The notes under the pieces: model-generated
Told to the model about the DNA's origin: nothing
What the model saw: the letters and a program-made list of their open reading frames with translations, nothing else
Databases searched by the model: none
Made by a program: the position numbers and the translations under genes
Part shown: positions 1 to 64,000 of the stretch, in pieces
Position numbering within the stretch: the stretch's first letter is position 1
Layout of the letters: the number at the start of each line of letters is the position of its first letter
NCBI GenBank assembly: GCA_012719135.1
Contig: JAAYAW010000035.1
Coordinates: 3,799-67,798 of the forward strand
Direction of reading: 5' to 3'
Length of the DNA: 64,000 nucleotides
Source: Chloroflexota bacterium
Lineage (GTDB): Bacteria > Chloroflexota > Anaerolineae > UBA1429

Positions 1-256
1 CGCCCACGAGGCCGGCCAGCAACCCCTGCCTCAGCGACCGGTTCATGTCGCCCACCAACCCGAGCGGCGGGGCAAACCGGGCGTTCAGCGCATAGGACAC
101 CGGGACCATAGAACAGACCACCGCGCCGGCAAACATCACCTCAAAGACCACCTGGTTCACCATGCTGGGAGGCTGGCGCTGCATAAATGTCAACAGCGCT
201 GCCCAGACGACCAGCGATAGCAGCGCCAGGACGACCATGATACTACGGTTGCGCAC
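1..256 (-). CDS. Hypothetical membrane protein, partial (continues upstream beyond window start)
   Basis: Minus-strand reading frame with AAGGAG RBS 6 nt before a GTG start at about 256. It translates as MRNRSIMVVLALLSLVVWAALL..., hydrophobic/TM-like, with high GC3. Not in the ORF track because it runs off the window. Lies 34 nt downstream of the isomerase gene stop. Confidence 0.45.
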   Translation of the reverse strand, partial: MRNRSIMVVLALLSLVVWAALLTFMQRQPPSMVNQVVFEVMFAGAVVCSMVPVSYALNARFAPPLGLVGDMNRSLRQGLLAGLVG

Positions 257-290
257 GGGGTACTCCTTGGCCACGGGCGGCGGTTTGCTG

Positions 291-1208
291 CTAGATGGCC
301 GACCAGGCCTCACGCCAGGTGCGCTTGGTGTGCGCCCAGATGAGCTCTGAGGTCTCCCCTGCCTGTGGCTTGACCTCGATCCCGACCCATGGCGTAACCC
401 CGTGGTTCTTCTTCTGGAGGTAGCCGACATGGAACAGGTTCTTGAGGAAATCCACCAGCTCGGGCACGTCGTTGGCGCTCTCGGGATAGCCAAAGCGCGG
501 GTGGAGATCGCCATAGGCAGGCTTGCCGGGGATCGTGACGGCGTTGCCCACGTGGATGTGAACCAGGTGAGGCTGCAGGGTGGTGAGCGCTTCGCGGGCG
601 GTCTCGCCGAGCAGCGGTTGGTGGCTCAGGTCGTACATCAGGCCGAACGTGGGATGATCCGCGCGCATGCGCTGCGCAAAGGCCGCCGAGAGATCCGAGG
701 GGCCCAGCAGCGCCTTCTTGTCGACTTCCCGGTCAAAGGTTTCGAGCGTCAGCGCCAGACCTTTGTCGCCGGCATAGGGGCACAGGGTGTTGAGCGAGGC
801 GGCGAGGGCGTCCAGCGCGCGGGGGCGATCGGCGTCGCCTGGATCGCGGCCGGTGAGAAAGGCGACGCGCGCACAACCCATCTCTGCCGCTTCGTCGATG
901 CAGGACCGGATGAGATCGACGGCCCTGGCACGGCCGGCCTCGTCCAGATCGTTCAGGCTCAGACCGGATGAGAGCAGCAGGGGCTGGGCGCCGAAGCCGA
1001 TCTTGAGGCCGCTCTGCAGCGCGATGCTGCGCACAGACGCCCGGTCCTCGGGGCTGGAGATCCGGGTGATCTCCACCGCGCCGAGAAAATCGTCCAGAGC
1101 GAGTTTCTCGATCGTCTCAACCACCGGCCCCCCGCCCGATTGCGTCTCGGGGAAGAGCATGAAATGCACCACGCTGAGAGTGAGGATCGATTCCCAGGAC
1201 TTTTTCAT
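291..1208 (-). CDS. Sugar phosphate isomerase/epimerase (xylose-isomerase-like TIM barrel) family protein
   Basis: ORF 291..1469. The likely start is the internal Met at aa 88 (MKKSWESIL...), whose ATG was verified at 1206-1208. The AP-endonuclease-2/xylose-isomerase-like TIM barrel sequence pattern is present (GLKIGFGAQP..., CIDEAAEMGCARVAF, TLETFDRE). Confidence 0.7.
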   Translation of the reverse strand: MKKSWESILTLSVVHFMLFPETQSGGGPVVETIEKLALDDFLGAVEITRISSPEDRASVRSIALQSGLKIGFGAQPLLLSSGLSLNDLDEAGRARAVDLIRSCIDEAAEMGCARVAFLTGRDPGDADRPRALDALAASLNTLCPYAGDKGLALTLETFDREVDKKALLGPSDLSAAFAQRMRADHPTFGLMYDLSHQPLLGETAREALTTLQPHLVHIHVGNAVTIPGKPAYGDLHPRFGYPESANDVPELVDFLKNLFHVGYLQKKNHGVTPWVGIEVKPQAGETSELIWAHTKRTWREAWSAI

Positions 1209-1311
1209 TCGGCGCCCTCCTGTCGCATAGGACTGCATTGTTCGCGAGTGTACCACGGGGGCACAGGCGTGTCCAGAAGGGCCGGCGACGGCCTGAGTGA
1301 CCGGCTTGGAG

Positions 1312-2715
1312 CTAGCGGCTGACGCGGGCTGCCTCCTCGGTGGGATCGTGGTTGATGCCCACGAAGAGGATGGCTCCGGTGCTATCGTCCTGAAGGACAT
1401 AGAGGAAGGGCCGGTCCGCGAGAAAGGAGAAAGGCTCCTCTGGTGCCGCCGCCTGTGCGCGCAACTCAATCGAGGTGACCGCGGCCGCCTCCGTGCCCTG
1501 CTCGTTCACCTCCACGAAGGACTTGTGGAGGACACCATCGATCCAAGTGGGCTGGTCCATCTCGTGAATCCGGGAAAAGTCGGCTTCGCCTGGGATAAAG
1601 GCACGCTCCATCCCCATTGCCGCCAGCGCGTCATTCAGGCGCGCCTCGAACGACAGCGTGAATCGCGGCAGCGAGACGGTGCCGTCCTTGCGGGTGAGCG
1701 CGCCGACAAGCGCCTGCCACCCACTGGCATCCAGATCATCGAGCCAGGCATCCAGGCTCGTGCCATCCGCGGGTAGCACCGCGATCATACTGAGGCGCCC
1801 CCCGCTGTACGGCAGGCGGACGGCCTGGTAGTCGCCGGAGCGGGCGTATTCCCAGGATCCATAGCGGCTCATCATCAAGGCCTGCACTTGGGCGCCGTCG
1901 GCGCGGGTGAAGGCTTCTTCCGACGTAAGAGACTCATCGAAGGGGGTTTCCCAATCACCCTTAAAGTACACCGCGTTCATGATAAACAGGATCGCGAGAG
2001 GGTCGATGGGTGGGGTAACGATCTCTGTGATGCGCCCGCGGGTTTGGTCGGCAACCCAGCCGTTCATCACGTCAGCCGCCTCGGAGGAGCTGAAGTCCAG
2101 CCCGGACACCCGGGCACCAAAGTACCGCGCCACCGTATCGAGAAAAGTCGTGCGAAAGGGCAGCCCCTGGCGGAGCCAGAGTGCGTTGGCGATATCCAGC
2201 TCAACGCCCAGATCGTCACCGTCGAGCGCCTGGCCAAGGCCGGCGAAGGCCTGGTTGGCAGCCTTCTCGTCCCACCCCTGGAGATGCAGGGCGGCGCGGA
2301 TCCCCTCCTGGGTTTCCCCGCTCGCGCCGTTCGCGGCCATTCCCAGAGCCAACGCGACGCTCACCGGCGAGATGAAGAGGTTCGTTCCTGGCTCCGAGGC
2401 GGCACGGAGCCGTTTCAGCAAGTCCAGCCCCATGGCATTGGCGGAAACGATCTGATCGGGGTTCACAGGATGGTCCTCCAGTTCGCGAGTTTCAGCGTCC
2501 GGGCGGGCGCTGGCCTCAACAGCAGGAGTGCCGGTAGCCGTCTCTCGTGAGGGATCGGCCGCCGCACCCGTTGCAGCCGGGCTTGAGCGGGCGGTGTCGG
2601 TGCTCGATGGTGTGGTCTGGGCCGGCTCTGGCTGGGCATCCGCAGGCGTTTGGCAAGCGTTGACCACAATGGCGAGGGCCAGCAGAAACATGAGTAGTCG
2701 ACTACGGCGTGCCAT
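1312..2715 (-). CDS. Serpin (serine protease inhibitor) with N-terminal signal/lipoprotein-like peptide
   Basis: 467 aa. Canonical serpin motifs are present: FISPVSVALALGMAANGA, NAVYFKGDWETPF, the reactive-centre-loop hinge GTEAAAVTS, and C-terminal FLADRPFLYVLQ. N-terminus is MARRSRLLMFLLALAIVVNAC (signal peptide with Cys). Confidence 0.85.
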   Translation of the reverse strand: MARRSRLLMFLLALAIVVNACQTPADAQPEPAQTTPSSTDTARSSPAATGAAADPSRETATGTPAVEASARPDAETRELEDHPVNPDQIVSANAMGLDLLKRLRAASEPGTNLFISPVSVALALGMAANGASGETQEGIRAALHLQGWDEKAANQAFAGLGQALDGDDLGVELDIANALWLRQGLPFRTTFLDTVARYFGARVSGLDFSSSEAADVMNGWVADQTRGRITEIVTPPIDPLAILFIMNAVYFKGDWETPFDESLTSEEAFTRADGAQVQALMMSRYGSWEYARSGDYQAVRLPYSGGRLSMIAVLPADGTSLDAWLDDLDASGWQALVGALTRKDGTVSLPRFTLSFEARLNDALAAMGMERAFIPGEADFSRIHEMDQPTWIDGVLHKSFVEVNEQGTEAAAVTSIELRAQAAAPEEPFSFLADRPFLYVLQDDSTGAILFVGINHDPTEEAARVSR

Positions 2716-2817
2716 AGAGCCTCCTTAGAATCAGCGTACCGCATATCTTTCAGACGTGCGAGCGCCTCCGGGGGTTCCTGAGGGGGGACTCGGGCGACAG
2801 TAGGGGCGCGGCCGCCG

Positions 2818-2846
2818 TTGACATGACGCTCCGGGCGCCCTATACT
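2818..2846 (+). promoter_or_regulatory. Sigma70-like promoter for argJ (TTGACA, 17-nt spacer, TATACT)
   Basis: TTGACA at 2818-2823, 17-nt spacer, TATACT at 2841-2846, about 37 nt upstream of the argJ ATG at 2883. GGGAGG Shine-Dalgarno at 2875-2880. Confidence 0.5.
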
Positions 2847-2882
2847 CGCGCGGAGTTCGGACGGTAAGGCTGGCAGGGAGGA

Positions 2883-4124
2883 ATGGCGGATATGGCATTT
2901 CATGTGCGGCTGTTGCCGGGGGGATCGGTGACCTCGGTTCAGGGATTCGAGGGGGCAGGCGTTGCGGCAGGCATCAAGGCCTCCGGCAAGCTGGATCTCG
3001 CGCTGGTGCGCTCGACCAGGCCCTGCACCGGCGCCGCGCTCTTTACGACCAACTTGTTCAAGGCCGCGCCCGTGGTGTACGACCAGGAGGCGATCCTGCG
3101 GAACCCGACGACGCAGCGAGGCGTGGTGATCAACAGCGGTTGCGCCAATGCCTGCACAGGCGAGCGTGGTCTGCACGATGCGGAGGGCATGGCTGCTGCG
3201 TTGGCGCACCACCTGGGGGGAGCCGCGCAGGACTATCTCGTCATGTCCACGGGCGTCATTGGTCAGCCGCTGCCGATGGACAAGGTGCTGGCGGGGATCG
3301 AGCAGGCCGTTCCGGCGCTGGCGGGCGGCGTGGATGCCGGGCACCAGGCGGCCCTCGCCATCATGACGACCGATACGGTACCCAAGGAGGTAGCCGTGGA
3401 GGTGTCCGGTGAGGGTGTGTCGTTTATCATCGCCGGCATGGCCAAGGGCGCGGGGATGATCAGCCCCAACATGGCCACGATGCTGGCCACCATCACGACC
3501 GATGCGCGCATCGGCCCGTTGCCCGCGCGCGCGGCTCTGGTGGAGGCGGTGGACGAAAGCCTGAACATGATCACCATCGACGGCGATATGAGCACCAACG
3601 ATACGGTGCTGCTCCTGGCCAACGGCATGGCCGAGATGCCTGCGATCAGCTCAACCTCTTCTCCTCTGTACCAGGCGTTCCTCGCGGGCTTGAAAGAGGT
3701 CGCTGTGAGCCTGGCCAAGAACCTGGTGCGCGATGGTGAAGGCGCCACGCGCTTTATCGAGATCGCCGTAACCGGGGCGCGCAATCGGGCCGAGGCCCGG
3801 CAGGTGGCCATGTCGGTCGCAAAATCCGTGCTCTTCAAGACGGCTATCTACGGCCAGGACGCGAACTTTGGCCGGATCGTCTGCGCCATCGGGTACGCGG
3901 GTGTTCCGCTGGATCCGGGCTCTGTGAGAGTGTGGATGGGCGATCTGGAGCTGGTGCGCGACGGCGGGCCGTATCAAGTCGATGAGGGCCGCGCCAGCGA
4001 GATCCTCGCCGAACGCGAGATCAGCGTACGCATCGATCTCGGGCTGGGCGATGGAGAGGCAACCGTCTGGACGAGCGATCTCTCCCATGCCTATGTGGAT
4101 ATCAACGCCCACTACCGAACCTAG
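2883..4124 (+). CDS. argJ: Bifunctional glutamate N-acetyltransferase / amino-acid acetyltransferase ArgJ (ornithine acetyltransferase)
   Basis: 413 aa. Carries the ArgJ self-cleavage/active-site signature ...GMISPNMATMLATITTDARI... with the catalytic Thr after ATML. Overall ArgJ length and N-terminal KGF-like motif (VQGFEGAGVAAGIK). Confidence 0.9.
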   Translation: MADMAFHVRLLPGGSVTSVQGFEGAGVAAGIKASGKLDLALVRSTRPCTGAALFTTNLFKAAPVVYDQEAILRNPTTQRGVVINSGCANACTGERGLHDAEGMAAALAHHLGGAAQDYLVMSTGVIGQPLPMDKVLAGIEQAVPALAGGVDAGHQAALAIMTTDTVPKEVAVEVSGEGVSFIIAGMAKGAGMISPNMATMLATITTDARIGPLPARAALVEAVDESLNMITIDGDMSTNDTVLLLANGMAEMPAISSTSSPLYQAFLAGLKEVAVSLAKNLVRDGEGATRFIEIAVTGARNRAEARQVAMSVAKSVLFKTAIYGQDANFGRIVCAIGYAGVPLDPGSVRVWMGDLELVRDGGPYQVDEGRASEILAEREISVRIDLGLGDGEATVWTSDLSHAYVDINAHYRT

Positions 4125-4140
4125 AGCGCGGCCGCAGCAC

Positions 4141-4173
4141 GCGGGGGGAGCCGGGTTGTCCGGCTCCCCCCGC
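4141..4173. terminator. Bidirectional GC-rich hairpin terminator between convergent argJ and hydrolase genes
   Basis: Perfect 14-bp stem GCGGGGGGAGCCGG / CCGGCTCCCCCCGC with a 5-nt loop GTTGT. It sits 17 nt after the argJ stop and 19 nt after the minus-strand hydrolase stop at 4192. No U-tract, as usual for high-GC genomes. Confidence 0.55.
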
Positions 4174-4191
4174 GTCACGTCAGGACGGCGC

Positions 4192-5013
4192 TCAGTGGCC
4201 GGCCAGCCAGGTGGTGAGCCGGTCCATGAACACCTCCCAGCGATCGCGCTGGAGGTTGTGCCCGGCACCGTTGATGTGCAGCAGGTTGCCCTCCTTCCAC
4301 AGGCCGGTGGCCTCGATCGCGGCCTCCCACTCGGTATGTGACCCGAGCCCGGGATCGGCGATCATCAGGAGCATCGGGCAATCGACGGCGGCAATGATCT
4401 CCTGCCAGGGCCGTTTGTCCTGGGCGAAAAACCGGCCGTACTCTGGCGAGACCTGTAGCTTGCTCGCCGCCCATGGTGCGCGCTCCAGTTCGTGCCAGTT
4501 GGGGCTCTCTTTCGACAGGCGCGCCAATAGCCCCTCCATGCCGAGAGCGCGCATCTCCTCTACGCCCGCGCGCGAACGCGCTATGCGCTCCTCCGCGCCC
4601 TCCGAGGAGCCGCGGTAGGGCCCCCCATTGGAGATGAACCCGGAATCGAGAATCACCAGGCTGCGCGCCGTGCCCGGGTGATCCGCCACGCAGTTGGCCG
4701 AGATCTCCCCGCCCATGGAGTGGCCCACGAGGTGTGGCCGGTCCAACTCCAGGCCCACGATCAGTCCGGCGAGGTCGTCGCCCGAAAAGCGCGGCCCATA
4801 CTCGCTGCTGGGCTTGTCCGACAGGCCGTGGCCGCGGGCGTCCACCATGATCACGTCATAGTCCCCTTGCAGGGCCAGTGCGGTGCGCGTCCAGCAAAGG
4901 CCGCTATCCGTCGCGCCGTGGGAGAGCACAACCGGAAGCCCGCCTCCGCCGGTGCGCCAGTAGTGCATGCGTATGCCGTTGGTGTTCACATAGCCGGACT
5001 GCCAATCTCTCAT
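4192..5013 (-). CDS. Alpha/beta hydrolase fold protein
   Basis: 273 aa. HGxxDS-type oxyanion region (VLSHGATDSG), nucleophile elbow GHSMGG, and a C-terminal His region (NGAGHNLQRD). Confidence 0.75.
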   Translation of the reverse strand: MRDWQSGYVNTNGIRMHYWRTGGGGLPVVLSHGATDSGLCWTRTALALQGDYDVIMVDARGHGLSDKPSSEYGPRFSGDDLAGLIVGLELDRPHLVGHSMGGEISANCVADHPGTARSLVILDSGFISNGGPYRGSSEGAEERIARSRAGVEEMRALGMEGLLARLSKESPNWHELERAPWAASKLQVSPEYGRFFAQDKRPWQEIIAAVDCPMLLMIADPGLGSHTEWEAAIEATGLWKEGNLLHINGAGHNLQRDRWEVFMDRLTTWLAGH

Positions 5014-5291
5014 GGAAGGGGCTCCCTCTCTGGGTGGACTGCATGGCCGGCGACACCGGCTCCGTTCAGGATCTCCAGCCCAGTCTAGGTCGGGCCCGGG
5101 GGAACGTCAACGGCAGGGCGGCAGCGGGCGAGGCTGAAGCCTGAAAGGCCAAATGGGCAAGGGCCAGCGGGCCGAGCCCGGGGACGCCAGGAGGGGAAAA
5201 GAAAACGCCAGCCCTTGCGGCGCCTTGCCGTAGGTGCTGACCGGTGATCATGACCAGCAGCTATGCCGGTCGATTCGGTTGTGCGTACTGC

Positions 5292-5450
5292 CTACCAGGG
5301 CATGTGGAAGAGGTCTTCGTACTTGCTGGTATGGCTGGGCTCGCGCTCCACCAGGAGCACGCCGACGACGATCTCCAGCGCCCGCCTGGCCACCTGAGCC
5401 GCGCCCGCAATAGGGCGGGCCATCCGCGTTTCGGTCTGTCTGAGTTCCAT
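5292..5450 (-). CDS. Small hypothetical protein (52 aa)
   Basis: Minus-strand ATG at 5448-5450 preceded by a strong SD (GAGAGGAGAGAAAC-ATG). High GC3 (~84%), in contrast to the overlapping plus-strand ORF 5244..5690. Translation: MELRQTETRMARPIAGAAQVARRALEIVVGVLLVEREPSHTSKYEDLFHMPW. Confidence 0.35.
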   Translation of the reverse strand: MELRQTETRMARPIAGAAQVARRALEIVVGVLLVEREPSHTSKYEDLFHMPW

Positions 5451-5585
5451 GTTTCTCTCCTCTCAGAGTCCGGCGATGTCCGGACACCATCGGTTAGCAT
5501 ACCACGTACGCCGCGCAAGTGCAAATCGAGCGTTGCGGCCTCACGCGAATCTCTGGGACCCTGCAACGGAGGACGCCGTACCGCT

Positions 5586-6224
5586 TTAGGCGCCCGCCGC
5601 GGCCTCTTCGGCAGCATGAACCTTCTCCAGGTGCGCGCGTTCGTCCAGAGAGAGGATCCTCGCGCCGGAAGGGGTGAGGAGCACTCGTGAAAGCGACGCC
5701 GTCCCCACCACCGGTCGCCTGGCGGCAGCTTCTCCGCCGGCGAGCAGCGCGATCAGCACCCGCAGGCAGGCCCCGTGGCTGACGAGGGCGATCCGCTCCT
5801 CGGAAGGACGGTTGGCAAGCTCCTCCAGGAGCGCGGAAACCCGACTGGCGACGGCCGGTTCCGGCTCGCCACCCATCTCCTCCGGCACATAGCCGCCATG
5901 GCGCCAGGCCTCCAGCGTGGAGGGGTATCGCTGCGCGATCTCAGCCATCGTGCGCCCCTCCCAGGTACCGTAGCTGATCTCTCGCAGGCGAGGCTCGGGG
6001 GTAACGGTGAGGTGATGCCGTGCGGCGATGGCCTGCGCCGTCGCCATGGCGCGCGCGAGATCGCTGGAGTAGATGGCTTCCAGCGGCTCGGACGCCAGCC
6101 GTTGGGCGACGGCGGCCGCCTGCAGCTGCCCCGTGGCGTTCAACGGGCGATCCGCCCGGCCTTGAAGCCGATGCTCGGCGTTCCAGTCAGTCTGTCCGTG
6201 GCGGACGAGATACAGCAGTGGCAA
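5586..6224 (-). CDS. Histidine phosphatase family protein (phosphoglycerate-mutase-like)
   Basis: 212 aa. LYLVRHGQTDWN catalytic RHG motif, then ...SSDLARAMATAQ... and ISYGTWEGRT, with a C-terminal SHG. Typical PGM/cobC-like phosphatase. Confidence 0.8.
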   Translation of the reverse strand: MPLLYLVRHGQTDWNAEHRLQGRADRPLNATGQLQAAAVAQRLASEPLEAIYSSDLARAMATAQAIAARHHLTVTPEPRLREISYGTWEGRTMAEIAQRYPSTLEAWRHGGYVPEEMGGEPEPAVASRVSALLEELANRPSEERIALVSHGACLRVLIALLAGGEAAARRPVVGTASLSRVLLTPSGARILSLDERAHLEKVHAAEEAAAGA

Positions 6225-6362
6225 ATGGCTCCTTTCCTATATCGTGGTGTTCCTGGCGGTGTCGCGCCTCCCGCGACCGTGGAAAGTATAGCAGGGCCGT
6301 GCTATCGCCCGATCAACGGCATGTTAAGGCTCTGGAAAGACAGCCTCGCTCCAGGCATGACG

Positions 6363-6391
6363 ACGGCCGGGTACCCGTGAGGCCCGGCCGT
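6363..6391. terminator. GC-rich stem-loop downstream of sugar-kinase gene (candidate terminator)
   Basis: ACGGCCGGG ... CCCGGCCGT inverted repeat around an internal GGGTACCC palindrome. It lies 15 nt past the minus-strand stop at 6406-6408. No U-tract. Confidence 0.3.
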
Positions 6392-6405
6392 GAGGCGCGC
6401 CCTGC

Positions 6406-7800
6406 CTAGCGTGTGCCGCGCAGCAGTTGGATCATCCGGGCGAGCGACTCGGGCTCACCCACGTTCCCCGGGAAGACGACATAATCCATGGCCGGCCAGC
6501 GCGCTTCCGGCCCCGTACGCCATATTGGAACACCCGGGATCGCCTGCCCGCGTACCCAGGCGCGGCGAATGCCCAGCGCCTCGGTGGCAATGTCCGAGGA
6601 GGTGATGCCTCCTTTGGCAACGATCCAGGCGGGCTGAATCGCCAAACCCGCGACGAGATCGACGAGCGCTTGAGACACCTGTCTCCCGGTGTCCAGCGCG
6701 CTTCCGCCGGAGGCCTGCACGCGTTCCCGGCTGGTGTGCACGAGGGCATCGCGCCCGGCTGCCATCGCACCGGCGGCGGCCGCACGCGCGGCGTCGATCA
6801 CGGCGCTGGGGGAACCCGTGAACAGGCCCGGAACATCCAGTTCCACCGGCTCCACGCCCTTTAGGGCGCGCGCTGCCTTGATCTGCTCCGTCGTGCGGCG
6901 GACGTAGGACCCCGCGATGATGAGTCCTCCGCGGCGACCGCCCAAGTCAGCCGCGGTGAGCAGAGGCGCCGGATCCAGCCCTCCGCGCACGCGCACAAAG
7001 GACGCGGCCGTCCGGCAGAGGTAGCGCCGGCCCTGGGCCTCCGAGGCGAGCAGCGCGGCCACCAGAACCTCGAGATCTCGGTAGCACGTCGCATTGACGA
7101 TGCAGGGTTGGGCGTTCTCCAACTCGCTGAGGCAGATCTCGACACGTCGGGGCCCGCCGCCGCGCAGATCCGCGAGGGAGATGGACGCCACGGTGTCCGG
7201 ACTGCAGCCGCACCTCTCTGCGACCCACTGTCGCAAATTGCTGGAGGTGTATCCGAACACCGGATCGCGGGCGTACTCGGTATCGGCCGCCGGGATCAAC
7301 CAGCCGCCCTCCCGGACATAGTGCACATCATCGATAGTGTAGCGGCCACCCTCTTCGAAGAAGGGAACGAGCAGTATGCCGTCCACGGGCAGACCACTGG
7401 CCATCATCAGAGCGTCGGTCTCTGCGGGAAAGTGGCCGCGCAGGGTCGAGTCACTCCGGCTGACCAGCACATAATCCCGTCCCACGTCGGCGGCGGCAGC
7501 CTGCAGGTTCCGGGCGATCTCTGCGCTGCGCGCTGCGGCGGCCTCGCGCTCCAGGCTCCGGGAGTTGGTCAGAATGTAGAACAGGCTGGAGGGGTCGCGC
7601 AGTTCACCGGCCAGGGCCTGAGTGGACCAACCGGTCAGCACGGGCACGCCATGCACCGTCTGGGTGCCGGTCGGGTCGTCATCCAGTACGACGACCTTGG
7701 CTGCATCCGCCACGTGAGCCTGGATGAGCGGCAGCAGGGGCACATGCCATTCGGGCGGGAGCGCGTTCAGGAAGGTTTGGCTATGGATCGGCATCGGCAC
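6406..7800 (-). CDS. Four-carbon acid sugar kinase family protein (DUF1537/DUF4392; OtnK-like)
   Basis: 464 aa. N-terminal nucleotide/sugar-binding signature VVLDDDPTGTQTVHGVPVL, size and two-domain layout typical of 3-oxo-tetronate/four-carbon-acid kinases. Confidence 0.7.
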   Translation of the reverse strand: MPMPIHSQTFLNALPPEWHVPLLPLIQAHVADAAKVVVLDDDPTGTQTVHGVPVLTGWSTQALAGELRDPSSLFYILTNSRSLEREAAAARSAEIARNLQAAAADVGRDYVLVSRSDSTLRGHFPAETDALMMASGLPVDGILLVPFFEEGGRYTIDDVHYVREGGWLIPAADTEYARDPVFGYTSSNLRQWVAERCGCSPDTVASISLADLRGGGPRRVEICLSELENAQPCIVNATCYRDLEVLVAALLASEAQGRRYLCRTAASFVRVRGGLDPAPLLTAADLGGRRGGLIIAGSYVRRTTEQIKAARALKGVEPVELDVPGLFTGSPSAVIDAARAAAAGAMAAGRDALVHTSRERVQASGGSALDTGRQVSQALVDLVAGLAIQPAWIVAKGGITSSDIATEALGIRRAWVRGQAIPGVPIWRTGPEARWPAMDYVVFPGNVGEPESLARMIQLLRGTR

Positions 7801-7818
7801 CTCGTTCCCAATCTCCCT

Positions 7819-8457
7819 CTAGAAGGCGATAAAGGTGTCCACCACGTCCGCATCGACGAGGTGATGCCTGTCGTTGACAGACATGACCACGCTGCGCGCG
7901 GGAGTGAGTTGTACGATGGATAGCGAAGCGGTATCGACCCGCACGCGCCGGGAGTAGCCCTGCGGGACCGACAAGGCCAGGCACAGGAGGGCCCGGATCG
8001 AACCACCATGTCCGACGACCACGATCTGCTCGTCCTCGGGGCGCGCCCGCAATTCGTCCAGCAACTCGCTGACCCGTGCCGCCACCTGCTCGACACTCTC
8101 CCCGTTGACGGGAGCCACGGCCACGGGCTCTGTCATCCAACGGTCCACGACCTCCGGATAGAGCACGCGCAGCTCATCCATGGTCCGTCCCTCCCAATCG
8201 CCATAGTCGGCCTCGCGGAGGCGGGAGTCGGCATGGACCGGCAGACCATGGCAGCCGGCGATGGCCCGGGCGGTGTCCATGGCGCGCGTGAGGTCTGAGG
8301 AATAGACGGCGTCGATGCGCTCGGAGGACAGACGGTCGGCGATCAACTCGGCCTGTCTGCGTCCGGATTCGGTGAGGTGAGATTGTGCGTGCCCCTGGAT
8401 CCGCCCGAGCGCGTTCCAGTCTGTCAACCCGTGCCGAACAGCATAGAGACGTGGCAA
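7819..8457 (-). CDS. Histidine phosphatase family protein, paralog of 5586..6224 (TTG start)
   Basis: ORF 7819..8802 is over-extended. The conserved domain begins at LPRLYAVRHGLTDWN. AGGAGG sits 7 nt upstream of a TTG at 8455-8457. It is collinear with and ~45% identical by eye to the 5586..6224 product (SSDLxRAMxTA, DYGxWEGRTM, VxHGG). Confidence 0.7.
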   Translation of the reverse strand: MPRLYAVRHGLTDWNALGRIQGHAQSHLTESGRRQAELIADRLSSERIDAVYSSDLTRAMDTARAIAGCHGLPVHADSRLREADYGDWEGRTMDELRVLYPEVVDRWMTEPVAVAPVNGESVEQVAARVSELLDELRARPEDEQIVVVGHGGSIRALLCLALSVPQGYSRRVRVDTASLSIVQLTPARSVVMSVNDRHHLVDADVVDTFIAF

Positions 8458-8615
8458 GGTGGGTCCTCCTTCCTGCCGGGTGCTCCAGGCGACGGTACGC
8501 GCCGGGCTGGCGCCAACCCAGAGCCCTGGTCGAGCATACTCAGAAGGAGCGTGGGGGCAACTCCACCATGCCCTGCCCTGGCCCTGCTCGCAAGTTCCTC
8601 GCGGCGGCTGGCAGC

Positions 8616-9227
8616 CTAGTACTCCATTCCCGCGCGTGCCGCCACGCCGCTGTGAAAGGGATGCTTGACCTCCACCATCTCGGTGACCATGTCCGCAAGG
8701 TCGAGGATCTCTGGCACGGCGTCTCTCCCGGTGATGACGACGTCCACCCCCGCCGGCCGGTGCTGCCGCAGCCATGCCGCCACCTCCTCGGGTGCCAGCC
8801 ACCCGTAGCTGAGAGGATAGGTGAACTCATCCAGCACCACGAGATCGTACTCGCCCCCGGCGATGATCTCGCGGGCCAGCGCCCAACCAGCCAGAGCACG
8901 CTCGCGATCCCGCGTTTGATCACGCGCGGTGAAGGTGAACCCGGCGCCGACGGCATGCCAGCGAATGCCCAGACGCTCGGCGGCCATGGTCTCCCCCCAG
9001 CGTGCCCGCTCCTCTTTGATGAACTGGACCACACAGGGGCGCAGGCCGTGTCCCCAGGCGCGCAGGACAAGGCCCAGGGCAGCGGTCGTCTTGCCCCGGC
9101 CGTGGCCGGTATAGACGATGACCAGGCCCTGGTGCGGCTTTTGCGGCTGGCTACGAGCAGCCCCGGCAGCGAGCGGGCGATCCGGATCGGCTGGCAACGG
9201 GCTCTGGACAGAACGCACGGACGGCAT
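8616..9227 (-). CDS. cobO: Cob(I)yrinic acid a,c-diamide (cobalamin) adenosyltransferase, CobO/BtuR/CobA family
   Basis: Start at the internal Met (ATG verified at 9225-9227). P-loop YTGHGRGKTTAALG, then VVQFIKE..W.GE and DLVVLDEFTY..SYGWL motifs. Confidence 0.85.
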   Translation of the reverse strand: MPSVRSVQSPLPADPDRPLAAGAARSQPQKPHQGLVIVYTGHGRGKTTAALGLVLRAWGHGLRPCVVQFIKEERARWGETMAAERLGIRWHAVGAGFTFTARDQTRDRERALAGWALAREIIAGGEYDLVVLDEFTYPLSYGWLAPEEVAAWLRQHRPAGVDVVITGRDAVPEILDLADMVTEMVEVKHPFHSGVAARAGMEY

Positions 9228-9336
9228 CGAAAGCGCCTCCTGATAGATGATTCGGTTTGGCCTCGGTGGCGGCCTACACATGCGGCGCAGGGCGCCACGC
9301 CGGCTTGATGGCCGGAGCGTCGGGCGCGTGCGCCCC

Positions 9337-10494
9337 TCAGTACGCCTGGCGGTAGATCTCTCTCGCCGCTTCCAGCGTGACGACGCGCGGGTTGATGCTG
9401 AGCAGACGGGTGACGTCCATGGCGGCCCGAGCCATCGGCTCGATGGCATTCTCCGGGACATCCAGTTCACGCATGCGCGAGACGATGCCCACGTCCCGGC
9501 AGAGGCGTTCCACCGCCTCCACGGCCCTATCGGCCGCCGCTCGCGGCGCCAGCCCGTCGATGGGACTGCCCAGGGCCTCAGCGATCCGGTTAAAGCGCTC
9601 GACCCGGGCGATCAGGTTGTAGCGCATCACGTAGGGCAAGAGCAGCGAGTTGGCGATTCCATGGGGTATGTTGAACTGCCCACCGAGCGGGTAGGCCAGC
9701 GCATGGACCGCGCCGGTGTTCACGGTGCCCAGGCAAAGGCCACCCATGGTGCTTGCCAGCGACATGTGATAGCGGGCCTCGGCGTCCTCTCCGCAGGCCA
9801 CGGCCCTGGGCAGGTACCTGCCGATCATCCGGATCGCCTCGATGGCCAGCGTGTCAACCAGTGGATGCGGGAAGCGGTTGGTGTAGGCCTCTATGGCATG
9901 GGTGAGGGCATCTACTCCAGTGTAGGCGGTGATGTGCGGCGGGAGCCCCTGGGTGAGCTGCGGGTCCACCAGGGCGACATCCGCGTACAGATGTCGGCTT
10001 ACAACACCTTTCTTGAGATGGGCCGCTTCATCGGAGAGTATGGCGATGGGCGATACCTCACTGCCGGTGCCCGCCGTGGTGGGGATGAGGACCTTGGGCA
10101 GCCCCGGGAGCGGCACGGCATCGGTCCCAAGATAGTCGGCCGGAGAGCCAGCGTTTGTGAGCATGACGGAGGTCATCTTGGCGATATCGAGGGCGCTGCC
10201 CCCTCCTACGCCGATAACGGCGTCACAGGCGTGCGCACGGCCGGCGCCCGCGGCGGCGGCGACGATCGCGATGCGGGGATCCGGCTCTACGCCATCAAAG
10301 AGGGCGGCAGAGAGACCGTCTCTCTGGATGAGGTCGATGATCTGCGCCGGAATGCCCGTCCGCATCAGGCCGGCATCGGTGACGATGAGCGGTCTCCGGG
10401 CACCGAGCCGGGACAGGGCCGCCGGCAACTCGCCCAGAGCGCCGGACCCAAAGAGGAGTCGCCCACTGATCTGGAGATCCAGCAATCTGTCCAT
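9337..10494 (-). CDS. Iron-containing (group III) alcohol dehydrogenase
   Basis: Start MDRLLDL (ATG at 10492-10494). GGGS motif (VIGVGGGSALDIAK), metal-binding His region (GVDALTHAIEAY, HALAYPLGGQFNIPHG). Its ATG overlaps the upstream flippase stop (ATGA). Confidence 0.85.
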   Translation of the reverse strand: MDRLLDLQISGRLLFGSGALGELPAALSRLGARRPLIVTDAGLMRTGIPAQIIDLIQRDGLSAALFDGVEPDPRIAIVAAAAGAGRAHACDAVIGVGGGSALDIAKMTSVMLTNAGSPADYLGTDAVPLPGLPKVLIPTTAGTGSEVSPIAILSDEAAHLKKGVVSRHLYADVALVDPQLTQGLPPHITAYTGVDALTHAIEAYTNRFPHPLVDTLAIEAIRMIGRYLPRAVACGEDAEARYHMSLASTMGGLCLGTVNTGAVHALAYPLGGQFNIPHGIANSLLLPYVMRYNLIARVERFNRIAEALGSPIDGLAPRAAADRAVEAVERLCRDVGIVSRMRELDVPENAIEPMARAAMDVTRLLSINPRVVTLEAAREIYRQAY

Positions 10495-11879
10495 CACTCC
10501 GCTCCCGTCGGTGTAGAACGGCCTCGTTCCGGGGCGCCCACACCGGTGGCTGAACAGGCGGGCGGGTTGAGACCCGGGCGTACACGGTACCAGTAGAGCG
10601 CGGCGCCCGCCAGGGACAGCAGCCAGGCCGAGCCGAAGAGGATCGCGATGGCTGCGCCAGGTGTTCGCGCGCAGAGAGCATAGAGCACCGTCTGCACCGC
10701 GGCGAGCGCGACCATGACCCACGAAAGAGGGCGCGGATCCGCTGCCACGAGCACGTTCACCCAAACGAGGCTGATGCTGTAGCCGAGCATGGCGCCTGCC
10801 ATGGCGACGATCCAGCGGCTCGCGGCGCCAGGCTCTGCCCCGTAAGCCAGGCGGTAGATGGCCGGGCCGGCGACGGCATACAGGGCTGTCAGCGCCAGGC
10901 CGGCCGCCAGGACGACACCCAGCGACAGCGCGATGGCCCGGTCCGGACGTTCGCGCCGCCGAACGCCTCGCGCCACCCTCGGCAGGATGGCCATGGAGAT
11001 CGCCGTGGCAAAGACGGCCACGACACGGCGCAGCACGACCACTCGCCCGTAGGCATCGGCGACCGTGCCGGAGGCGATCCGGTTCACCCAGATGACGTCC
11101 ATATTGGTGAGGAGCATGTAGGACACGGACATCAGGAGGCCGGCAAAGGCGATGTGCCAGCCCTCTCGAACGGCAGCGCTGTCCAGGCTGCCGGGCTGCC
11201 TTGCGGTATTGCGCACCGCCAGCAGCGAAGCGAACAGCGCCGCCGCCGCACCGATCACCACCGTGGCGGCGGCACCGCGCACCCCCCAGTGCAAGAGCTC
11301 GATACCGGCGATAGCGAGGGCGGTTCTCACCAGTGCATTGGTCAGGTTGGTGAGCCCCAGCATGCCCAGCCGAGTCTGGCCCTGCAGCACGCCCAGCGCC
11401 ACGCCGCGAGGCGCGCCCAGCGGAAACAGGCAGGTGAGCATGAGGATCAGGGGCCTGGGAAGTCTCGTCGCCCGGGCGATGGGGAAGCTGAGCAGCGCGA
11501 AGACGGTCGTGGCGATGGCCGCCACTCCCAGGCTTTGCCGCCCCAACCGGCGCAGGATAGCCCCCTGCGTTGCAGGGCCGTCGCGACCGGCAGGCGGAGC
11601 AGCGGTATACCGGGCGGCAACGGGCTGCAGCGCAAAGGCGAGGATCAGCACGACGAGCGCCAGCGAGTTCAGGCTCTGAAACTGGCCAAAGGCGCCCAGA
11701 GGGAGGGCGCGGCCCAGGTACAGGTGAAAACCATAGTCCACGGCATGGGAAAGGGTGTCCGCTATCCAGAGAAGGCCCGTCTGCTGGATCACTCCGGATT
11801 CAGTCGCAACCCCGGCCAATCGACCGCAGATGGTGCGAACGGTGATGGTGGCTCTGGCGGGCGATGGCACAGCTGGCAT
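10494..11879 (-). CDS. Polysaccharide biosynthesis protein / Wzx-like MOP-superfamily flippase (multi-TM)
   Basis: Twelve or more hydrophobic segments and a MOP/Wzx-like size. The start is uncertain: 11879 (MPAVPSP...) is chosen, while the ORF could extend to 11975. The stop overlaps the ADH start. Confidence 0.55.
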   Translation of the reverse strand: MPAVPSPARATITVRTICGRLAGVATESGVIQQTGLLWIADTLSHAVDYGFHLYLGRALPLGAFGQFQSLNSLALVVLILAFALQPVAARYTAAPPAGRDGPATQGAILRRLGRQSLGVAAIATTVFALLSFPIARATRLPRPLILMLTCLFPLGAPRGVALGVLQGQTRLGMLGLTNLTNALVRTALAIAGIELLHWGVRGAAATVVIGAAAALFASLLAVRNTARQPGSLDSAAVREGWHIAFAGLLMSVSYMLLTNMDVIWVNRIASGTVADAYGRVVVLRRVVAVFATAISMAILPRVARGVRRRERPDRAIALSLGVVLAAGLALTALYAVAGPAIYRLAYGAEPGAASRWIVAMAGAMLGYSISLVWVNVLVAADPRPLSWVMVALAAVQTVLYALCARTPGAAIAILFGSAWLLSLAGAALYWYRVRPGLNPPACSATGVGAPERGRSTPTGAE

Positions 11880-12089
11880 AACCAGAGTATCATGGCGCCC
11901 GAGGCCCCTGTCAAACAGGCCAGGCGGGTGAGGGTGGCGGGGTATCCTACGAACGTCGGATATGTTCTGGCCCAAAAACGTTGCGCAGCCGTATGGAATA
12001 TGGTAAATATACAGACACGGTAGAGTGGTCTATCGGCATTGGCCGGGGCCGCCCCGGGCAGAGTGGCACCAAATGCGAGGAGGCATAGG

Positions 12090-12683
12090 ATGAAGTGGTC
12101 TTCAAGGCTGGCATTGGGGCTGGTGGTCACAGCACTGTTGCTGGCGGCCGGAGGATGTGCAGAAAAGGGCCCGGAAGCGGCGCTGACGCCGGGACAAAGG
12201 CTCTCTGCCATGGAGGCCTGGGCGATTATCGAGCCGGCGGCCATGGCGTGGAAGGCGGGATCTGTGATATCCGAGTGCCGCCTGCCCAACCGGCCCGGCA
12301 AGGAGGATCTGGGTGTGGACGGGCTTTCTTCGGCCTGGCGCTTTATTGTGGCGCCGGAGGGTGACGGCAACCAAGCCTATTACAGCCTGGATACGACGGA
12401 AAAGCCCATCAAGGCCAATCGTTCAGATCAGATTCGGCCGGCGGCCAAGGCCAACCTCACTCCCGGGGATTGGAAGGTCGACAGCCCTGAGGCCATGGAG
12501 ATCGCTCTCGCCAACGGCCTGCAGTCCTTTATAGACGAGCATCCCAGCTTCCAGGTCAAGACCATGACCTTTGAGATCGACGTAGACGTCGAACTGGGCG
12601 CCTACTGGCTTGTAGTCGCCAAGGACGGATCAGATACGCTGGAGATTCGGATCAGCGTCGTGGATGGCTCGCTCGTCGAATAG
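12090..12683 (+). CDS. Hypothetical lipoprotein
   Basis: AGGAGG RBS then ATG at 12090. Signal peptide with lipobox LLAAGGC. No recognisable catalytic motifs. Confidence 0.55.
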   Translation: MKWSSRLALGLVVTALLLAAGGCAEKGPEAALTPGQRLSAMEAWAIIEPAAMAWKAGSVISECRLPNRPGKEDLGVDGLSSAWRFIVAPEGDGNQAYYSLDTTEKPIKANRSDQIRPAAKANLTPGDWKVDSPEAMEIALANGLQSFIDEHPSFQVKTMTFEIDVDVELGAYWLVVAKDGSDTLEIRISVVDGSLVE

Positions 12684-12721
12684 TCTGCTGCACTTCCCCG
12701 CATGACCCGACGCTGTGCGGC

Positions 12722-15700
12722 CTAACGCCAGCCGCACAGCGTCTCAATCTGCTCTGCAGAACCATCGCGGAACCAGCCGTCCAACTGGTCACGCTCCTTG
12801 AGTTGCTGACCTCGGTTCGTGCTGACGGCCAGGTAGATACCCTGCCACTCGGGCAGGGCCGTCATATCCCCCCAAAGCTTTTCGTACTGTGCAACCGGGT
12901 ACACGTCCTCCTGACCGTTGCCCCAACGGCGCTTGACGTCCTTCAGCGTAACGTAGGTGGGCATCCGGCGCGCCATCTCGCGCGTCGCCGTCTCGACCGC
13001 CTCCGCATCCCTGAGCGTGGCGCGATCCAGGCCGAACAACTCGAGGAGACGATCGACCTGCAGCCAGAAGGTGTTTGAGTTGTAGTAGGTCAGGTCGAAC
13101 TCTTGCTCCTCACGCGGGATGGCGAGCCCCTCCACCAGCCTGAGGCGACCGTCCACTCGTGCCAGGCCTCCCCCGCGGTCCTGAATGCGGTGCGGGACGA
13201 CCTCTACCGCAAAAGGAACCTGGTGCTCGATCATCATACCGAGCAGCGTTGGGTCGAGAGAGGCGCCCAGCGTGTCGATGTTATGCACCAGCAGGTACTG
13301 CAGCCCGGGCTGAGCCTCAAGCAGCCGTGCCAAAACTCCGCTCCGGAAGAGGTTGGGGATCTCGTACCAGTGCCCGATTGGGCTCAGACACTGGAGGGCG
13401 AGGTTGTCGCGATAGTCGCGACCCTCGCCCATGCCTTCCGCCCAGGCGATCAGTGCGGCATTCAGGCTTTCACGCACCTTTTGGGCCTGCTCATCCAGCA
13501 GCTGCTGAGAGAGCTCCTCCCAGGCAAAGCGAAGGTCCCGCACCATCGGCACCAGGCGCAAACCAATGGCGCGACCCTGGCTGAGATACAGGGGGCCGCG
13601 GTACCCATAGTTGCCGCAACGGCCGAGGTATTCGGCGATCGGGCCGTGGGTGAGGTAGCTCGTCGTGATGACGTGAGCCAGCGGCGCCCCGGCCAACTCG
13701 GCCGTGCGCGCGCTCTTGGCCAGATGCACTTCCAGAAAGGTCCGCTGCGCGCCTCCCAGCCGGGCGAAGGGATTTATGGCCTTGACGACGCCGGCGCCCT
13801 GCGTCCAGCGGCTGCCGACGCCGCCGGCCAGGGTCACCACGGCCGCGGCGCCCCGAGCCAGCGCCTCCAGGCCCACACGCTCCAGATGTGCATTCCCCTC
13901 CGGCGCCCTGTGAACGTCCCCGGGAGCAACATCGCGGATCTCACTGGTCGCGGGGAGGCGATTCTGCGCCAGGCCGATGATGCCTGCGCGCAACTCCCGG
14001 CGAATCTGCTCGTGCTGCTGGCGATCAAAGCCGTTCTCGTCGAGAAGGCGATCCAGATCCTGCTGGCCCTCGCGCGGGGCCTCGGATTGCGGCAGGAGCG
14101 CGTCCAGCAACAGGCCCATCGCGGGGAGCATCTCGGGGCGCGTGCGCACGGCCCGCGAGAAGAGGTCCAGCTCGGCCCGCTGGCTCTCGGAGAGGTCGTG
14201 CCGGCTCTGCTTCAAAAGCCTGGGAACCGCCAGGCTGTAGTAGGAGCCGGGGAGTAGCGCCGCTTCGCCCTGCAGCAGCCTCGCCGCGCTTCCCACCTCG
14301 TTGATGGAAAAGTCATACACCACGGGATCCATGGCAAAGGGCAAGGCGTGCTCAAGGCGTCGCTTTTCCTCGTGCATCATCTCGAGCAAGTAGCCTTGGG
14401 CCGCGTCTCGCGCCTCGGGGGCCACCATAAAGCCCATGCCTCCCCCTGACATTCCCCCCAGCATCCAGAAGCCCCAGAACGCCTCCCCCAGATCCGTGCG
14501 GGCTCGTTCGATGAGCGACTCCACATACAGGTTGCTCGCCCACGGGACGATCGTCTGCAGGGGCCCGGTAAAGTTGTGCGTGGTCGCCTGCGCCAGTTCA
14601 GGCACCGATCCCGAGCGAAGGAGCTCCAGGACGTGATCGAGAATCGCGCCCGCCTCCTTTCTCGCCGACCATTCCTGAGGCGAGCGGAGGAGATAGCGCT
14701 CGGTGACCATCTCCAGGATGGGACCGACGTTCTGGGCCATCCCTCCATGCACCAACACCAGGCTATCCTGAAGCGCCTGGCGCATCTGGGGACGCACCTT
14801 GTCCGGCCCGAGGATCACGTGCTCCGGCAGCAGGCGGCCGCGGCTGACGCCGTATTCGGGGTCGCCATCCTGCGCCTGCACGCCGTGAATCAGCTTGATG
14901 CCGGGCCACACGCCTCCGGAATCCTGCCATCCGCCGCCGGACCCGGCCAGCCACTCGCCCAGTACGGCCCGGGCGGCTACCTGGCGCCGCTCGTCCTCAC
15001 GGAGAGGTCCCTCCAGCGTGGACACCTGACCGGTGCCTCGCATGAGCGCAGCGATCAAGGCGGCCAGGAGCGTTGTGGACACGGCGAGCCGGGAGCCCTT
15101 GGGAATACCCCGCACCTCGCTCACGAGCTCTATGCCCATGCCGGGGCCCACCACCCGAGCGAGGAGATCTGAAAGCGGATGGCCCGCGCCCTCCAGGCCG
15201 GGGGGAACGATGCCGGCGGCGATCACGGCGGCTTTGAGAAGCCCCAGATAGTCACGGGCGAAATCAAAGACCTCGCCAACGGTGCGGATCTCCGCTTGCG
15301 CGCCGAGGTCGAGGCTGGCCAGGCGCAACAACGGCTTGTCGATAACGCGTACGTACGCCGAGACGGGAGGCTGCGGCGCCGGGTCGCGACCGCGCACCGC
15401 CAGATCGACGGACACATTGATGACGCGGGCTCCCTCGGGATAGTCCATACCCAGGAAAAAGATGTCGCTCCAGCCACTGTGCGTCAGGTCCATGCGCACG
15501 GGCGTGAACTCGGCCACCACAGGGAAGAGGCCGGTCGCCGGATCTCGCCGGAGCAGCAGCGGATGCACCCGCAGAGGGTGATCGGCCGGGTGGCCCATGC
15601 GGAACATCCAGCGGTTTCCGGCGAACGAGCGTACGCTGCGGCGCACCTGATCCGCCAGAGTCTGGAAAGCGAGCAGGTGGTACGCCTGAGCCAAGCCGCT

Positions 15701-16045
15701 GGCCAGGGCCTCGGAGGGTCCTTCCCTGCGCGAGGCCGCCAAAAAGGCATCGATAGCCTCTTCAAAACGGCGTTCCAGGAGATGCGCGTAGCCCCCGTAG
15801 GGTATTCGCCCGGCGGGGGCAGCGGCCAGCCGGCGAGGCAGGTGAAAGCGATAGATGGCATACAGGAAGGCCGTGGCGCGCACGCGCTCAAAGAGATTTG
15901 TGCTGGAGCGCCTAAAGCTATCGAGCACGGCGCACTCCGCCTGGAGCTCTGCCAGGGAGAGCGGGACGCACAGGTCTCGGAGCGACCGATCGCGCACGGC
16001 TGGATCGGGTGACAGGATGGTATCAAGCAGCGCGGAACTAGGCAT
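12722..16045 (-). CDS. Fused sugar-1-kinase (GHMP family) / UDP-sugar pyrophosphorylase (UDPGP/USP-like), ~1107 aa
   Basis: GHMP motif II-like ([22 protein letters not shown]) and motif III-like ([16 protein letters not shown]) in the N-terminal 60%. The C-terminal domain carries the nucleotidyltransferase signature [23 protein letters not shown]. The start at the internal Met (ATG 16043-16045) overlaps the upstream gene stop (16038-16040) by 8 nt. Confidence 0.6.
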
Positions 16046-16895
16046 CGGCACTCTGGTCTGCCTCGCGCGCCGCGAGAAGCTCCAGCAGTTGGGCCAGCAC
16101 CACCTCACGATCCTGGCCGGCAAGGGCGAGGGCGATTTGCGCGGTGAGCAGGCCGTAACGGGCCCCCACATCGTAGCGTCGCCCAACGCTCTCCAGCGCG
16201 AGGTAGCGTTCGTGGCGGGACAACTCGTCCAGGGCGTCCGAAAGGGTCACGCCCTCCTGTTGGGCCTCCAGCCGGTCGCCCAGGATGGCCATGACAAGAG
16301 GCGTCAGCACGTGCATACCAAAGAAGCAGAGATAGTGTCCGGCGCGCAGGCCCGGAACCACCAGGAACTGCTCGGCCTCCGTGGGGGTGGGCTTTTCCAT
16401 GACTCGATCCACCAGGTAGAGGCGGCTGCTGCCCGCCACCCGCTTGCCACCCACACAGCCAAAGTACGGCAGCAGGCTCTCCCGTGAGGCCTGCACGGCG
16501 GAGACGGCGCAATCGTTGCGTTCCGCCATGCGCACGAGGTCCTCGGCGCAGCCGAGCTCGCCCCTGGTGATGGGGAGGTGGTCGCTCACCAGGTGGAGAA
16601 AGGGCTCGTCCCCGGCATACTCGTGGGCGCAGTAGATCGCGTGCCCGTAGCCCAACGGCTCGCTCTGTTCCACGAAGGTGATCCGGCTGAGATAGTCGCC
16701 AACCACCTCGCGATAGGCGACCTCATCCCCGGGGCTGACGACGACACAGACCTGTTCGATCCCGGCACGGAGCGCCTCCTCCACCAGGATCGCCAGAACG
16801 GCCTTCTCCCGGCCGTCCGTATCGATCAGCATCTGCAGTGGAAGCGTGCGCTGCCTGCGCCCGGCCGCGGTGATGATGGCTTTGGTGACGCGCAT
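16038..16895 (-). CDS. Sugar-1-phosphate nucleotidyltransferase (GalU/UTP-glucose-1-phosphate uridylyltransferase-like)
   Basis: 285 aa. N-terminal [17 protein letters not shown] (G-x-G-x-R nucleotidyltransferase loop). Mid-region [16 protein letters not shown] fits the GalU/RmlA fold. Confidence 0.7.
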
Positions 16896-16994
16896 GGGCT
16901 CGTCCCTCCGTGTGATCTCTGCTCTGATTTCCTGATTCTAGCGAGAGACCGCCAGCCGGACAAGCGGGACCCCGAGCCGGTTGTATGGCTGGGC

Positions 16995-18590
16995 TCAGGC
17001 GACCAGGAGGCTCGCGCGCGCGACCCAGGATAGCGTGGCGTCCAGATCGCGCCTCAGCCGGATGGCGGGATCCGCTTCGCCACTCTCGCTGCCATCGGTG
17101 TACCGCAGCGCACCGCTGTTGAGCAGCGCATCCAGCTGGGCGGCGATGTCATCACGGGTGTGGCTGCCATCCAGCTGCGGCAGCACGTAACGCGCCAGCG
17201 GGTCCAGGTGCACGCGCTCGTGTCGCAGGTTGGGGACCCGGTCGCTGGAGCGGGCCAGATAGCGGGCATAGGCGCTGGCTCGGGGATGCTCGCTGACGGC
17301 GGAGACGACCGGTGGGGCCCAGGCATGCAACTCGACGAGCGAGACGCTGTAAGAGAAGGCCTTGAGGAGGTTCGCCGCCAGCCGGCGGACGTCCGCGGGT
17401 TCGAGGGATGATGTGCCCTGCCGGCTGGCCGCCTCGTCGACCAGCCGGCCGAAGGGAATGGCGCTGGGCGCGATCGCGGCGAGATGATCGAGAGCTGCGA
17501 TGGTGACCGCGTCATCGGTCTGGAACAGGGCGCCATCGGGGCTGGCGAATCGAGCGATCCCGTCATCGGGAGCCTGGGGCGGCACCCGTTGGGCGCGCGT
17601 GGCGACGGCCATGCTCTGGACGCGGCTGCTGCGGAGCGTGCGATCCAGGGTCGCGTCGCTATGGCATAGCAGCGTGCGCCGAAACGCCCGGTTCCGCACA
17701 AAGTCCATGTACTGCTCCGTATCGACAATCGTCTCGCACACCTCCTGCAGGGAGCCAAAGGTCTCGGCGGAGAGATTGTCCGGCATGGACATGGGAAAGT
17801 CGGCCTCTACCAGGAACTGAAGCCCGTGCTGTCCGGCGTGCTCGGCGAACTGCCAGAAGTAGACGGGATCGTTCCATTCAGCCAGCTCATCGTGCAGGAT
17901 CACCGAGTCGATCTGTGGCCGGGCGTCCTCGGCCTGCTTATCCAGGAGTTCGCGGTAGGACTCCATAAAGGTGCCATAGGCCTGGTTGCGCTCGTCGTGC
18001 ACCGCGCGCGCAAGCAGGGCAACCAGTTCGCGCCCCAACTCGGCCCGGCGGTGGGGATCCCGTTCGGCGCGCATATGGTAGAGCATCATCTCTCGGAGGC
18101 CGCTGAGCATGTGCCAGCCCGGGTAGGTGTTGTAGCTGATATATGCGACGCCTGCAGTGGCCAGGTTCGCTGAGCAGACCCTTAGGAGCGCGTCGCGGAC
18201 TACCGGGGGCACCCAGGAGTAGACGCCATGGGCGATGATATAGTCAAAGGTGCCCAGCGCGGGGGTGATCTCGCAAAGGTCCATGGCGAGAAAGGCGATG
18301 TTGGAAAGGCGCAACGATGTGACGGCCTGTGAGGCCTCTTGAATCTGGTGAGCAGAGAGGTCCACGCCCACAAAGGTGCTGCCTGGCAGGGCTTCGGCCA
18401 TGGGCAGAAGGTTACCGCCTGATGCACACCCCAGCTCCAGCACGCGGCAGTGCTCCACGTCGGGTACGGGGAGCCCCAGCAGGCTCGCGCAGGTGGCCAG
18501 CCTGTCCGGATGGGTCTGCGTGTAGCAGAGGACGGGATAGGGTATCTCGTCGTAATCGGTGGGCAGGGCCAGTTCGTCGCGTACAGCCAC
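16995..18590 (-). CDS. Class I SAM-dependent methyltransferase with C-terminal methyltransferase-regulatory-like domain
   Basis: SAM-binding motif I VLELGCASGGNLLPMAE and a DL/acidic motif II. A ~300-aa C-terminal extension is present. The start is reassigned to GTG at 18590 (AGGAGA 6 nt upstream). Confidence 0.7.
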   Translation of the reverse strand: MAVRDELALPTDYDEIPYPVLCYTQTHPDRLATCASLLGLPVPDVEHCRVLELGCASGGNLLPMAEALPGSTFVGVDLSAHQIQEASQAVTSLRLSNIAFLAMDLCEITPALGTFDYIIAHGVYSWVPPVVRDALLRVCSANLATAGVAYISYNTYPGWHMLSGLREMMLYHMRAERDPHRRAELGRELVALLARAVHDERNQAYGTFMESYRELLDKQAEDARPQIDSVILHDELAEWNDPVYFWQFAEHAGQHGLQFLVEADFPMSMPDNLSAETFGSLQEVCETIVDTEQYMDFVRNRAFRRTLLCHSDATLDRTLRSSRVQSMAVATRAQRVPPQAPDDGIARFASPDGALFQTDDAVTIAALDHLAAIAPSAIPFGRLVDEAASRQGTSSLEPADVRRLAANLLKAFSYSVSLVELHAWAPPVVSAVSEHPRASAYARYLARSSDRVPNLRHERVHLDPLARYVLPQLDGSHTRDDIAAQLDALLNSGALRYTDGSESGEADPAIRLRRDLDATLSWVARASLLVA

Positions 18591-18720
18591 AGCACGTCTC
18601 CTACCGAGTTGAGATGGGCGCATTATAGGGCGCAGGAGGCAGGCCCGCCAGCGATAGAGGGCCTTGCCTGGCGGAGGCTCTGTGGTATCCTGCGCATACC
18701 CTGTGAATAGGAGAGCGTGA

Positions 18721-19422
18721 ATGGAGAGAGAAGAGAACCGCTGGATGCCGCCGTCGCCTCACCGCGAGGCGATCGAAGCGGACCTCCGAGCCGGACGGGC
18801 GCGCATCGTGGAGCGCGGCCACAACGTGCCGCCACTCCTCGTCTTTGAGGATGGGGGGGTGATCGAGCTCCCGCGGGTCAGGTTGGCAGAGACGCGCCGG
18901 GGGCTGCAACTGGTCGCTGCTGATGAGCCCGCCACCGGCGGCGAGACGCGCTTTGGCGATGTGTGCGGGACGGTTGACGAGATCCTCGGCACGCTGCGCG
19001 AAGTCGCGCCAGGCGCCGAACTGGATCCCGATGACCTGAATGCGCTCATCGAGGACATTGGCTATATGCTCGCCCGAATGACGAGGCGCAGCCAGCAGTA
19101 CCTGGCGTTTTTCGAGGGCGTGCAGTCCATCGCGGCGACGCTGCTCTCGCTGGAGCGCCCCAATGTCGCTTCGGCACAGGAGCGCCTGGACGCGTTGCGC
19201 AGGGCCCTCTGGGATCCGGGCGAACGGAACGCGGCGCGGCTGGAGGATATCGCCGGTCGGGCCGAGCACGCGCGCGCCCTGGCCCAGAGCCTGGAGGATT
19301 ACCTGGCGCAGTGCAAACTGGCCGCCACGCGTGTGGGCACCCTCTATGGGGAGGTCCGCGGCGGGCGTGCCTGGGCCCTGGCCCCGGATCAGGGCACGCC
19401 AGAGCCGGGATCCAGCGGCTGA
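18721..19422 (+). CDS. Hypothetical protein
   Basis: 233-aa ORF with good GC3. No recognisable motifs. It sits in the divergent intergenic slot opposite the methyltransferase. Confidence 0.45.
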   Translation: MEREENRWMPPSPHREAIEADLRAGRARIVERGHNVPPLLVFEDGGVIELPRVRLAETRRGLQLVAADEPATGGETRFGDVCGTVDEILGTLREVAPGAELDPDDLNALIEDIGYMLARMTRRSQQYLAFFEGVQSIAATLLSLERPNVASAQERLDALRRALWDPGERNAARLEDIAGRAEHARALAQSLEDYLAQCKLAATRVGTLYGEVRGGRAWALAPDQGTPEPGSSG

Positions 19423-19441
19423 AGGCTTCAGCAGCCCGGGT

Positions 19442-20536
19442 TCACCCGGCGCCGACGCCCGTGATCTGGGACAGACGCTCAAAGAAGGCTCGCTTGAAGG
19501 GCGTGTTGATGCCCCAGTTCACCGGGGGCGTCTGATAGCCACTGAGGGCGGCCCAGGGCGCATCGTCGCGATAGCGTGGCCGCGGGACATAGTCTTCCCA
19601 TGGATCGGCGCCCTGGCCGTGCCAGCCTTGATCGTAATACCCCCAGGAGACGCCGTGCGTCCAGGCGACCTCCAGGTTGGGCAGAGCCGGGGAGTCCTCG
19701 TTGATGATGATCGGCTTTGGTGCAAGGAAGTACGAGGGCATGCTCTGCACCGCCTCCAGCGCCGCGGCGAGTTGTAGAGGGCGCAGCCCGTTGCCGTGCA
19801 GCAAGACGTAATCCGCCGTACGGACGAGCGAGGGGGGCGGCATCCCGCGGCCCGTGTCTACCTCCGCACCGCCGCCGCTGGTAGAAAACAGCAGACTGGG
19901 GAACTCGGCCTTGAGGGCGCTGAGCATCTCGTGCTGACGCTCGGGGCGAAAGATCGCATAGGGCGTCTGGTCGACGACGACGTCGATCTCATTGGCCAGC
20001 TCGACGAGCACGTTTCTATGGCCGCAGGAAGCCAGGAAGGTGCAGGCCTCCCGGGCCGCGCGCCAGATGGCGTCCGCGTTTGCCATGCGCAGCAGCATCG
20101 TCCAGTAGAAGAAGCCGACGATGGTGACCATGCCCAGGGCGTCGGTGCGCCGGATGACTCGTGCCAGCCGGTCGGCGTAGGCCGGCTTGAGTTCGCCTTC
20201 CGGCGTAAAGCCGTTATTGTCATAATGACGGTTGATCTCGGGGACATAGAGCGGCCCACCGCCCTGCAGGTTGACCGTCACGGCGAGGACTCCATGGTCC
20301 CGCCAGTGGGCGAGGGCGGCACAGAACTCGGCCGTGTTGCGATCCGGATCCCAGGCTCCCGTGTCCGGATAGGCCCAGTTGGCGCTCGTCTGGGGAACCG
20401 CATCGTCAAAGATCGCCTGAACCGCTCGCACGTTGAACAGTAACCCCTCTACCGGGTGCCCGTCGTAGACTCTACCGGCATAAGTCCGCTTGCCATCCAG
20501 ACACACGTATTGGCCGTCAAATGAGACTGTAGTCAT
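19442..20536 (-). CDS. Clan GH-A TIM-barrel glycoside hydrolase (GH5-like), cytoplasmic
   Basis: 364 aa with no signal peptide. Candidate acid/base NE motif in LVELANEID and candidate nucleophile in PIIINEDSP, with spacing typical of a (beta/alpha)8 GH-A enzyme. Confidence 0.45.
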   Translation of the reverse strand: MTTVSFDGQYVCLDGKRTYAGRVYDGHPVEGLLFNVRAVQAIFDDAVPQTSANWAYPDTGAWDPDRNTAEFCAALAHWRDHGVLAVTVNLQGGGPLYVPEINRHYDNNGFTPEGELKPAYADRLARVIRRTDALGMVTIVGFFYWTMLLRMANADAIWRAAREACTFLASCGHRNVLVELANEIDVVVDQTPYAIFRPERQHEMLSALKAEFPSLLFSTSGGGAEVDTGRGMPPPSLVRTADYVLLHGNGLRPLQLAAALEAVQSMPSYFLAPKPIIINEDSPALPNLEVAWTHGVSWGYYDQGWHGQGADPWEDYVPRPRYRDDAPWAALSGYQTPPVNWGINTPFKRAFFERLSQITGVGAG

Positions 20537-20759
20537 ACCGATTCTCCTTCGGTTGCTCTGCCCTCAGCCAACGGATAGTACCGCATGGAAACGGATCCGT
20601 CATCCCTGTGCGCAGGGGCCAGGGGCCGAGCCCTCGCAAGCGGTAGCGTTGCGCCGGCCTTGAGACGATGCCGGCGAGGGGTATTGTTCCCCCGGCGCGC
20701 CCGTGCTATGATTGCGCGAATGAGCTGTGATCGCAACAGGCATCAGTAGAGGAGAACGG

Positions 20760-22097
20760 ATGAGTGACCTGAACGAGGCCGGATGGGCCGAGCGTCTGCG
20801 GCAGCGCATCGAGGATCGCAGCGCGAATGTGTGCGTCATGGGTCTGGGATATGTGGGGCTTCCTCTGGCCGTACTGTTGGGGCAAGCCGGTTTCCACGTG
20901 ACCGGGATCGACCCGGATCGAGAACGCTGTGCGGCGCTCTTGCGCGGTGAGAGCTATGTGGGAGATGTGCCCGCTGATGCCATCGCCGCGCTGACGGCGA
21001 GCGGGCATATGGACGCCTCTGCCGATCCGGAGCCCCTGGCCCGGGCCGATGCCGTCATCATCTGCGTACCGACGCCGCTGAGCAAGTCCAAGGATCCGGA
21101 CATCTCGTACATCGTGGGGGCCGTAGAGAACCTCGCCCGCCACCGGCATCCAGGGATGCTCGTGGTGCTGGAGAGCACCACGTACCCCGGGACCACCGAA
21201 GAGATCCTCATGCCCCGGTTGGCGAACGACGGGTTCGCCATCGGCGAGGACATCTTTGTGGCCTACTCGCCGGAGCGCGTCGATCCCGGAAACCGCAACT
21301 ATAGCATCCGGAACACGCCCAAGGTGATCGGCGGGGCGACGCCCGCCTGCCTGAGTCTGGCGGTGGCCCTCTACGGGAGCATCGTGGAGCAGACGGTGCC
21401 CGTCTCCAGCCCTGCGGCGGCCGAGATGGTCAAGATCCTGGAGAATACCTACCGGGCCGTCAACATCGGCCTGGCCAACGAGATGGCCCAGATCTGCCAG
21501 CGCATCGGTCTGGACGTGTGGGAGGTGATCGCTGCCGCCAGCACCAAGCCCTTTGGTTTCAGTCCCTTTTACCCGGGGCCGGGCCTCGGCGGGCACTGCA
21601 TCCCCATCGATCCGCTCTACCTCACCTGGAAGATGCGGAGTCTGAGCGTGCAGACACGCTTCATCGAGCTGGCCGATGTGGTGAACACCGACATGCCAGC
21701 CTATGTAGTGCGGCGCGTTCAGGATGCTCTGAACGATATCGAGCGGCCTCTCCGCGGGAGCCGTGTGCTCGTTCTCGGCGTCGCCTACAAGCCCGATGTG
21801 GCGGATCTGCGGGAAAGCCCGGCACTGACGATCATCGAGCTCTTGCAGGATCGGGGCGCGCAGGTTCTGTACCATGACCCCTTTGTGCACCAACTCGACC
21901 TGCCCGGCGGAGAGAGGCTGGCCGGGATCGAACTCGCCGAGGAGGACCTGGCGCTCGCGGATTGCGTCCTCGTGCACACCGCACACAGCAGTTACGATTG
22001 GGGTTGGGTGGCACGGAACGCACGCCTCGTCTTTGACACGCGCGGCGTGATCCAACCAGGAGAGGTTGCCAATGGCGCCCTCTACTACCGGCTCTAG
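20760..22097 (+). CDS. Nucleotide-sugar dehydrogenase, UDP-N-acetyl-D-glucosamine/mannosamine 6-dehydrogenase family (WecC/TviB-like)
   Basis: Rossmann motif [16 protein letters not shown], catalytic Cys region ([17 protein letters not shown]), and a UDP-binding C-terminal domain. The start was moved to ATG 20760 (AGAGGAGA RBS). Confidence 0.85.
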
Positions 22098-22845
22098 GTC
22101 CGGCGACCCACGGGCCGAGCGCATCAGCGGCGGTCCGGGGCTCTACATTCGGCGGCAGTCGGGCGGCGTGGGATGGTACGCGCTCGAACAGCTGCTCCAG
22201 AGCCTGGCGGGGTGGATTCCAAGCATCCTCGGGATCGCCGTCCGTGCCGTTCTGTACCGGCTGATGCTGCGCATGGACGGCTGGGCGGCCATCGAGCGCG
22301 GTGTGCGGCTGCGCTATGCGCGCCTGATCCGGCTGGGGGCGGGCAGCTATCTGGATGAGGGTGTGTACGTTCACGCGTGTCCGGGCGGAGTGTCCATTGG
22401 GGCGCGAACGCTGGTGATGCATGGGGCCGTGCTGCATGTGTACAACTTTCGTCAGCTACCGCATGCGGGCATCCATATCGGCCAAGATAGCCTCGTGGGA
22501 GAGTACAGCGTTATCCGGGGGCAGGGCGGCGTCACGCTGGGAGATCGCGTGTACACCTCTCCCCTGGTTCAGATCGTCGCCGTGAACCATGTCTATGATG
22601 ATCCCAGCCGCTCGTTCACGGACCAAGGGTTGACCGCCGAGGGGATCATAATCGAAGACGATGTATGGATCGGGTCAGGTGCGGTGATCACCGATGGGGT
22701 GCGGATCGGCCGCGGCGCGGTAGTCGCCGCCGGCGCAGTGGTGACGAGCGATGTGCCCGCGCACACCGTGGTCGGTGGCGTGCCCGCCCGCGTCCTGCAC
22801 GAGATCGATGGCACGCCCCGTACCGCCGGGAGATCGATCTACTAG
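22072..22845 (+). CDS. Hexapeptide-repeat (left-handed beta-helix) sugar O/N-acetyltransferase
   Basis: Repeating [LIV]-G-x-x-x-x hexapeptides ([52 protein letters not shown]). The ATG at 22072 lies 6 nt after AGGAGAGG and overlaps the dehydrogenase 3' end. Confidence 0.75.
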
Positions 22846-22896
22846 CCCCGCGGGTCACCGCCCGAGGCGTCCGCAACACAGGCAAGGCTGGCATCC

Positions 22897-24144
22897 ATGA
22901 ACACAGCGCAGGAGCGGGATAGCTTACAGGAGCCAAGAACCGCAAGTATGCTTTCGGTGGTGATCCCGGCATACAACGAAGAGCAGGGCCTCGCGGCGAT
23001 CATCGAGCGGGTTCTGGCGGTGCGGCCGGCCCTGGCGCTGGATGGCATCGGGCTGGAACTCCTGGTCGTCGACGACGGCTCGCGGGACGGCACGGCGGAG
23101 ATCGCGAGGCGGTACGCCGACGTGCGCCTCGTCCAGCACAGCACGAACCGCGGGTACGGCGCGGCGCTCAAGACGGGGTTTGCGGCGGCCTGTGGCGAAT
23201 GGCTGGGGTTTATGGACGCGGACGGCACATACCCGCCGGAGGAGCTTCCCGCGTTGTGCGCCGTCCTGTGCACGGGCGACGGAGCGGACCTGGTGGTCGG
23301 CTCGCGACGCTCGGGGCAGAGCAGCGAGATGCCCTTTCTGCGTCGGGTGGGCAACCGGCTATGGAGCGGCCTCGTGTCTACGCTCGGAGGCCGGAGGGTG
23401 CTGGATCCTGCCAGCGGGATGCGCGTGTTCCGCCGGGAGATACTCGCCAGGCTGTATCCGCTGCCCGATGGCCTGAACCTGACGCCGGTGATGAGCACCC
23501 GTGCAATCCACGAGGGGATCCGTCTCGCAGAGATCCCCATTCCCTATCGGGAGCGCCAGGGGCGGTCCAAGCTCAGCGTCGTCAACGATGGGATGCGTTT
23601 CCTTGGTACGATTGTGTGGACGGTTCTCACGTACAACCCGGCGCGGCCACTGGGCTTGCTGGGCGTGGGCCTTTTCTCCCTGGGTGTGCTGGCGGCTCTG
23701 GGGTTGGTCATCGCGCGGTTGGCCGGCATCACGTCCCTGGGGCCTATGGGCGTCCTTGTGGCCTATCTGGCGGCGCTGCTGCCCGTGGTGGGCTTTGACC
23801 TATTTGCACTTGGCGCAACCTTCAACTATGCCGTGTCTCTCTTTCACGCCCGCCCGGTACGGCAGGGGCTCTTTGGCCGGCCCATCTTTGATCCTCCGCT
23901 GGACCGGCATTTCTGGTGGATGGGCCTGCTGGCCGGTGGGGCCGGGATCGCCCTGGGGGCCGCGAGCCTCGTGCTGGGCCTCAACGGCTGGGGCGTTGAG
24001 CGCCTCTGGTTGTACCTTCTCGGTGCCGCGGCCTTGACTATGCTCGGCCTGAACCTGCTCGTGTTCTGGTTGATCATGCGGGTGCTGGAGGAGTTGAGCC
24101 ACCGGCAGGCGGACATCCAGGCCGATCTGGCTTGTGTGCCATGA
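22897..24144 (+). CDS. GT2 family polyprenyl-phosphate glycosyltransferase (GtrB/DPM1/ArnC-like) with C-terminal TM helices
   Basis: SVVIPAYNEE, VVDDGSRDGT and DADGTY (DxD) motifs. Four C-terminal hydrophobic segments, as in GtrB-type Und-P sugar synthases. Confidence 0.8.
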   Translation: MNTAQERDSLQEPRTASMLSVVIPAYNEEQGLAAIIERVLAVRPALALDGIGLELLVVDDGSRDGTAEIARRYADVRLVQHSTNRGYGAALKTGFAAACGEWLGFMDADGTYPPEELPALCAVLCTGDGADLVVGSRRSGQSSEMPFLRRVGNRLWSGLVSTLGGRRVLDPASGMRVFRREILARLYPLPDGLNLTPVMSTRAIHEGIRLAEIPIPYRERQGRSKLSVVNDGMRFLGTIVWTVLTYNPARPLGLLGVGLFSLGVLAALGLVIARLAGITSLGPMGVLVAYLAALLPVVGFDLFALGATFNYAVSLFHARPVRQGLFGRPIFDPPLDRHFWWMGLLAGGAGIALGAASLVLGLNGWGVERLWLYLLGAAALTMLGLNLLVFWLIMRVLEELSHRQADIQADLACVP

Positions 24145-25802
24145 GCGATACCGGCGTTGAGCGGCCTCGAGGGCGGACGGTGCCTCAGCGCGTATTCGCG
24201 GAGACGCCTCCGAACGCGGACGGGCTTGGCATCGCCACAGGCGCCGGCGCGGGGGAGCGCGTGGACATTCTGTTCGTGAACCCGCCCGCGCCCGACCGCG
24301 GGATCTGGATTCGGAGCCAGCACCGCGTCGGGAGGCGGTCACGCGAGGGAATGATCTGGCCGCAGGCCGATCTGGCGCAACTGGCAGCGCTGTTCCCCGA
24401 CAAGCGCGTGGCGATCATCGACGCGATTCCATCGCGCATGACGTGGGCGGCCTTTGCGGAGGAACTCAAGCGCCTGCAGCCCACGTTCTACCTCACCCAG
24501 GTGACGGCGCCGACGCTGGAGAACGACATGTACGGCGCGTTTCTCGCGCGGTCGGGTGGTGCGACCACGATCGCCATGGGGACACACGTCACACCCATGC
24601 CGCTATCCACGCTGGAGGCGTATCCGGCTCTGGACTATTGCCTGGTGGGAGAGCCCGAGCTGACGCTGCGCGAGTTGGTGGATGCCCTCTGCCCTGATGA
24701 AGCGGATCATCTCCGGGCCGTCGCGCCGGATACCGGTGCGGCCCTCGAAGGCCTTCTCGTCGCGTCGGACGCGGGGTGGAGGCCCGTTACGCAGCGCGGA
24801 ACGTCCACCGAGGAGCGCCTGGCGACGATACCCGGACTGGCGTGGCGCCGGAACGGCCAACCTGCTCTGAACGCTCCCCGCGCGCTCATAGAGGACCTGG
24901 ACGCGCTGCCCCTGCCACGGCACGATCTGCTGCCGCTGGCGCGCTACCGGGCGCCGCTCGTATCCGGCGCCTACTCCTTTGTGGTTACCAGCCGCGGATG
25001 CCCCGGCGATTGCCGGTTCTGCATCAAGCACGTCTCATACGGGCGCTCGGTGCGGTTCCGCTCGCCAGAGAATGTGCTGCGGGAGATCGAGATGCTGGCG
25101 GGACTGGGAATCCGCAGCATCCACATGTACGCCGATCTGTTTACCGTGAATCGTGATCACGTGCTGGGCATATGCCAGGGCCTGCTGGACCGCGGACTCA
25201 AGATCCGCTGGACGTGCAACAGCCGGGTCGACTTTGTCGATCCAGAGATGCTCGATCTCATGAAGCGCAGTGGCTGCTGGATGATCTCCTGGGGGATCGA
25301 ATCCGGGGACGTGGAGATGCTCCGGCGGATGCACAAGGGCATCACCCTGGAAGGGGTCCGCCAGGCGCTCGAGTGGTCCCGAAGGGCTCACATCCGCAAC
25401 TGGGGCTACTTTATCATCGGGCTCCCCGGGGAGAGTGAGCGTTCCATACGCCACACAATCGATTTCGCCAAGACTCTGCCCCTGGACCTGGCTCTCTTTC
25501 ACATCGCGGCCCCTCACCCGGGAACACCCTTTTTCTACGAGGTCGTGGACCAGGGATGGTTTCGGCCGGGGACCCGATGGGAACGCGTCGATATGGACCG
25601 CTCCACGGTGCTCGATTATCCGGAGCTGAGCGCCGAGGATCTGGAGGCGTGGGCACGGCGCGCGCTGCGCGAGTGGGCCCTGCGGCCGGGGCCGGTCTGC
25701 ACCTACGGTAGGATGCTGGCCACCAGTCCCTCGCTCTGGAGGGCTGCCTTGGCGATCGGGCTGGAGAGCCTCGGCTGGCTCCGTGGGGCGGGCAGCCGGT
25801 GA
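24141..25802 (+). CDS. B12-binding domain-containing radical SAM protein
   Basis: N-terminal cobalamin-binding Rossmann-like region (DILFVNPP..., VAIID...). Radical SAM CxxxCxxC (SRGCPGDCRFC) followed by an ELP3/TIM-barrel region. Its ATG overlaps the GT2 stop (ATGA). Confidence 0.85.
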   Translation: MSDTGVERPRGRTVPQRVFAETPPNADGLGIATGAGAGERVDILFVNPPAPDRGIWIRSQHRVGRRSREGMIWPQADLAQLAALFPDKRVAIIDAIPSRMTWAAFAEELKRLQPTFYLTQVTAPTLENDMYGAFLARSGGATTIAMGTHVTPMPLSTLEAYPALDYCLVGEPELTLRELVDALCPDEADHLRAVAPDTGAALEGLLVASDAGWRPVTQRGTSTEERLATIPGLAWRRNGQPALNAPRALIEDLDALPLPRHDLLPLARYRAPLVSGAYSFVVTSRGCPGDCRFCIKHVSYGRSVRFRSPENVLREIEMLAGLGIRSIHMYADLFTVNRDHVLGICQGLLDRGLKIRWTCNSRVDFVDPEMLDLMKRSGCWMISWGIESGDVEMLRRMHKGITLEGVRQALEWSRRAHIRNWGYFIIGLPGESERSIRHTIDFAKTLPLDLALFHIAAPHPGTPFFYEVVDQGWFRPGTRWERVDMDRSTVLDYPELSAEDLEAWARRALREWALRPGPVCTYGRMLATSPSLWRAALAIGLESLGWLRGAGSR

Positions 25803-27766
25803 TGCCCACGAGGCGCCTCTCCTGGCGGGATGCCTGGCCAACCCTGCAGGTGGGCTTGGCCCTGGTGGCATGCGGCCTGTGGTATGCCACGGGAGGGGCC
25901 GTCTGGTACCGGGTAACTTCCGTCGGCCTCTGGCCGGCTCTCCTGGTGGTGGCGATGTGGCCGCTGCAGCGTCTGGCCCGAGGCCGTTGGGAACGTCTCC
26001 AGGGCGTGCATCTCTGGTTGGGCATCTTTCTGCTCACCGCTGTCGTGAGCACGGTTGTGGCCTACAACAGGCCGGTCGCCGTAGCCAAGTTGGGGACGGT
26101 CATCGGCGCTGCAGGCCTGGCCCTGGCGCTATCGCATCAGCGGACACGGCGGCAGATCTATCTCTCGCTGGCCCCGCTGGGCCTGGGCCTTGCGGCGCTT
26201 GCGCTCTACTCCCTCGCCGGCAGCGACTGGGATGCTCAGGCTCTCAAGTACCCCGCGCTGGCCGAGGCAGGCCGATCCCTCACAGGATGGATCGCCTGGA
26301 CTCCGGGGCACCGAATCACGCCGAACGTGGCTGGCAGTATGCTGGCAGCGCTGTTGCCCTACGGCGTTGCGCTGGCGGGGCTCGCGCCGTCGCGCTGGCT
26401 GGGCATGCGCCAGCCGGGACCCCAAGCGGCCATCCGAGGCTGTTGGGCCCTTGCGGTGGCGCTCGGCGTATCGGCACTGATCCTCACGGGCTCTCGAGGC
26501 GCCTGGGGCGGTAGCCTGGCGATGGTCGCGGGCTGGGCGTTGTGGCGTTGGCTGGGCCGCCTTGCGCCGCCTGGGCCGGCAGGCTACCGGCGGCGGCTGA
26601 TCGGATTCGGTCTCATGGCCCTGGCGGGCGGCCTCGCTGTGGTCCTGGGAGGCTACCTGGTTCTCGTGCTGACGCTGCCGGGGGCCGCCGCGTTGGCGAA
26701 CCGGATCGATCTGATCACCCGCAGTCTATCCCTGGCGCAGGACTATGCGTATACCGGCGTGGGCCTTGGCCAGTTCCCCATTCCGTATTCGGTGTATACC
26801 CTGCTGATCCATGTGGGGTACATCGTAAACCCCCACAACACGCTTGTGGGGATCCTGGTGGAGCAGGGAGTGCTGGGGATGGCGGCGCTGATCCTCCTCT
26901 GGGTGAGCGCGCTCAGAGCCTTTGTTCGCACCCGCGCGCACGCCAGCCCGGGGCTGGGCATAGTGTTGGAGGCCAGTGTGGCCTCGCTCATGACGATGGT
27001 CGTTCATGGGATGGTGGATTCGGGACTGTACGGCAGCCGGGGGCTTCTGATCATGCTGGTGCCCGTGGGTGTGATCATCGCCTGTGCGCGGCACGTCGAG
27101 TCTGAGACCGCGGCCGCCGAGGGTGAGCGCAGCCCCGAGGCCTCGCGCACGCGAGACCGGACGGCTGTGCCGATCCTGGCGGGGTTGGCTGTCATCCTCC
27201 TGGTGCTCGTGGCCACCGCAGGCCGGCCGCACACAGCCTGGCTCGCCAATCGCGGCGCTCTCGAACAGACACGCCAGGAACTCGCCTTGTACGATCCCGA
27301 GCGATTCGCCGAGCTCTCTTTGGATGACGCGCGCCTGCGCGCAGATCTGGCGGAGGCCGAGCGCTTGCTGGCCGCGGCCGCGCGCCATCCCGGCCACCCC
27401 AGCGCTCCCCGGCGCCTCGCCGCCATCTATCTCTCCAGGAGCCAGTACCCGGACGCACTCGCCGTGCTGAAGGCCTCCTGGGATGCGGGCAGTCGGGATT
27501 CGACGACGCGGCTGTTGTACGGGGATGCGCTCATTGCGGCCGGCGATCCGGCCGGCGCCGCAGCGACCGTGAAGGGTATACGCTGGGCCGCCGAGCGGAT
27601 CGAGGGGCAGGCCTCGTCACGCTACGTGCCGAGGGGAGAGTGGGCTCAGGTCGCTTACGCCTATGAGGCGGTGGCTCGCCTGAACGGCACTGGAGAGGCG
27701 GATCTCGGGCGGATCAATGAGGCACGGCAGCGGGCGGGGCTTGCGCCGCTGGAAGCATTACCATAG
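25799..27766 (+). CDS. O-antigen ligase (Wzy_C) domain membrane protein with C-terminal TPR-like soluble domain
   Basis: About 12 TM segments. Wzy_C signature LTGSRGAWGGSLAMVAGW and a periplasmic loop. A C-terminal ~200-aa Ala/Leu-rich helical repeat region is TPR-like. Its start overlaps the rSAM stop. Confidence 0.7.
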   Translation: MMPTRRLSWRDAWPTLQVGLALVACGLWYATGGAVWYRVTSVGLWPALLVVAMWPLQRLARGRWERLQGVHLWLGIFLLTAVVSTVVAYNRPVAVAKLGTVIGAAGLALALSHQRTRRQIYLSLAPLGLGLAALALYSLAGSDWDAQALKYPALAEAGRSLTGWIAWTPGHRITPNVAGSMLAALLPYGVALAGLAPSRWLGMRQPGPQAAIRGCWALAVALGVSALILTGSRGAWGGSLAMVAGWALWRWLGRLAPPGPAGYRRRLIGFGLMALAGGLAVVLGGYLVLVLTLPGAAALANRIDLITRSLSLAQDYAYTGVGLGQFPIPYSVYTLLIHVGYIVNPHNTLVGILVEQGVLGMAALILLWVSALRAFVRTRAHASPGLGIVLEASVASLMTMVVHGMVDSGLYGSRGLLIMLVPVGVIIACARHVESETAAAEGERSPEASRTRDRTAVPILAGLAVILLVLVATAGRPHTAWLANRGALEQTRQELALYDPERFAELSLDDARLRADLAEAERLLAAAARHPGHPSAPRRLAAIYLSRSQYPDALAVLKASWDAGSRDSTTRLLYGDALIAAGDPAGAAATVKGIRWAAERIEGQASSRYVPRGEWAQVAYAYEAVARLNGTGEADLGRINEARQRAGLAPLEALP

Positions 27767-27804
27767 ACTGCAGACCCATACTGGCAGGGAGTAGAACACG
27801 CAGA

Positions 27805-30800
27805 ATGAGACTCTTGAGGATCACTATCGTTACGTCTGTTATAGTGTCTCTGTTTGCGCTCTGCTGGCCTCTTCGCGGCATGGCGGAGGGGCCTTCGTGG
27901 GGACGCCCCGTAAACCTGTCCCGCTCAGGCGCGGCGTCCGATCCGTCCCTGCTGTACGAAGGCGACCAGACCTACGCCCTCTGGTGGGATAGCTACGATG
28001 GCGTCACCGTGGCCGTGCGAAGCGATGGTGAATGGGGGAATCCTACGCCGGTTCCGATCTCGGACTATCTCTACGATGCCTCCGGCTCGATCCGCATCAA
28101 CGCCACGACCGGCGTATACCTCCGGGATACGATCCGTTCGGGCAGCATCACGGCGGATGGCACCGGGGGTGTGGCGGCCTTTTTCCTCGCGCGTGCCGAG
28201 GGCTCTGGCCCTCTGGCCCTGAGGCAGACGCGAGCTGCGCTGGACACGTTCGATTGGGCAGCGGCACAAACCGTGGTCAGTGCTGCATCGGGGTGGCGGG
28301 CCGTCCCCGGACCCGACGGAACGCTGCACCTTGCGGTGTTCTATACGGGCCGCGATGAAGGGACTCTGCCGGGGGTCTACTACCTTCGCTCGGAGGACGG
28401 CGGCGAAAGCTGGAGCGATATGGTTCTCGTGGCCGAATCGCTCTACGTGCGCCGGGCGACCCCTGAGAAGAGCCATATCTCTCTTTCCGCCGTGGAAGGC
28501 GGGGCGATCTATCTCGCCTGGAACGAGCCCGGCACTGGGCGAGCGCTCTGGAGTTGGAGCCAGGACGGCGGCGACACCTGGAGCCCCTCGCGCCTGGTGG
28601 CCCCAGACGATCCCAAGGCGAGCAACGCGCATCTGGAGAGCCTCGGCGACGGGCGCGTCCTGCTCCTGTGGGAGGGAACCGGTACGGGCGATGCCCCGGC
28701 GCTCTATTCCAGCGTATCGCCCGACGGAGGCAGCAATTGGCCGAAGCCCGATGCGGTGCTGAGCCTGCTGAACGGGGGGGCTGCGGGGTTGGCGCTTCAA
28801 CCTCATCCTGCCGGCGGGCTCTTGCTCGCTGCGGGCGGCGTGGCCGACGGGCCGGCGCTGGCCCGGTTCGGCAAGCTCGGGGAGGAGATAGTGGCGGACG
28901 CCTGGTCCGATTGCGTTACGCTGCCGCACGTAACGGGCGCCGCCGAGCGCCTTCGGGTGGCGAGTGTGGAGCGCTGGCAGGCCGTGGCCGCGGCGGGAGA
29001 GATCATTCTGACGGGGGTGGACCCTTCAGGGGACGTTTGGGCCCTGAGCAGTGCCATCGATACGCTGGAATGGCCTACGGTTGTGGCGCCCACCTGGGAG
29101 GAGGATGCCGATAGTAATGCCGGCCACACCCTCGCTGCAACCGGTGCGGTGGGCCCACCGACGCTGGTTCAGGGGAACGGGCCGGCTCGGCAGGCCTTCT
29201 GGTGGGACTCTGTTGAGGGATTGGTGAGCGCCTATAGCGACGGCGCCGTCTGGTACAGCGCTCAGGCCGCGCGGGCGGAGGCCACGGAGAGCGGTGTTCC
29301 CGGGCCCGTGCCGTTCGGCGCGCAACTGGCGACGAACTCGGCAGGAGACGTGATTGCCTGCTGGATCGCGCGTGAAGGTGCGGCTGAAGGACCGGTCCTG
29401 TGCCGCAGCCAGGCAATCGGCCTCCACCTCTGGGCAGATGCGGCGGTTGTCGCCGAGAGCGCCACGGCTTTCCGACTGCGGGCGGGCGGCGACGGGGCGC
29501 TGCACCTCCTCCTTGCGCGCTCCGCGGAGGCGGAGGAAGCCTCCGCCGGGCTGTACTATCTGACGTACTCTGAGGAGGCAGGAGAATGGAGCGAGCCTGT
29601 CCAGGTTGCGCCGGTTGGGTTGATCGAGGGTAGCGCCCTGTCGGACTCGGATCTGGATGTCGATGCTACCAATGGGCAGCGCCGGGCCGCATGGCTCGAT
29701 CCCATGGCCGGGGCGCTGTTCTACTCCGGCTCGGCAGATGGCGGGGTCACCTGGAGCGCTCCTCTCAACGCCTCGGAGGGTGTGGCAGAGCCGGCTCACC
29801 CGCAGGTAGCCGCCGACGGGGACAACACGATCTATGTGTTCCAGACGGCGGGGAGCGGGTTGCTCCAGACGCGTATCGACGCATCCGGAGGCCTTGTCGA
29901 CGGCCCGAAGAGCATTCTGTCGTCCTACTCAGGAGCGGCGCTCCGCTCCGGCTGGCAGTTGGCCGGGCAGGGAACCGATCGTCTGCTGCTGGTCGTGCCA
30001 GAGTCTCCGGTGGCGGTGGCCATCGCCACCTGGCTCGGCGACGGCTGGAGTGAGCAGGTGGTCCCGCTGAGCGGCGCGGCCAGTAGCACACCGGCGGACG
30101 AGGCGGCGGCCATGGCGGCGCACTATCAAGAGGGCCTCCTATCGATCACCACAGTGAGCGAAGCCGGCCAGGCGGTGCTCTGGGATCTGCCGGCTGCAGC
30201 CTCGGGGTGGGGACAGGAGGAAGGCGAGATCTGGTCTTGGCCCGTCAGGTCGGCTTCGCTGGCCGAAGGGGTGGGACGCCCCGCCGCACAGATCGACGGC
30301 GACCTCCGTGTCCACGTCCTCTGGCACACGGGCTCGCCGTACGGCGACGCGCTTTGGTACGCGCAATGGCTGGATACCAAGTGGAGCGCACCCGTTCAGG
30401 TGGTGCGGCCGGATGAGGGGATCGCCCGCGACCCGGATCTCGCGGTGATCGGCGAGCATCTGCACGCGGTTTGGTCGGCCGGATTCGATGGCGGACCGGA
30501 GGCAACCGTGACGTACACATCGGATGCCTCTGCGGCATCAAGCTGGCCGTTGGGCCGTGCGCTGCCTGGCCCGGTCTCGCCGCGCAATGCGATTGGGGCA
30601 CACCCGGCCCTGACCGCCGATCTGGCCGGCACGGTGCACGCCGTGTATGCTGTGCCGATCAACCAATACCGCGGGATCTACTACACCCAGTCGTCTGACC
30701 GCGGCGAAACGTGGCGCGCCAGCTCGCTGGTCTTTGATGCCGCCGTGGCGGGATGGGCCATGGTGGACGATCCGGCGATCGCCGTCGACCATGACGGGAC

Positions 30801-31611
30801 GCTATACGTCGCCTGGGTGCGGCAGGACCTCGCCGGGATCTCAAGGTCACGCGGGCTGTATGTTGCCCAGTCCGACGATGGAGGCGAACGCTGGAGCGAG
30901 CCGCGGTTCGTCTCTGAGGGGGAATGCGAGAACATCACGCTGGTCCTGGCGGCGGGCGGAGGGCCTCATCTGCTGTGGCAGGAGGCCGGCTCGGAACACG
31001 GCGTCTGGGAGAGCTACAGTTCGGACTCTGGCGCACGTTGGAGCCTCCCATCGCGGGTGCGCGGTTATGCGGCCCTGGAGGGGGCGGCCGGCATCGCAAC
31101 AGACGGCCAGGGGCGTCTGTTCCTGGCGGGCATACAGGCAGAGGATGGCGGCCGGCAGGCCTTGCTTACCGCCAAGTGGGAGCGCAGCACGCAGCAGTGG
31201 ACGATCGATGAGCCGGTGTTGCTCCCACGCGCCGTGACCGAGGCGACCGATGTATCACTGGCGTTGGAGCCCGATGCGGGGCGCCTGGCGGCTATCGTTT
31301 CCGCGCGAGCTCTCTCCGAGGGGGAGGGGGATGAGCCCGTGCTCCTGGCCATGAGTCGGCCGGTCGAACCTCGCGGGGTCGGGCCAGAGTGGCTCGGCGA
31401 CGCTCAGGTGGCGCCCACGACCCAGGCTCAGCCCACGACTATGCCGTCCGTCACGCCACAAGCATCAGTGCCGGCCGAGGCTCCCACTTCGGCGAACGGG
31501 ACGGTCGCCGTCGGACCGATGACGGTCCCGATCCTCTCCATCGGCGGCATCGTCCTGGTGGCTCTCTTGGTGGCGGGTGTGCTTGTGGTGAGGGGGCGGG
31601 CCAGGCTCTAG
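27805..31611 (+). CDS. Large Asp-box (BNR) repeat surface protein, sialidase/glycosidase-like beta-propeller(s), signal peptide + C-terminal TM anchor
   Basis: N-terminal signal peptide (MRLLRITIVTSVIVSLFALCWPLRGMA). At least 8 SxDxGxTW Asp-boxes (SEDGGESWS, SQDGGDTWS, SPDGGSNWP, SADGGVTWS, SSDRGETWR, SDDGGERWS, SSDSGARWS...). C-terminal Thr/Pro/Ala linker, then a hydrophobic helix and the RGRARL tail. Confidence 0.7.
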   Translation: MRLLRITIVTSVIVSLFALCWPLRGMAEGPSWGRPVNLSRSGAASDPSLLYEGDQTYALWWDSYDGVTVAVRSDGEWGNPTPVPISDYLYDASGSIRINATTGVYLRDTIRSGSITADGTGGVAAFFLARAEGSGPLALRQTRAALDTFDWAAAQTVVSAASGWRAVPGPDGTLHLAVFYTGRDEGTLPGVYYLRSEDGGESWSDMVLVAESLYVRRATPEKSHISLSAVEGGAIYLAWNEPGTGRALWSWSQDGGDTWSPSRLVAPDDPKASNAHLESLGDGRVLLLWEGTGTGDAPALYSSVSPDGGSNWPKPDAVLSLLNGGAAGLALQPHPAGGLLLAAGGVADGPALARFGKLGEEIVADAWSDCVTLPHVTGAAERLRVASVERWQAVAAAGEIILTGVDPSGDVWALSSAIDTLEWPTVVAPTWEEDADSNAGHTLAATGAVGPPTLVQGNGPARQAFWWDSVEGLVSAYSDGAVWYSAQAARAEATESGVPGPVPFGAQLATNSAGDVIACWIAREGAAEGPVLCRSQAIGLHLWADAAVVAESATAFRLRAGGDGALHLLLARSAEAEEASAGLYYLTYSEEAGEWSEPVQVAPVGLIEGSALSDSDLDVDATNGQRRAAWLDPMAGALFYSGSADGGVTWSAPLNASEGVAEPAHPQVAADGDNTIYVFQTAGSGLLQTRIDASGGLVDGPKSILSSYSGAALRSGWQLAGQGTDRLLLVVPESPVAVAIATWLGDGWSEQVVPLSGAASSTPADEAAAMAAHYQEGLLSITTVSEAGQAVLWDLPAAASGWGQEEGEIWSWPVRSASLAEGVGRPAAQIDGDLRVHVLWHTGSPYGDALWYAQWLDTKWSAPVQVVRPDEGIARDPDLAVIGEHLHAVWSAGFDGGPEATVTYTSDASAASSWPLGRALPGPVSPRNAIGAHPALTADLAGTVHAVYAVPINQYRGIYYTQSSDRGETWRASSLVFDAAVAGWAMVDDPAIAVDHDGTLYVAWVRQDLAGISRSRGLYVAQSDDGGERWSEPRFVSEGECENITLVLAAGGGPHLLWQEAGSEHGVWESYSSDSGARWSLPSRVRGYAALEGAAGIATDGQGRLFLAGIQAEDGGRQALLTAKWERSTQQWTIDEPVLLPRAVTEATDVSLALEPDAGRLAAIVSARALSEGEGDEPVLLAMSRPVEPRGVGPEWLGDAQVAPTTQAQPTTMPSVTPQASVPAEAPTSANGTVAVGPMTVPILSIGGIVLVALLVAGVLVVRGRARL

Positions 31612-31685
31612 CTGCCGCGCCGAGGTAAAAAAAGGACGAGCGAAGCGAGGGGGGTTGCTCCGCCCGTCCCGTGTCTCCCGCCTGG

Positions 31686-34600
31686 CTACGGGCGGAAGGT
31701 TATGGGCATCATCAAGTGGTAGTCGAACTGCTGCGCTTCGACTTTAAAGCTCCCGACGGTAGACCAGGGCCCCTCAGAGGTGCAGCCGCTCTCTGTGCAG
31801 ACGGCGCGGACGCGCCAGAAGTAGTCACCCGCCGGCGCGTGGCTGGCCAGTCGCATGCTCGTGCGTACGGTCGTGGTATCCATCGCCAGCGAGCTGAGCG
31901 AGGCGTCCGAGTAGATCTCCACCTCATAGTAGGAAGCGTTAGCGACCGTCTGCCACGCGAGCTCGGGCTCTTCGTTATAGCCAAAGGTTGTTGCAGCCAG
32001 CGGCGCGACCAGCGATACGGCTGCAGGCAACGGGCAGCTGAGCGTGGTGAAGGACCACCAGGGGCCCGCAGTGGGGCCGTTCAGCCCGACGGAGACGACC
32101 TGCCATTCGTAGACTGTAGCCTCGACCAATTCACCCGGATAACAGCTGGCAGAGCTCAGGTTGGTGCATACGCGTGTCCCCGAGCCGGACCCGCCGGTGC
32201 GCAGATATACGTCGTAGGTTACGTCCTCACCCGGGCAGGTGTGCCCGCCGCACCAGCTCAAAGTGACATCCACTGCCACGCCTGTGGCATCGTCTGCCGG
32301 GGTAGGGTCATACGGAACTGTTGGCGGCACGGTACAGGGCAACTGATCCGTAGTGAACTGCCAGAGGGGCCCGGTGGTGCTGCCCGCCGCGCTGGTCGCC
32401 ACGACCTGCCAGGTATAGGTCTCTCCACCGATCAACCCGCCAGGATTACACGTTGTATCAGAGCCTGAACAGACGAGAGTAGAGGCGCTGCCGCCGGTCC
32501 CCAGGTAGACCTCGTACGTGACGGTCTCGCTCAAGCAGGTGTGCCCCCCAGTCCAGGACAGCGCGCTATCGACGCTCACAGCCTGCGCCGCGTCGGCGGG
32601 GCTGGGCGAAGTGGGTGTGTAGGGCGCCACGGCGCAAGGATCGCTGGAGCCCATGCTCGAGAGGGAGAGCGATGGATCGCCGTACAGGTTGGCGCCCAGA
32701 AGGTTCATCCAGAACCCGCCCGTGGAGTAGAGTGCGCTGTAGGCCCGGAAGTAGGCCAGGGCATCCCCGATCGCGTCGCCATTGGCCGCCAGCCGCTCGC
32801 TGACCCGGTAGCCGATGGAGGCATTGTCCGCCCAACCTGCACCGGTCTTGGGAGTCCAGGCGCCCGTCATGTACCAGCTTAGACGCGAGGAGCTGATGGT
32901 GCCCACCGAGCCGTTCACCAGGAGCCGGTATCCGAGGTTGTCCAGACGCTCCGGTTGCCCGTTCAGGCAGGCGACCTGTACGACAAAGGATGGCCGATCG
33001 TTACTGAGCTGGTAGGTGTCACCCGAACTGAGAAACGTGGGTGAACTGGTCTCCTGCGAGTACTGGGTGATGCGGTCCGCCCGCGTGCTGTCGTTGACCC
33101 AGACGCGCCTGTAGGCCCCCATGTAGTTGCCGTGTCCCCACCAGGTCACGAGGCCGTAGCCTTGGTTCCACGCGCTGATCATATTCGCCGTGCTGAGGGC
33201 GGCATTGGTTAATGTCAACGGGTAGGCTGACCCATCCCCATAGATGCCAGACTTTTCGTAGAGTGTATACGCATCCAGGCTGGCCTCCGCGAGCATGGAT
33301 TTCACGGCCTCGCCCCAGTCATCGCCGTAGGTGCGCTGGCTGAGCTGGTAATCGGCCGTGCCATCGTTGTTATTATCCTGGGGGCCGTGGTTAGAGATGG
33401 CCGCGGCGATGATGGCGCGCTGGCGCCAGGACAGGTCGCCAGTGGCGCTGGCATAGGCCACGGAGCGGGCCAGGATCGCATCCAGATCGGCAAAGGTGCC
33501 GTAGAAGGGAATCCGGCCCACGGTAACCTCGGGCAGCCGGTCAATGCCGCCTGTGCCGATATCGGTGAGTTCGCCATAGGTACCGTTGCCGTTGAGATCC
33601 CAGGTGCCACTCAGGTCCGAGTAGAACATGTCCGTGGGAGTGCTCTGGTACGGGTTCGTGAGCTTCATCGGCACGCTGGTCGCCGAGCTAAAGGCCGTGG
33701 GATCGGGATTGCCCACGAGGAGCACATAGAGGATCCCCTCGGCGGCATAGTGCGCCTGGAGCCAGCTGCGGATGTTGTTGGCGCGGGCATCGGCGGTTGA
33801 CCCAGATAGATACGTGGTTGCCGTGTCAGCCGCGCCCTCCGTGACGACCTTGACGGTGTACCCGTTGGCCTGTTTGTTGGCGACGAACGCAGCGAGTTGC
33901 GCACTGCCATCGCGGATGGACGCCGTGGTGATGATCACATAGTCGTTCGTCGCAGCGGCCTCAGGCCCGTCCGGCAGGGTACCCCGGCCACCGGCCAGCG
34001 GCGCCTGCGGGTAAAAGGCGGTGCGATCCTCAGCGTTCACCAGTTGCGGGGCCAGCATGTCCCAGGCCACTCGCTCAGCGGCGTCGGCCTGTATAACAGA
34101 ACGAAGCTCCTGGCTGAAGGTCACCAACGCGGAGGCGTCGGCGCTCTGCCGCAGCGTGCCCTGAACGGGGTTGTAGGACAGGGGCCAGTAGGAGAGGGTG
34201 ACGACGCGGTAGCCGCGTTGCTCGCCGATCGATTCGATCGTGACGGGATCGGACGGCCAGAAGGCGTCCGCCTCGTAGATGGCCCTGAGTCCGCCTTCGG
34301 CAAGATCGTCCGCCTGCAGTCCGTTCCAGTTCTCCTGCGCCATCTCGTCGCTGGAGATCAGCGGTCCGGCGGGCGGCACAAAGATCGACCCGCCCAGGTC
34401 GGCCGACCCAGATGCCTCAAAGGAGACCGCCACAGAACCAAGGTCTGCGACGGAGGGCAACAGCACCTGCAGTGTTCGCACTGGAAGGCGCGGCTCCCCC
34501 GGGCGCGCATTCAGATCGTATCCCGGAAGCGACAGAGCCTCTTCCATCGGCAGGCTCAGGTCCGGGCTCGCCGCCATCGGCAGATCCACGCGGATGGCAC

Positions 34601-34724
34601 CCGTAGCCGGGGTGCCCAGTGCCACGGACGGCCACGCGCCGAGTGCCAGAACTACCACCAGCACCAGCGCGAGCAGCGCCTGTCCCCGTGCTTTGTTCAA
34701 GATCCCAACTGACTCTCTTCTCAT
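31686..34724 (-). CDS. Secreted peptidase C25 (gingipain-family, clan CD) with three C-terminal fibronectin-III-like domains
   Basis: Signal peptide. C25 catalytic-domain hallmarks (DYVIITT..., His in WWGHGN, Cys in VVQVACLNGQ). It is followed by three ~90-aa repeats with the FN3-like pattern (TYEVYLGTGG...TYTWQVVAT). Confidence 0.7.
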   Translation of the reverse strand: MRRESVGILNKARGQALLALVLVVVLALGAWPSVALGTPATGAIRVDLPMAASPDLSLPMEEALSLPGYDLNARPGEPRLPVRTLQVLLPSVADLGSVAVSFEASGSADLGGSIFVPPAGPLISSDEMAQENWNGLQADDLAEGGLRAIYEADAFWPSDPVTIESIGEQRGYRVVTLSYWPLSYNPVQGTLRQSADASALVTFSQELRSVIQADAAERVAWDMLAPQLVNAEDRTAFYPQAPLAGGRGTLPDGPEAAATNDYVIITTASIRDGSAQLAAFVANKQANGYTVKVVTEGAADTATTYLSGSTADARANNIRSWLQAHYAAEGILYVLLVGNPDPTAFSSATSVPMKLTNPYQSTPTDMFYSDLSGTWDLNGNGTYGELTDIGTGGIDRLPEVTVGRIPFYGTFADLDAILARSVAYASATGDLSWRQRAIIAAAISNHGPQDNNNDGTADYQLSQRTYGDDWGEAVKSMLAEASLDAYTLYEKSGIYGDGSAYPLTLTNAALSTANMISAWNQGYGLVTWWGHGNYMGAYRRVWVNDSTRADRITQYSQETSSPTFLSSGDTYQLSNDRPSFVVQVACLNGQPERLDNLGYRLLVNGSVGTISSSRLSWYMTGAWTPKTGAGWADNASIGYRVSERLAANGDAIGDALAYFRAYSALYSTGGFWMNLLGANLYGDPSLSLSSMGSSDPCAVAPYTPTSPSPADAAQAVSVDSALSWTGGHTCLSETVTYEVYLGTGGSASTLVCSGSDTTCNPGGLIGGETYTWQVVATSAAGSTTGPLWQFTTDQLPCTVPPTVPYDPTPADDATGVAVDVTLSWCGGHTCPGEDVTYDVYLRTGGSGSGTRVCTNLSSASCYPGELVEATVYEWQVVSVGLNGPTAGPWWSFTTLSCPLPAAVSLVAPLAATTFGYNEEPELAWQTVANASYYEVEIYSDASLSSLAMDTTTVRTSMRLASHAPAGDYFWRVRAVCTESGCTSEGPWSTVGSFKVEAQQFDYHLMMPITFRP

Positions 34725-34859
34725 GATCCAGGTCCCCCCACTTGCCCGCCCCTCGCGGGCTGCCTGCCTCGCAGGCAGAGCACGGTTCGCGCACCAGTAG
34801 CCAAATTCATGGTGCCTTTTGGTCTCGCTCTGCCCACATGATAGCGCGTGGGGTACCTG

Positions 34860-35010
34860 GTTGGCAACATTTATGCCGTGTTTACGTAAGTGGATATCTG
34901 ATTACATCATCTCAGTATGTGTAAATCATACATAAGCTGGCGCATATTCGTTTCTCGCGTTATCAGCAAGTGCACATCGTTATACTATAGTATATATTGT
35001 TCTCAGCGGG
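34860..35010. promoter_or_regulatory. AT-rich (~35% GC) intergenic island containing perfect 14-bp palindrome TATACTATAGTATA (34981-34994); probable promoter/operator region of C25 peptidase gene
   Basis: Sharp local GC drop in a 67%-GC genome. Contains TTACGTAA and the 14-bp perfect palindrome. Located 135-285 nt upstream of the peptidase start codon (34724). Confidence 0.35.
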
Positions 35011-35146
35011 CATTGAACGAGGCCTGACGACCGGCCCAGGGTAGAGCGGAGACGTCTGCGTAAAGACGCCAAAGAGGGATCAGGGTGTTCTCACAAGCTT
35101 TTTACGTATCGGGGGCGTATCGCGGGGATAAGGGAAGGGTAAACAG

Positions 35147-35713
35147 CTAGGGTTTGCGCGCACCGGGCTTGAGCGTGGCGACGAGGGGAAGATTACGAAA
35201 GTAGGAGGCTGAGTCGAGGCCGTAGCCCACCACGAACTCGTCAGGGAGCTCCAGCCCCCGGTAGGCGAGGGGCACATCGATGAGCCGGCGGTAGGGGCGG
35301 TCAAACAGCACGGCGACCTGGATGGAGGCCGGCTGGCGTGTGCGCAGTGTGCGAAGCAGATAGGCCAGGCTCAGCCCGGTATCGATCACGTCCTCAACAA
35401 AGAGCACGTGCCGGCCCGTGATCGGCAGATCAAGGTCCTTGACGATGCGCACCGTGCCTGAGGATGACTCCGGGCCATAGTGCGAGATGGCCATGAAATC
35501 CACGGCAACCGGGATGGAGATGGACCGTAACAGGTCCGCCATAAAGAGGACCACGCCGGTGAGGACGCCGACGAGGACGGGCTTCCTGTCGGCATAGTCG
35601 GCGCTGATGCGGGCGCCCATGGCGGCCACCGCCTCCTGAATCTCCTCGGTGCTCACGACCACCCGGTCGATGCGATCCAGAAGGCCGCCCTCACGGGGCT
35701 CAGTGCTCGTCAT
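35147..35713 (-). CDS. hpt: Hypoxanthine(-guanine) phosphoribosyltransferase
   Basis: 188 aa. PRPP-binding motif VLFVEDVIDTGLSL, plus the HPRT-typical VLVGVLTGVVLFMADL and LPDEFVVGYGLD. Confidence 0.9.
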   Translation of the reverse strand: MTSTEPREGGLLDRIDRVVVSTEEIQEAVAAMGARISADYADRKPVLVGVLTGVVLFMADLLRSISIPVAVDFMAISHYGPESSSGTVRIVKDLDLPITGRHVLFVEDVIDTGLSLAYLLRTLRTRQPASIQVAVLFDRPYRRLIDVPLAYRGLELPDEFVVGYGLDSASYFRNLPLVATLKPGARKP

Positions 35714-36125
35714 GGCTCAGCGCCCCTTTGCCGACGAGCTCCTCGGAATGCTCCTCACGACCGTAGCGACCCAGCATCCACTCAAAGTCTTTCCGATTCC
35801 ACAGTTTGATGCGAACATCCGGATACAGGCGTGCCAGCTCGCGCAGCTTGCGACGCTTTAGGCGGATCAGCTTCTGGCGGAGAGTGGTTAGCTCGACATA
35901 GAGATCCTGATCCACGAGATAAAAGTCAGGGGAAAACGCCTCCGTGATGTTCCCATGCTCGTCCCACTGGAGAGGAAAGGTGAACGGCTCGTACTCCCAG
36001 CGGATACCGTAAAAGTCCAGGACCCGGGCGAACTCGGCCTCACTGGGATGGGCAAAATCGATGGCTTTCTTCGGTTTGGACGGATTACGGAACGGCCGAG
36101 GTCTTGAGGGTGCGGCGTCTTGCAT
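35700..36125 (-). CDS. Hypothetical protein (conserved-looking, basic N-terminus), co-operonic with hpt
   Basis: Start MQDAAPS, assigned by amino-acid offset from the ORF end. A 14-nt overlap with the hpt start implies translational coupling. No motif recognised. Confidence 0.5.
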   Translation of the reverse strand: MQDAAPSRPRPFRNPSKPKKAIDFAHPSEAEFARVLDFYGIRWEYEPFTFPLQWDEHGNITEAFSPDFYLVDQDLYVELTTLRQKLIRLKRRKLRELARLYPDVRIKLWNRKDFEWMLGRYGREEHSEELVGKGALSHDEH

Positions 36126-36212
36126 GCAGGTGGTCTCAATCCTCCCGGGAGCTCGCTTATCTGGCCGCATTATAGACGGGGAAGGCACTCTGTCAACGGT
36201 GGGGACGGGGGC

Positions 36213-36506
36213 AACATAGAAAGGCCGCCATCCCCGTATCGGGATGGCGGCCTTCTCTCACACAGCGCAAGACCCCAAGTGACCGCTTCAGCGATCCATA
36301 CACCTTCGTTGTTAACGGAGTTTCTTCTCCACTAGCTCGAGTGAATCACCTTTCCCGTAACCGGTACTTGCTGATGGCTTTAGGTAGCAACTCTCGCCGC
36401 CATCTATAGACCACGAACGGCCCTCCGGGTTCCCACCCGGGAACATTCCGCTCACTCGGCTATTCAGTTGTGTATGAACTGCTTCTCCGACCTCTCAGGG
36501 CCTTGC
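36213..36506 (-). ncRNA. Candidate ORF-less structured RNA: ~290-nt leader (riboswitch/attenuator-like) or sRNA upstream of DUF-hpt operon
   Basis: Bounded by a sigma70-like promoter (36513-36541) and the intrinsic terminator (36223-36252). No ORF >60 aa on the minus strand, and GC is lower (~50%). Contains local hairpins (e.g. GUUCCC-GGGU-GGGAAC). Does not match purine, T-box or SRP consensus by eye. Confidence 0.35.
36223..36252 (-). terminator. Intrinsic terminator (12-bp perfect stem, 6-nt loop, U-rich tail on minus strand)
   Basis: GGCCGCCATCCC-cgtatc-GGGATGGCGGCC, followed on the minus strand by UUUCUAUGUU. Lies ~100 nt upstream of the DUF-hpt operon start. Confidence 0.6.
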
Positions 36507-36512
36507 ACCCAC

Positions 36513-36541
36513 ATAGTACAATACTCCCCGGGCGATGTCAA
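36513..36541 (-). promoter_or_regulatory. Sigma70-like promoter on minus strand: TTGACA (36541-36536), 17-nt spacer, TACTAT (36518-36513)
   Basis: Perfect -35, a 17-nt spacer and a 4/6 match at -10. Oriented toward the leader and the DUF-hpt operon. Confidence 0.45.
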
Positions 36542-36571
36542 TACCTCGGGGCGACTTTTGTGCCAAACTGG

Positions 36572-38974
36572 TCACGTCAGAGCGTGCACCTGCAATACGG
36601 CAGAAGCGGCGGCCAGAGAACCGGCGGAAGCCGATACGGTGATGGCCCCCGGTTCGCCGGTCGTACGCACGACGCACATCAGGCGGCCTTCGTAGGCATG
36701 CCGTGTGGGCCCCACGTAAGGCTCCTCGGAGAATGGATCCGCCGTTCCCATCGCCACCAGGTCGCCCGGCCCGGACACCTCGATGTAAACGGCATCGTCA
36801 GCCCAGGGAACCCGGCTGCCCTCGGCGTCCACCACCGTGACGGTAACGTAAGATAGGTCCCCATACGCCGGCTCCAGCACATTCCTGTCAGGATGCAGCT
36901 GCAAGGCTGCCGGTGGTCCCGCTGTGCGCAGGAACGCACGGCCTGATTCGGCGCCGTCGCGATAGGCGATCGCCTCCAGCGTACCTGGCTCGTAGATGAC
37001 GTCAAAGCGCGCCACGTTCTCGCCAGCCGCACCAGCTTCCGTCCGGCCCAGCGATCTGCCGTTCAGGATGAGCTCTACCTCATCATCAGCCGAATAGACG
37101 TCCACCCTGGTGGCGCGCCCCTCTTTCCCGGGAAACGTCCAACTCTCGGTAACGGGCTCCCAGCTCCAGGGGCTAGAATGGAGCGGACGCCCATGGTCCA
37201 CAGGATCGAGCACCAGAATGCAGGGCCCCGTTTGCACGCCCCACAGCACATCGCGATAGAAGGAGGGGGCGCGCTTGAATCCGCAGATGTCGATATCCCC
37301 GCAGTTCGCCAGGTGATAGGGGTAGGGAGCCCCAAAGCCGGAGCCGGGTTCGTAGCTCACGCGCCCGATTCCGCTTTCGCCCAGGTAGTCGATCGCCGTC
37401 CAGACAAAGTCGCCAATCACCTGGGGCAGAGCCTCCGTCGCGCGCCAGGTGGCATACGCCATGGCTGGAAAGGTCTCCGTGCCGGCCATCACGCGATCCG
37501 GAAAGCGGCGTGAGTCATGGTCATAGCGCGGGTAGAGATAGTTGTAGCCGACGACATCCAGAGCCCTACAGAAGGGAGCGGTAAGCCTGCCCCATACTTC
37601 GGATTCCTCATCCGCCGGGATGAGCCGCGCAGGATCGAACATGCTCTGGGCATCGGTGACGCTTTCGGGCGCAGTCAGCGCGTCCTGGAACACGGCCTCA
37701 AAGAGAAAGGGCAGCGCACTGGTGACCGGACGGGTGCCGTCGAGGGAGCGCACAAAATCCGCCTGCCTCTGCGCCCAGACATAGCCGTCGGACACGCCGG
37801 CACGTTCGGGGACCTCGTTCCCGATGGACCACATGATCACGGCCGGATGGTTGAGATCACGCCTCACCATCGAGGCCGTATCACGCGCCCACCACTCCTC
37901 AAAGTACAGGTGATAGTCATTTGGGTTCTTGCCTGTACGCCAGCAGTCAAAGGTCTCATCGATCACCAGCATCCCCAGCCGGTCACAGGCATCCAGGAGA
38001 GCCGGTGCGGGGGGATTGTGGGCACAGCGGATGGCGTTGTAGCCCGCGGCGAGCAGCAACTCGACCTTGCGCTCCTCGGCGCGGGCATAGCTGGCAGCGC
38101 CCAGCAGGCCGTTGTCGTGGTGCACGCAGCCCCCTTTGAGTTTGATCGTGCTGCCGTTCAAGCGGAAACCATGGCGAGCGTCCACGCTGATCGTCCGGAT
38201 CCCGAGCGGGATCGTCGCCTCGTCGCACACCCGGCCATCGACGACAAGCTCCGCGTTGAGGCGGTAGAGATAGGGATCGCCGAGGGACCAGGGACGTGGC
38301 CGGGGAACCCGCAACTCCTGCTCGGCCAGGCCTGCGCGCGCATCCACAGGCGCCTCTGTCTGGGCAACCGGCTCACCGTCGGCATCCAGTATGCGGATGC
38401 GCAGGTGCGCCTCCGATCCGGCCAGCCCGGCCGTCTCGGCTGAGACGCGCACCCGAGCGGACTCGGAGGAAAGCTCGGCCGTCGTGGCGTAGAGGCCCCA
38501 GGGTTCGATGTGGGCGCCCTCGCCGACATGCAGGCATACCGGCCTGTAGATCCCTGTTCCGGTGTACCAGCGCGAGTTGGGTTGTGCGCTGTTGTTCACG
38601 AGGACGCTGAGCACGTTATCTTGCCCGTACTTGAGGCCGCCCGCCAGATCGACGAGAAACCCTGTATAGCCGTAGGGGTGGCGGGCCAGCAGGTCACTGT
38701 TCAACGTGACCTCGGCGTTCATATACACGCCCTCGAACTCCAGCTGGACCGACTTGCCTCGCCAGGATTCTAGCACGTGGAACACCTTGCGGTAGGTCAC
38801 CAGGCCGCTCCAAGCATAGCCTCCTCCGCCGCCGGTCGGGTGGGCCGCACTGCGTGGCCGCTCGATGGAGACATCATGCGGCAGGTGAACGGGCGTCCAT
38901 TCCACACCCGGCGGAACCGACATTCCCGCATGAACAGAGTACTCCCAGTCCGCATCAAAGCTCGTCCTTTGCAC
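36572..38974 (-). CDS. Glycoside hydrolase family 2 (beta-galactosidase/beta-mannosidase/beta-glucuronidase-type)
   Basis: N-terminal sugar-binding region (FDADWEYS), TIM barrel with the acid/base motif VIMWSIGNEVPE, and GH2-typical length. The start is reassigned to GTG 38974 (AGAAGGAGA 6 nt upstream), which avoids a 73-nt overlap with the SCP2 gene. Confidence 0.85.
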   Translation of the reverse strand: MQRTSFDADWEYSVHAGMSVPPGVEWTPVHLPHDVSIERPRSAAHPTGGGGGYAWSGLVTYRKVFHVLESWRGKSVQLEFEGVYMNAEVTLNSDLLARHPYGYTGFLVDLAGGLKYGQDNVLSVLVNNSAQPNSRWYTGTGIYRPVCLHVGEGAHIEPWGLYATTAELSSESARVRVSAETAGLAGSEAHLRIRILDADGEPVAQTEAPVDARAGLAEQELRVPRPRPWSLGDPYLYRLNAELVVDGRVCDEATIPLGIRTISVDARHGFRLNGSTIKLKGGCVHHDNGLLGAASYARAEERKVELLLAAGYNAIRCAHNPPAPALLDACDRLGMLVIDETFDCWRTGKNPNDYHLYFEEWWARDTASMVRRDLNHPAVIMWSIGNEVPERAGVSDGYVWAQRQADFVRSLDGTRPVTSALPFLFEAVFQDALTAPESVTDAQSMFDPARLIPADEESEVWGRLTAPFCRALDVVGYNYLYPRYDHDSRRFPDRVMAGTETFPAMAYATWRATEALPQVIGDFVWTAIDYLGESGIGRVSYEPGSGFGAPYPYHLANCGDIDICGFKRAPSFYRDVLWGVQTGPCILVLDPVDHGRPLHSSPWSWEPVTESWTFPGKEGRATRVDVYSADDEVELILNGRSLGRTEAGAAGENVARFDVIYEPGTLEAIAYRDGAESGRAFLRTAGPPAALQLHPDRNVLEPAYGDLSYVTVTVVDAEGSRVPWADDAVYIEVSGPGDLVAMGTADPFSEEPYVGPTRHAYEGRLMCVVRTTGEPGAITVSASAGSLAAASAVLQVHALT

Positions 38975-39039
38975 GCCGACTCTCCTTCTCGGTGAGGCAG
39001 GGCCGGCAGGCTCCTGGCCGCCGGCCCTGAACAGATCGA

Positions 39040-39429
39040 TCAGCCTCCAGTCGCCGCCTTGTAGAGCGGCACCATCTGGTAGATGTAGCCAGCCAGCCCT
39101 TCGGCCATCCACTCATCGCCACGAAGCTTCACCTGCCCGGAAAAGTAGGCCGATTCGCCGCTGAGCTGGCCGCTGAATATGCGATCCAGGACGTCCTGGG
39201 TGAGCGTGACGGTGATGCTGGCGCTGGCCGCTCCTGAGGTGGATCCGAGCACCTCTCCGTTCTTGAAGGATATGACGTACTCGGCATCCGCCAGATCGGA
39301 CACGATCAGGCCCATGGAGACGTTGGCTGTCTTGATCCGATTGCGCACGGCCTCGTTCTCGTTGAGGCCAGCGACGACCTTGTCCAGAACGGCTTTCAGT
39401 TCGTCGCGATCTGCATACCTTGCCATCAT
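39040..39429 (-). CDS. SCP2 (sterol-carrier-protein-2-like) domain protein
   Basis: 129 aa. SCP2 fold pattern (...ISFKNGEV...LDRIFSGQLSGESAYFSGQVKLRGD...). AGGGAGG RBS precedes ATGATG. Confidence 0.65.
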   Translation of the reverse strand: MMARYADRDELKAVLDKVVAGLNENEAVRNRIKTANVSMGLIVSDLADAEYVISFKNGEVLGSTSGAASASITVTLTQDVLDRIFSGQLSGESAYFSGQVKLRGDEWMAEGLAGYIYQMVPLYKAATGG

Positions 39430-39549
39430 GACCTCCCTGTCATCACGAACGCGGATCGTCTCACCGCCGGGATTGTAGGAGAGCGATCGGGTAAGCGCAA
39501 GCGCACCAGGGAGCTTGCGCCACGGGCTGCCTTGGTCGACCCAGAAAGG

Positions 39550-39590
39550 CGGACGGCCATGGCGCGGGCTGTGCGAGGGCGCTATAATGC
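39550..39590 (+). promoter_or_regulatory. Candidate promoter of GH127 operon (perfect TATAAT -10 at 39583-39588)
   Basis: TATAAT lies 17 nt upstream of the GGAGG RBS and ATG 39606. No convincing -35 hexamer. Confidence 0.3.
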
Positions 39591-39605
39591 GCCCGGAGGT
39601 GTGGC

Positions 39606-41549
39606 ATGAATGGCGAGCGAGCCGGGTTGGTTCCGCGGGCTCTTGAACCGCTGCCGCTGGGGGCGCTACGGCCCCGCGGCTGGCTCCTGGACCAGCTGCG
39701 CATTCAGGCTGAGGGGCTTAGCGGTCATCTCGAGTCCTTCTGGCCCGATGTGGCCGAGAGTGGGTGGATCGGGGGCGCTGCGGAAGGCTGGGAGCGCGGC
39801 CCGTACTGGCTCGACGGCACCGTCCCGCTGGCTTTTCTGCTGCAGGACGCCCCTCTCATCGGCCGGGTGCGGCACTGGATGGATGCCATCCTCAGCGCAC
39901 AGAGTGCCGATGGCTGGTTGGGGCCGCGCCAGGACATGGGAACGGGCCGGTACCGCCCCCTGGATCCCTGGCCGGTCTCTGTATTCGTCAAGGGCGCTCT
40001 CCAGTACCACAGCGCGACCGGGGATCCCCGGATCCCTCCGGCGCTTTCCTCTTTTTACCGGCGACTCGCCGACCAACTGGCCTCAACCCCTCTCTTTGAC
40101 TGGGGGCGCATGCGCTGGCCTGAGCTTGTTCTGGGAATGGAGGAGTTGTACGAGCAGACTTCCGAGGCCGACCTGCTGGCGCTGGCCCGGGAGACGTGTC
40201 GTCAGGGCTATGACTGGGATCGCCTCTTCCGGGAGTACCCCTATAGAGGGCGGACAGGGCGCTGCGCGATCGCCATGCCCACCCACGTGGTAAACAACAC
40301 CATGGCGATCAAAGGAGGCGCGCTGCGTTACCGGCTGAGCCATGATCCCGTCCACCTGGCGGGCACGTGGCGGATGATCGACCTTCTGGAGGCGTACCAC
40401 GGGCAGGTGACCGGCGTCTTTACCGGCGATGAGCACCTCGCGGGCCGCGATCCCTCCCAGGGCACAGAGCTGTGCGCGGTCGTTGAGCTGATGTACTCCC
40501 TGGAGGTGCTGGCTTCCGTGCTGGGCGATCCGTCTCTGGTTGACCGGCTTGAGCGGATCGCGTTCAACGCCCTCCCTGCGACGTTTCGGCCGGACATGTG
40601 GGCCCACCAGTACGACCAGCAGGTGAACCAGCCCGTGTGCCAGGTGGTATCGGACCCGATCTATACCAACAACGCGCCGGAAAGCAACATATACGGGCTG
40701 GAGCCCAACTATGGGTGCTGCACGGCGAACATGCACCAGGGATGGCCCAAGTACGCCTCCAGCCTGTGGATGCGCTCGCCCGCGAGCCGTGGGCGTAAGG
40801 AGGGGCTGGCGGCCCTTTCACTGGCCCCCTGTGAGCTGCGGTGCCGCCTCTCCGGCGAGGAGGTCTACATCCGTGTGGATTCCGACTATCCCTTTGGTGA
40901 GGAGGCGCGCATCCTCGTGCAAGCGAGCGTTCCGCTCTCCTTCTGCCTCAGGATACGGATCCCCGACTGGGCGGAGGGCGCAACGGTGCGCATCCAGGGG
41001 CACCGGGAGATGCGGGGTGAGCCTGGCACGTTCTGTGACCTGGATGTGGACGTCGCCGGCTACCTGGAGGTGTCCATCCGGCTGCCGATGCGGCTGCGAG
41101 TGGAGACCAGGTACCATGGTTCCGCCTCTATCCTGTACGGGCCGCTGGTTCTCGCACTGCAGATCCAGGAGGAGTGGCGGCAGATCGGGGGAACGTTGCC
41201 TCACGGGGATTGGGAGGTGCATCCCACCACGCCCTGGAACTATGCCCTGGTGCTCGATCGCCACCGGCCTGAGCGTTGCATTCGGGTGAGTCGCGGTCCG
41301 TTGGGCGCGACGCCGTTTAGCCCGGATGGGGCGCCGGTTCGCGCTCGCGTCATGGGCGCCCGGCTCACCAGTTGGGGCCTTGAGCGCGGCACGGCCGGAT
41401 CGTTGCCGTGGAGCCCCGTTATCATGGAGGCTCCTCTGGAGCCGCTCTGCCTGATCCCCTTTGGGGCCACGAATATCCGGATCGCCGAGTTCCCCACGGT
41501 GCAGGGAGCTGAGAGCCAGGAGACAGCGATCCATGACGCAATGCCGTAG
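39606..41549 (+). CDS. Glycoside hydrolase family 127 (beta-L-arabinofuranosidase, DUF1680) protein, copy 1
   Basis: 647 aa. DUF1680/GH127 N-terminal pattern (RGWLLDQL...GGAAEGWERGPYWLDG) and an (alpha/alpha)6-like mid region (ELMYSLEVLASV...NQPVCQVV). Lacks an obvious signal peptide. Confidence 0.8.
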   Translation: MNGERAGLVPRALEPLPLGALRPRGWLLDQLRIQAEGLSGHLESFWPDVAESGWIGGAAEGWERGPYWLDGTVPLAFLLQDAPLIGRVRHWMDAILSAQSADGWLGPRQDMGTGRYRPLDPWPVSVFVKGALQYHSATGDPRIPPALSSFYRRLADQLASTPLFDWGRMRWPELVLGMEELYEQTSEADLLALARETCRQGYDWDRLFREYPYRGRTGRCAIAMPTHVVNNTMAIKGGALRYRLSHDPVHLAGTWRMIDLLEAYHGQVTGVFTGDEHLAGRDPSQGTELCAVVELMYSLEVLASVLGDPSLVDRLERIAFNALPATFRPDMWAHQYDQQVNQPVCQVVSDPIYTNNAPESNIYGLEPNYGCCTANMHQGWPKYASSLWMRSPASRGRKEGLAALSLAPCELRCRLSGEEVYIRVDSDYPFGEEARILVQASVPLSFCLRIRIPDWAEGATVRIQGHREMRGEPGTFCDLDVDVAGYLEVSIRLPMRLRVETRYHGSASILYGPLVLALQIQEEWRQIGGTLPHGDWEVHPTTPWNYALVLDRHRPERCIRVSRGPLGATPFSPDGAPVRARVMGARLTSWGLERGTAGSLPWSPVIMEAPLEPLCLIPFGATNIRIAEFPTVQGAESQETAIHDAMP

Positions 41550-41567
41550 CCGAGCGAAAGGAGAGCC

Positions 41568-43502
41568 ATGACCGATGCCACAGCAAGGCGCGCCGTTCCA
41601 GTCTCGCAGGTTCACCTCCAAGGGGGCCTGTGGGGTGCACGCCAGGCCGTCAACCGACTGGTGAGCTTGCCCGTCGAGTATGAGCGTTGCAAAGAGACCG
41701 GGCGCTCTGCGGTGTTCGATCTGAACTGGCATGCCGGCATGTCGTACCGGCCCCATCCTTTTTACGATTCCGACGTGGCCAAGTGGATAGAGGCCTCCGC
41801 TTATGCCCTGGCGACGAACCCGGACCAAAGGCTGGAGGCCCGCGTCGACGAGATGATCGAGAGGATCGCCGGGGCGCAGCAACCCGATGGCTATCTGAAC
41901 ACCTACTTTACGATCCTTGCCCGGGATCAGCGTTGGACCAACCTCCGTGACATGCACGAGCTCTATTGTGCCGGGCATCTGATCGAGGCCGCCGTCGCCT
42001 ACTATGAGGCCACGGGCAATACGCGCCTGCTCGACGTCATGCGCCGCTATGCGGACCATATCGCGGCTGCCTTTGGCCCAAGTGAGCGCCAGAAGCACGG
42101 CTACCCGGGACATGAGGAGATCGAACTAGCCCTCGTCCGGCTCTACCATGCCACCGGCGAGTCCCGTTACCTGGATCTGGCGCGCTACTTTGTCGACGAG
42201 CGCGGCCGGCAGCCGCACTATTTTGATGCCGAGGCCCTAGAGCGGGGTGAGGATCCGGGGGCGGCCCATTACGGCCATGATCACCGCTACAACCAATCTC
42301 ACCAGCCGGTACGGCGGCAATCCACGGCGGAGGGTCACGCCGTGCGGGCAATGTACCTCTACAGTGGCATGGCCGCTGTGGCCCTTGAGACCCGGGATGA
42401 GGAGCTGGCGGCAGCCTGCCGGCGCCTCTGGGAGAACACGACTCTGCGCCGCATGTACATCACCGGAGGCATTGGCTCCAGCGCGCGCGGGGAACGCTTT
42501 ACGGTGGACTATGATCTCCCCAACGACCTCGCCTATGCGGAGACGTGCGCCGCGATCGGCCTGGTGCTGTTCGCCCAGCGTATGTTTCTGCTGGAAGGGG
42601 AGGCCCGCTACATCGATGGGCTTGAGCGCGCCCTTTACAACGGGGTGCTGAGCGGCGTGTCGCTCGAAGGGGACTCCTTTTTCTATGCCAATCCCCTGGC
42701 CGTAGATCCTGCGCAGTACGCCGCACGCCCGGACCTGTATCGCGGTGGCGTGGTCGCGCCCCGCAGGCAGTCCTGGTTCGATTGCTCCTGCTGCCCGATG
42801 AACCTGGCACGTCTCCTGGCCTCAGTCGGCGGCTATGCTTATGCCGTGGATCGCGACACGGCCTTTGTCAACCTGTATGCCAACGGCAGCGCCGAGATCC
42901 CGCTGGCGGGCGGGACCGTGAGAATGGTTCAGGAGACGGACTATCCCTGGGAGGGCCGCGTTCGCCTCGCCGTCGAGGCAGCGGATCCCCTGGCGGGCAC
43001 GCTGGCGCTTCGCATTCCCGGATGGTGCCGGCTGTACGAGGTGGCCATCAACGATTCACCGTACGATGGCAGCCGCGCACTGCACCGCGGATACCTCGAG
43101 ATCACGCGAACCTGGTCACCGGGGGACGTGGTGACGCTGGACCTGGCCATGCCGGTGGAGCGCGTGTATGCCAGGCCTGAGGTGCGAGCCAACGCGGGCC
43201 GCGTCGCCCTTCAGCGAGGCCCCATTGTTTACGCTCTGGAGAGTTGCGACAACGGAACCAACCTGGACGCTCTTACTCTGCCCAGGGATGCGACGCTCTC
43301 TGCGCACCGGGACCCGGACCTCCTCGGAGGCGTGGTCGTCGTCGAGGCCGATGGGATGCGCACCATCGCGGATCCGAGCTGGGCGGGCCTCTACCGGCCG
43401 CGGGCGAACGCCAGCCGAGCCGCTCGGCTGATGGCCGTCCCGTACTATGCCTGGGCCAATCGTGAGCCCGGCGAGATGATCGTCTGGATCCGGGAGGGCT
43501 AG
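41568..43502 (+). CDS. Glycoside hydrolase family 127 (beta-L-arabinofuranosidase) protein, copy 2
   Basis: 644 aa. Classic GH127 features: HELYCAGHLIEAAVAYYEATG, YITGGIGSS..GERFT, and the Cys-rich Zn site SWFDCSCCPMNLARL. Sits 18 nt after copy 1, preceded by an AAAGGAGAG RBS. Confidence 0.9.
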   Translation: MTDATARRAVPVSQVHLQGGLWGARQAVNRLVSLPVEYERCKETGRSAVFDLNWHAGMSYRPHPFYDSDVAKWIEASAYALATNPDQRLEARVDEMIERIAGAQQPDGYLNTYFTILARDQRWTNLRDMHELYCAGHLIEAAVAYYEATGNTRLLDVMRRYADHIAAAFGPSERQKHGYPGHEEIELALVRLYHATGESRYLDLARYFVDERGRQPHYFDAEALERGEDPGAAHYGHDHRYNQSHQPVRRQSTAEGHAVRAMYLYSGMAAVALETRDEELAAACRRLWENTTLRRMYITGGIGSSARGERFTVDYDLPNDLAYAETCAAIGLVLFAQRMFLLEGEARYIDGLERALYNGVLSGVSLEGDSFFYANPLAVDPAQYAARPDLYRGGVVAPRRQSWFDCSCCPMNLARLLASVGGYAYAVDRDTAFVNLYANGSAEIPLAGGTVRMVQETDYPWEGRVRLAVEAADPLAGTLALRIPGWCRLYEVAINDSPYDGSRALHRGYLEITRTWSPGDVVTLDLAMPVERVYARPEVRANAGRVALQRGPIVYALESCDNGTNLDALTLPRDATLSAHRDPDLLGGVVVVEADGMRTIADPSWAGLYRPRANASRAARLMAVPYYAWANREPGEMIVWIREG

Positions 43503-43511
43503 GGCAGCGCC

Positions 43512-44360
43512 CTATCCCGGGAGCCTGAGTTGCCCCGAGAAGACGACGACGGCCTGGCCGGTGATGCCCACGCGGCCATCGCGGAGCACCTCCACCGCGA
43601 GATCTCCGCCTCTTGCGGAGACCTGGCGGGCGCGCAGGCTGGTGCGCCCCAGGATCCCGGCCCAGTACGGGCCCAGAACGGTGTGCGACGAGCCGGTTAC
43701 CGGATCCTCGGGAATGCCAAGCGCAGGGGCAAAGAACCGGGATACGAAATCGGCGGGGGAGCGCCCTGCTGCCGTGACGATATAGCCCATCCCCCCCGCG
43801 GGGGCACTGGCCCCTGCCAGTGCCTGCATGTCTGGACTCAGGCGCTGCACGACGCCGGCGTTGTCCACGTGGACGAGCACCATGCCCAGGCGCGGGGAAC
43901 GGAGGCTGGCCACGACGGGCGGCTTGCCCAGCGCCGTCCATACGGCCGGAGGCAGCGTATAGGGAGCCGGAGGATCGGCGGGAAAGTCCAGCTGGATGCC
44001 CTCTGGGCGTCTCCGCGCCGTGAGGACGCCGCTGCGTGTATCGAACTCGACGAGATCGACCTGGACGCCCTGTTCACCAAAGAGCACGGCGGCGGCCGAT
44101 AGCGTTGCGTGGCCGCACAGGGCTACCTCTGTGCGGGGCGTGAACCAGCGCAGTCCGTATCTGAGCGGCGCGCGTCCCTCGCCGGGCGGGACCATCTGGA
44201 CAAAGGCCGTTTCCGACAGGTTCATCTCGACGGCAATCGCCTGCAGGGTGGCGTCCGGCAAGGCGCCCTCCAGCAGACAAACGCCGGCAGGGTTGCCCGT
44301 AAAGGGACGGTCGGTGAAGGCATCAACCTGGTATAAAGCGACCCTCTGCATACGCGTCAT
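43512..44360 (-). CDS. PhzF-family (phenazine-biosynthesis-like) isomerase
   Basis: QVDAFTDRPFTGNPAGVCLL ... LSETAFV ... a second half carrying CGHATL. DapF-like fold signatures. Confidence 0.85.
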   Translation of the reverse strand: MTRMQRVALYQVDAFTDRPFTGNPAGVCLLEGALPDATLQAIAVEMNLSETAFVQMVPPGEGRAPLRYGLRWFTPRTEVALCGHATLSAAAVLFGEQGVQVDLVEFDTRSGVLTARRRPEGIQLDFPADPPAPYTLPPAVWTALGKPPVVASLRSPRLGMVLVHVDNAGVVQRLSPDMQALAGASAPAGGMGYIVTAAGRSPADFVSRFFAPALGIPEDPVTGSSHTVLGPYWAGILGRTSLRARQVSARGGDLAVEVLRDGRVGITGQAVVVFSGQLRLPG

Positions 44361-44645
44361 CTCCCATCGTCTCTCGGTATGTCCCATTCTTGCATGAGGC
44401 CTGCGACTGCGTTCCCCGTAATCCCGACTTGTTCGCTATCGCCGCCCTGTCCGGATGCCACCATCGCATCTTAGTCTACCTGACAGCGCTTCTCTCATAT
44501 GTATCGTCGCCTGGGCAGATTGGTCGTACACCGTATCAGCGCGAACGGCTCCATGGTGTCCGGATCACCTGCGTGGCTTACGGTCGCGATGGAGTACGTC
44601 GCCACTGCCGTTGCATCCGCCTCTGCCACTAGGCAGCCGAATGCC

Positions 44646-45482
44646 TCATGATCTGGCGGGATGACCGCCAGTATCCACGACAGAGTCATTTTCTGCCGCG
44701 CCGCCAAACAGGGCCTGGGCGCACGCCACGCTCCGGGCGATCCAGCGCTCCTCCTGGAGCAGTGTCTCAACCCTCGATGGGGCGGGGTCCATCCAGCACT
44801 CGAGGAAGACGTCCATCTCGCGCTCCAGAGGGCGTATGAGCCGGATCGTGGCGCGGAGATCCAGCGCCCCCTCGCCGAGGGGGCAACCGGTGATGCGGTA
44901 GCCCACGGGCGAGCGCTGCACGACATAATCCTTGAGGTGAAGCTGCGTGGCGCGGCCAGCCAGAGGCGCCATGGTCTCCATCGGGCGCTCCAGCAGCACC
45001 AGATTGTTGGCGGTATCCACGCAAAAGCCAAGGAGCGGATGACCGATGCGCTGCACCAGCGCCTCCAGCTCGGCCGCGGGCATCTCGCCATGGTTCTCAA
45101 TGGCGAGCGGCAGGCGGTGTTCTTCGAGCAGGGGCAGCAGCCAGCGCAGCTCACTCTCTGCACGCCCAGAGTCCGGCTCATCCAGGACCAGACGAAGCGC
45201 GTGGCTGCCATAGAATGCTGCCAGAGCCACATAGGAACGGAGCAGTTGGTGATCCATCCCGCGGGTGCCGACCTCGATGCCCACGCCCAGGTCGCCCGCC
45301 AAGTTGCGCAACGCGGCGTGCTCGGACTCGCCCATCAGATGGAGAGGGAGGTTGTCGGAGAACTGGACGGCGTCCAGCCCGTAGGCGTAGGCCCGCCGCA
45401 GCAGCGTGAACGCGTCCATGGGCTCACCAACGGGCGCCCCGACGGCATAGCGAAAGACAAAGCTGGATAGTCCCAGTCGCAT
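44646..45482 (-). CDS. Sugar phosphate isomerase/epimerase (xylose-isomerase-like TIM barrel) family protein
   Basis: Start at the internal Met (MRLGLSSFVF), with ATG verified at 45480-45482. LAIENHGE metal-binding Glu motif and HLKD motif. A second paralog of this fold in the window. Confidence 0.7.
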   Translation of the reverse strand: MRLGLSSFVFRYAVGAPVGEPMDAFTLLRRAYAYGLDAVQFSDNLPLHLMGESEHAALRNLAGDLGVGIEVGTRGMDHQLLRSYVALAAFYGSHALRLVLDEPDSGRAESELRWLLPLLEEHRLPLAIENHGEMPAAELEALVQRIGHPLLGFCVDTANNLVLLERPMETMAPLAGRATQLHLKDYVVQRSPVGYRITGCPLGEGALDLRATIRLIRPLEREMDVFLECWMDPAPSRVETLLQEERWIARSVACAQALFGGAAENDSVVDTGGHPARS

Positions 45483-45578
45483 CGGTTCGAGCCCTCCAAG
45501 CGGCACACCTGCCGCCGAATACGTGCGGACATCGTAGCGCATGGGAGCAGACGCTGCAAGAGGGCTGGCGACCTCTCA

Positions 45579-46544
45579 TTGACAGAGCCGGGCACGGGGC
45601 ATACCATGCCTGCCATGACAACGGTTGAAGGCCTCTCCAAGCGCGGCACGATCACAGAGATCCAGCGCTACTGTATTCACGACGGCCCGGGGATCCGTAC
45701 GACGGTTTTCCTCAAGGGCTGCAATCTGCGCTGCTTCTGGTGCCATAACCCGGAGACTCTGGCCCGTGAGCCCGAACTCCAGGTGTTTCCGGAGCGGTGC
45801 ATTGATTGCGGTGCCTGCATACTGGCGTGCCCGTGCGGCGCCCTTGAGCGGACCGAGGCGGGCAAAGTGCTCGTCCGGGAGCGGTGCACCGGCTGCGGCC
45901 GCTGCGCGGCCGAGTGCTTTGCCGAGGCTCTCGTGATGGTCGGCCATGAGGTCTCGGCCGGCGAGGTGCTCCTGGAGGTGCTTGCCGACCGTGCGTTTTT
46001 CCAGAGTTCGGGAGGGGGTGTCACCCTGTCGGGGGGTGAGCCTCTGCTCCAGGCGGAGTTCTCGGCGGCGCTGCTCTCGGCCTGCCAGGCGGATGGCATC
46101 CACACCGCCATCGAGACGGCCGGGCACGTCCCGTGGGACCGATTTGCCACGGTATTGCCGGCCGTGGATTTGCTGATGCTCGATCTCAAGGTCATGGACT
46201 GCGAGTTGCATCGCCGCGTCACAGGCGTGAGCAACGCTACGATCCTGGAGAATGCCCAGCGCCTGGGCGCTGGGCCTCTCCCGCTGGTTATCCGCATCCC
46301 AGTGATCCCCGGCGTCAACGACACGGCAGAGGCAATCGGGTCCATTGCGCGGTTTGCCAGTGGCCTACCTGCGCTACAGCACCTCGAACTGCTGCCGTTT
46401 CATCCGATGGCGGCCGGCAAGTACGATAGCCTCGGCCTCACCTATTCTGCGCGGAGCCTGGCCCGTCCAAGTCCGGAACGCATGGCCGCCCTGGCGGACG
46501 TAGTGGCCTCCTTCAGCGTTCCGGTACGCGCCAGCTCCGCCTGA
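45579..46544 (+). CDS. Glycyl-radical enzyme activating protein (radical SAM, PflA/GRE-AE family with ferredoxin-like insert)
   Basis: IQRYCIHDGPGIRTTVFLKGCNLRCFWCHNPE (CxxxCxxC with flanking GRE-AE motifs). Two extra 4Fe-4S cysteine clusters (CIDCGACILACPCGA; CTGCGRCAAEC). The start could be a downstream Met. Confidence 0.85.
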   Translation: MTEPGTGHTMPAMTTVEGLSKRGTITEIQRYCIHDGPGIRTTVFLKGCNLRCFWCHNPETLAREPELQVFPERCIDCGACILACPCGALERTEAGKVLVRERCTGCGRCAAECFAEALVMVGHEVSAGEVLLEVLADRAFFQSSGGGVTLSGGEPLLQAEFSAALLSACQADGIHTAIETAGHVPWDRFATVLPAVDLLMLDLKVMDCELHRRVTGVSNATILENAQRLGAGPLPLVIRIPVIPGVNDTAEAIGSIARFASGLPALQHLELLPFHPMAAGKYDSLGLTYSARSLARPSPERMAALADVVASFSVPVRASSA

Positions 46545-46560
46545 CCGATCCCGACTGCGG

Positions 46561-48180
46561 CTAGCGCGTCATTACGACGCGCACCACCTGAACGTCGGGC
46601 TCCACCCAGATCCCGTTGTCCGTCTCGTCACCATTCCGGCGGCGATCCACCACAAAGGCGCCGGCCTCATCAAAATGGCCTTCGTCCACCGAGACAAAGT
46701 GCGCCTGGCGCTCGCGGAACCAATCCGTCGAGCGGGTCGGATCCAGCGTCTCGCTGGCAGGCCCCTTGCGCAGGAGGCCCAGCCGGTAGGCGCCTCCGAC
46801 CAGGTAGAACGTCTCCTCATCGGCCTGGAACACGAGCCCTCTGCCGCGCGGCGCCCGGGGCTGCTCGACGAGCGCCCGATCGCCACCGGTGTGCCGCCAG
46901 TCCATGCCGGCATAGGTGTAGCCGCCATAGCCAAAGCGGGCGACGCCCACCCAGCCATCCATATCGAGATGCTGTTCCTGCATGCCCTCGTACTGGGCGA
47001 TGGCATGGACGCGCCCGGTGCCCTGGTACTTGAGCAAGAGCGGGATCGCGGCGGCCGTGGCATGGAAGCTGCCCACGATATCCTTGGCCGCGGGGTTGAC
47101 CTCGCCATCGGGGCCGACGATGTGTTCGATGGCGAAAAAGTGGTATCCCACGGCGGAGCAATCCGCCAGGGCATAGAACATATTCCAGGCGTTGGAGCCC
47201 CAGGGGGCGGATTCGGGTACAAACAGCGGGTTGTCGTCCCGAGCGTAGGCGCGGCAGATGGCACGGTAACCATCCGCATCCGCGATGTAGATATCCGGGG
47301 CGATCAGGTCGATGTGCGGCGTAGCCAACTTCCAGATATCGAGCGTCTTGCTGACGGCACCGCCCGAAGGATAGGTGCCCGCCTGTCGGAAGCCCTGCTC
47401 GCCCAGCCAGACGTTCACATAGAGCGGAATGTCATAGATCGCGCGGCCTGCCTCGGCCAGGCGGTCGATATATCGTCCGATGCTCCAGGCCGTCATGTAC
47501 TCGCCGGCGTCGGCCCCGAACACCTCATCCCAGCTGCCGGAAGCCCTTTGGCCGCAGGCGAGCCACGAGCGAAATACCGGGCTCTCGGTCAGCGCAGGGA
47601 GGCACTCCAGAACCTTGGAGGGCACCGGGCTCTCAATAGCTGCCTGCCCCTCCGGGCCATAGTCCCGATCGCTCCCAAGAATGCCCGGCTCGTTTTCGAT
47701 CTGTACGGCAATGACGGTGCGCTCTTCCGAATCCGCCTCCTTGAGATGGGACATGAGCGCCGTAAAGGCTCGTTCATCGGCCTGGTACGTCGCCTCGCAA
47801 TGAGAGGAAAGGACCCAGACGGTATTGCCGAAGGGGTTGGTCACGCGCTTGAACCGCTCCGGCTGGCGCTTTACCCAGTCCGGCGTGTACTCCATATTGC
47901 CGTTCTTCCAGGTGCCAAACCAGAGCAGCACCAGACGGACCTGGTTCTCGCGTGCCATCGCCAGGAGGGTATCGACCGAGCCAAAGTCGAACTGGCCTTC
48001 GACGGGCTCGACCTGCTCCCAATAGACCGGGATCTCGAGCGTGTTACCATGGAGAAGCTTGACGGCCCGAAAGGCCGTCTCCGCCTCTGCGCGGTTGTAC
48101 CCGCTGGAGTTGCGTGATTGGCCGCCCAGGCTAAAGAAGGGCTTACCATCGACGGTGAAGGGTCGCCGAACCGTGGACAT
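46561..48180 (-). CDS. GH35/GH42-like (clan GH-A) beta-galactosidase-family glycoside hydrolase, cytoplasmic
   Basis: FTVDGKPFFSLGGQ..., NTLEIPVYWEQVEPVEGQFDFG and VQIENEPG (acid/base NEP), paralleling the GH35 N-terminal barrel. No signal peptide. Confidence 0.55.
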   Translation of the reverse strand: MSTVRRPFTVDGKPFFSLGGQSRNSSGYNRAEAETAFRAVKLLHGNTLEIPVYWEQVEPVEGQFDFGSVDTLLAMARENQVRLVLLWFGTWKNGNMEYTPDWVKRQPERFKRVTNPFGNTVWVLSSHCEATYQADERAFTALMSHLKEADSEERTVIAVQIENEPGILGSDRDYGPEGQAAIESPVPSKVLECLPALTESPVFRSWLACGQRASGSWDEVFGADAGEYMTAWSIGRYIDRLAEAGRAIYDIPLYVNVWLGEQGFRQAGTYPSGGAVSKTLDIWKLATPHIDLIAPDIYIADADGYRAICRAYARDDNPLFVPESAPWGSNAWNMFYALADCSAVGYHFFAIEHIVGPDGEVNPAAKDIVGSFHATAAAIPLLLKYQGTGRVHAIAQYEGMQEQHLDMDGWVGVARFGYGGYTYAGMDWRHTGGDRALVEQPRAPRGRGLVFQADEETFYLVGGAYRLGLLRKGPASETLDPTRSTDWFRERQAHFVSVDEGHFDEAGAFVVDRRRNGDETDNGIWVEPDVQVVRVVMTR

Positions 48181-48263
48181 ATGCCTGCCTCCCGTATCGT
48201 GTGTGTGTGGATAGCGCGTTCATTCTAGAGGACGACAGGAGCCCGTCAAGCCCTTTCGGCGGC

Positions 48264-49460
48264 TCAGGGCGCCGGCCGCCGCTTCCAGGGCCAGCCCTTG
48301 AAAGCGGGCAGCTTGAGGCGGCGCGAACGACGCGCCGGGGGTTCGAGCGTCTGTGACGGAGGCATAACCGGAGCGTAGCAGTAGGCGCAGGCCTCGGCGC
48401 CAGGCTCCAGTGGCTGGCCGCAAAAGCGGCAGAAGTGCGTCTGCCGGGGGAGGCTGGGTTGCTCGGTGGCCGGACGCCGGCGGCGTCTGCGGGGAAACCC
48501 CGCGCCCAGGCGTTTGGCGGCGTTCTTGCCGGATTCTATCGCCTGCCGGTATACGGCTCGCAGCTGTTCCTTGGAGAGGTGCCTGCCCGTGAGATACCAG
48601 TGCCATACGACGTTGCCGACCACAAAAGTCCCGGCATAGGCCACGCCGACCTTGGGCACGATGCCCAGCCAAGGGATCAGGCCGACCAGGGTGCGTGCCA
48701 GTTGCCGCCACATGAACCCGCCGCCGATGACCGTCCCGAATTCGCGCACATAGTCCTGCCAGCGCGTGGAGAGGCCCAGAGCAAGGCCGAGGCGGTACAC
48801 CAGAAAAGCCTGGGCCTTGGTGAGCACCGCCATATCGGTGACGTTCAACGGGATGTTCAGCAGCGGTATCACACCGGCCAAGCCGGTGGAGAGGGAGTAG
48901 GTCGCGTTGGCCAGGCTCGTCTCCTCGATCAGCCGGCGTGCCACCGTTGCTCGGAAGAGGGGCAACTGCCGGGCCAGCGCCAGGTGCCGATCCGGGAGAG
49001 CCTCCAGGACGGCTGGGACGAGCTCGCGCTCGAGAAAGGCTGCATCCTCCACGGCGCCAGCGAGATAGGGTCCCGCCTTCCAGAAAGCGGCGGAGGGCAG
49101 CGCCCCGGAGGCCGTGCCCGTGTTCATGATCGTGATCACCGGCACGTGGGCGCCGCGAAGCGCCACGGCGAGGTCGCGCTCCGTGCCAGCCTCTGCGCTC
49201 GCGGGGGATACCACAAAAAGCACCATCTCGGCGCCCTGCAGATCCGATTGGGAGCGTGGATCCACCACCACCAGGGGTGTGGCTGACACGGTCGCAAGGC
49301 GATAGGGATCGGTGCGCAGCATGGTGGCCAGGTCATCCACGCCGGAGCCACGGACACCAACCAGCGCCATCCGCACAGGCTCAATAGCCTGCTGCAGGAT
49401 CGGGCGCAGGTCGACTTCCTTCAGGTGCTTCCAGATTTGAACGTCACGGAGACCCGCCAT
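48264..49460 (-). CDS. DUF697/YcjF-like protein with degenerate GTPase-like N-domain and C-terminal zinc-ribbon
   Basis: Start at internal Met MAGLRDV (assigned by aa offset from the ORF end). G1 position degenerate (VGVRGSGVDDL, no GKS/T). DUF697-like membrane-associated stretch (GVIPLLNIPLNVTDMAVL...). CxxC...CxxC near the C-terminus (CRFCGQP...CAYCYAP). Confidence 0.45.
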   Translation of the reverse strand: MAGLRDVQIWKHLKEVDLRPILQQAIEPVRMALVGVRGSGVDDLATMLRTDPYRLATVSATPLVVVDPRSQSDLQGAEMVLFVVSPASAEAGTERDLAVALRGAHVPVITIMNTGTASGALPSAAFWKAGPYLAGAVEDAAFLERELVPAVLEALPDRHLALARQLPLFRATVARRLIEETSLANATYSLSTGLAGVIPLLNIPLNVTDMAVLTKAQAFLVYRLGLALGLSTRWQDYVREFGTVIGGGFMWRQLARTLVGLIPWLGIVPKVGVAYAGTFVVGNVVWHWYLTGRHLSKEQLRAVYRQAIESGKNAAKRLGAGFPRRRRRRPATEQPSLPRQTHFCRFCGQPLEPGAEACAYCYAPVMPPSQTLEPPARRSRRLKLPAFKGWPWKRRPAP

Positions 49461-49668
49461 GTCCCTCCGCCTTTTGTGTGGTGTACAGCGCCATTGGACG
49501 CCCGGATTATAGCCTCTTCTCCGCCGGGTTGCATCCTCCCGGAGGCACGCAAGGGTACCCTTGCTCTGGCAGACCTTGATGTGCCAGAATGCCTGTGCCT
49601 GCTCCCGGCGCGCTGCCTGCCGCGGACACCGACGCCCAGGCCGGGAGAGAATCACAGGAAGGGGAACC

Positions 49669-50148
49669 ATGCACGCCAATCCCTGTCCCTTTTGTGCGGG
49701 AGAGATCGCACCGGCGACCTTTGCCGAGACGCTCCAGCTCCGAGCCATCTACAACCGCGCGCCGTTGGTGCCCGGGCACTGCCTGATCATCCCTCAGCTG
49801 CACGTCACCACATTGTCCCAGCTCAGCAGCATCGAAGCCTCGGCCCTGGTGCCCTTTGCAGCCCGCATAGCGGAGCTGGTAATGGCCGTCTATGGCGGCA
49901 CGGGCGTGGATCTGTCGCTTCAGCAGGGGCAATCGGCGGGGCAGACCGTATCCCACCTGCACCTGCACGTCATTCCGCGGCATGAGGGCGACGTGATGGC
50001 GGATTGGCATTCCGAGTTGCTCGATAGCGAGCATCGCCCGCCGCTCAGGTCCGAGGATATGGCTAGAGAGGTTGCCCGGCTCAGGCGAGCCCTGGCCATG
50101 TGGCCGGAAAGAACAAGTGCCCCGGGCATCCCCGGGGCACTTGAGTGA
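49669..50148 (+). CDS. HIT-family (histidine triad) nucleotide hydrolase/transferase
   Basis: Start verified (ATG 49669, AGGAAGGGGA RBS). N-terminal Cys motif CPFC and the histidine triad HLHLHVIPR. Confidence 0.8.
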   Translation: MHANPCPFCAGEIAPATFAETLQLRAIYNRAPLVPGHCLIIPQLHVTTLSQLSSIEASALVPFAARIAELVMAVYGGTGVDLSLQQGQSAGQTVSHLHLHVIPRHEGDVMADWHSELLDSEHRPPLRSEDMAREVARLRRALAMWPERTSAPGIPGALE

Positions 50149-50161
50149 GCGCAGGCTGCGC

Positions 50162-51058
50162 CTAGTCCTCTTTGACCGGCAGCTCTGTGTTGCTCAGCTG
50201 CGCAATGACCTTGACGACGGCCGAATGATCCAGGCCGCCCCAGCCATTGGCCATCATGGCGGAGAAGAGCTCGTGCGCGAGGGCCGAGGCCGGCAGAGAG
50301 GCGCCATAGGCTCGCGCCGCCTCGCGGATGATATTCAGGTCTTTGTAATGGAAGCTGGCCCTGAATCCGGGCTCAAAGTCACCCTTGAGCATGCGAGGTC
50401 CGCGCACATCCATGACCCGCGTTTGAGCATAGCCCGCACTCAGAACCTTGATGATGATCTCCGGGTCAACGCCTGCCTTGACGCCGAGCACGAGGGCTTC
50501 GGCCAATCCGACAAAGTTCATCGCGACCTGAATCTGGTTGCAGGCCTTGACGATCTGCCCCGAGCCGGAGGCGCCACAATAGGTCGGCTTGCCCATGATC
50601 TCAAAGAGCGGGCGGGCGCGCTCAAACACCTCGGGATCGCCACCGACCATAATAGACAGCGTCGCCTGCTGCGCGCCGACTTCTCCGCCCGAGACGGGGG
50701 CGTCCAGCATGGGGCAACCCTTTTCCGCGGCCGCCTTGGCGACCTTGATGGCCATCACCGGGGAGATGCTGGACATGTCCAGCAGGAGTGTGCCGGGCTT
50801 GGCCCCCTCAAGGACGCCCTTCTCGCCGAGATACACCGCCTCCACATGGGGCGAATCCGGCACCATGGAGATGACGATATCCGCCTGAGCCGCCGCCTCC
50901 GCCGAGGAAGCTGCAGCCCGGCCGCCCATCGATACGAGCTCCTCCACAACCGCAGGCACCAAGTCGAAACCGATGATCTCATGGCCGGCCTTTATCAGGT
51001 GGCCCGCCATCGGCGTTCCCATAATCCCCAAGCCAATGAAGGCTATCTTGTTCCCCAT
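50162..51058 (-). CDS. NAD(P)-dependent 3-hydroxyacid dehydrogenase (2-hydroxy-3-oxopropionate reductase / 3-hydroxyisobutyrate dehydrogenase family)
   Basis: KIAFIGLGIMGTPMAGHL Rossmann motif, catalytic Lys region (GASGSGQIVKACNQ) and the C-terminal 6PGDH-like helical domain. Confidence 0.85.
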   Translation of the reverse strand: MGNKIAFIGLGIMGTPMAGHLIKAGHEIIGFDLVPAVVEELVSMGGRAAASSAEAAAQADIVISMVPDSPHVEAVYLGEKGVLEGAKPGTLLLDMSSISPVMAIKVAKAAAEKGCPMLDAPVSGGEVGAQQATLSIMVGGDPEVFERARPLFEIMGKPTYCGASGSGQIVKACNQIQVAMNFVGLAEALVLGVKAGVDPEIIIKVLSAGYAQTRVMDVRGPRMLKGDFEPGFRASFHYKDLNIIREAARAYGASLPASALAHELFSAMMANGWGGLDHSAVVKVIAQLSNTELPVKED

Positions 51059-51137
51059 ATTGTACCCCTTTCTACTTTCAGGCTCGCACTCTGCATTCTA
51101 CCCGATCACGCCCGTGCCGTGCAAACCGCTGTGCAAA

Positions 51138-53144
51138 CTACCACTCGATCCTGATGGCCTCCATGAGCCCCAGGCGAGGAATGGCCATCGTGAGCTCCCC
51201 GGCGGCGTGTACCCCCGTGATCCGGTCTCCACTGACCAGGCTCGTCAGGCGCTGCGGCTCCCGTGCACAGGGGATCGTGAGTTGCAGATCCGTCATAACC
51301 ACAGGCGGGAAAAAGCTGACCCCATGGTGCCCCGAGCTGTTCACGAGATGCACCAGATCAAAACCGGAGCGGCCCCGCAACCGGGTGACCTCCACCTGCT
51401 CGGGCAGGTTCCCGCCCAGAGGCGGGACGGCCGCAATATGCTCGAGCAAGTCGGCCATGAACCATGATGTATTGACATAACCTTGACGATAGAAGAGACT
51501 GCCGGGCAGCCAGGGGACGTGAATCGCCTTGCCATCGCCGTAGGGGCGCGTCGTAAAGCAGGGACGATCGACAACCACTCTGTAATAGCACCGCTCGGGG
51601 GGGCCAAAGGGATGCGGCGGGATGAACTGCATCCACTGGCGCACATCACCGCTGTAGCGGCCGTAGAGGTACGGGCCGTCCAGATACACCAGGCCGGTAT
51701 CCCGCAGCCGGGGGAGATGAGGCTCCTCCTCGGCCCGCTTGCGGAAGTAGGATCCGCGCGTGTCCCGCCGCAGATCCTCGATCCCGTCCAATCCCAGGCA
51801 GGACACAGCGCACGCCTCCCGTGGTTCAGAGGCCTCATCAGCCAGCCCCGCGCGATGCACGGCGATCAGGGTGCCTCCTGAACGGACATAGCCATCGATC
51901 CGTGCCGCGAGGGCATCGCTGATCGGGCGCACGTCCGGCAGGATGATCGCGCGGTATCCGGACCAATCGGTCTCCAGCGCCGTATCGAGGAGGGGGGCGT
52001 CAAACAGCCAGTGTCCCTCTGTGAGGACCCGATACCATCCACGGGTCTCGGGATCCGAACAGCGCCCCTCCATCAGGAGGAGAACGTCGGATACCGGCCG
52101 GTTGTGTGCGTATTCGTCCTCATGCGCGGCATGGTAGTGGAACAACTCCCGGACGGGAGCGAACGCTGTACGATCGACCTTATTATCCAACCGCCCGATC
52201 AGGTACCAATCCGGCTGGCCCCCGTTGGCCAGGCTTTGAGCCAGCCGCAGCCTCTGCTGTTCGGGGGAGACGGACACGTGCCGGTATGGAAAGTCGATAA
52301 AGTCGACGCTGGTGCTGGTGGAGATCATCTCCGGGTAGGTACCCACGGCCCACTTGGTGTTGGACGACGCCTGGTAGGGCCAGTGGGGAAGCGACCGGTC
52401 GATCGCGGTGTTCGATTCCTGCCGGATGTACCCGGCGCGCCGCGTCGAGTCACTATCGATGGCCATGTCCGGACGCAGCCGGTGGATCAGTTCCCGCACT
52501 TGCGTGTTCAGGTCTCGGATCACGCGGGAGGTGAACACCCGGTAGCGCCGGTACACCGGATCGTCCATGTCCGCGCGTGGGGGGAGGGCCAGCCCGCAGA
52601 ACTGCGCAAAGGCTCGGCAACACGCGCTGCAGTGGCATATTCCATGGTCGACGCCGGAATAGTCCCGCGTCTGGAAGCCACCCATGTTGAAAAAGATACC
52701 GTCTACAGCGAAACGGGTGATCAACTCCTCGATGATGCGAGGCGCATACACCTGTTGGTAATCGCCCAGCGGGCAGACGTGGACATCGCCGTTGTAGTCA
52801 ACGATGTCTCCCGCCGGCGTGCGGTAGGCCCAGTCTGGGTGGGCCTCGTACAGCGGCCTCCGCACCTTGGAAAAGTCGGTCCGCGCCAGCAGGCGAATGC
52901 CTGCGCTGTGGCAGGCTTCGATGATGCGCTCCAGGTCGTCCCCCTGCAGGAAGGGACTCTGAAAGTGATAGGGCAGATCGGTGGGGTAACTGGCGATGAT
53001 GCCCGCGCAGTTGAACAGCGCCACGGTGGCCTTGAACGCCTGCAGATCGGCCACATAGCGCTCCGCGTCGATATCGAGCATGTCGATCTCGCGGAGGTTC
53101 GTCTGGATCAGCCGCCAGGGATGATTGTCCCACCAGTAGGCCAT
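51138..53144 (-). CDS. Putative glycoside hydrolase: GHL6-like TIM barrel fused to GH42-type beta-galactosidase trimerisation (ThuA-like) domain
   Basis: The ORF 5' end is over-extended into the MFS gene. Start set at MAYWWDNHPWRLIQTNLREIDM (GGAAAGGAG RBS). C-terminal RAIILPDVRPISDALAARIDGYVRSGGTLIA resembles Glyco_hydro_42M. Confidence 0.5.
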   Translation of the reverse strand: MAYWWDNHPWRLIQTNLREIDMLDIDAERYVADLQAFKATVALFNCAGIIASYPTDLPYHFQSPFLQGDDLERIIEACHSAGIRLLARTDFSKVRRPLYEAHPDWAYRTPAGDIVDYNGDVHVCPLGDYQQVYAPRIIEELITRFAVDGIFFNMGGFQTRDYSGVDHGICHCSACCRAFAQFCGLALPPRADMDDPVYRRYRVFTSRVIRDLNTQVRELIHRLRPDMAIDSDSTRRAGYIRQESNTAIDRSLPHWPYQASSNTKWAVGTYPEMISTSTSVDFIDFPYRHVSVSPEQQRLRLAQSLANGGQPDWYLIGRLDNKVDRTAFAPVRELFHYHAAHEDEYAHNRPVSDVLLLMEGRCSDPETRGWYRVLTEGHWLFDAPLLDTALETDWSGYRAIILPDVRPISDALAARIDGYVRSGGTLIAVHRAGLADEASEPREACAVSCLGLDGIEDLRRDTRGSYFRKRAEEEPHLPRLRDTGLVYLDGPYLYGRYSGDVRQWMQFIPPHPFGPPERCYYRVVVDRPCFTTRPYGDGKAIHVPWLPGSLFYRQGYVNTSWFMADLLEHIAAVPPLGGNLPEQVEVTRLRGRSGFDLVHLVNSSGHHGVSFFPPVVMTDLQLTIPCAREPQRLTSLVSGDRITGVHAAGELTMAIPRLGLMEAIRIEW

Positions 53145-53194
53145 GGTCGCGCTCCTTTCCGGTTGCTCCGTGTCAACAGCAGAGGGCATTGGTG

Positions 53195-54514
53195 TCAGCC
53201 GGTGGCCCCGGCTCGCTCCGGCCCCCTGATGCGCGGGTCTGCCACACGGGTGGCCAGGAGCAGAGCCCCGATCAGTGAAAGGCCGGCCGCGGCGGCGAAG
53301 AGGCCACCGTAGCCCACGCCGGAGGCCAACGCCCCGCCGAGCACCGGGGCCAGCGCCCGTACCGGCGCCAGCAGCGTGCTCGTGAGGCCGATGTAGGTGG
53401 GTCGATCCGCCGGCGGAGCGAACTCCAACAGGATGTTCGAGCCCGAGATGAACTCGCCGGCGACCACCGCTCCGGCGGCCGCCATGGCCACGTAGAGCCC
53501 CTCTACCACGGGCGTGAGCGCCGCGCAGGCCACCGCCAGGGCCATCATCAGGCCGCAACCGCAGAGGACGGCTTTGTGGCCGTAACGATCCGCAACGGCT
53601 CCCCACAGAAGGTACATGGCCGCCTGGACGACGGCCACGGTGGCCGTGATGCCGCCGATCTGCATTCCGCTGAGCTCAAAGCGTGAGGCGCCGTGCACCA
53701 CCAGGAACGCCATCGCCATGGTGCCCAGCACCAGGATCATCCGAGCGGCAACAAACCAGGTGTAGTTGCGGTCACGGCGCAAAAGTGCCGGGAGTTGAGA
53801 GAGATAGGCACGCAGCGGTGGACGAGGCTTGACCACCAAATCGGGTGGCTCGCGCGTAGACGCCAGGCCCGCCCAGGAGACGAAGAGCGCCGCCGAGCCA
53901 AGCATCAGGCACCAGGCAAAGCCCCTGGGGAAGGCCAGCGTCTCCAGCAGGTGGCCTGCCAGCATGGCGCCACCGACGCCCACCAGCGCACCGATGCCGC
54001 GCCCGAGGCCAAAGACCTGCCCCCGCTTGCGCGTGGGTATCACCTTGCCGATCATGGTGGACCAGGCCGGGATGATCATCCCAAGGCTGATCGAGCCGAG
54101 GGTGCGCAGGACCATGTAGATCGCCAGCACCAGGCCCGGCCGGCTGCTGCCCCAAAACCAGACTGCCAGTCCCACGAGAAAAAACGAGCCGCGCTCTATG
54201 GCACCGGAGATCAGGCTGATGGGCTTCTTGTAGCGCAGGCCCTCTGTTACCCCGGCCATGAGCAGTTGAGGAAGCAAAACGCCAAGTTGGACCAGGGCCG
54301 TAGCCACCCCAAGGAGCACCGTGGAGGCGCCCAACCGGGTGAGGAGGAGGGGGATGACCGTCTCGGTGGACATGATCTGCGCGGCCAGGGCGTAGAACAT
54401 GGCGTCGACCATGGCGGCCGCCATGTTCCACTTGAGGTGGCGCTCTATGTAGGCGGAGACTTGCTCCGCAGTACGGAGGGCGAGTGCCTCCCGAGATGTC
54501 AGCCACTCGAGCAT
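53195..54514 (-). CDS. MFS transporter (12 TM)
   Basis: 439 aa with 12 hydrophobic segments and MFS loop 2-3 / 8-9 basic motifs (GKVIPTRKRGQVFG; DRYGHK). Confidence 0.8.
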   Translation of the reverse strand: MLEWLTSREALALRTAEQVSAYIERHLKWNMAAAMVDAMFYALAAQIMSTETVIPLLLTRLGASTVLLGVATALVQLGVLLPQLLMAGVTEGLRYKKPISLISGAIERGSFFLVGLAVWFWGSSRPGLVLAIYMVLRTLGSISLGMIIPAWSTMIGKVIPTRKRGQVFGLGRGIGALVGVGGAMLAGHLLETLAFPRGFAWCLMLGSAALFVSWAGLASTREPPDLVVKPRPPLRAYLSQLPALLRRDRNYTWFVAARMILVLGTMAMAFLVVHGASRFELSGMQIGGITATVAVVQAAMYLLWGAVADRYGHKAVLCGCGLMMALAVACAALTPVVEGLYVAMAAAGAVVAGEFISGSNILLEFAPPADRPTYIGLTSTLLAPVRALAPVLGGALASGVGYGGLFAAAAGLSLIGALLLATRVADPRIRGPERAGATG

Positions 54515-54674
54515 CTGTTACCCCCCGTACGGGCACACGCCAGGCCTGGCCGTCCCCGCGACGATCGGCGAGAGCGGGCGGGCGCCTGCCGTTCCTTTGG
54601 CGGCGGGCGGTCTGCGGCGGCTGAAGCACAGGCCTCTGCAGGCTCTCCGCCCGCGCCGCGATGACCCCGTGCGA

Positions 54675-55364
54675 TCAGGCCGGGCCACGTCCATACTCGC
54701 GCGCATAGAGCTCCGAGTCGTAAGGCGCGCGCCTCCCGGGGCAAGCGGCCATCGGACACAACTGGCAGGACTGAAAACCCGTCTCCAGAGGGAAGCGGAT
54801 CCCCGTGACGGACTTGTTCGGGGTCATCAGGCAACTCTCACTGAGAGTCACTCCGAGAGCCTCTGCGGCCTCCCTCATCAGGGTGAAGAACGGTTGTTGC
54901 TGCGATAAAGGCCAATCCGCCAGCGACCCCGGGTTCATGATCGAGGTCTTGCCGGGGGAGTAGTCCGCATCAATCCGGGCATAGAGCGCACCGGTGGCGG
55001 CCCGCAGGGCGGCCGCCTTGATCTCCTCGGCCCAGTACTGGTGCACCATGTCACCGAGGCTGTGGGCCCAGCGATCGAGGGCGGTGCCGCACGTCGCCAC
55101 ATACAGGAACACGCGATGGGCGTCTCGTAGATTCACGGCCAACACGCGGCTCTGAAAGACCGTCCCGGCGATGCGAACCTGGTCCTCGCCCACCTCCTCA
55201 AGGTATACCGCACGATAGCCCGCTCCAGGACGGGCGAGCGAGAAGGCCTCCTCCAGCAGACGTCGCAGGTCGGCCGCATCCGTGTCGCTGCGAATGCGTA
55301 GACGCTTCAGGAGCGCGTCGGCATCGAGATCAAAGGAAATGTCCTGCAGCAGTATCGTATCCAT
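54675..55364 (-). CDS. Hypothetical protein resembling the vitamin-B12-dependent methionine synthase activation (AdoMet-binding) domain, with C-terminal Cys cluster
   Basis: DYSPGKTSIMNPGSLADWPL resembles the MetH activation-domain YSPGY..DWxL region. C-terminal CQLCPMAACPG. Low-certainty family call from memory only. Confidence 0.35.
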   Translation of the reverse strand: MDTILLQDISFDLDADALLKRLRIRSDTDAADLRRLLEEAFSLARPGAGYRAVYLEEVGEDQVRIAGTVFQSRVLAVNLRDAHRVFLYVATCGTALDRWAHSLGDMVHQYWAEEIKAAALRAATGALYARIDADYSPGKTSIMNPGSLADWPLSQQQPFFTLMREAAEALGVTLSESCLMTPNKSVTGIRFPLETGFQSCQLCPMAACPGRRAPYDSELYAREYGRGPA

Positions 55365-55498
55365 GGCTTCCCCCACCGGCTCCCGCGTCAAGATACCAGA
55401 TCGCGGCTGACAGCGCTGTCAGCCGCAGGATCCAAGCCCGGCATGTCGCCATAGCCCGGGCTAGAGACCGTGTGCCCGAAGAGATTTGGCGGGCCGCG

Positions 55499-56479
55499 CT
55501 AGGCGACGCCCTGGATCTCCCTCTGGATCTCCTCGATAAACGCCCGTGTTTCGGCGCTGGCGCCCTGCTGAGCCCATACCTCGGATAGATGGCAGGTCTC
55601 CTCGGCGATGCTCGGCTCATCGGTATGGGTCATATAGTGCACCACCACATCGATGCCCGTGTGGTCCGGATGCTCGGCAAACACATCCAGCTCGTCACTT
55701 AGCCAAGCAAAGTGCTTCAAGAGCCGGTCGATCCGAGTGCCGCCCAACTCCCGGCCGCTGGCCGTGACGAGCCGAGGGACAAAATCACGCCGCTTGCCTT
55801 CAGCCCACTCGGGCAGGTTGGCCCGAATGTACGGCTCCAGATACTCCAGAGGCCGGTCAAGAAGTATCTGCCCGATGGAGGGTGCGTCCGGGCCCTTGCG
55901 CTGGTCATAATAGTGGTGGTGGATATAGATGTTCCGCACAAAGGCGGGCAGGCCGATATTCGCGTCGATGGTATCGGCATCATAGAGGCAGCCGCTCTCG
56001 GTTGGCGCATCTTCGGGGGGCCGGAGGTGATGCTGGATCGTCTCGGCCACGCGTTCGCAGATCCTCTCGTCCACGCCATAGCCACGGAGGAGTTCGCGCG
56101 CTATGATCGCGCCGGACTCGTTATGGAGCGTACCGGCGAGGCCCAACCGGTCATACATCTCGGTAACGCGGTTCTGCCTGGCGGGCAGCCGCGTGGCGTT
56201 GTGCCACAGGCCGTGCTCATCCACCAGGCGCTTGCCATCGGGCCCTACGAGATAGTCGCCGTCATACGGCTTGGTGATGTCGTGCAACAGTGCGGCCAGC
56301 TGGGTAACCCAGACGTCCCCGCCCTCCCGCTCGCAGAGCGTCATCGCCAGCCCCGTTACCCGCTGAGTGTGGTCGTATGTATAGGCGCGCCAGTTGAAGG
56401 TTACCCAACCGGGTTCCCACAGCTCAAACGTCTCCTTCAGCAGCCCATTCAGTTCGCTGATCAGTTGGACCTGTTCCAT
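55499..56479 (-). CDS. HD-domain phosphohydrolase
   Basis: H...HD metal motif (AALLHDITKP), and a downstream D (CLYDADTIDA). Confidence 0.8.
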   Translation of the reverse strand: MEQVQLISELNGLLKETFELWEPGWVTFNWRAYTYDHTQRVTGLAMTLCEREGGDVWVTQLAALLHDITKPYDGDYLVGPDGKRLVDEHGLWHNATRLPARQNRVTEMYDRLGLAGTLHNESGAIIARELLRGYGVDERICERVAETIQHHLRPPEDAPTESGCLYDADTIDANIGLPAFVRNIYIHHHYYDQRKGPDAPSIGQILLDRPLEYLEPYIRANLPEWAEGKRRDFVPRLVTASGRELGGTRIDRLLKHFAWLSDELDVFAEHPDHTGIDVVVHYMTHTDEPSIAEETCHLSEVWAQQGASAETRAFIEEIQREIQGVA

Positions 56480-56489
56480 CTAGCCCTCA

Positions 56490-57584
56490 CTATATAGATT
56501 GGGATTCCGAACCGGACTCGTGAAGCAACCACTGGGATACGGAGCGAAGACGATCCAGATCCGCATTCAGAGGGAGCGGGCCGGCCAGGCCCAACAGCAC
56601 GCCACTGTGCCCGGCGGAATCCGCCGCTGCCTCCTGGACCGCACGCTGGAAGGCCTCCGGAGGTTCCGGTGGGCAGAGCGCTGCCGCAGATATGCCTCCC
56701 CACAGCACGAGCCTCTCCCCAAGGCGCGCGCTGATCGCTCCGGCCGATGAGCCAGGGCCATCGGCGGCCACGTTCGTCAAGCCGCTGATGCCGGCAGTGA
56801 GAAGCGCCTCGGCGATACCGTCGACTGGTCCCAGGGAGCGCACAAGCAGCTTTTTGCGATACTCTCCCAGCTCTGCAACGGTCGTGCTGTAGGCCGGCAG
56901 CACATAATCCTCCAGGAACGCGGTCGGAAAGACGCCGGCGCCAAGGTCATCGGGGCTCAACATAAAGGTAGGCGCCAGCTGAGCCAGGGCGGTCACCAGA
57001 TCCAGATGGCTGTTGGCGAGCGCCTCCAGAATCAGGGCGATGGCCGGCTCGCCCAGGAGCGACGAGGCACGCTCCCACCCGATGAGGTCTCTGGCGACCT
57101 GTGTGGCCGGATGGGCCGGCAGCTCGATCACCAGCACACCATCGGACCCGATCTCGGCTTCCATCTCCGTGAGGCCGGCGGTATCGAGCGAGTAACTCTG
57201 GGCCCGTGCCCAGAGCACGGCCGCCGGCAGATCGGCCGCCCCGGTTACGGGATAGCCACGCTGTTGCCAGATGCCGTCAGAGTCACGTTGCCATCGCCAG
57301 ACCAGCGGCCCCGACGCCGTCTCCACCGTCAGCGTGCGGGCGGTCGCGGTGGCCTCCTTCCGGACGTGAAGGCCGGGATACTCGACCTTCCAGGGGCGCG
57401 CGACCTGCCAGATGGGAAGCCCAAGTTCGCGGTAAATCTGGGGCAACGTCTCCCCTCGCCAGGGCGATTCTGCTCCCTCGCTCTCCACCAGGCGGCGGTG
57501 CCACGCCGACAGATCGACCAGTAGGCGCGGATCGTTGCCGCCAGCGCCCGTCAGCCGGTTCCTGATCTTGCTCTGCAGGCTCAT
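56490..57584 (-). CDS. Uroporphyrinogen decarboxylase (URO-D) family protein (MtaA/CmuA-like methyltransferase fold)
   Basis: 364 aa. TIM-barrel URO-D-like pattern (LILEALANSHLDLV..., VLWGGISAAAL). Located 11 nt upstream of the HD gene stop. Confidence 0.55.
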   Translation of the reverse strand: MSLQSKIRNRLTGAGGNDPRLLVDLSAWHRRLVESEGAESPWRGETLPQIYRELGLPIWQVARPWKVEYPGLHVRKEATATARTLTVETASGPLVWRWQRDSDGIWQQRGYPVTGAADLPAAVLWARAQSYSLDTAGLTEMEAEIGSDGVLVIELPAHPATQVARDLIGWERASSLLGEPAIALILEALANSHLDLVTALAQLAPTFMLSPDDLGAGVFPTAFLEDYVLPAYSTTVAELGEYRKKLLVRSLGPVDGIAEALLTAGISGLTNVAADGPGSSAGAISARLGERLVLWGGISAAALCPPEPPEAFQRAVQEAAADSAGHSGVLLGLAGPLPLNADLDRLRSVSQWLLHESGSESQSI

Positions 57585-57797
57585 ACCTGTGTTCCCTTCG
57601 GTACGCGAGGCCGCACAAGCGGCCGCTCCTCAGCCATGATGCATTGTAAGCGCGCGGGCCGCCTGCGTCAATCGTGCCATGATCTGGACTCTGGCGCGCA
57701 CGTATGTCCGGACCTGCCGTCGTATGGCCGCGCGGTCCTATCCGTGCTATACTCGGGCCAGTATGAGCCCCAGAATACTCTTTGAGAGAGGTGTAGC

Positions 57798-59915
57798 ATG
57801 ACAGAAGCTGCAGCCCACGGAAAGCCGGCCTACCTGGACGTGTCCAGGTCCTTTGAGGAGCGCGCCAAGGACCTTGTCTCGCTAATGACGCTCCAGGAGA
57901 AGGTATCCCAGATGGTGCACGATGCGCCGGAGATCGACCGCCTGGGCATCCCCTCCTACAACTATTGGAACGAATGCCTTCACGGGGTCGCCCGAGCGGG
58001 GATCGCCACGGTGTTCCCCCAGGCCATCGGCATGGCGGCCACCTTCAATACGGCGCTGGTCAAGCGGATGGCCGAGGCCACCTCGGATGAAGCGCGTGCC
58101 AAGCACCACGAGTTCGTGCGGCAGGGCGATCACGGCATTTACAAGGGTTTGACCTTCTGGACGCCGAACATCAACATCTTTCGCGACCCGCGCTGGGGCC
58201 GGGGACAGGAAACCTACGGTGAGGATCCGTTCCTGACCAGCCGGATGGGCGTTGCGATGGTGGAGGGCCTGCAGGGAGACCACCCTCGATATCTCAAGCT
58301 GGCGGCCACCGCCAAGCACTTTGCCGTTCACAGTGCGCCGGAGGCGGACCGCCATCACTTTGACGCCATCGCCAGCCCCAGGGACATGCGCGAGACGTAC
58401 CTGCCCGCTTTTGAGGCGCTCGTCCGCGAGGCCAAGGTCGAGGCCGTGATGGGGGCCTACAACCGAACCAACGGCGAGGCCTGCTGCGCCAGCACGACGC
58501 TGCTCGCCGACATACTCCGCGATGAATGGGACTTTCAGGGACACGTCGTCTCCGACTGCTGGGCGATCCGGGACATTTGGGAGAACCACAAGATCGCTTC
58601 CAGCCCCGAAGAGGGCGTGGCGATGGCCGTCAAGGCCGGCTGCGATATCAACTGCGGCGAGGCGTATCTGTTCCTTCTCGGGGCGGTTGAGCAGGGCCTC
58701 ATCGATGAGAAGACGATCGATACGGCCGTCGAGCGGGTCATGACCACCCGGATGCGCCTGGGCATGTTCGATCCCCCGGAGATGGTTCCGTACACGAGCA
58801 TCCCCTACAGCGTGAACGACAGCGAAGAGCACCGCGCCCTATCACACCTGGTGGCCCAGGAGTCGCTGGTGTTGCTCAAGAACGACGGCACGCTGCCGCT
58901 GAAGGAAGGGCTAAAGATCGCCGTAGTCGGCCCCAACGCGGCCGATGCCGAGGTGCTTGTGGGCAACTACTCGGGCCAGCCCTCGCGGTCCGTGACGCCG
59001 CTGGAGGGCATCCGCGCCGCAGCCGGACGCCATGGCGGGTCGGTGCTGTACGCCAGGGGCTGCGGCCTGCTGGATACGGATGAGAGCGGCTTTTCGGAAG
59101 CCGTGGCGGCCGCCACGTACTCGGACCTCGTCATCGCCTGTGTCGGCATCTCCCAGCTTGTCGAGGGGGAGGAGGATCCGGCCAAGCCCTGGGCCGACCG
59201 GCCGGACATCGATCTGCCAGTTGTTCAGCAGCGCCTCCTCGAGGCCCTGGCCAGGACGGGCAAGCCTCTGGTGGTGGTGTTGCTCAACGGCAGCGCCCTG
59301 GCGGTCAACTGGGCTGACTCCCATGCTCAGGCCATCCTGGAGGCGTGGTATCCCGGTGAGGAGGGCGGAACCGCGATCGCGGAGGCGCTCTTTGGCGAGT
59401 ACAACCCGGGCGGTCGGCTGCCAATCACCTTCTACACGGGCGTCGAGCAGCTGCCTCCTCTGGAAGACTATGCCATGCAGGGCCGCACCTACCGGTTCTT
59501 TGAGGAGCAGCCGTTGTACCCCTTCGGCTTTGGCCTCTCCTACACCCAGTTTGCTTACAGCGATCTGGAGGTAACACCTCGCGTCGCGGCCGGGCAGTCC
59601 GTCAACGTGAGCGTGCGGCTCACCAACGTCGGCCCTGTCGCCGGCGATGAGGTCGTGCAGGTGTATCTGACGGATGATCAGGCCAGCTATCCGGTGCCGC
59701 TGCGGAGCCTCGTGAGCTTTGATCGCGTGCATCTCGCGCCCGGCGAATCCCGCCGCGTGGGCTTTACCATTGGCTACCGTCAGTTGGCGGCGTTCGACGA
59801 CGAGGGTACGCCTGTTGTCGAGCCCGGGACCTTTACGGTCTCGGTGGGCGGTGGGCAGCCGATCGCACAGGGCGGGGCGCCTTTCGTCACGGGCCGCTTG
59901 ACGGTTGCCGGCTAA
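57798..59915 (+). CDS. Glycoside hydrolase family 3 (beta-glucosidase/beta-xylosidase-type), cytoplasmic
   Basis: GH3 N-terminal barrel (LTLQEKVSQM, NECLHGVARAG, FWTPNINIFRDPRWGRGQETYGEDPFL with catalytic Asp in VVSDCWAI). C-terminal alpha/beta domain and FnIII-like tail. Confidence 0.9.
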   Translation: MTEAAAHGKPAYLDVSRSFEERAKDLVSLMTLQEKVSQMVHDAPEIDRLGIPSYNYWNECLHGVARAGIATVFPQAIGMAATFNTALVKRMAEATSDEARAKHHEFVRQGDHGIYKGLTFWTPNINIFRDPRWGRGQETYGEDPFLTSRMGVAMVEGLQGDHPRYLKLAATAKHFAVHSAPEADRHHFDAIASPRDMRETYLPAFEALVREAKVEAVMGAYNRTNGEACCASTTLLADILRDEWDFQGHVVSDCWAIRDIWENHKIASSPEEGVAMAVKAGCDINCGEAYLFLLGAVEQGLIDEKTIDTAVERVMTTRMRLGMFDPPEMVPYTSIPYSVNDSEEHRALSHLVAQESLVLLKNDGTLPLKEGLKIAVVGPNAADAEVLVGNYSGQPSRSVTPLEGIRAAAGRHGGSVLYARGCGLLDTDESGFSEAVAAATYSDLVIACVGISQLVEGEEDPAKPWADRPDIDLPVVQQRLLEALARTGKPLVVVLLNGSALAVNWADSHAQAILEAWYPGEEGGTAIAEALFGEYNPGGRLPITFYTGVEQLPPLEDYAMQGRTYRFFEEQPLYPFGFGLSYTQFAYSDLEVTPRVAAGQSVNVSVRLTNVGPVAGDEVVQVYLTDDQASYPVPLRSLVSFDRVHLAPGESRRVGFTIGYRQLAAFDDEGTPVVEPGTFTVSVGGGQPIAQGGAPFVTGRLTVAG

Positions 59916-59937
59916 TCACACAGGGAGCAATCGCGGA

Positions 59938-60888
59938 ATGGGTGAGCTCATCGCCGTAGAGGGTCCTCTGCCTACAGAGCGCCTGGGCACTACTCTCATG
60001 CACGAGCATGTGATGGTGGACTTTGGCGCGGAGCTTGCCCATCCGCAGCGCTGGGACCGTGATGAGGTGACGCAGGTCATGCTCCCTCACCTCCAGGAGA
60101 TCGTACGGCAGGGGGTCAATAGTCTGGTGGAGTGCACGCCGGCCTTCCTGGGCCGAGACCCCCTCCTGCTGGAGGAGCTGAGCCGGCTCACCGGACTGCA
60201 TATCATCACCAACACCGGTCTGTACAAGGAGCCGTATCTGCCCCGCTGGGCGATCCCGGCGGAACCCAAGCAACTGGCAGAGCGCTGGGTGCGCGAGTTC
60301 CACGAGGGGATCGACGGGAGCCAGGTACGCCCCGGGTTCGTCAAGATCGCACTGAACCCGGGTGGATTGCTCCCGGTTCAGCGCACGATCGTGCGTGCGG
60401 CCGCGCTCACACACCGGGCAACGGGACTGGTGGTCATGGCGCATGCCGGCGAGTTGGAGGCAACCCGGGAGAGCCTGGATCTCATCGAAGCGGAGGGCAT
60501 GTCTCCTGGGCGTTTCATCGTCGCGCATGCGGACCAGATGGCGGCGGACATCGGGCCCCAGGATCCTGCCTGGAGCCAGGCGCTGGAGATGCATGAGGAG
60601 TTGCTCAAGCGCGGGGCCTGGCTGGAGTATGATGGCCTCGGCTATGGCGACCTGGAACGTCCAGCTCAGCTCCTCGCAGAGATGATCGATCGCGGATACG
60701 AGCGACAGTTGCTGATCTCTCAGGACGCGGGCTGGTATCACGTCGGCGAGCCTAGCGGCGGCACGATCACGCCGATGACGCGACTTTTGGACGACTTTCT
60801 GCCGGCTCTGCGCCGTGCCGGCCTGGGCGCGGACACGTTGGGCGCCCTGTTGATCGATAACCCCGCTAGCGCCCTCGCCATCGGGTGA
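59938..60888 (+). CDS. Phosphotriesterase-family (PTE/PHP, amidohydrolase superfamily) protein, probable lactonase-type
   Basis: GTTLMHEHV metal-binding HxH motif, plus downstream His/Asp ligands (VMAHAG..., IVAHAD, ISQDAGWY). Starts within the GH3 3' end (coupled). Confidence 0.85.
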   Translation: MGELIAVEGPLPTERLGTTLMHEHVMVDFGAELAHPQRWDRDEVTQVMLPHLQEIVRQGVNSLVECTPAFLGRDPLLLEELSRLTGLHIITNTGLYKEPYLPRWAIPAEPKQLAERWVREFHEGIDGSQVRPGFVKIALNPGGLLPVQRTIVRAAALTHRATGLVVMAHAGELEATRESLDLIEAEGMSPGRFIVAHADQMAADIGPQDPAWSQALEMHEELLKRGAWLEYDGLGYGDLERPAQLLAEMIDRGYERQLLISQDAGWYHVGEPSGGTITPMTRLLDDFLPALRRAGLGADTLGALLIDNPASALAIG

Positions 60889-60977
60889 CCGCACAGACAC
60901 GACGCCCCTGGCGCACCTGCCGAGAGGGAGAGCCGCCAGTTGCGCATCCCGCCTCTCGTGGCTACTATGGCCGGGTG

Positions 60978-63005
60978 ATGCGCCATACCTACCGCCGGAT
61001 ACACCACGCCTTATTCGCTCTGATCGTCGCTTTGGCCGTCTGTGCCGGCCTGGTGGGATGCAGGGCGTTTTGGGTTCAGCCCGCTCCCGAAACCATCGCC
61101 CCGACTCCTGTTACGCCCCGGGCAACGCGGAGTGCCCCTTCCAGCCCAACGCCGGCGCCCGCGGAGACGGCCACGCCCCTCCCTACAGAGCCTCCCGCAA
61201 ACCGGCTCGATCTCACGGCGGAGCGTGTGCAGTACTGGTCCAACCCGAACCGCATCCTGGACGTGCTCTGGGATGGCAGTAGCCTCTGGGCCGCTACGTA
61301 TGGCGGGCTGGTACAATGGACGTCCGGAGGCGAGTATGTGATCTATGGCTTGCAGGAGGGGCTCGCCTCACAGGCGGTGCGTGCGCTGGCGGTAGACGCT
61401 CTGGGGAGACTCTGGGTGAGCTATGCGGACGTGGATGGCTACACCGTTCGCACAGGCGGCGGCTGGCAACACTATGCCACGCGCCGGGAAGCGATCGCCT
61501 CCGAGTACTCCAACCTTCTCAACTCGCAGCGTACGAGCGCGGAGATGTGGGTCAACCGGGCCGATAGCGGCTGGCTGTGGCAACCCCGCACCGATGGTGC
61601 GGTGGAGGCGTATGACGGTTCGCGCTGGCGTACCTATGGCACGGCCAACGGCGTGACGGAGGCCAGTCGCTTTGTGGCGATCTCGCCGGCCGGTCGCGTG
61701 TGGGCGGTGGGGGAGGGTATCGCCTATGCGGAGGAGGGCGAGCTCTACTGGACCGACCACACCTTTTTCTCCGAGATCGAGCGCCCCGAGGACGTAACCG
61801 ACGTGACGGTGGACGAGGAGGGGACGCTCTGGCTGACCTTTGCGGGTGACGCGCGAGGAGGGCTGATCCGCTTCGATCCCGCTCAGGAGCGCTGGGAAGG
61901 GCATCTGCATGACTTGAACCCGGCCGTTCCGAGCGGCGCTCACACCGTTCGAATCGACCCCGATGGCACGCTGTGGGTCGCCGGTTCGGAGACGATCAGC
62001 TATCATGCGCCGCAGCGCCAGTTCCGCACGATGCGGCTGGAGGGCCTTACCGTACTATCCTTTGACGAGGGCGCAGAGGCCGATATCTGGATCGGCAGCG
62101 ATACGGGCCTGTGGCGTTACGACACAGAGGAGGGCGCGCTGGATGGCCCCTGGAGCGTGCCTTCGCCACTGCCCGATAACCGGATCGTGGGGCTCGCCCT
62201 GGACGTGACGAATACGCTGTATGTGGCTACGCCGCGCGGGACCTCCTGGGTGGACGCATCCGGGAACACCGGGGTGGCCACGGAAGAGCCGCTCTCCTGG
62301 CTGGGCGTAGATGCAGCCGGCCAGGTATGGGCAGCGGGCGTTACGGGTGTCGCCAGGCTGGGTAAGGAGGGCCTCAGCGCGATCACCTATCCCAGCGAAG
62401 GTGTATTCGGCGCGGCATTCTCTCCCTCCGGGGCCCTCTATCTGATCACCGAGGATGGCAAGCTGCTTGCACATGATGGGCAGAAGACCCGTGAGCTCGC
62501 CGACGTGCGCACGTGGACGGGCGCTGACGTTCGGGCGCTCGCGGTGGACGCCGATGAAGGGGTGTGGGTGGCCACCGGAGCAGGCCTGGCCTATGTCGCC
62601 TCAGACGGCTCGCAGACGCTCTACACCAAAGATAACGGGTTGCTGAGCAACGATGTGCGCGGCATGAGCCTGGATGGCGAGGGCAATGTCTGGGTCGCGA
62701 CGGCCAGCGGCCTGGCGCGGCATCGGCCCGACGGGCGCTGGACGCGGTTCACGGTGGAAAGCACCGAGGGTGGCCTCCGGGACATGGACATGCGGGGACT
62801 GTCCGTCGGGCCGACCGGCGAGCTTTGGATGACCACGCGCGCCGGCATATCCCGCCGGGAGCCCACCGAGGCGGATTGGGCGTATGTCGACCTCCCCGGG
62901 GCGCAACGCGTCCTCCATGACGGCGAGGATAGCATCTGGGTCAGCACAGGCGCGGGTCTCTACCGCGTGCCCGCCGGCGTGTTGACGTCTGTGAGCCAGG
63001 AGTAG
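60978..63005 (+). CDS. Two-component-regulator-propeller (Reg_prop/Y_Y_Y-like) repeat protein, membrane/lipid-anchored sensor-like, no kinase domain
   Basis: N-terminal TM/lipobox (ALFALIVALAVCAGLVGC). A Pro/Thr linker, then about 11 repeats of the G-x-LWVAT-x-x-GL type. The alternative start is 60885. Confidence 0.55.
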   Translation: MRHTYRRIHHALFALIVALAVCAGLVGCRAFWVQPAPETIAPTPVTPRATRSAPSSPTPAPAETATPLPTEPPANRLDLTAERVQYWSNPNRILDVLWDGSSLWAATYGGLVQWTSGGEYVIYGLQEGLASQAVRALAVDALGRLWVSYADVDGYTVRTGGGWQHYATRREAIASEYSNLLNSQRTSAEMWVNRADSGWLWQPRTDGAVEAYDGSRWRTYGTANGVTEASRFVAISPAGRVWAVGEGIAYAEEGELYWTDHTFFSEIERPEDVTDVTVDEEGTLWLTFAGDARGGLIRFDPAQERWEGHLHDLNPAVPSGAHTVRIDPDGTLWVAGSETISYHAPQRQFRTMRLEGLTVLSFDEGAEADIWIGSDTGLWRYDTEEGALDGPWSVPSPLPDNRIVGLALDVTNTLYVATPRGTSWVDASGNTGVATEEPLSWLGVDAAGQVWAAGVTGVARLGKEGLSAITYPSEGVFGAAFSPSGALYLITEDGKLLAHDGQKTRELADVRTWTGADVRALAVDADEGVWVATGAGLAYVASDGSQTLYTKDNGLLSNDVRGMSLDGEGNVWVATASGLARHRPDGRWTRFTVESTEGGLRDMDMRGLSVGPTGELWMTTRAGISRREPTEADWAYVDLPGAQRVLHDGEDSIWVSTGAGLYRVPAGVLTSVSQE

Positions 63006-63025
63006 GAAATCAGCGTGGCACCACC

Positions 63026-64000
63026 ATGGCCTGGGGAAGGGTAAGCGTGGACGACGAGAGCATCCAGATCGGATACGGCCCGGGCTCCCTGGTGGCCTCT
63101 GGCGCGGACATATGCCAGGATCTCGAGCCCAGTCTCGTGGCTCGCAAGGGGCGCCTGACGCTCCTGGCGTCGGACGACGTTGACCCGGCAGCGATCGCCT
63201 GGCTCTGTCACGACTATTACGGGAACCGTTCCTTTGATGTGATTCCAACCCTGGTTCACAGCCTGTCGCAGGCGTATCGCGACCATCCGGAACTGGAAGA
63301 GCATCTCTTTCTGGCCCTTGTCCAGCGCGGCCTGGACACGTTCATGGTGGGGACGGCCCGGGCCGTGGTGCGGCTCGCGCGGTATGATGTCGTTCGTGAT
63401 CTGTATGACCCGGAGGCGGCACAGACAGGCTATCGGGTATCGCTGAGAGAGCACCCGAGCAACGGACCGGCGCCCACGCTGTATTCGACCGTTTGGCGCG
63501 TTGTGCGGGGCGACATGATGCTCGTTACGCTGCGATCCGTCGCGGCACGGATCGGCACGACCGCGCTGGTCAGGGCGTCCCGACAGATGGCCCGGCCGGA
63601 GCGCGTGGTTCGCTCGCTGGCGCGCTCGCTACCCGCGGCGGACCCCGCCCCCCTCATTATCGTCCGGTATTCCCAGATATCGCCGGTTCCGGACGTCCCG
63701 GCGCCGCCGCGCCCCGAGGGCGAGCCAACGCCTGCCCCTCACATACCGCGTCCACGCCGCCAGGGGGTATCGCCACTGCTGATCGCGGGCCTTCTCGCGC
63801 TGGCCTCGGTACTCTACTCCGCCTGGGCCACCGGCACGCAGATCAAGCCGGAGGAGATCCCGGGGTATCTGCAGATGTACTTTTTCCCAGAGCCCACGCC
63901 GACGGCCACGCCCACGCTGAGTCCGGAGGAGGTACTGGAGGCCGAGAGCCGCATCATCTACGTGGCGCCACAGCCCGTGGCGCCGTACAACGGCGCTCGC
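63026..64000 (+). CDS. Hypothetical protein with internal TM helix, 3'-partial (runs off window end)
   Basis: ATG at 63026. Open frame to 64000 with high GC3 and no stops (translated manually). Contains LLIAGLLALASVLYSAW. Absent from the ORF track because it has no stop in the window. Confidence 0.5.
   Translation, partial: MAWGRVSVDDESIQIGYGPGSLVASGADICQDLEPSLVARKGRLTLLASDDVDPAAIAWLCHDYYGNRSFDVIPTLVHSLSQAYRDHPELEEHLFLALVQRGLDTFMVGTARAVVRLARYDVVRDLYDPEAAQTGYRVSLREHPSNGPAPTLYSTVWRVVRGDMMLVTLRSVAARIGTTALVRASRQMARPERVVRSLARSLPAADPAPLIIVRYSQISPVPDVPAPPRPEGEPTPAPHIPRPRRQGVSPLLIAGLLALASVLYSAWATGTQIKPEEIPGYLQMYFFPEPTPTATPTLSPEEVLEAESRIIYVAPQPVAPYNGAR

Follow-up and report, generated by a model that had tools for sequence, protein, structure and literature searches.

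Two overlapping genes on the minus strand of the window, the whole 64,000-nt stretch of DNA analyzed here, encode a small GalU-like protein (gene 1) and a large multidomain protein (gene 2). An open reading frame for a methyltransferase lies upstream. The features are, in the order of transcription:

16995..18623, minus strand: methyltransferase open reading frame, 542 aa from its first ATG, 531 aa from a start at 18590
16935..16963, minus strand: TTGTCC-17-TAGAAT, resembling a promoter, within the 99 nt that precede gene 1 (weak evidence)
16038..16895, minus strand: gene 1, a 285-aa GalU-type sugar-1-phosphate nucleotidyltransferase paralogue (from Pfam NTP_transferase, a PDB profile and AF2)
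12722..16045, minus strand: gene 2, 1107 aa, with a helical domain, GHMP kinase, linker and UDPGP pyrophosphorylase
15536..16045, minus strand: N-terminal all-helical domain of gene 2, aa 1-170 (AF2 secondary structure)
14261..15520, minus strand: fucokinase-type GHMP kinase domain, aa 176-595
15074..15106, minus strand: GHMP motif II phosphate-binding loop, aa 314-324, aligned to FKP loop 712-720, AGSGLGTSS (PMC11982464)
14921..14938, minus strand: GGGWQD, aa 370-375, whose Gln374 and general base Asp375 correspond to FKP Gln761 and Asp762
13946..14260, minus strand: helical linker between kinase and pyrophosphorylase, aa 596-700 (AF2 secondary structure, confidence partly low)
12725..13945, minus strand: UDPGP-family (eukaryote-type, UGP/UAP-like) pyrophosphorylase domain, aa 701-1107
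13781..13831, minus strand: nucleotide-binding loop of the UDPGP domain, aa 739-755, exceeding the UGP consensus KLNGGLGTxMGx4K by two residues

Gene 2 appears in the list of open reading frames as 12722..16186(-), 1154 aa from a TTG start. The N-termini of homologues align to the ATG at 16045, which gives 1107 aa. The TAG stop of gene 1 lies within ATGCCTAG, and the sequence confirms the 8-nt overlap with the gene 2 ATG described in an earlier note on this DNA. Because their coding regions overlap, the two genes are probably translationally coupled; across loci the overlap is commonly 4 nt. Among the best 120 database matches to the gene 2 product, 119 are 1105-1166 aa long with query coverage of 99-100%, and the fusion is therefore no assembly artefact. 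Near full-length homologues at 57-78% identity number more than 8000, and the gene 1 product also has more than 8000 homologues.

The earlier note had recognized gene 2 as a single polypeptide with a GHMP sugar kinase N-terminal to a UDPGP-family pyrophosphorylase. Motif II (aa 313-334), motif III (aa 530-541) and the eukaryote-type UDP-sugar pyrophosphorylase signature (aa 739-760) are present in the 1107-aa protein as claimed, and matches in Pfam, NCBIfam and the PDB, together with intact catalytic residues in both domains, bear out the reading. In this protein a sugar kinase of the fucokinase type is joined to an enzyme of the UDP-glucose pyrophosphorylase type. Assignment of the N-terminal 650 aa to a kinase holds only for aa 176-595, since aa 1-170 form an orphan helical domain for which searches of Pfam and the PDB returned nothing above noise. 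A conserved segment of this domain, RSVRSxxGNxWMFRxGHxxDxPL, sits just ahead of the kinase.

In fold and sequence the kinase most resembles the fucokinase portion of Bacteroides FKP. It matches the FKP kinase domain 9iip (E 3e-13), and the NCBIfam FKP model is matched by the kinase part alone (aa 178-549, E 2e-23), the 1107-aa protein scoring 82 bits against a cut-off of 721. The catalytic and fucose-binding residues of FKP are R592, W599, D601, S719, E751, Q761 and D762 (PMC11982464). All have aligned counterparts, respectively R184, W192, D194, S323, E364, Q374 and D375, with six of the seven mapped residues identical, and most are invariant in relatives down to 32-39% identity. Motif II reads GSRLAVST rather than the usual GSGLGxSS. 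Arg319 takes the place of the canonical Gly of GHMP kinases and is invariant in 58 family members, an observation that counts against the salvage function discussed below; in a distant subfamily position 319 is Gly.

Profile searches place the C-terminal part, claimed to be a nucleotidyltransferase, in the UDPGP family (PF01704, E 4e-16; score 59 bits, cut-off 22). The nucleotide-binding loop and counterparts of the Gly-His pair (G891-H892), NxDxLG (N922/D924), Glu972 and Asn989 are retained, and the catalytic residues are kept in the 32-39% identical relatives as well. The counterpart of the C-terminal Lys, Lys1083, is a motif match made by eye, for which the HMM alignment gave nothing. In sequence the UDPGP domain resembles UGPases (E 9e-14) more closely than UAPs (E 7e-06), and its pocket retains the UGP residues that bind OH-2 and OH-4 of glucose.

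The gene 1 product matches Pfam NTP_transferase, its nearest PDB entries are YngB and GalU (profile E 5e-30), and its AF2 model has a pLDDT of 93.5. It shares with GalU and YngB the fold and the QxEPLGxGHA, EKP and RxDxG motifs, and retains Q77 and D105. However, its score against NCBIfam galU (TIGR01099) is 89.8 bits, far under the cut-off of 326.8. Unlike GalU, YngB and GalF, it carries the N-terminal signature KAxITAAGxxQRxLPLQ where GalU has AAGLGTRFLPATK, and it has a conserved 11-residue insert. This phosphate-binding signature is non-canonical yet strictly conserved. Three GalU residues, the second Gly, Thr and Lys, are missing from its loop, which again counts against the salvage function.

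The two deviant loops raise the possibility of a pseudoenzyme, in which the kinase domain or the small nucleotidyltransferase would do no more than bind ligand and control a UDP-glucose pyrophosphorylase, the role proposed for GalF toward GalU. The altered motif II would fit, as would the loss of GxGTR...K from the small protein at positions that are presumably those separating GalF from GalU. Database pipelines also name both proteins UGPase, the fusion as "UTP--glucose-1-phosphate uridylyltransferase". However, even deeply diverged relatives retain the general base, Arg, Glu and metal-binding Ser of the kinase without exception, the sister subfamily has the canonical Gly in motif II, and the small enzyme keeps EKP, D105 and RxDxG. 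The deviant loops are themselves invariant, indicating function rather than decay, and we find a purely regulatory role unlikely for either module.

We compared 80 retrieved loci from Chloroflexota, Verrucomicrobiota, Planctomycetota, Acidobacteriota, Armatimonadota, Rhodothermales/Ignavibacteria, Myxococcota and Moduliflexus. Gene 1 lies immediately 5' of gene 2 in 74 of them, in eight phylum-level groups, and in most cases the two genes overlap. Distant relatives occur in Omnitrophota and in one eukaryote, Blattamonas, which carries the fusion; in two others (P0143, P0157) ROK sugar kinases and a phosphatase of the inositol-monophosphatase family are joined to the module. One locus, L082, encodes a 566-aa kinase-only variant that has the helical domain and is still paired with the small nucleotidyltransferase, followed by a PHP phosphoesterase. 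Of the 115 genes that flank the cassette in these 80 loci, none belongs to a Pfam family seen more than three times; the Epimerase family accounts for two, and most cassettes have no phosphatase neighbor. The cassette is a self-contained two-gene operon.

This bears on the earlier proposal that the cassette feeds the adjacent surface-glycan locus, supplying an unusual, possibly methylated, UDP-sugar with help from the methyltransferase. Glycan genes do stand nearby in the window, namely those for a UDP-sugar dehydrogenase, a hexapeptide transferase, a GT2 enzyme, a B12 radical-SAM enzyme and a Wzy_C protein, along with a weak flippase match. However, neither glycan nor methyltransferase genes travel with the cassette, and the comparative data contradict the proposal. 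The methyltransferase, for which the note's 531 aa is correct if translation starts at 18590 (the gap to gene 1 is 99 nt, not the 100 given), is of the PKMT type by Pfam (MethyTransf_Reg and PKMT winged helix). The name-giving PKMTs are protein-lysine methyltransferases. A convincing homologue lies beside the cassette in the closest relative only (L001), and the promoter-like site, the single one in 12000..19500 (1 found versus 0.6 expected), separates it from gene 1. Since the methyltransferase recurs in one relative and no other neighbor is conserved, both it and the glycan locus fall outside the unit. The cassette is unrelated to them, and supply to this particular locus is very improbable.

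Fusions of this general kind have precedents acting sequentially, FKP (PMC11982464) and zebrafish GKUP (PMC3938481). FKP of Bacteroides fragilis and plant FKGP, bifunctional L-fucokinase/GDP-L-fucose pyrophosphorylases, likewise join a GHMP anomeric kinase to a sugar-1-phosphate nucleotidyltransferase. As the earlier note stated, gene 2 has the opposite domain order and a pyrophosphorylase of another family, UDPGP rather than the GFPP beta-helix type; it also has the orphan helical domain and the Arg in motif II, and its nucleotide is probably UTP, not GTP. The order of the gene pair, small nucleotidyltransferase then kinase, mirrors the domain order of FKP. These are not the only well-known fusions, as had been supposed, since GKUP is a glucuronokinase/putative UDP-GlcA pyrophosphorylase (PMC3938481). 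It too joins a GHMP sugar-1-kinase and a pyrophosphorylase that depends on UTP, and serves UDP-sugar salvage, but it is a eukaryotic protein whose N-terminal pyrophosphorylase belongs to the short bacterial NTP_transferase type. The plant and trypanosomatid salvage pairs (GlcAK, GalAK, ARA1 or GalK with UDP-sugar pyrophosphorylase, USP) use the same two chemistries and families as separate proteins, whereas the gene 2 kinase falls in the fucokinase/HddA clade, not the galactokinase clade.

By analogy, the GHMP domain would transfer phosphate from ATP to the anomeric hydroxyl of an unphosphorylated monosaccharide, with Asp375 as general base, Arg184, Ser323 and Glu364 handling phosphates and metal, and Trp192, Asp194 and Gln374 holding the sugar as in L-fucokinase. 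The sugar-1-phosphate would pass to the fused UDPGP domain, which with UTP would give UDP-sugar and pyrophosphate. The small protein may be a second uridylyltransferase with its own specificity, in which case the two enzymes may make different activated sugars as the earlier note suggested, or it may act like GalF as a subunit with a regulatory or structural role. With catalytic residues intact in both domains, this salvage route, also proposed in the earlier note, remains the most economical reading. However, the kinase pocket is fucose-like (FKP makes beta-L-fucose-1-phosphate) and the UDPGP pocket glucose-type. Different sugars are thus indicated, and the two domains may not share a substrate. 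That the kinase-only variant still pairs with the small enzyme suggests that the kinase has its primary partner in the latter rather than in the UDPGP domain.

One kinase beside two uridylyltransferase-like enzymes could also serve an Isselbacher-type uridylyl exchange. One pyrophosphorylase would convert the kinase product to UDP-sugar and PPi, the other would run in reverse (UDP-Glc + PPi to Glc-1-P + UTP), and UTP and PPi would be recycled inside a complex, the pair doing the job of GalT in the Leloir pathway. Each retains residues of the uracil or UGP type (the small protein Q77 and EKP, the UDPGP domain UGP-like glucose contacts), the gene overlap is compatible with equimolar synthesis, and the PHP phosphoesterase that replaces the missing UDPGP domain in the kinase-only variant could remove PPi otherwise. 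Very strong conservation and a context-free, housekeeping-like position fit central sugar metabolism. However, the cassette has no linked epimerase, the kinase pocket is fucokinase-like, and a UDP-linked route is not known for L-fucose-type sugars. The argument is one from architecture, with a putative role for the PHP protein, and we regard the exchange as possible but doubtful.

The phosphatase associations recall HddA/GmhB/HddC (GDP-heptose) and AmgK/MurU/MupP (UDP-MurNAc recycling), in which an anomeric kinase works with a small nucleotidyltransferase and sometimes a phosphatase, matching the kinase-only variant. AmgK is no GHMP kinase, however, HddC uses GTP, and neither module has a UDPGP domain or fusion. 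On the HddA pattern, the kinase would act on a distally phosphorylated sugar, a phosphatase would strip that phosphate, and the nucleotidyltransferase would activate the sugar-1-phosphate. The ROK and inositol-monophosphatase fusions and the PHP phosphoesterase 3' of the kinase-only gene agree with this, and motif II has two extra basic residues, K/R316 and R319, that could accommodate a second phosphate. However, those fusions sit in the subfamily with Gly at 319, so Arg319 does not track with them. The scarcity of adjoining phosphatases, the similarity to fucokinase without an HddA match in the PDB or NCBIfam for the 1107-aa protein, and the conserved Trp192 and Ile195, which point to a hydrophobic C5/C6 edge and not to a phosphate, make a bisphosphate route improbable. 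On the AmgK pattern, one kinase would serve two uridylyltransferases in cell-wall sugar recycling, with GlcNAc-1-P, for example, handled by a UAP-like UDPGP domain and MurNAc-1-P by the small enzyme. This would account for one kinase with two nucleotidyltransferases, the housekeeping-like spread and the occasional phosphatase neighbor. However, the UDPGP domain is UGPase-like, including its Gly-His, the small enzyme matches GalU/YngB and not MurU, Blattamonas also has the fusion, and a literature search gave no support; we hold recycling to be highly unlikely.

Taken together, our results favor, at about even odds, a cassette that adds phosphate to C1 of a free sugar and then turns the product into a UDP-sugar, with the small nucleotidyltransferase as obligate partner, as either second pyrophosphorylase or regulator. 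The literature search found no paper on the fusion architecture or its family. The two genes form a highly conserved sugar-activation unit, apparently uncharacterized so far, that occurs in nine or more bacterial phyla.

Three open reading frames lie in a row on the minus strand of the window, between 12722 and 18623:

12722..16186, minus strand: large gene in its longest form, from a TTG start
16038..16895, minus strand: small gene, a 285-aa GalU-like nucleotidyltransferase
16995..18623, minus strand: methyltransferase ORF, 542 aa

The N-termini of homologues of the large protein align at the ATG at 16045, which gives a product of 1107 aa. This ATG sits inside ATGCCTAG and overlaps the TAG stop of the small gene by 8 nt, as had been described from the sequence alone in an earlier note. 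The same note placed a 531-aa methyltransferase 100 nt upstream; the gene is there and encodes 531 aa if started at 18590, while the full ORF is longer and the gap measures 99 nt. That gap, directly upstream of the small gene, holds the sole sigma-70-like site found across 12000..19500, a weak candidate promoter. No Rfam family matched across 10-21 kb. The exact 1107-aa protein has no record in the contig index searched. Of its best 120 database homologues, 119 are 1105-1166 aa long, at 63-78% identity. Because these lengths are so uniform, an assembly or frameshift artefact as the origin of the fusion is ruled out. The small protein shows the same database pattern.

To Pfam, the large protein is a UDPGP protein only (PF01704, aa 888-1004, 59 bits against a cut-off of 22), with the UGP/UAP fold; GHMP_kinases_N is not matched at E<0.01. 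The NCBIfam model for FKP, the bifunctional fucokinase/GDP-fucose pyrophosphorylase of Bacteroides fragilis (PRK13412), matches aa 178-549 with an E of 2e-23, and the match is confined to profile positions 611-942, the kinase part. With 82.3 bits against a cut-off of 721, and an all-helical N-terminus in place of the GFPP domain with its beta-helix, the protein is not a full FKP. Whether a single sequence or a family profile is searched against the PDB, the N-terminal half finds B. fragilis FKP as its sole match (9iip, 5yys, 9iit). The C-terminal part matches eukaryote-type UGPases best (8c0b, E 9e-14, profile) and UAPs more weakly; it is not closest to the USP subfamily, with its broad sugar-1-P specificity. 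The profile searches in Pfam, NCBIfam and the PDB thus bear out the earlier reading of a sugar kinase fused to a pyrophosphorylase. An AlphaFold2 model built on 58 homologues (pLDDT 78, pTM 0.78) divides the chain as follows:

aa 1-148, with a conserved segment to about aa 170: all-helical domain
aa 176-595: GHMP-like alpha/beta region, with the two-domain fold of the GHMP kinase superfamily
aa 600-690: helical linker
from after the linker to the C-terminus: Rossmann-type domain

The N-terminal helical domain found nothing above noise in Pfam or in the PDB, where the hit was a haemagglutinin coiled coil at E 0.02.

The three motifs quoted in the earlier note were all located, at aa 313-334, 530-541 and 739-760. 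By the assignments of the FKP crystal-structure study, catalysis relies on Asp762 as general base, on Arg592 and the metal to steady the leaving group, and on the essential Glu751; Ser719, in the glycine-rich loop 712-720, coordinates the metal, and fucose is contacted by Trp599, Asp601, Thr602 and Gln761 (PMC11982464). HMMER alignment places these catalytic residues at Asp375, Arg184, Glu364 and Ser323 of the large protein, respectively, and the fucose contacts at Trp192, Asp194, Ile195 and Gln374. None of the eight varies in 58 family members. The pocket matches the FKP type at W192, D194, Q374 and D375, with Ile195 in place of T602, and phosphorylation of L-fucose to beta-L-fucose-1-phosphate is a putative activity. 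Motif II reads K316-G-S-R319-L-A-V-S-T against A-G-S-G-L-G-T-S-S in FKP and PxGSGLGSSA in the superfamily consensus. An invariant Arg319 stands where FKP has Gly715, and an Ala where it has Gly717, with the metal-ligand Ser retained. In motif III, a 10-residue glycine-rich stretch is invariant among homologues, alongside the catalytic R184, E364 and D375. Relatives at 31-56% identity fall into two subfamilies, one of the window type with R319, W192 and D186, and an Omnitrophota type with the canonical G319, A or G at 192, and E186. By this division Arg319 is a derived residue and co-varies with sugar-pocket residue 192.

For the pyrophosphorylase, the key elements known from Trypanosoma brucei UGP are the NB loop KLNGGLGTxMGx4K, Gly191-His192, Lys256 and Gly258 of the SB loop, Glu281, Asn303 and the catalytic Lys377 (PMC3270307). 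The NB loop of the large protein has 17 residues, two more than this consensus, and the aligned counterparts of the other contacts are G891-H892, R957-G-G, E972 and N989. Arg957 replaces the SB-loop Lys at a position that is variable among distant members. The candidate catalytic Lys is K1083, in a VPRxRGQQLK-like context and matched by eye only; a C-terminal peptide search for it found nothing. In nearly all relatives at 31-56% identity, R184, D194, S318, S323, E364, Q374 and D375 of the kinase are retained, as are R746, K755, G891-H892, D924, E972, N989 and K1083 of the UDPGP domain. Judged by this retention, both domains look like working enzymes.

The small protein is a GalU-type nucleotidyltransferase (AlphaFold2 pLDDT 93.5) whose nearest solved relatives are YngB and GalU (E 5e-30, profile). 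It is not GalU proper, scoring 89.8 bits against a cut-off of 326.8 for the equivalog TIGR01099, and the signature GxGTRxLPxTK has become GxxQRxLPLQ. Over the whole loop, it has AAGxxQRxLPLQ where GalU has AAGLGTRFLPATK, and it also differs in carrying a conserved 11-residue insert. The motifs QxEPLGxGHA, the D in LVxDH, EKP and RxDxG are retained. The deviant loop is itself invariant, which argues for a function and against decay.

More than 8000 homologues of the large protein are in the databases, a lower bound. A scan of species-representative genomes gave at least 563 loci, and the 80 that were retrieved (57-77% identical) come from Verrucomicrobiota (33), Chloroflexota (23), Planctomycetota (7), Acidobacteriota (6), Rhodothermales, Ignavibacteria and Bacteroidota (5 together), Armatimonadota (2), Myxococcota-like bacteria (2), Moduliflexus (1) and one unclassified source. 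By tblastn, the small gene lies directly upstream of the large gene on the same strand in 74 of the 80, most frequently with a 4-nt overlap. No other neighbour is conserved: BLAST clustering of the ORFs in these loci gave no further family in more than five, and in a Pfam census of 115 flanking genes no family occurred more than three times. One apparent cluster of neighbours from 15 loci turned out by tblastn to be shadow ORFs antisense to the small gene. The transporters found nearby are of generic kinds (MFS, ammonium or arsenite carriers), with no fucose permease among them. An ammonium transporter gene adjoins the cassette in three Phycisphaerae/Tepidisphaerales loci (L026, L033 and L066), which is probably lineage synteny and not a functional link.

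The earlier note had grouped the methyltransferase with the cassette and had the cassette feed an adjacent surface-glycan locus. The methyltransferase carries PF13649 (52 bits), PF10119 (72 bits) and PF21782 (63 bits), all above their cut-offs, and so has the PKMT-type architecture of a class I SAM domain, MethyTransf_Reg and a PKMT C-terminal winged helix. The PKMTs that gave this architecture its name are rickettsial protein-lysine methyltransferases. L001, the closest relative (70% identity), is alone in having a convincing homologue beside the cassette, and a place for the methyltransferase in the system is not supported. The other genes of interest in the window are:

1312-2715, minus strand: bacterial serpin, 467 aa
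6406-9470, minus strand: four-carbon-acid-sugar-kinase-type protein (SBD_N/NBD_C)
12039-12683, plus strand: lipoprotein-like 214-aa ORF with a hydrophobic N-terminus and a Cys, convergent with the cassette
20727-27766, plus strand: surface-glycan gene set, with a UDP-glucose/GDP-mannose dehydrogenase family protein, a hexapeptide acyltransferase, GT2, a B12-binding radical-SAM protein and a Wzy_C (O-antigen ligase-like) protein with TPR repeats
27805-43502: run of large degradative proteins, with one BNR/sialidase-like (1268 aa), one Peptidase_C25 of gingipain type (1012 aa), one GH2 and two GH127 beta-L-arabinofuranosidase-like proteins

The SBD_N/NBD_C protein is followed by a histidine phosphatase, a CobA/CobO adenosyltransferase and an Fe-alcohol dehydrogenase. 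The 214-aa ORF has zero matches in Pfam and NCBIfam and is conserved in L001 only (71% identity). With no conserved neighbour beyond the small gene in the 80 loci and 115 flanking genes, the comparison between loci offers no grounds for linking the cassette to the glycan genes of the window. At a distant locus, L083, genes for a B12 radical-SAM protein and a GT2 likewise flank the homologue P0148.

When 50%-identity representatives were searched exhaustively, 574 proteins matched at E<1e-30, among them several variants of the cassette. P0185/P0272 is a 566-aa protein made of the helical domain and the kinase, without a UDPGP domain. In a genome of 37% GC (L082, 7086-10531), it follows a small nucleotidyltransferase orthologous to that of the window (38.5% identity, E 8e-67) and precedes a PHP-domain phosphoesterase. 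Two giants, P0143 (L086, 2318 aa) and P0157 (L081, 2939 aa), join the kinase-UDPGP module to ROK sugar-kinase domains; P0143 has an inositol-monophosphatase-family domain as well, and P0157 lies on a bacterial contig, next to a gene whose 7976-aa product has HAD and Glycoamylase domains. In an Omnitrophota MAG (L084, 42-9643), P0135 overlaps the end of an upstream 1857-aa UDP-glucose/GDP-mannose dehydrogenase-domain protein, with no small nucleotidyltransferase near it. The small gene is also absent from the distant loci L081, L083, L085 and L086, and was not found as a fused part of P0143, P0157 or P0135. It is present with the R319/W192 subfamily and missing with the G319 subfamily. One copy, P0150 (KAK2962578.1, 1292 aa), is annotated in the oxymonad Blattamonas nauphoetae, suggesting that a eukaryote acquired the fusion gene by transfer.

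The most economical mechanism is the one proposed earlier: the large protein would phosphorylate a free sugar at the anomeric position, and the resulting sugar-1-phosphate would then be uridylylated on the fused UDPGP domain. FKP and zebrafish GKUP follow the same phosphorylate-then-activate sequence with other domain types (PMC11982464; PMC3938481). We give this mechanism roughly an even chance, because three observations fit it poorly. The kinase pocket is fucose-like, whereas the UDPGP pocket has the glucose contacts of UGP. The kinase-only variant shows that the constant partner of the kinase is the small nucleotidyltransferase and not the UDPGP domain. Finally, the kinase P-loop and the signature loop of the small enzyme are both remodelled. 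These misfits keep several rival readings alive. The two pyrophosphorylases could work in a GalT-like uridylyl-exchange scheme; the route could pass through a sugar bisphosphate, as the phosphatase and ROK associations suggest; or one module could be a regulatory pseudoenzyme. An analogue of cell-wall-sugar recycling is the least likely of these.

The chemistry and both protein families are already known. However, we found no paper on the architecture of an orphan helical domain, a fucokinase-type GHMP kinase and UDPGP, and neither the obligate pairing of the fusion with a non-canonical GalU paralogue nor the Arg-bearing motif II was found described; a recent FKP phylogeny paper leaves UDPGP fusions unmentioned. 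The databases name both proteins generically as "UTP--glucose-1-phosphate uridylyltransferase", a label that is probably incomplete for the pair.

What makes the cassette interesting is how widespread and how conserved it is, along with a possible application in making UDP-sugars. The pair is carried by thousands of genomes in environmentally dominant, poorly studied phyla (Chloroflexota, Verrucomicrobiota, Planctomycetota, Acidobacteriota and Armatimonadota) and is about 60% identical between phyla. It may also supply a natural catalyst, contained in one protein, that turns a free sugar into its UDP-sugar in a single pot; FKP is already valued for making GDP-fucose in this way. A bolder reading, which we consider improbable, is that the cassette is an unrecognised and widespread route of central sugar metabolism, in which the Arg-loop fucokinase-type kinase and two coupled uridylyltransferases form one UTP/PPi-recycling exchange complex. 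If true, Chloroflexota, the PVC and FCB groups, Acidobacteriota and others would have, for some sugar, either a Leloir-like entry that does without GalT or a way around phosphoglucomutase. Identification of the substrate would reveal what the Arg319 phosphate loop of the kinase and the altered GalU signature of the small protein do, and would close a gap in the metabolic reconstructions of the organisms that carry the pair.

Follow-up and report, generated by a model that had tools for sequence, protein, structure and literature searches.

Six co-directional genes, g1 to g6, occupy positions 20760-31611 of the window, which is the whole 64-kb stretch of DNA that was analysed (Table 1). All are open reading frames of coding type (GC3 0.78-0.82), and the domain assignments made for them in a preliminary description all held in profile and domain searches. 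The genes had also been described as tightly packed, with gaps of no more than 30 nt or overlaps. Genes g1 and g2 overlap by 26 nt, the stop and start of g3 and g4 overlap in ATGA (24141-24144), and g4 and g5 overlap in GTGA (25799-25802), where 25802 begins an in-frame ATG; the spacing between g2 and g3, however, is 51 nt, and the spacing ahead of g6 is 38 nt instead of the 39 nt given before. A GAGGAG-type ribosome-binding site was read upstream of the g1 start, and the most likely start of g2 is the ATG at 22072, with AGGAGAGG located 7 nt upstream. The promoter-like site was the sole sigma-70-like match within 20300-32000; shuffled sequence gave no fewer matches, therefore what speaks for this site is its position. 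In a related locus, L081, the same six genes were found with the same 4-nt overlaps and 72% protein identity. With this recurrence of the six genes, and of the core order in dozens of genomes, the arrangement of g1-g6 exceeds chance.

Table 1. Features at the locus, in positions of the window.
Feature	Position	Strand	Assignment and basis
Promoter-like site	20660..20687	+	TTGAGA and TATTGT, 16 nt apart; ahead of g1, in a divergent intergenic region of 223 nt
g1	20760..22097	+	NDP-sugar 6-dehydrogenase, UDP-ManNAc/HexNAc dehydrogenase-like; TIGR03026, Cap5O
g2	22072..22845	+	Left-handed beta-helix (hexapeptide) acyltransferase, maltose/galactoside O-acetyltransferase/WcaF type; domain and profile matches
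g3	22897..24144	+	GT2 polyprenyl-phosphate glycosyltransferase, ArnC/DPMS/AglJ/GtrB type; profiles, structure matches, TM helices
g4	24141..25802	+	Radical-SAM enzyme with N-terminal Rossmann/B12-like domain; Radical_SAM domain, 93 bits
g5	25799..27766	+	13-TM WaaL-fold Wzy_C protein with C-terminal TPR; Wzy_C 49 bits, TPR, model
g6	27805..31611	+	1268-aa secreted BNR/Asp-box multi-propeller protein; BNR_2 83 bits
C25 peptidase	31686..34724	-	Peptidase family C25, 1012 aa, secreted; Peptidase_C25 125 bits; convergent with the operon

Genes g2, g3 and g4 are the first, second and third members of a conserved trio, AcT-GT2-rSAM. Among 64 testable loci of Chloroflexota, Acidobacteriota and Cyanobacteria, a homologue of g2 (AcT, 50-76% identity) was found upstream of the radical-SAM (rSAM) gene in 59, a GT2 gene in 61, and both in 57. 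The GT2 stop typically lay about 100-200 nt ahead of the conserved rSAM residue 41 in related loci, therefore the gaps between these two genes are short or absent. When the comparison was reversed and started from four GT2 homologues, picked solely for the length of available sequence, rSAM was directly downstream in all four and AcT was upstream in all four, directly in three; in L086, a Wzy_C/TPR gene and a regulator lie between. The linkage of GT2 and rSAM claimed earlier is thus genuine, but the third gene conserved alongside them codes for the hexapeptide acetyltransferase and not for the Wzy_C protein. Among 37 well-flanked loci, Wzy_C/TPR was present in only 16-19, the number varying with the bit-score cut-off applied. 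Relatives of g4 are encoded in more than 582 species genomes, and the conserved unit is AcT-GT2-rSAM, in over 580 species and at least three phyla.

The dehydrogenase g1 matched TIGR03026 with 427 bits (cut-off 190), and its nearest solved structure was the UDP-ManNAc dehydrogenase Cap5O (3ojl, E 3e-66). Genes of this type were present in L081 and in 3 of the 37 well-flanked loci, and g1 is best regarded as an accessory sugar-supply gene limited to the closest relatives.

The best curated match of g3 was AglJ of Haloferax (125 bits, cut-off 325), followed by Dol-P-hexose transferase (107 bits) and ArnC (92 bits), all under the equivalog cut-offs. The protein aligned to the ArnC structure 9bhc across residues 18-327, membrane region included, and it also matched the PfDPMS structure 5mlz. 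It has four C-terminal TM helices (254-272, 286-304, 344-362 and 375-393); no match of this TM domain to Pfam GtrA or DPMS_TM was found.

In g5, the TPR domain spans about residues 477-655 (E 8e-31). Topology prediction gave 13 TM helices, an extracytoplasmic TPR domain and invariant Arg, His and Gly residues in outward loops. The invariant residues are N176, R233, R302, G320, G322, Y333, H346, N347, H403, D407 and R414. An invariant His is typical of ligases and protein O-oligosaccharyltransferases (O-OTases) rather than of Wzy polymerases. The top fold match of the AF2 model (pLDDT 88) was WaaL (7tpg). Wzy_C-family O-OTases include Neisseria PglL, Pseudomonas PilO, Paenibacillus WsfB and Geobacillus WsaB, the last two from S-layer glycan clusters, and a Wzy_C domain with C-terminal TPR, as in g5, is the architecture of WsfB and PglL (PMC2943079). 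By spacing, not alignment, Arg, Arg and His in the outward loops of g5 correspond to R215/R288/H338 of WaaL and R224/R298/H349 of PglL, and g5 has GxG and H...acidic motifs similar to the PglL-specific G316/G318 and H400/E404 (PMC3643930). Unlike PglL-type enzymes, g5 gave no match to the PglL_A profile and no match by sequence in the PDB. Its sequence and model suggest that g5 is ligase- or O-OTase-like.

The g6 protein contains 7 Asp-boxes, is hydrophobic and signal-like near its N-terminus (residues 3-21), and has a C-terminal TM anchor (1243-1261) followed by the basic tail RGRARL, in agreement with the secreted, C-terminally anchored BNR protein described before. It had been called Thr/Ser/Pro-rich as a whole; in fact only a stalk at about residues 1200-1240, directly ahead of the anchor, is Pro/Thr-rich. 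The stalk, its 'GPxTxP' motif and the anchor are kept in homologues, and the orthologue in L081 carries a LysM domain. Genes for PglL mostly adjoin those of their targets (PMC3643930), and g5 likewise adjoins a plausible secreted target, although this is a BNR multi-propeller protein and not a pilin or S-layer protein. We regard g6 as a candidate acceptor or partner of g5. The C25 peptidase downstream matched PorU/T9SS-sortase weakly (15 bits, far under the cut-off), and it is uncertain whether this protein belongs to the system, because it is syntenic only in the closest relatives (L001-L003 and L081).

About half of the well-flanked loci, mostly of Anaerolineae, had Wzy_C/TPR and BNR genes along with the trio. 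Both were present in 13 loci, only Wzy_C/TPR in 6, only BNR in 5 and neither in 13 (Fisher p = 0.02, with kinship among loci ignored). Of the GT2-rSAM-Wzy_C trio proposed earlier, the pairing of GT2 with rSAM stood, and Wzy_C/TPR and BNR travel along within this clade, in some cases as a self-contained cassette.

We give about an even chance to the reading of the region as an operon for cell-surface glycosylation, with a conserved sugar-tailoring module of three enzymes at its core. This module is apparently undescribed: no description of AcT-GT2-rSAM was found in the literature, nor, as had been supposed, of the GtrB/B12-rSAM/Wzy_C combination.

A conventional locus for a surface polysaccharide (EPS, capsule or secondary wall polymer) is a possible, if rather doubtful, reading of the region. 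In that case g5, as a Wzy-type polymerase or a ligase, would use Und-PP-linked repeat units that had been assembled elsewhere, the trio would be an independent Gtr/Arn-like side-branch module served by a GT-C transferase from another locus, and g6 would be a hydrolase that processes glycans, of a kind common in EPS operons, rather than an acceptor. General polysaccharide-assembly genes (PGT, GT4, Wzm/Wzt, Wzz/BY-kinase or heptose-pathway) were found in 28 of 35 well-flanked loci, some having PGT and Wzm/Wzt as S-layer glycan clusters do; therefore the trio may be one tailoring step of larger glycans, and g5 may be a conventional polymerase or ligase. PMT_2 (GT-C) proteins are the textbook users of polyprenyl-monophosphate sugar donors, and they adjoin the trio in a few loci (L074, L013, L050, L052 and L071). 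The Wzy_C protein of acidobacterial loci lacks TPR, a gene at 10494-11975 is weakly similar to Wzx, and the fold of BNR_2 is of sialidase type, g6 itself matching sialidases weakly in the PDB. However, no PGT, GT4, Wzm/Wzt or Wzz gene was found within the window, which, like several relatives, has a self-contained cassette without PGT or further glycosyltransferase. Two of these relatives, L083 and L085, have the order AcT-GT2-rSAM-Wzy/TPR-(NusG)-BNR amid unrelated genes. Such cassettes speak for the earlier idea of a dedicated glycosylation system, and the 28 ordinary assembly clusters speak against it. The invariant H346 and H403 of g5 are of the kind typical of ligases and O-OTases (in part PMC3643930), and an acceptor relationship also fits the fusion of g5 to TPR and the conservation of stalk and anchor in g6.

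The chemistry of g4 was considered from its relatives. Its cluster motif CxxxCxxC (C287, C291 and C294) is invariant among them. No curated family matched above cut-off; the best was HpnJ, with 183 bits far under the cut-off of 577.6, and NCBIfam AprD4 gave 128 bits against 500. The curated B12-domain radical-SAM model TIGR04295 (B12_rSAM_oligo), whose members presumably occur in oligosaccharide-biosynthesis contexts, gave 59 bits where 400 are required, thus g4 belongs to a different family. AprD4 was also the nearest solved structure, both by sequence (125 bits) and by fold (E 2.8e-24, TM 0.66), the latter with a predicted model of moderate confidence (pLDDT 72). HpnJ acts after the GT2 HpnI on lipid-linked glucosamine (PMC13459092), and AprD4 dehydrates a sugar diol without cobalamin (PMC12931638). 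Because these closest relatives rearrange or dehydrate sugar rings, cobalamin-dependent C-methylation is one option only; dehydration/deoxygenation or ring rearrangement by g4 appears no less likely.

The preliminary description had favored a Fom3/GenK-type C-methylase, which is not the best reading of these matches. That g4 is such a cobalamin-dependent enzyme acting on an Und-P-sugar, and that g5 then transfers this monosaccharide directly, seems improbable to us. A B12-binding match was present in the N-terminal domain of 18 of 22 g4 family members (best E 2.7e-7), the fold matches of g4 include the B12-dependent MgmA/QCMT, TsrM, TokK and CysS, a corrinoid adenosyltransferase gene is located 12 kb upstream, and the class-B radical-SAM enzymes characterised so far are mostly methylases (PMC12931638). 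However, both best matches of g4 are non-methylases, methylase families scored much lower (PhpK 114 bits, HpnR 69, KedN5 41, TsrM-type 29), and the B12-binding match of g4 itself was sub-threshold, with 21 bits against the Pfam gathering score of 32. The donors of WaaL/PglL-type enzymes are polyprenyl-diphosphate-linked, whereas the product of an ArnC/DPMS-type GT2 is a monophosphate-linked sugar, so a direct hand-off from g3 to g5 is without precedent; we know of no WaaL/PglL enzyme that uses a monophosphate donor. In the dolichol-monophosphate N-glycosylation of Haloferax, a monophosphate carrier serves both for glycan assembly and as the donor in the transfer, which is a precedent for such a donor reaching an oligosaccharyltransferase, but that system is archaeal and its transferase, AglB, is of the STT3 family and not Wzy_C.

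It is very unlikely that the product of GT2 and rSAM is the head group of a membrane glycolipid, with a carbocyclic or rearranged sugar, instead of a glycan donor, and that Wzy_C and BNR have unrelated envelope functions: HpnJ is indeed the top-scoring curated family for g4, and with HpnI/HpnJ, which serve hopanoid cyclitol ethers, and the Sulfolobus calditol synthase, a hexose is attached to a lipid by a glycosyltransferase before the sugar ring is contracted by an rSAM (PMC13459092), but g3 resembles polyprenyl-phosphate transferases (hopanoid-associated HpnB 25 bits, no HpnI-family model among its profile matches), hopanoid or other lipid-synthesis genes were found neither in the window nor in related loci, and the context is consistently glycan assembly and export.

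As a sugar-tailoring module, the trio can be compared with the three-component systems GtrA/GtrB/GtrC, ArnC/ArnE-F/ArnT and streptococcal GacI-GacL, since g3 is an ArnC/GtrB/DPMS-homologous GT2 with C-terminal TM helices that presumably loads a single sugar on polyprenyl phosphate for use outside. In the Arn pathway, ArnD tailors the lipid-linked sugar ahead of flipping, and similar tailoring before the flip is proposed here. The tailoring enzymes differ, being a radical-SAM protein and a left-handed beta-helix acetyltransferase; neither a GtrA-type flippase nor a GT-C transferase was found within the window, where the adjacent membrane enzyme is of Wzy_C/WaaL type, and only a few related loci have a PMT_2 protein. 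The locus resembles HpnI/HpnK/HpnJ and Cds, in which a GT2 puts an amino-hexose on lipid and an rSAM with B12-like domain remodels the ring (PMC13459092), but g3 is ArnC/DPMS-like and not HpnI-like, an acetyltransferase replaces the deacetylase, and glycan-assembly genes are found in place of hopanoid genes. AprD4, which with AprD3 forms a 1,2-diol dehydratase in apramycin biosynthesis, shares the Rossmann-like N-domain of g4 and acts on a glucosamine ring that is linked to an aglycone; its substrate, however, is a soluble aminoglycoside, and no AprD3-like reductase gene is adjacent to g4.

In the route that we propose, g3, a GT2 by homology, would load one sugar from a nucleotide sugar, its putative donor, onto polyprenyl phosphate, its putative acceptor, on the cytoplasmic side of the membrane, and g1 may provide a UDP-HexNAc uronic acid in this clade. 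The soluble g4, translationally coupled to g3, would abstract hydrogen from the lipid-linked sugar and remodel its ring, and g2 would acylate the sugar. The tailored sugar would then be flipped and used outside the membrane, where g5, with its predicted WaaL fold and topology, may act in this clade as the ligase that attaches the glycan to a non-LPS acceptor, most plausibly the Pro/Thr-rich stalk of the co-transcribed g6 or a wall polymer beside g6. The donor of g5 could be either the g3/g4 product directly or a diphosphate-linked glycan from elsewhere that bears the tailored sugar. The system would belong with the known lipid-linked glycan modification and O-glycosylation systems, and the combination of the trio with a PglL/WaaL-like ligase and an anchored surface protein points to an uncharacterised route for a modified cell-surface sugar.

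The best-supported reading of the region is a surface-glycosylation operon, the core of which appears to be an undescribed trio tailoring a lipid-linked sugar: a hexapeptide acetyltransferase (g2), a GT2 glycosyltransferase (g3) and a radical-SAM enzyme (g4). The six co-directional genes, which also include an NDP-sugar dehydrogenase (g1), a Wzy_C/TPR protein (g5) and a BNR protein (g6), were backed by codon-position GC in a window of 62-68% GC, and the domain assignments of the preliminary description were all borne out by domain searches. The ATGA overlap coupling g3 to g4 and the GTGA overlap coupling g4 to g5 were found as described there. Gap sizes needed small corrections, to 51 nt between g2 and g3 and 38 nt between g5 and g6; the g1/g2 overlap measures 26 nt. 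No Rfam element was found (zero matches across the entire window), and the idea of a riboswitch in the 5' leader, for cobalamin or another ligand, was accordingly rejected.

Coordinates of the operon and of other features of the window
Feature	Coordinates	Strand
Serpin	1312-2715	
ATP:corrinoid adenosyltransferase (CobA/BtuR)	8616-9470	-
Weak Wzx-like 10-TM protein	10494-11975	-
1154-aa protein, fucokinase-like and UDPGP domains	12722-16186	-
GalU-like nucleotidyltransferase	16038-16895	-
PKMT-type methyltransferase with regulatory domain	16995-18623	-
Protein without family match	18721-19422	+
Protein without family match	19442-20536	-
Operon, g1 to g6	20760-31611	+
g1, NDP-sugar dehydrogenase	20760-22097	+
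g2, hexapeptide acetyltransferase	22072-22845	+
g3, GT2	22897-24144	+
g4, radical-SAM enzyme	24141-25802	+
Basic insert of g4 (residues 47-75)	24279-24365	
g5, Wzy_C/TPR protein	25799-27766	+
g6, BNR protein	27805-31611	+
C-terminal tail of g6	31380-31611	
C25 peptidase, 1012 aa	31686-34724	-
Glycoside hydrolase set	36572-60000	
Second small radical-SAM/ferredoxin protein	45579-46544	

A protein identical to g4 is annotated from a Chloroflexota MAG. Relatives of g4 were scanned in one genome per species, with the basic insert of g4 as the search pattern that retrieved more than 580 genomes; the relatives, present in more than 582 genomes, were overwhelmingly from Anaerolineae. The best 80 of the more than 582 loci (55-74% identity to g4), mostly Anaerolineae but including Acidobacteriota and Coleofasciculaceae cyanobacteria, were examined by tblastn with the window proteins. 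The order acetyltransferase, GT2, radical-SAM enzyme was near-universal: both upstream genes were present in 57 of the 64 loci with enough upstream sequence, and the GT2 stop codon mostly lay near the radical-SAM start. Among the 37 well-flanked loci, Wzy_C/TPR was found in 16-19, varying with the bit-score cut-off, BNR in 17-18, and the UDP-sugar dehydrogenase in three. Wzy_C/TPR and BNR were associated over the loci (both in 13, Wzy_C/TPR only in 6, BNR only in 5, neither in 13; Fisher p = 0.02, uncorrected for phylogeny).

A reverse test was made with four GT2 homologues, for which long contigs were the sole selection criterion. The radical-SAM gene lay immediately downstream of GT2 in all four, and the acetyltransferase gene lay upstream in all four, directly so in three; in the other locus (L086), Wzy_C/TPR and a response regulator lay between. 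Wzy_C/TPR and a BNR_2 protein were also present in three of the four. The preliminary description had proposed GT2, radical-SAM enzyme and Wzy_C protein as a three-component system. The linkage of the first two was confirmed, with the acetyltransferase as their near-constant neighbour, while the Wzy_C protein did not belong to the core. The counts indicate that the robust unit is acetyltransferase-GT2-radical-SAM, to which the Wzy_C/TPR-BNR pair is often added, mostly in Anaerolineae. At 72% identity, locus L081 kept the entire arrangement of the window, down to the 4-nt overlaps, with the C25 peptidase gene again convergent; its BNR orthologue carried a LysM domain.

When all ORFs of the 80 loci were clustered and representatives annotated, the trio was found mostly within surface-polysaccharide clusters. 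These contained WbaP-like phosphoglycosyltransferases (PGT), GT4 enzymes, Wzm/Wzt ABC exporters, Wzz/BY-kinases, heptose-pathway genes (GHMP kinase, SIS), AsnB, NusG-like antiterminators and LuxR regulators, and at least one such gene was present in 28 of 35 well-flanked loci. This context favors the main rival explanation, in which the trio would perform a single tailoring step within an otherwise conventional polysaccharide pathway, with g5 as its polymerase or ligase and g6 as a hydrolase. A Wzz/BY-kinase stood beside Wzy_C/TPR in L035 and L037, and the acidobacterial loci had a Wzy_C protein without TPR. Self-contained cassettes were found in seven loci and in the window, L081, L083 and L085. 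The window contained no PGT, GT4, Wzm/Wzt or Wzz gene, and the cassettes of L083 and L085 were flanked by unrelated housekeeping genes. In such cassettes g3 is the only glycosyltransferase and g5 the only candidate extracytoplasmic transferase, which favors the direct hand-off of the sugar from g3 and g4 to g5 that the preliminary description had proposed. For this hand-off, an enzyme of the WaaL fold would have to take a monosaccharide from a monophosphate link, and we know of no precedent for that.

In L083 (12999-13544) and L085 (12983-13525), a NusG-family paralogue separated the Wzy_C/TPR gene from the BNR gene, and in other loci it lay upstream of the PGT gene; it recalls the operon-specific UpxY/LoaP-type antiterminators known from polysaccharide loci. 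The minus-strand sugar-activation and export genes upstream of the operon, from the Wzx-like to the GalU-like gene, may supply or export a glycan; they were not conserved beside the trio elsewhere. The three genes between them and g1 kept their place beside the operon in L081 (72% identity). Downstream, a dense glycoside hydrolase set (GH2, two GH127-like, GH35/42-like with DUF5597, GHL6/GH42 and GH3), accompanied by an MFS transporter and the second small radical-SAM/ferredoxin protein, fits a lifestyle of polysaccharide degradation. A serpin was encoded near the start of the window.

Among the enzymes upstream of g4, g1 was nearest to UDP-ManNAc dehydrogenases (Cap5O), and g2 was a hexapeptide acyltransferase of the maltose/galactoside O-acetyltransferase/WcaF type. 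The GT-A catalytic domain of GT2 was present in g3 (PF00535, 116 bits against a cut-off of 23), with AglJ, Dol-P-hexose transferase and ArnC as top matches. The alignment with ArnC (9bhc) spanned g3 residues 18-327 (chain residues 9-310), past the catalytic domain into the membrane-proximal region. PfDPMS (5mlz) matched at E 6e-20, and g3 has four C-terminal hydrophobic helices (residues 254-393) as in archaeal DPMS. Scores were below every equivalog cut-off (AglJ 125 against 325, ArnC 92 against 529, PpgS 64 against 370, PgfS 55 against 500), so that sugar specificity is not assignable from the named enzymes. The TM domain had no GtrA_DPMS_TM match, and no GT-C or GtrA-like ORF was found among the window's membrane proteins. 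The locus therefore differs from a three-component glycan modification system in missing the GtrA-type partner flippase and the GT-C transferase. PMT_2 (GT-C) proteins were present in some related loci only, adjoining the trio in a few (between GT2 and the radical-SAM gene in L074, after Wzy/TPR in L013).

The preliminary description had taken g4 for a B12-binding radical-SAM enzyme that would tailor an undecaprenyl-phosphate sugar, for instance by C-methylation. Its radical-SAM core (PF04055, 93 bits) and its CxxxCxxC [4Fe-4S] motif, with C287, C291 and C294 invariant in 22 sequences, agreed with the radical-SAM assignment. The match to B12-binding PF02310 (21-24 bits) was under the gathering score of 32.1, and 18 of 22 g4 relatives had a B12-binding match at E<0.01. 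The methylase part was not favored: the curated families scored HpnJ 183, ApyD 142, AprD4 128, MCR glutamine methylase 126 and BchE 118 bits, and sugar, phosphinate and hopanoid methylase families scored lower than these. No curated family could be assigned. The HpnJ score was below the TIGR03471 cut-off of 577.6, with the core alone aligned (residues 224-522), and the score for the AprD4-type diol dehydratase family NF033070 was below its cut-off of 500. No hpn or shc gene was present in the window.

The solved structure nearest to g4, by sequence and by fold (E 2.8e-24), was AprD4, followed in fold by B12-dependent MgmA/QCMT, TsrM, OxsB, TokK and CysS, on a g4 model with pLDDT 72. AprD4, which dehydrates a sugar 1,2-diol, has the N-terminal Rossmann fold of cobalamin-binding enzymes, yet binds no cobalamin (PMC12931638). 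HpnJ was proposed to contract the glucosamine ring put on a hopanoid by the GT2 enzyme HpnI, and calditol synthase is a second case of such ring contraction (PMC13459092). Both nearest relatives of g4 act on a hexosamine ring joined to an aglycone, which fits g4 acting on the lipid-linked product of GT2. By this kinship, dehydration or rearrangement would be at least as likely as C-methylation for g4. A peptide-modifying enzyme, suggested by ApyD and QCMT among the matches, was rejected as the main reading because the g4 family is tied to GT2 and the acetyltransferase in glycan loci, and half of the loci have no BNR gene. A HemN-like identity was rejected, as no such family was among the domain matches to g4.

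The basic insert of g4, NPPAPDxxIWIRSQHRVGRRSREGxIWPQ, was near-invariant in the N-terminal domain of the radical-SAM family and had low AlphaFold confidence; it could serve as a loop for binding phosphate, lipid or the membrane. One homologue of 772 aa (P0099) was considered as a GT2-radical-SAM fusion, in the sense of Rosetta-stone evidence, and proved not to be one. The linker that joins its N-terminal domain to its radical-SAM core held an inserted low-complexity, repeat-like stretch (EGS/VEG-rich) of about 230 residues, indicating that large insertions are tolerated there. The ATP:corrinoid adenosyltransferase gene, which adjoins an iron-containing alcohol dehydrogenase gene about 12 kb upstream of g4, indicates that the organism handles corrinoids; no link between this gene and the operon was established.

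The Wzy_C domain of g5 was clear (PF04932, 49-50 bits against a cut-off of 31.7). In a Foldseek search with an AlphaFold model built from 28 homologues (pLDDT 88), the top match was WaaL (7tpg; probability 1.0, target-normalised TM 0.53), and the C-terminal part matched TPR arrays structurally and by a consensus-TPR profile (E 8e-31). The positive-inside rule applied to the modelled helices gave an N-in, 13-TM topology with the TPR domain outside, and the invariant polar residues N176, R233, R302, G320, G322, Y333, H346, N347, H403, D407 and R414 were all in outward loops. By spacing, not by alignment, these resemble the Arg/Arg/His residues of WaaL (R215/R288/H338) and PglL (R224/R298/H349) and the GxG and H...acidic residues that have been reported as specific to PglL (PMC3643930). 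Sequence searches gave no residue mapping onto solved WaaL, with zero matches in the single-sequence search and mostly TPR proteins in the profile search; the kinship is supported by fold-level similarity and by spacing. PglL_A and Wzy_C_2 (Pfam) gave no match to g5 even at E up to 10. WsfB and PglL have the same architecture, Wzy_C with C-terminal TPR (PMC2943079), and pglL genes usually adjoin their target genes (PMC3643930). Of the partners expected of a Wzy O-antigen or EPS polymerase, a Wzx flippase and a Wzz/PCP co-polymerase, the window has a weakly matching Polysacc_synt ORF 14 kb upstream (25.8 bits, cut-off 28.2) and no Wzz. Since LPS is generally considered absent from Chloroflexota, g5 is unlikely to act as a classical lipid A-core ligase.

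The BNR protein g6 (1268 aa) has seven SxDxGxxW Asp-box motifs and a BNR_2 match (PF13088, 83 bits), together with a signal-like N-terminal segment, a Pro/Thr-rich stalk and a C-terminal TM anchor. Its matches to sialidases were weak and local (23 bits). Stalks of this kind are O-glycosylated in other monoderm surface proteins; g6 may receive a glycan, process one, or do both. Its tail was shared by homologues in L001, L010-L013, L018-L020 and L025, in the order Pro/Thr-rich linker, (L/V)GP(L/I)(T/S)(L/V)P ('GPxTxP'-like), TM helix and Arg/Lys cluster. In layout the tail resembles the sorting signals at protein C-termini, such as PEP-CTERM and LPXTG; known models of such signals in NCBIfam gave zero matches at E up to 1, and no other ORF of the window carried such a tail. 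The secreted peptidase convergent to g6, of family C25 (gingipain/PorU family), was syntenic with it in the closest relatives (L001-L003 and L081). The model for PorU, the type IX secretion sortase, matched the peptidase very weakly (15 bits); processing of the g6 tail by the peptidase is speculation.

Past the level of enzyme class, we infer every step of the mechanism. The operon varies on three known kinds of system: glycan modification by three components, sugar remodelling as by HpnI/HpnJ, and O-glycosylation by Wzy_C-type enzymes. In the clade of the window, the trio would be coupled to a PglL/WsfB-like ligase (g5) and a stalked, anchored surface protein (g6). It is improbable, in our estimate, that all of the following hold together: that g4 remodels a sugar on polyprenyl monophosphate by AprD4/HpnJ-like chemistry (deoxygenation, ring contraction to a carbocycle, or C-alkylation), that the LbH enzyme g2 acetylates it, and that g5 takes this monophosphate-linked monosaccharide directly to O-glycosylate the Pro/Thr stalk of g6. 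If they did, the operon would be a widespread, previously undescribed, self-contained five-gene cassette for protein glycosylation; both its sugar and the type of donor used by the WaaL/PglL fold would be new.

A full-text literature search found no description of the acetyltransferase-GT2-radical-SAM module. To our knowledge, the only sugars on carrier lipids for which radical-SAM chemistry has been described are head groups of membrane lipids (HpnJ, calditol synthase), not glycan donors. The conservation is striking and the cassette is open to direct test: short self-contained cassettes are tractable for heterologous reconstitution, which could reveal the sugar, probe the use of monophosphate donors by the WaaL/PglL fold and yield an Anaerolineae glycoprotein. 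New O-oligosaccharyltransferases and new sugars are of practical interest in glycoengineering. The presence of the trio at 55-75% identity over Chloroflexota, Acidobacteriota and Cyanobacteria (more than 580 species) implies a common, uncharacterised envelope sugar, carried by abundant environmental bacteria with poorly understood cell surfaces.

Follow-up and report, generated by a model that had tools for sequence, protein, structure and literature searches.

The window, by which we mean the whole 64-kb stretch of DNA from an uncultured Anaerolineae bacterium analysed here (66% GC overall), contains two convergent genes whose features are collected in Table 1. On the forward strand lies the gene of a large Asp-box protein (the BNR protein), and facing it on the reverse strand is the gene of a gingipain-family (C25) peptidase; the initial annotation had described this 1012-aa peptidase and its convergent orientation, and both are confirmed by the ORF and its Pfam match. 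Their stop codons are 74 nt apart, where 75 nt had been given. Upstream of the BNR gene runs a same-strand glycan cluster which begins with a UDP-glucose/GDP-mannose dehydrogenase gene, also kept upstream in the related loci L012, L015-L017, L019 and L020.

Table 1. Features of the locus in window coordinates.
Feature	Position	Strand	Basis and remarks
UDP-glucose/GDP-mannose dehydrogenase family gene	20727..22097	+	Pfam UDPG_MGDP_dh_N, central and C domains, E 5e-40 to 5e-23
Hexapeptide-repeat acetyltransferase	22066..22845	+	Pfam Hexapep, E 1.8e-14
GT2 glycosyltransferase with C-terminal membrane region	22897..24144	+	Pfam Glycos_transf_2, E 1.9e-33
B12-binding radical SAM enzyme	24132..25802	+	Pfam Radical_SAM, E 2.9e-26, and weak B12-binding match; start overlaps GT2 stop
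Polytopic membrane protein, Wzy_C (O-antigen ligase/O-oligosaccharyltransferase-type) with C-terminal TPR	25799..27766	+	Pfam
BNR/Asp-box protein	27805..31611	+	ORF, 1268 aa; C-terminus ...TPQASVPAEAPTSANGTVAVGPMTVPILSIGGIVLVALLVAGVLVVRGRARL
Predicted signal peptide of BNR protein, residues 1-26	27805..27882	+	MRLLRITIVTSVIVSLFALCWPLRGMA; sequence inspection
Beta-propeller 1, about residues 27-430	27883..29094	+	AlphaFold model m85e4bf2d22f4, all-beta, pLDDT mostly 85-95
Beta-propeller 2, about residues 438-806	29116..30222	+	AlphaFold model; Asp-box at residue 643
Beta-propeller 3, about residues 812-1186	30238..31362	+	BNR_2 domain; best-conserved part of BNR protein
Pro/Thr/Ala-rich stalk of BNR protein, residues 1187-1235	31363..31509	+	Sequence inspection
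C-terminal anchor of BNR protein, residues 1236-1268	31510..31608	+	Juxtamembrane motif VGPMTVPILSIGG, TM helix, basic end RGRARL
Putative intrinsic terminator of C25 transcript	31627..31670	-	14-bp stem then U7, in the 74-nt intergenic gap
C25 (gingipain-family, clan CD) cysteine peptidase, predicted secreted	31686..34724	-	ORF, 1012 aa; Pfam Peptidase_C25
Catalytic Cys586 codon (VACLNG)	32967..32969	-	Codon checked; C586 invariant, 26 homologues
Catalytic His531 codon (WWGHGN)	33132..33134	-	Codon checked; H531-G532 invariant, 26 homologues
Intergenic region upstream of C25 gene	34725..35146	.	Low-GC stretch and sigma-70-like promoter match

The genes leading up to the BNR gene are tightly packed: at the operon junctions they lie on one strand and overlap or are separated by 38 nt. 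Between the radical SAM and Wzy_C/TPR genes the overlap is 4 nt, and from the end of the latter to the BNR start the spacing is 38 nt; no terminator-like site is predicted between position 27000 and that start. The GT2 enzyme resembles polyprenyl-phosphate sugar synthases (AglJ, ArnC, DPM1-like), with partial NCBIfam matches to AglJ and dolichyl-phosphate hexose transferase that both fall below cut-off; the radical SAM enzyme, 60-79% identical in related loci, finds its best NCBIfam match in HpnJ (183 bits, below the 577-bit cut-off). In the membrane protein, Wzy_C covers residues 218-365 (E 5.6e-13, 49.4 bits against a cut-off of 31.7) and TPR_19 residues 516-560.

This arrangement recurs well beyond the window. 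Of the 32 species loci that extend 2.5 kb or more upstream, 20 have a Wzy_C/TPR gene immediately before the BNR gene, and where at least 6 kb is available (24 species loci) the upstream genes include GT2 in 18, Hexapep in 16, radical SAM in 15 and Wzy_C in 13. The order Hexapep-GT2-radical SAM-Wzy_C/TPR-BNR is kept even at 28-30% homologue identity (L005, L007, L008, L024, L030, L032, L036, L041). Downstream of the BNR gene, distant loci encode a second BNR_2 protein, a Wzm/Wzt exporter and glycosyltransferases; L005 also has a pyruvyltransferase gene, and several of these clusters carry a WbaP-type initiating transferase at their upstream end. The exporter and an initiating phosphoglycosyl transferase stand beside BNR orthologues in L005, L007, L008, L024, L036, L041, L042 and others; neither adjoins the BNR cluster in the window or its clade. 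The best explanation is that the BNR gene is the last gene of a conserved, tightly packed envelope-glycan operon.

The C-terminal tail of the BNR protein

The initial annotation had described the end of the BNR protein as a Pro/Thr-rich stalk, a short motif, one TM helix and a basic end, with none of the LPXTG, PEP or PGF motifs, and both descriptions hold for the sequence. At the N-terminus, hydrophobic leader sequences are likewise found in homologues, and a P/T-rich linker occupies the stalk position in every orthologue, although the linker sequence itself is not conserved. The juxtamembrane motif is conserved family-wide, with the consensus LGP-x-(S/T)-LP-x(4)-GG (in aligned form LGPxxLPLLxxGG-TM-R/K), and across 20 species its two Gly are invariant and its Pro at least 90% conserved.

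Given this architecture, it had been proposed that the tail is a sorting signal, which should then recur on other proteins. Searching 1.84 billion (1.84e9) protein representatives with a tail profile gives 27 hits, 26 of them BNR-family orthologues or fragments and one a spurious repeat protein; in 883 kb of related loci the profile again finds BNR orthologues only. The expected sorting-signal family is not seen in either search. NCBIfam C-terminal sorting models leave the BNR tail unmatched, and when the curated sorting-domain models are searched with four tails (E up to 10) the best score is 13.2 bits for GVDTG_CTERM, against a cut-off of 29. Among the roughly 42 ORFs scanned in the window there is no sortase, exosortase, archaeosortase or rhomboid/rhombosortase gene, nor is there one in the conserved clusters.

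With tripartite systems (LPXTG/sortase, PEP-CTERM/exosortase, PGF-CTERM/archaeosortase, GlyGly-CTERM/rhombosortase and MYXO-CTERM) the BNR tail shares the succession of linker, motif, TM helix and basic tail, with the motif at the TM boundary and conserved within the family, but it matches no model (IPTL-CTERM and others included), its motif is confined to one orthologous family, and no cognate enzyme gene is found among the neighbouring ORFs scanned.

A narrower version of the idea would make the tail a dedicated single-substrate sorting or cleavage signal, read by a putative membrane enzyme that attaches the BNR protein covalently to lipid, glycan or wall. One-target archaeosortase and exosortase systems exist; the motif falls right on the stalk/TM boundary and has been kept over about 40 species while the stalk sequence has not, in an architecture that mirrors PGF-CTERM, PEP-CTERM and GlyGly-CTERM signals; and a polytopic candidate, the Wzy_C/TPR protein, is encoded immediately upstream in most loci. 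Against it stand the unmatched CTERM models, the failure to find a sortase, exosortase, archaeosortase or rhomboid gene in the conserved cluster or among the ORFs scanned in the window, the confinement of the tail to a single protein family, and a second BNR protein that has stalk, TM helix and basic tail but no motif. On balance we consider a dedicated signal unlikely. An ordinary stop-transfer TM anchor with a family-specific motif, rather than a shared sorting signal, best explains the BNR tail.

Two observations on the motif itself deserve mention. The smaller BNR protein that the cluster also encodes is equipped with stalk, TM helix and basic tail without the juxtamembrane motif, which argues for generic anchoring. 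In the BNR protein the motif (GP-x-S/T-L-P ... GG) is conserved beyond the needs of a plain anchor, a point against the simple reading and a hint of some particular partner or of processing.

The C25 peptidase and its place beside the BNR gene

The peptidase is a clear member of its family: Peptidase_C25 (PF01364) scores 124.8 bits (E 6.4e-36, cut-off 23), with residues 262-688 (window 32661-33941) covering profile positions 1-374. The His (WWGHGN)/Cys (VACLNG) dyad pointed out in the initial annotation is intact and invariant in a 26-sequence alignment; 49 homologues are found, mostly in Anaerolineae. In front of the catalytic domain are a signal peptide and a weak propeptide-like region at residues 73-206 (Propeptide_C25, 21.2 bits against a cut-off of 22), and behind it three Ig/FN3-like modules. 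Described earlier as three FN3-like repeats, these are only partly borne out: two are plainly alike in sequence, with fn3 (E 0.0025, 18.4 bits) and Ig_Rha78A_N (17 bits) both below their cut-offs. Judged by its sequence, the enzyme looks catalytically competent and secreted.

Its transcription appears to be its own. The hairpin in the gap between the two genes has a predicted RNA fold of -32.3 kcal/mol (z-score -2.2) and is followed by UUUUUUU, and a sigma-70-like promoter match at 34867-34838 (-) suggests that the gene has its own promoter. The AT-rich island reported upstream of the gene does exist, as about 250 bp at 45-46% GC (34800-35050), but it is an ordinary intergenic promoter region. 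With a predicted promoter and terminator of its own for C25, the C25 and BNR genes are best explained as separate transcription units.

How well is the adjacency of these two units conserved? The convergent arrangement is kept in the window and in L004, L009, L011, L012, L016, L019, L020 and L022, which belong to one Anaerolineae clade; a C25 gene stands beside the BNR gene in 3 of the 18 species loci with enough downstream sequence. In that clade the housekeeping flank (Hpt) is equally conserved, so that the adjacency is indistinguishable from background synteny. Close relatives L014, L015 and L017 retain the BNR protein, the same Hpt-hyp-GH2-SCP2 flank and the tail motif, with no C25 gene at this position (the BNR stop of L015 is 126 nt from Hpt); the absence refers to this locus, and the gene may be present elsewhere in the genome. 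All distant BNR loci lack the adjacency. Viewed from the peptidase, a BNR neighbour occurs at 2 of 80 C25-centred metagenome loci and is absent from all 77 whose catalytic-domain identity is at most 49%. Unrelated neighbours of C25 elsewhere, named beforehand as a sign against pairing, are thus what we find, in L013 as in 77 of the 80 metagenome loci. Within its clade the adjacency persists while BNR proteins have diverged to 35-46% identity, which might reflect weak selection for proximity.

These data bear directly on the earlier proposal that the peptidase processes or sorts the BNR protein, cleaving, releasing or transpeptidating it at the C-terminal tail as a PorU-type sortase or a sheddase. 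Family C25 does include a known transpeptidase, PorU (PMC8545088, PMC4560394), both proteins would be extracytoplasmic, and the convergent adjacency is kept in the loci just listed. Set against this, L014, L015 and L017 have lost the adjacency with an identical tail motif, distant BNR loci and 77 of 80 C25 loci lack it, and where it exists it is no better kept than the Hpt flank. The PorU model NF033707 gives 15.2 bits where its cut-off is 420, the BNR stalk offers a single Arg/Lys, and the BNR tail is a TM helix, unlike the folded C-terminal domain of PorU substrates (PMC8545088). With the tail profile finding orthologues only and C25-less relatives keeping the tail, nothing suggests that C25 sorts or cuts the BNR protein; synteny largely refutes this role, and we regard it as very improbable. 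Compared with the gingipains RgpB and Kgp and with the T9SS sortase PorU, the protein shares the full-length Peptidase_C25 domain, the His-Gly/Cys dyad, the signal peptide and Ig-like C-terminal modules, but its host is a member of the Chloroflexota and it has no T9SS C-terminal domain; no T9SS components are seen in the window.

The neighbourhood is best explained as a clade-specific synteny junction, not a functional pairing. Our main reading, to which we assign a probability of roughly 0.7, is of two independent units that meet there: the BNR gene of a glycan operon, encoding a membrane-anchored ectoprotein, and the gene of a separate secreted C25 protease.

Propellers and a possible role in an envelope-glycan pathway

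Structure prediction yields three confidently predicted beta-propellers in the BNR protein, which has seven canonical S-x-D-x-G-x-x-W Asp-boxes. Three of these lie in propeller 1 (residues 196, 252 and 305), which is paralogous to propeller 2, both having a PVNLSRSGAAS...FWWD.FDG motif. Homologues of about 900 aa cover only about two thirds of the query, and from the extent of the match we read them as one N-terminal-type propeller plus propeller 3. The latter carries the Pfam BNR_2 match (PF13088, residues 885-1132, E 2.6e-23, 83.2 bits against a cut-off of 31.4), is well modelled as a single domain (pLDDT 87.5, pTM 0.89), and has the invariant residues N953, R956 and D978 and a YAVPxNExRGIYY motif.

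Could the protein simply be a membrane-tethered exo-sialidase (GH33)? The BNR_2 match and the Asp-boxes would fit, NCBI names some homologues 'exo-alpha-sialidase' (two source records carry a sialidase label), and Foldseek finds P. gingivalis and pneumococcal sialidases at E about 1e-10. Propeller 3 nevertheless has higher TM-scores to other propellers: its best are to the lectins PLL/PHL, PL25 ulvan lyase, PL42 lyase and GH145 enzymes (TMq 0.62-0.66), which we take to be 7-bladed, against 0.50-0.54 for the six-bladed sialidases. Solved sialidases are only weakly similar by phmmer (23 bits), over short stretches of which the best span Asp-box segments. The initial annotation had named the protein a sialidase candidate, to be checked for a catalytic Arg triad, Tyr and Glu; this set is not conserved, R956 being the only invariant Arg in propeller 3, where neither a RIP motif nor an invariant Tyr/Glu pair is present. 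The surrounding genes point to biosynthesis rather than catabolism. We therefore think it extremely unlikely that the BNR protein is such an enzyme.

In the wider clan (BNR_2, GH33, GH145, PL25, PL42, PLL/PHL) the Asp-box fold and extracellular location are common ground, and the structural neighbours of the BNR protein are carbohydrate-active or carbohydrate-binding; what sets it apart is its three propellers in tandem with no conserved sialidase catalytic set. The nearest solved folds by Foldseek are carbohydrate-binding or carbohydrate-cleaving propellers, and identity to any solved structure is 12-16%; a surface glycan-binding role is plausible.

The best reading of the BNR protein is a membrane-anchored ectoprotein partnering the envelope-glycan pathway. 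Exported by Sec, it would remain as a type I protein of the cytoplasmic membrane, its three propellers held off the membrane on the Pro/Thr-rich stalk and its tail, with the family-specific juxtamembrane motif and a positive-inside end, acting as a stop-transfer TM anchor. The operon products (UDP-sugar dehydrogenase, acetyltransferase, polyprenyl-phosphate-type GT2, B12-radical-SAM enzyme and Wzy_C+TPR ligase/O-OTase-like protein) would build an envelope glycan, on which the BNR protein might work with the Wzy_C/TPR enzyme on the outer side of that membrane; it may bind or trim this glycan, or be decorated on its stalk. The C25 gene, a separate convergent unit, would supply a secreted gingipain-like protease from its own promoter and terminator.

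A more speculative extension, which we put forward only tentatively, would make the triple-propeller protein the surface glycoprotein dedicated to an Anaerolineae-wide pathway like those of S-layer glycosylation (slg), or a membrane platform for assembly of the pathway's glycan, its stalk O-glycosylated by the Wzy_C+TPR enzyme and its motif serving for recognition or docking of that enzyme or of a putative single-substrate processing enzyme. As a putative glycan acceptor it is supported here solely by the P/T-rich stalk of every orthologue. Filamentous Chloroflexota show an uncharacterised proteinaceous outer layer in cryo-ET (PMC13319060), and if this extension is true the BNR protein becomes a candidate for its molecular identity.

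Comparable systems are known from Geobacillus stearothermophilus and Paenibacillus alvei, as slg clusters, and from O-antigen pathways that depend on an ABC transporter and have a WaaL-type ligase. Here, unlike in slg clusters, no S-layer protein family or SLH domain is recognised in a Pfam scan, a B12-radical-SAM enzyme is a conserved cluster member, and the window's own clade has no exporter genes next to the cluster; the surface protein beside the cluster is a TM-anchored triple beta-propeller, a putative acceptor at most. The likeness lies in the tightly packed genes with overlapping ends and in a Wzy_C enzyme with C-terminal TPR, an architecture that the O-OTases WsfB and PglL share (PMC2943079). 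Distant Anaerolineae loci add GT2/GT4 enzymes, a WbaP-type initiating transferase and a Wzm/Wzt exporter, and L007 an Asn-synthase homologue; slg clusters are described with the gene set listed above for distant loci, and in two Geobacillus species the gene of the target surface protein lies close to the slg cluster (PMC2943079).

The convergent gene pair

Both open reading frames (ORFs) of the convergent pair, encoding the BNR/Asp-box protein (BNR protein) and the gingipain-family peptidase (C25 protein), lie in the window (66% GC) where the initial annotation had placed them, and the C-terminus of the BNR protein reads exactly as quoted there. The sequence observation is confirmed overall; the spacing of the two stops, given as 75 nt, measures 74 nt. 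We find seven canonical Asp-boxes in the BNR protein, while in the C25 protein His531-Gly532 and Cys586 are invariant in an alignment of 26 homologues. The gap between the genes holds a hairpin that looks like the intrinsic terminator of the C25 transcript. The 'AT-rich island' upstream of the C25 start is a stretch of about 250 bp whose GC content is 45% and which includes a promoter-like site. The FN3-like repeats attributed to the peptidase stand in part: two clearly resemble each other, but Pfam support for the repeats is weak.

Features of the window and of related loci (L numbers)
Feature	Position	Strand	Length	Remarks
Serpin	1312-2715	-	467 aa	Pfam Serpin, E 4.7e-103
ORF with C-terminal UDPGP (UTP-glucose-1-phosphate uridylyltransferase) domain	12722-16186	-	1154 aa	domain at residues 935-1051
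UDP-sugar dehydrogenase	20727-22097	+		first of the six operon genes
Hexapeptide acetyltransferase	22066-22845	+
GT2 with membrane tail	22897-24144	+		resembles polyprenyl-phosphate sugar synthases
B12-radical-SAM enzyme	24132-25802	+
Wzy_C membrane protein with C-terminal TPR	25799-27766	+
BNR protein ORF	27805-31611	+	1268 aa	Pfam BNR_2, E 2.6e-23
Intrinsic-terminator-like hairpin	31627-31670	-		14-bp stem then U7; -32.3 kcal/mol, z-score -2.2
C25 ORF	31686-34724	-	1012 aa	full-length Peptidase_C25, E 6.4e-36
Second BNR_2 + Wzm/Wzt block	L005 13872-17600; L007 19630-23227; L008 18967-21690; also L036, L042

By family membership the peptidase is a C25 protein and not a PorU-type sortase (score 15 bits, cut-off 420), and a phmmer search of PDB sequences with E up to 1 gave no match to it. 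The simplest reading is a secreted protease that bears Ig-like modules and whose gene has a promoter and a terminator of its own. Elsewhere, ORFs overlapping the C25 match (L103 7362-9905, L109 7275-9989, L113 1136-3781, L121 21-2609) end in Cys-containing tripartite tails of the form …SGGC… TM …RRR, similar to MYXO-CTERM-type signals; should these ORFs be the C25 proteins, the enzymes there would seem to be substrates of a sorting system, not its sorter. The serpin has a signal- or lipoprotein-like N-terminus, and its gene and that of the C25 protein are 30 kb apart; inhibition of clan CD proteases is known for some serpins.

C25 adjacency across related loci

The initial annotation had proposed, as a speculation, that the peptidase matures or releases the BNR protein or acts as a non-canonical sorting enzyme. 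Across relatives, the C25 gene lies beside the BNR gene in one clade only (the window, L004, L009/L019, L011/L020 and L012/L016/L022), in which the housekeeping flank (Hpt, a 140-160-aa ORF, SCP2) is conserved just as well. In three close relatives, L014, L015 and L017, whose BNR proteins are 46% identical to the window's, the BNR gene and the Hpt-hyp-GH2-SCP2 flank are kept and no C25 gene was found at this position, though the tail motif VGPLTVPILSIGG is common to these loci and the window. L015, which comes from the 2.1-Mb contig JAXGYO010000002.1, has 126 nt between its BNR stop and the end of Hpt. C25 is present in 3 of 18 species loci whose downstream sequence reaches 3.5 kb or more; in other lineages an exporter block fills the position 3' of the BNR gene.

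Seen from the peptidase, a BNR neighbour occurs in 2 of the 80 metagenome loci that carry C25 homologues, both (L057 and L058) showing the L009 arrangement, and in 0 of the 77 C25 loci with at most 49% catalytic-domain identity; the neighbours of a C25 homologue of 42% identity are unrelated. Because the adjacency is clade-limited and rare from both sides, we read it as a clade-specific synteny junction, and a functional pairing of the two proteins is not borne out, given unrelated C25 neighbours elsewhere and a motif that persists where C25 is missing. The wider notion that C25 homologues are general neighbours of stalk-and-TM-anchored proteins was rejected as well: apart from L057 and L058, 0 of the 80 loci have a stalk-and-anchor BNR-type neighbour.

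Tail and propellers of the BNR protein

The tail is tripartite as described, its consensus LGPxxLPLLxxGG being followed by a TM helix and then a basic terminus. Conservation of the motif extends over the whole family, with two Gly invariant and Pro at least 90% conserved in 20 species; in the juxtamembrane form LGP-x-(S/T)-LP-x(4)-GG (31510-31608; orthologues in L004-L043) it is kept in about 40 species, which the preceding stalk is not. A sorting signal is not what the searches point to, since profiles recovered only the tail's own orthologues and no curated model matched it. NCBIfam C-terminal sorting models gave no match, including for GlyGly-CTERM or IPTL-CTERM, which the resemblance of VPILSIGG had brought to mind. 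A tail HMM run on 3,089 ORFs (883 kb of related DNA) returned orthologues only, and the tail profile had 27 matches among 1.84 billion representative proteins at E up to 0.001, comprising 26 orthologues or family fragments and one spurious repeat protein. Sortase, exosortase, archaeosortase and rhomboid families were not found among the roughly 42 window ORFs scanned. A smaller BNR protein of distant clusters has the stalk, TM helix and basic tail without the motif, which points to generic type I anchoring; the motif is more conserved than a plain anchor needs, and a dedicated partner or a processing step may lie behind this. Sorting by the C25 peptidase is unsupported: a tail confined to this family and a C25 gene with unrelated neighbours elsewhere are what the initial annotation itself had set against the idea. 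If true, C25 sorting for a new C-terminal signal would be a new protein-sorting system, but the evidence says not.

An AlphaFold model of residues 27-1200 (mean pLDDT 82.5) has three all-beta propeller domains, of which 1 and 2 are paralogous, and propeller 3 modelled alone is confident (pLDDT 87.5, pTM 0.89). Homologues of about 900 aa cover no more than roughly two thirds of the query and may be read as one of the propeller 1/2 pair plus propeller 3. The protein had also been put forward as a candidate sialidase or glycan-binding adhesin. The top Foldseek matches in the PDB (TM-score 0.62-0.66) are PLL/PHL lectins, PL25 ulvan lyase, a PL42 Rha-GlcA lyase and GH145 enzymes, all of them seven-bladed propellers, and sialidases score lower (0.50-0.54), with identity at 12-16% throughout. 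The invariant polar residues of propeller 3 are N953, R956 and D978, and its alignment contains no Arg triad, RIP motif or Tyr/Glu pair, so the residues required of a canonical sialidase are not conserved. Similarity to solved sialidases by phmmer is weak and short, its best stretches spanning Asp-box segments. The protein is therefore a BNR_2 member and not a demonstrable GH33 sialidase.

Two orthologues depart from the usual form. At L009 13133-17356 (the same as L019, L057 and L058) the protein has 1407 aa, with a LysM (peptidoglycan-binding) domain between BNR_2 regions, which suggests a cell-wall location for the family; at L011 13143-17329 (the same as L020) it is split into ORFs of 963 and 438 aa, either by a frameshift or pseudogene or by an assembly error. 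A literature search for Anaerolineae BNR proteins returned only papers on 'biological nutrient removal'.

The glycan operon and known glycosylation clusters

Six genes on one strand, with overlapping or very short junctions, make up the operon, and the BNR gene closes the series. Scanning one genome per species with a 10-sequence BNR alignment as query gave 43 loci, nearly all labelled Chloroflexota or Anaerolineae, and homologues are annotated as Anaerolineae in every source that gives a name. An orthologue is also encoded by L029, a Thermoflexus MAG. Among 24 loci with at least 6 kb upstream, the genes near BNR include GT2 (18), Hexapep (16), the B12-radical-SAM enzyme (15) and Wzy_C (13). 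The order Hexapep-GT2-rSAM-Wzy_C/TPR-BNR is kept even beside homologues of only 28-30% identity, where a second, smaller BNR_2 protein (480-570 aa, likewise with stalk, TM helix and basic tail), a Wzm/Wzt ABC exporter and glycosyltransferases follow 3' of BNR; this second BNR_2 and Wzm/Wzt block is missing beside the BNR gene in the window's clade. Several distant clusters start with a WbaP-type initiating transferase, and L005 also encodes a pyruvyltransferase. L007 carries acyl-carrier-like, AMP-binding and asparagine-synthase-homologue genes (6104-10004) between Wzy_C/TPR and BNR. Elsewhere in the window, the roughly 900 N-terminal residues of the UDPGP-domain ORF match no family, and two ORFs of coding-like composition (18721-19422, +, 233 aa; 19442-20536, -, 364 aa), which separate a methyltransferase gene from the beginning of the glycan cluster, have no Pfam match.

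Our analysis shows that the BNR protein belongs to the operon, is predicted to be exported, has the architecture of an anchored protein with propeller folds, and is independent of the C25 gene; a surface glycan-associated role is plausible. The BNR protein and the Wzy_C/TPR enzyme would act on the cluster's glycan on the outer side of the membrane, where the propellers would bind or trim it, or the stalk itself would be a putative O-glycosylation acceptor.

This triple-propeller, membrane-anchored family is uncharacterised, comes almost only from Chloroflexota (mostly Anaerolineae) MAGs in this survey, and is linked to a conserved envelope-glycan operon (GT2, B12-radical-SAM, Wzy_C/TPR) while having a juxtamembrane motif of its own. 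Envelope layers of uncharacterised composition occur in filamentous Chloroflexota (PMC13319060), which lends the family some interest as a candidate envelope component. The cluster holds nothing yet surprising for a specialist; since the envelopes of filamentous Chloroflexota are poorly understood molecularly, it is a reasonable entry point for studying them.

The gene set of the cluster fits S-layer glycosylation (slg) and O-antigen-type pathways. In these a lipid-linked glycan is exported by Wzm/Wzt, O-oligosaccharyltransferases of the WsfB and PglL type combine Wzy_C with a C-terminal TPR, and the target protein gene adjoins the cluster in two Geobacillus species (PMC2943079). An Asn-synthase homologue like that of the L007 insertion is also found in the slg cluster of P. 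alvei, as wsfA. The neighbourhood belongs with the known glycan and protein-glycosylation clusters as a variant, distinguished by its conserved B12-radical-SAM member and its unusual anchored triple-propeller partner.
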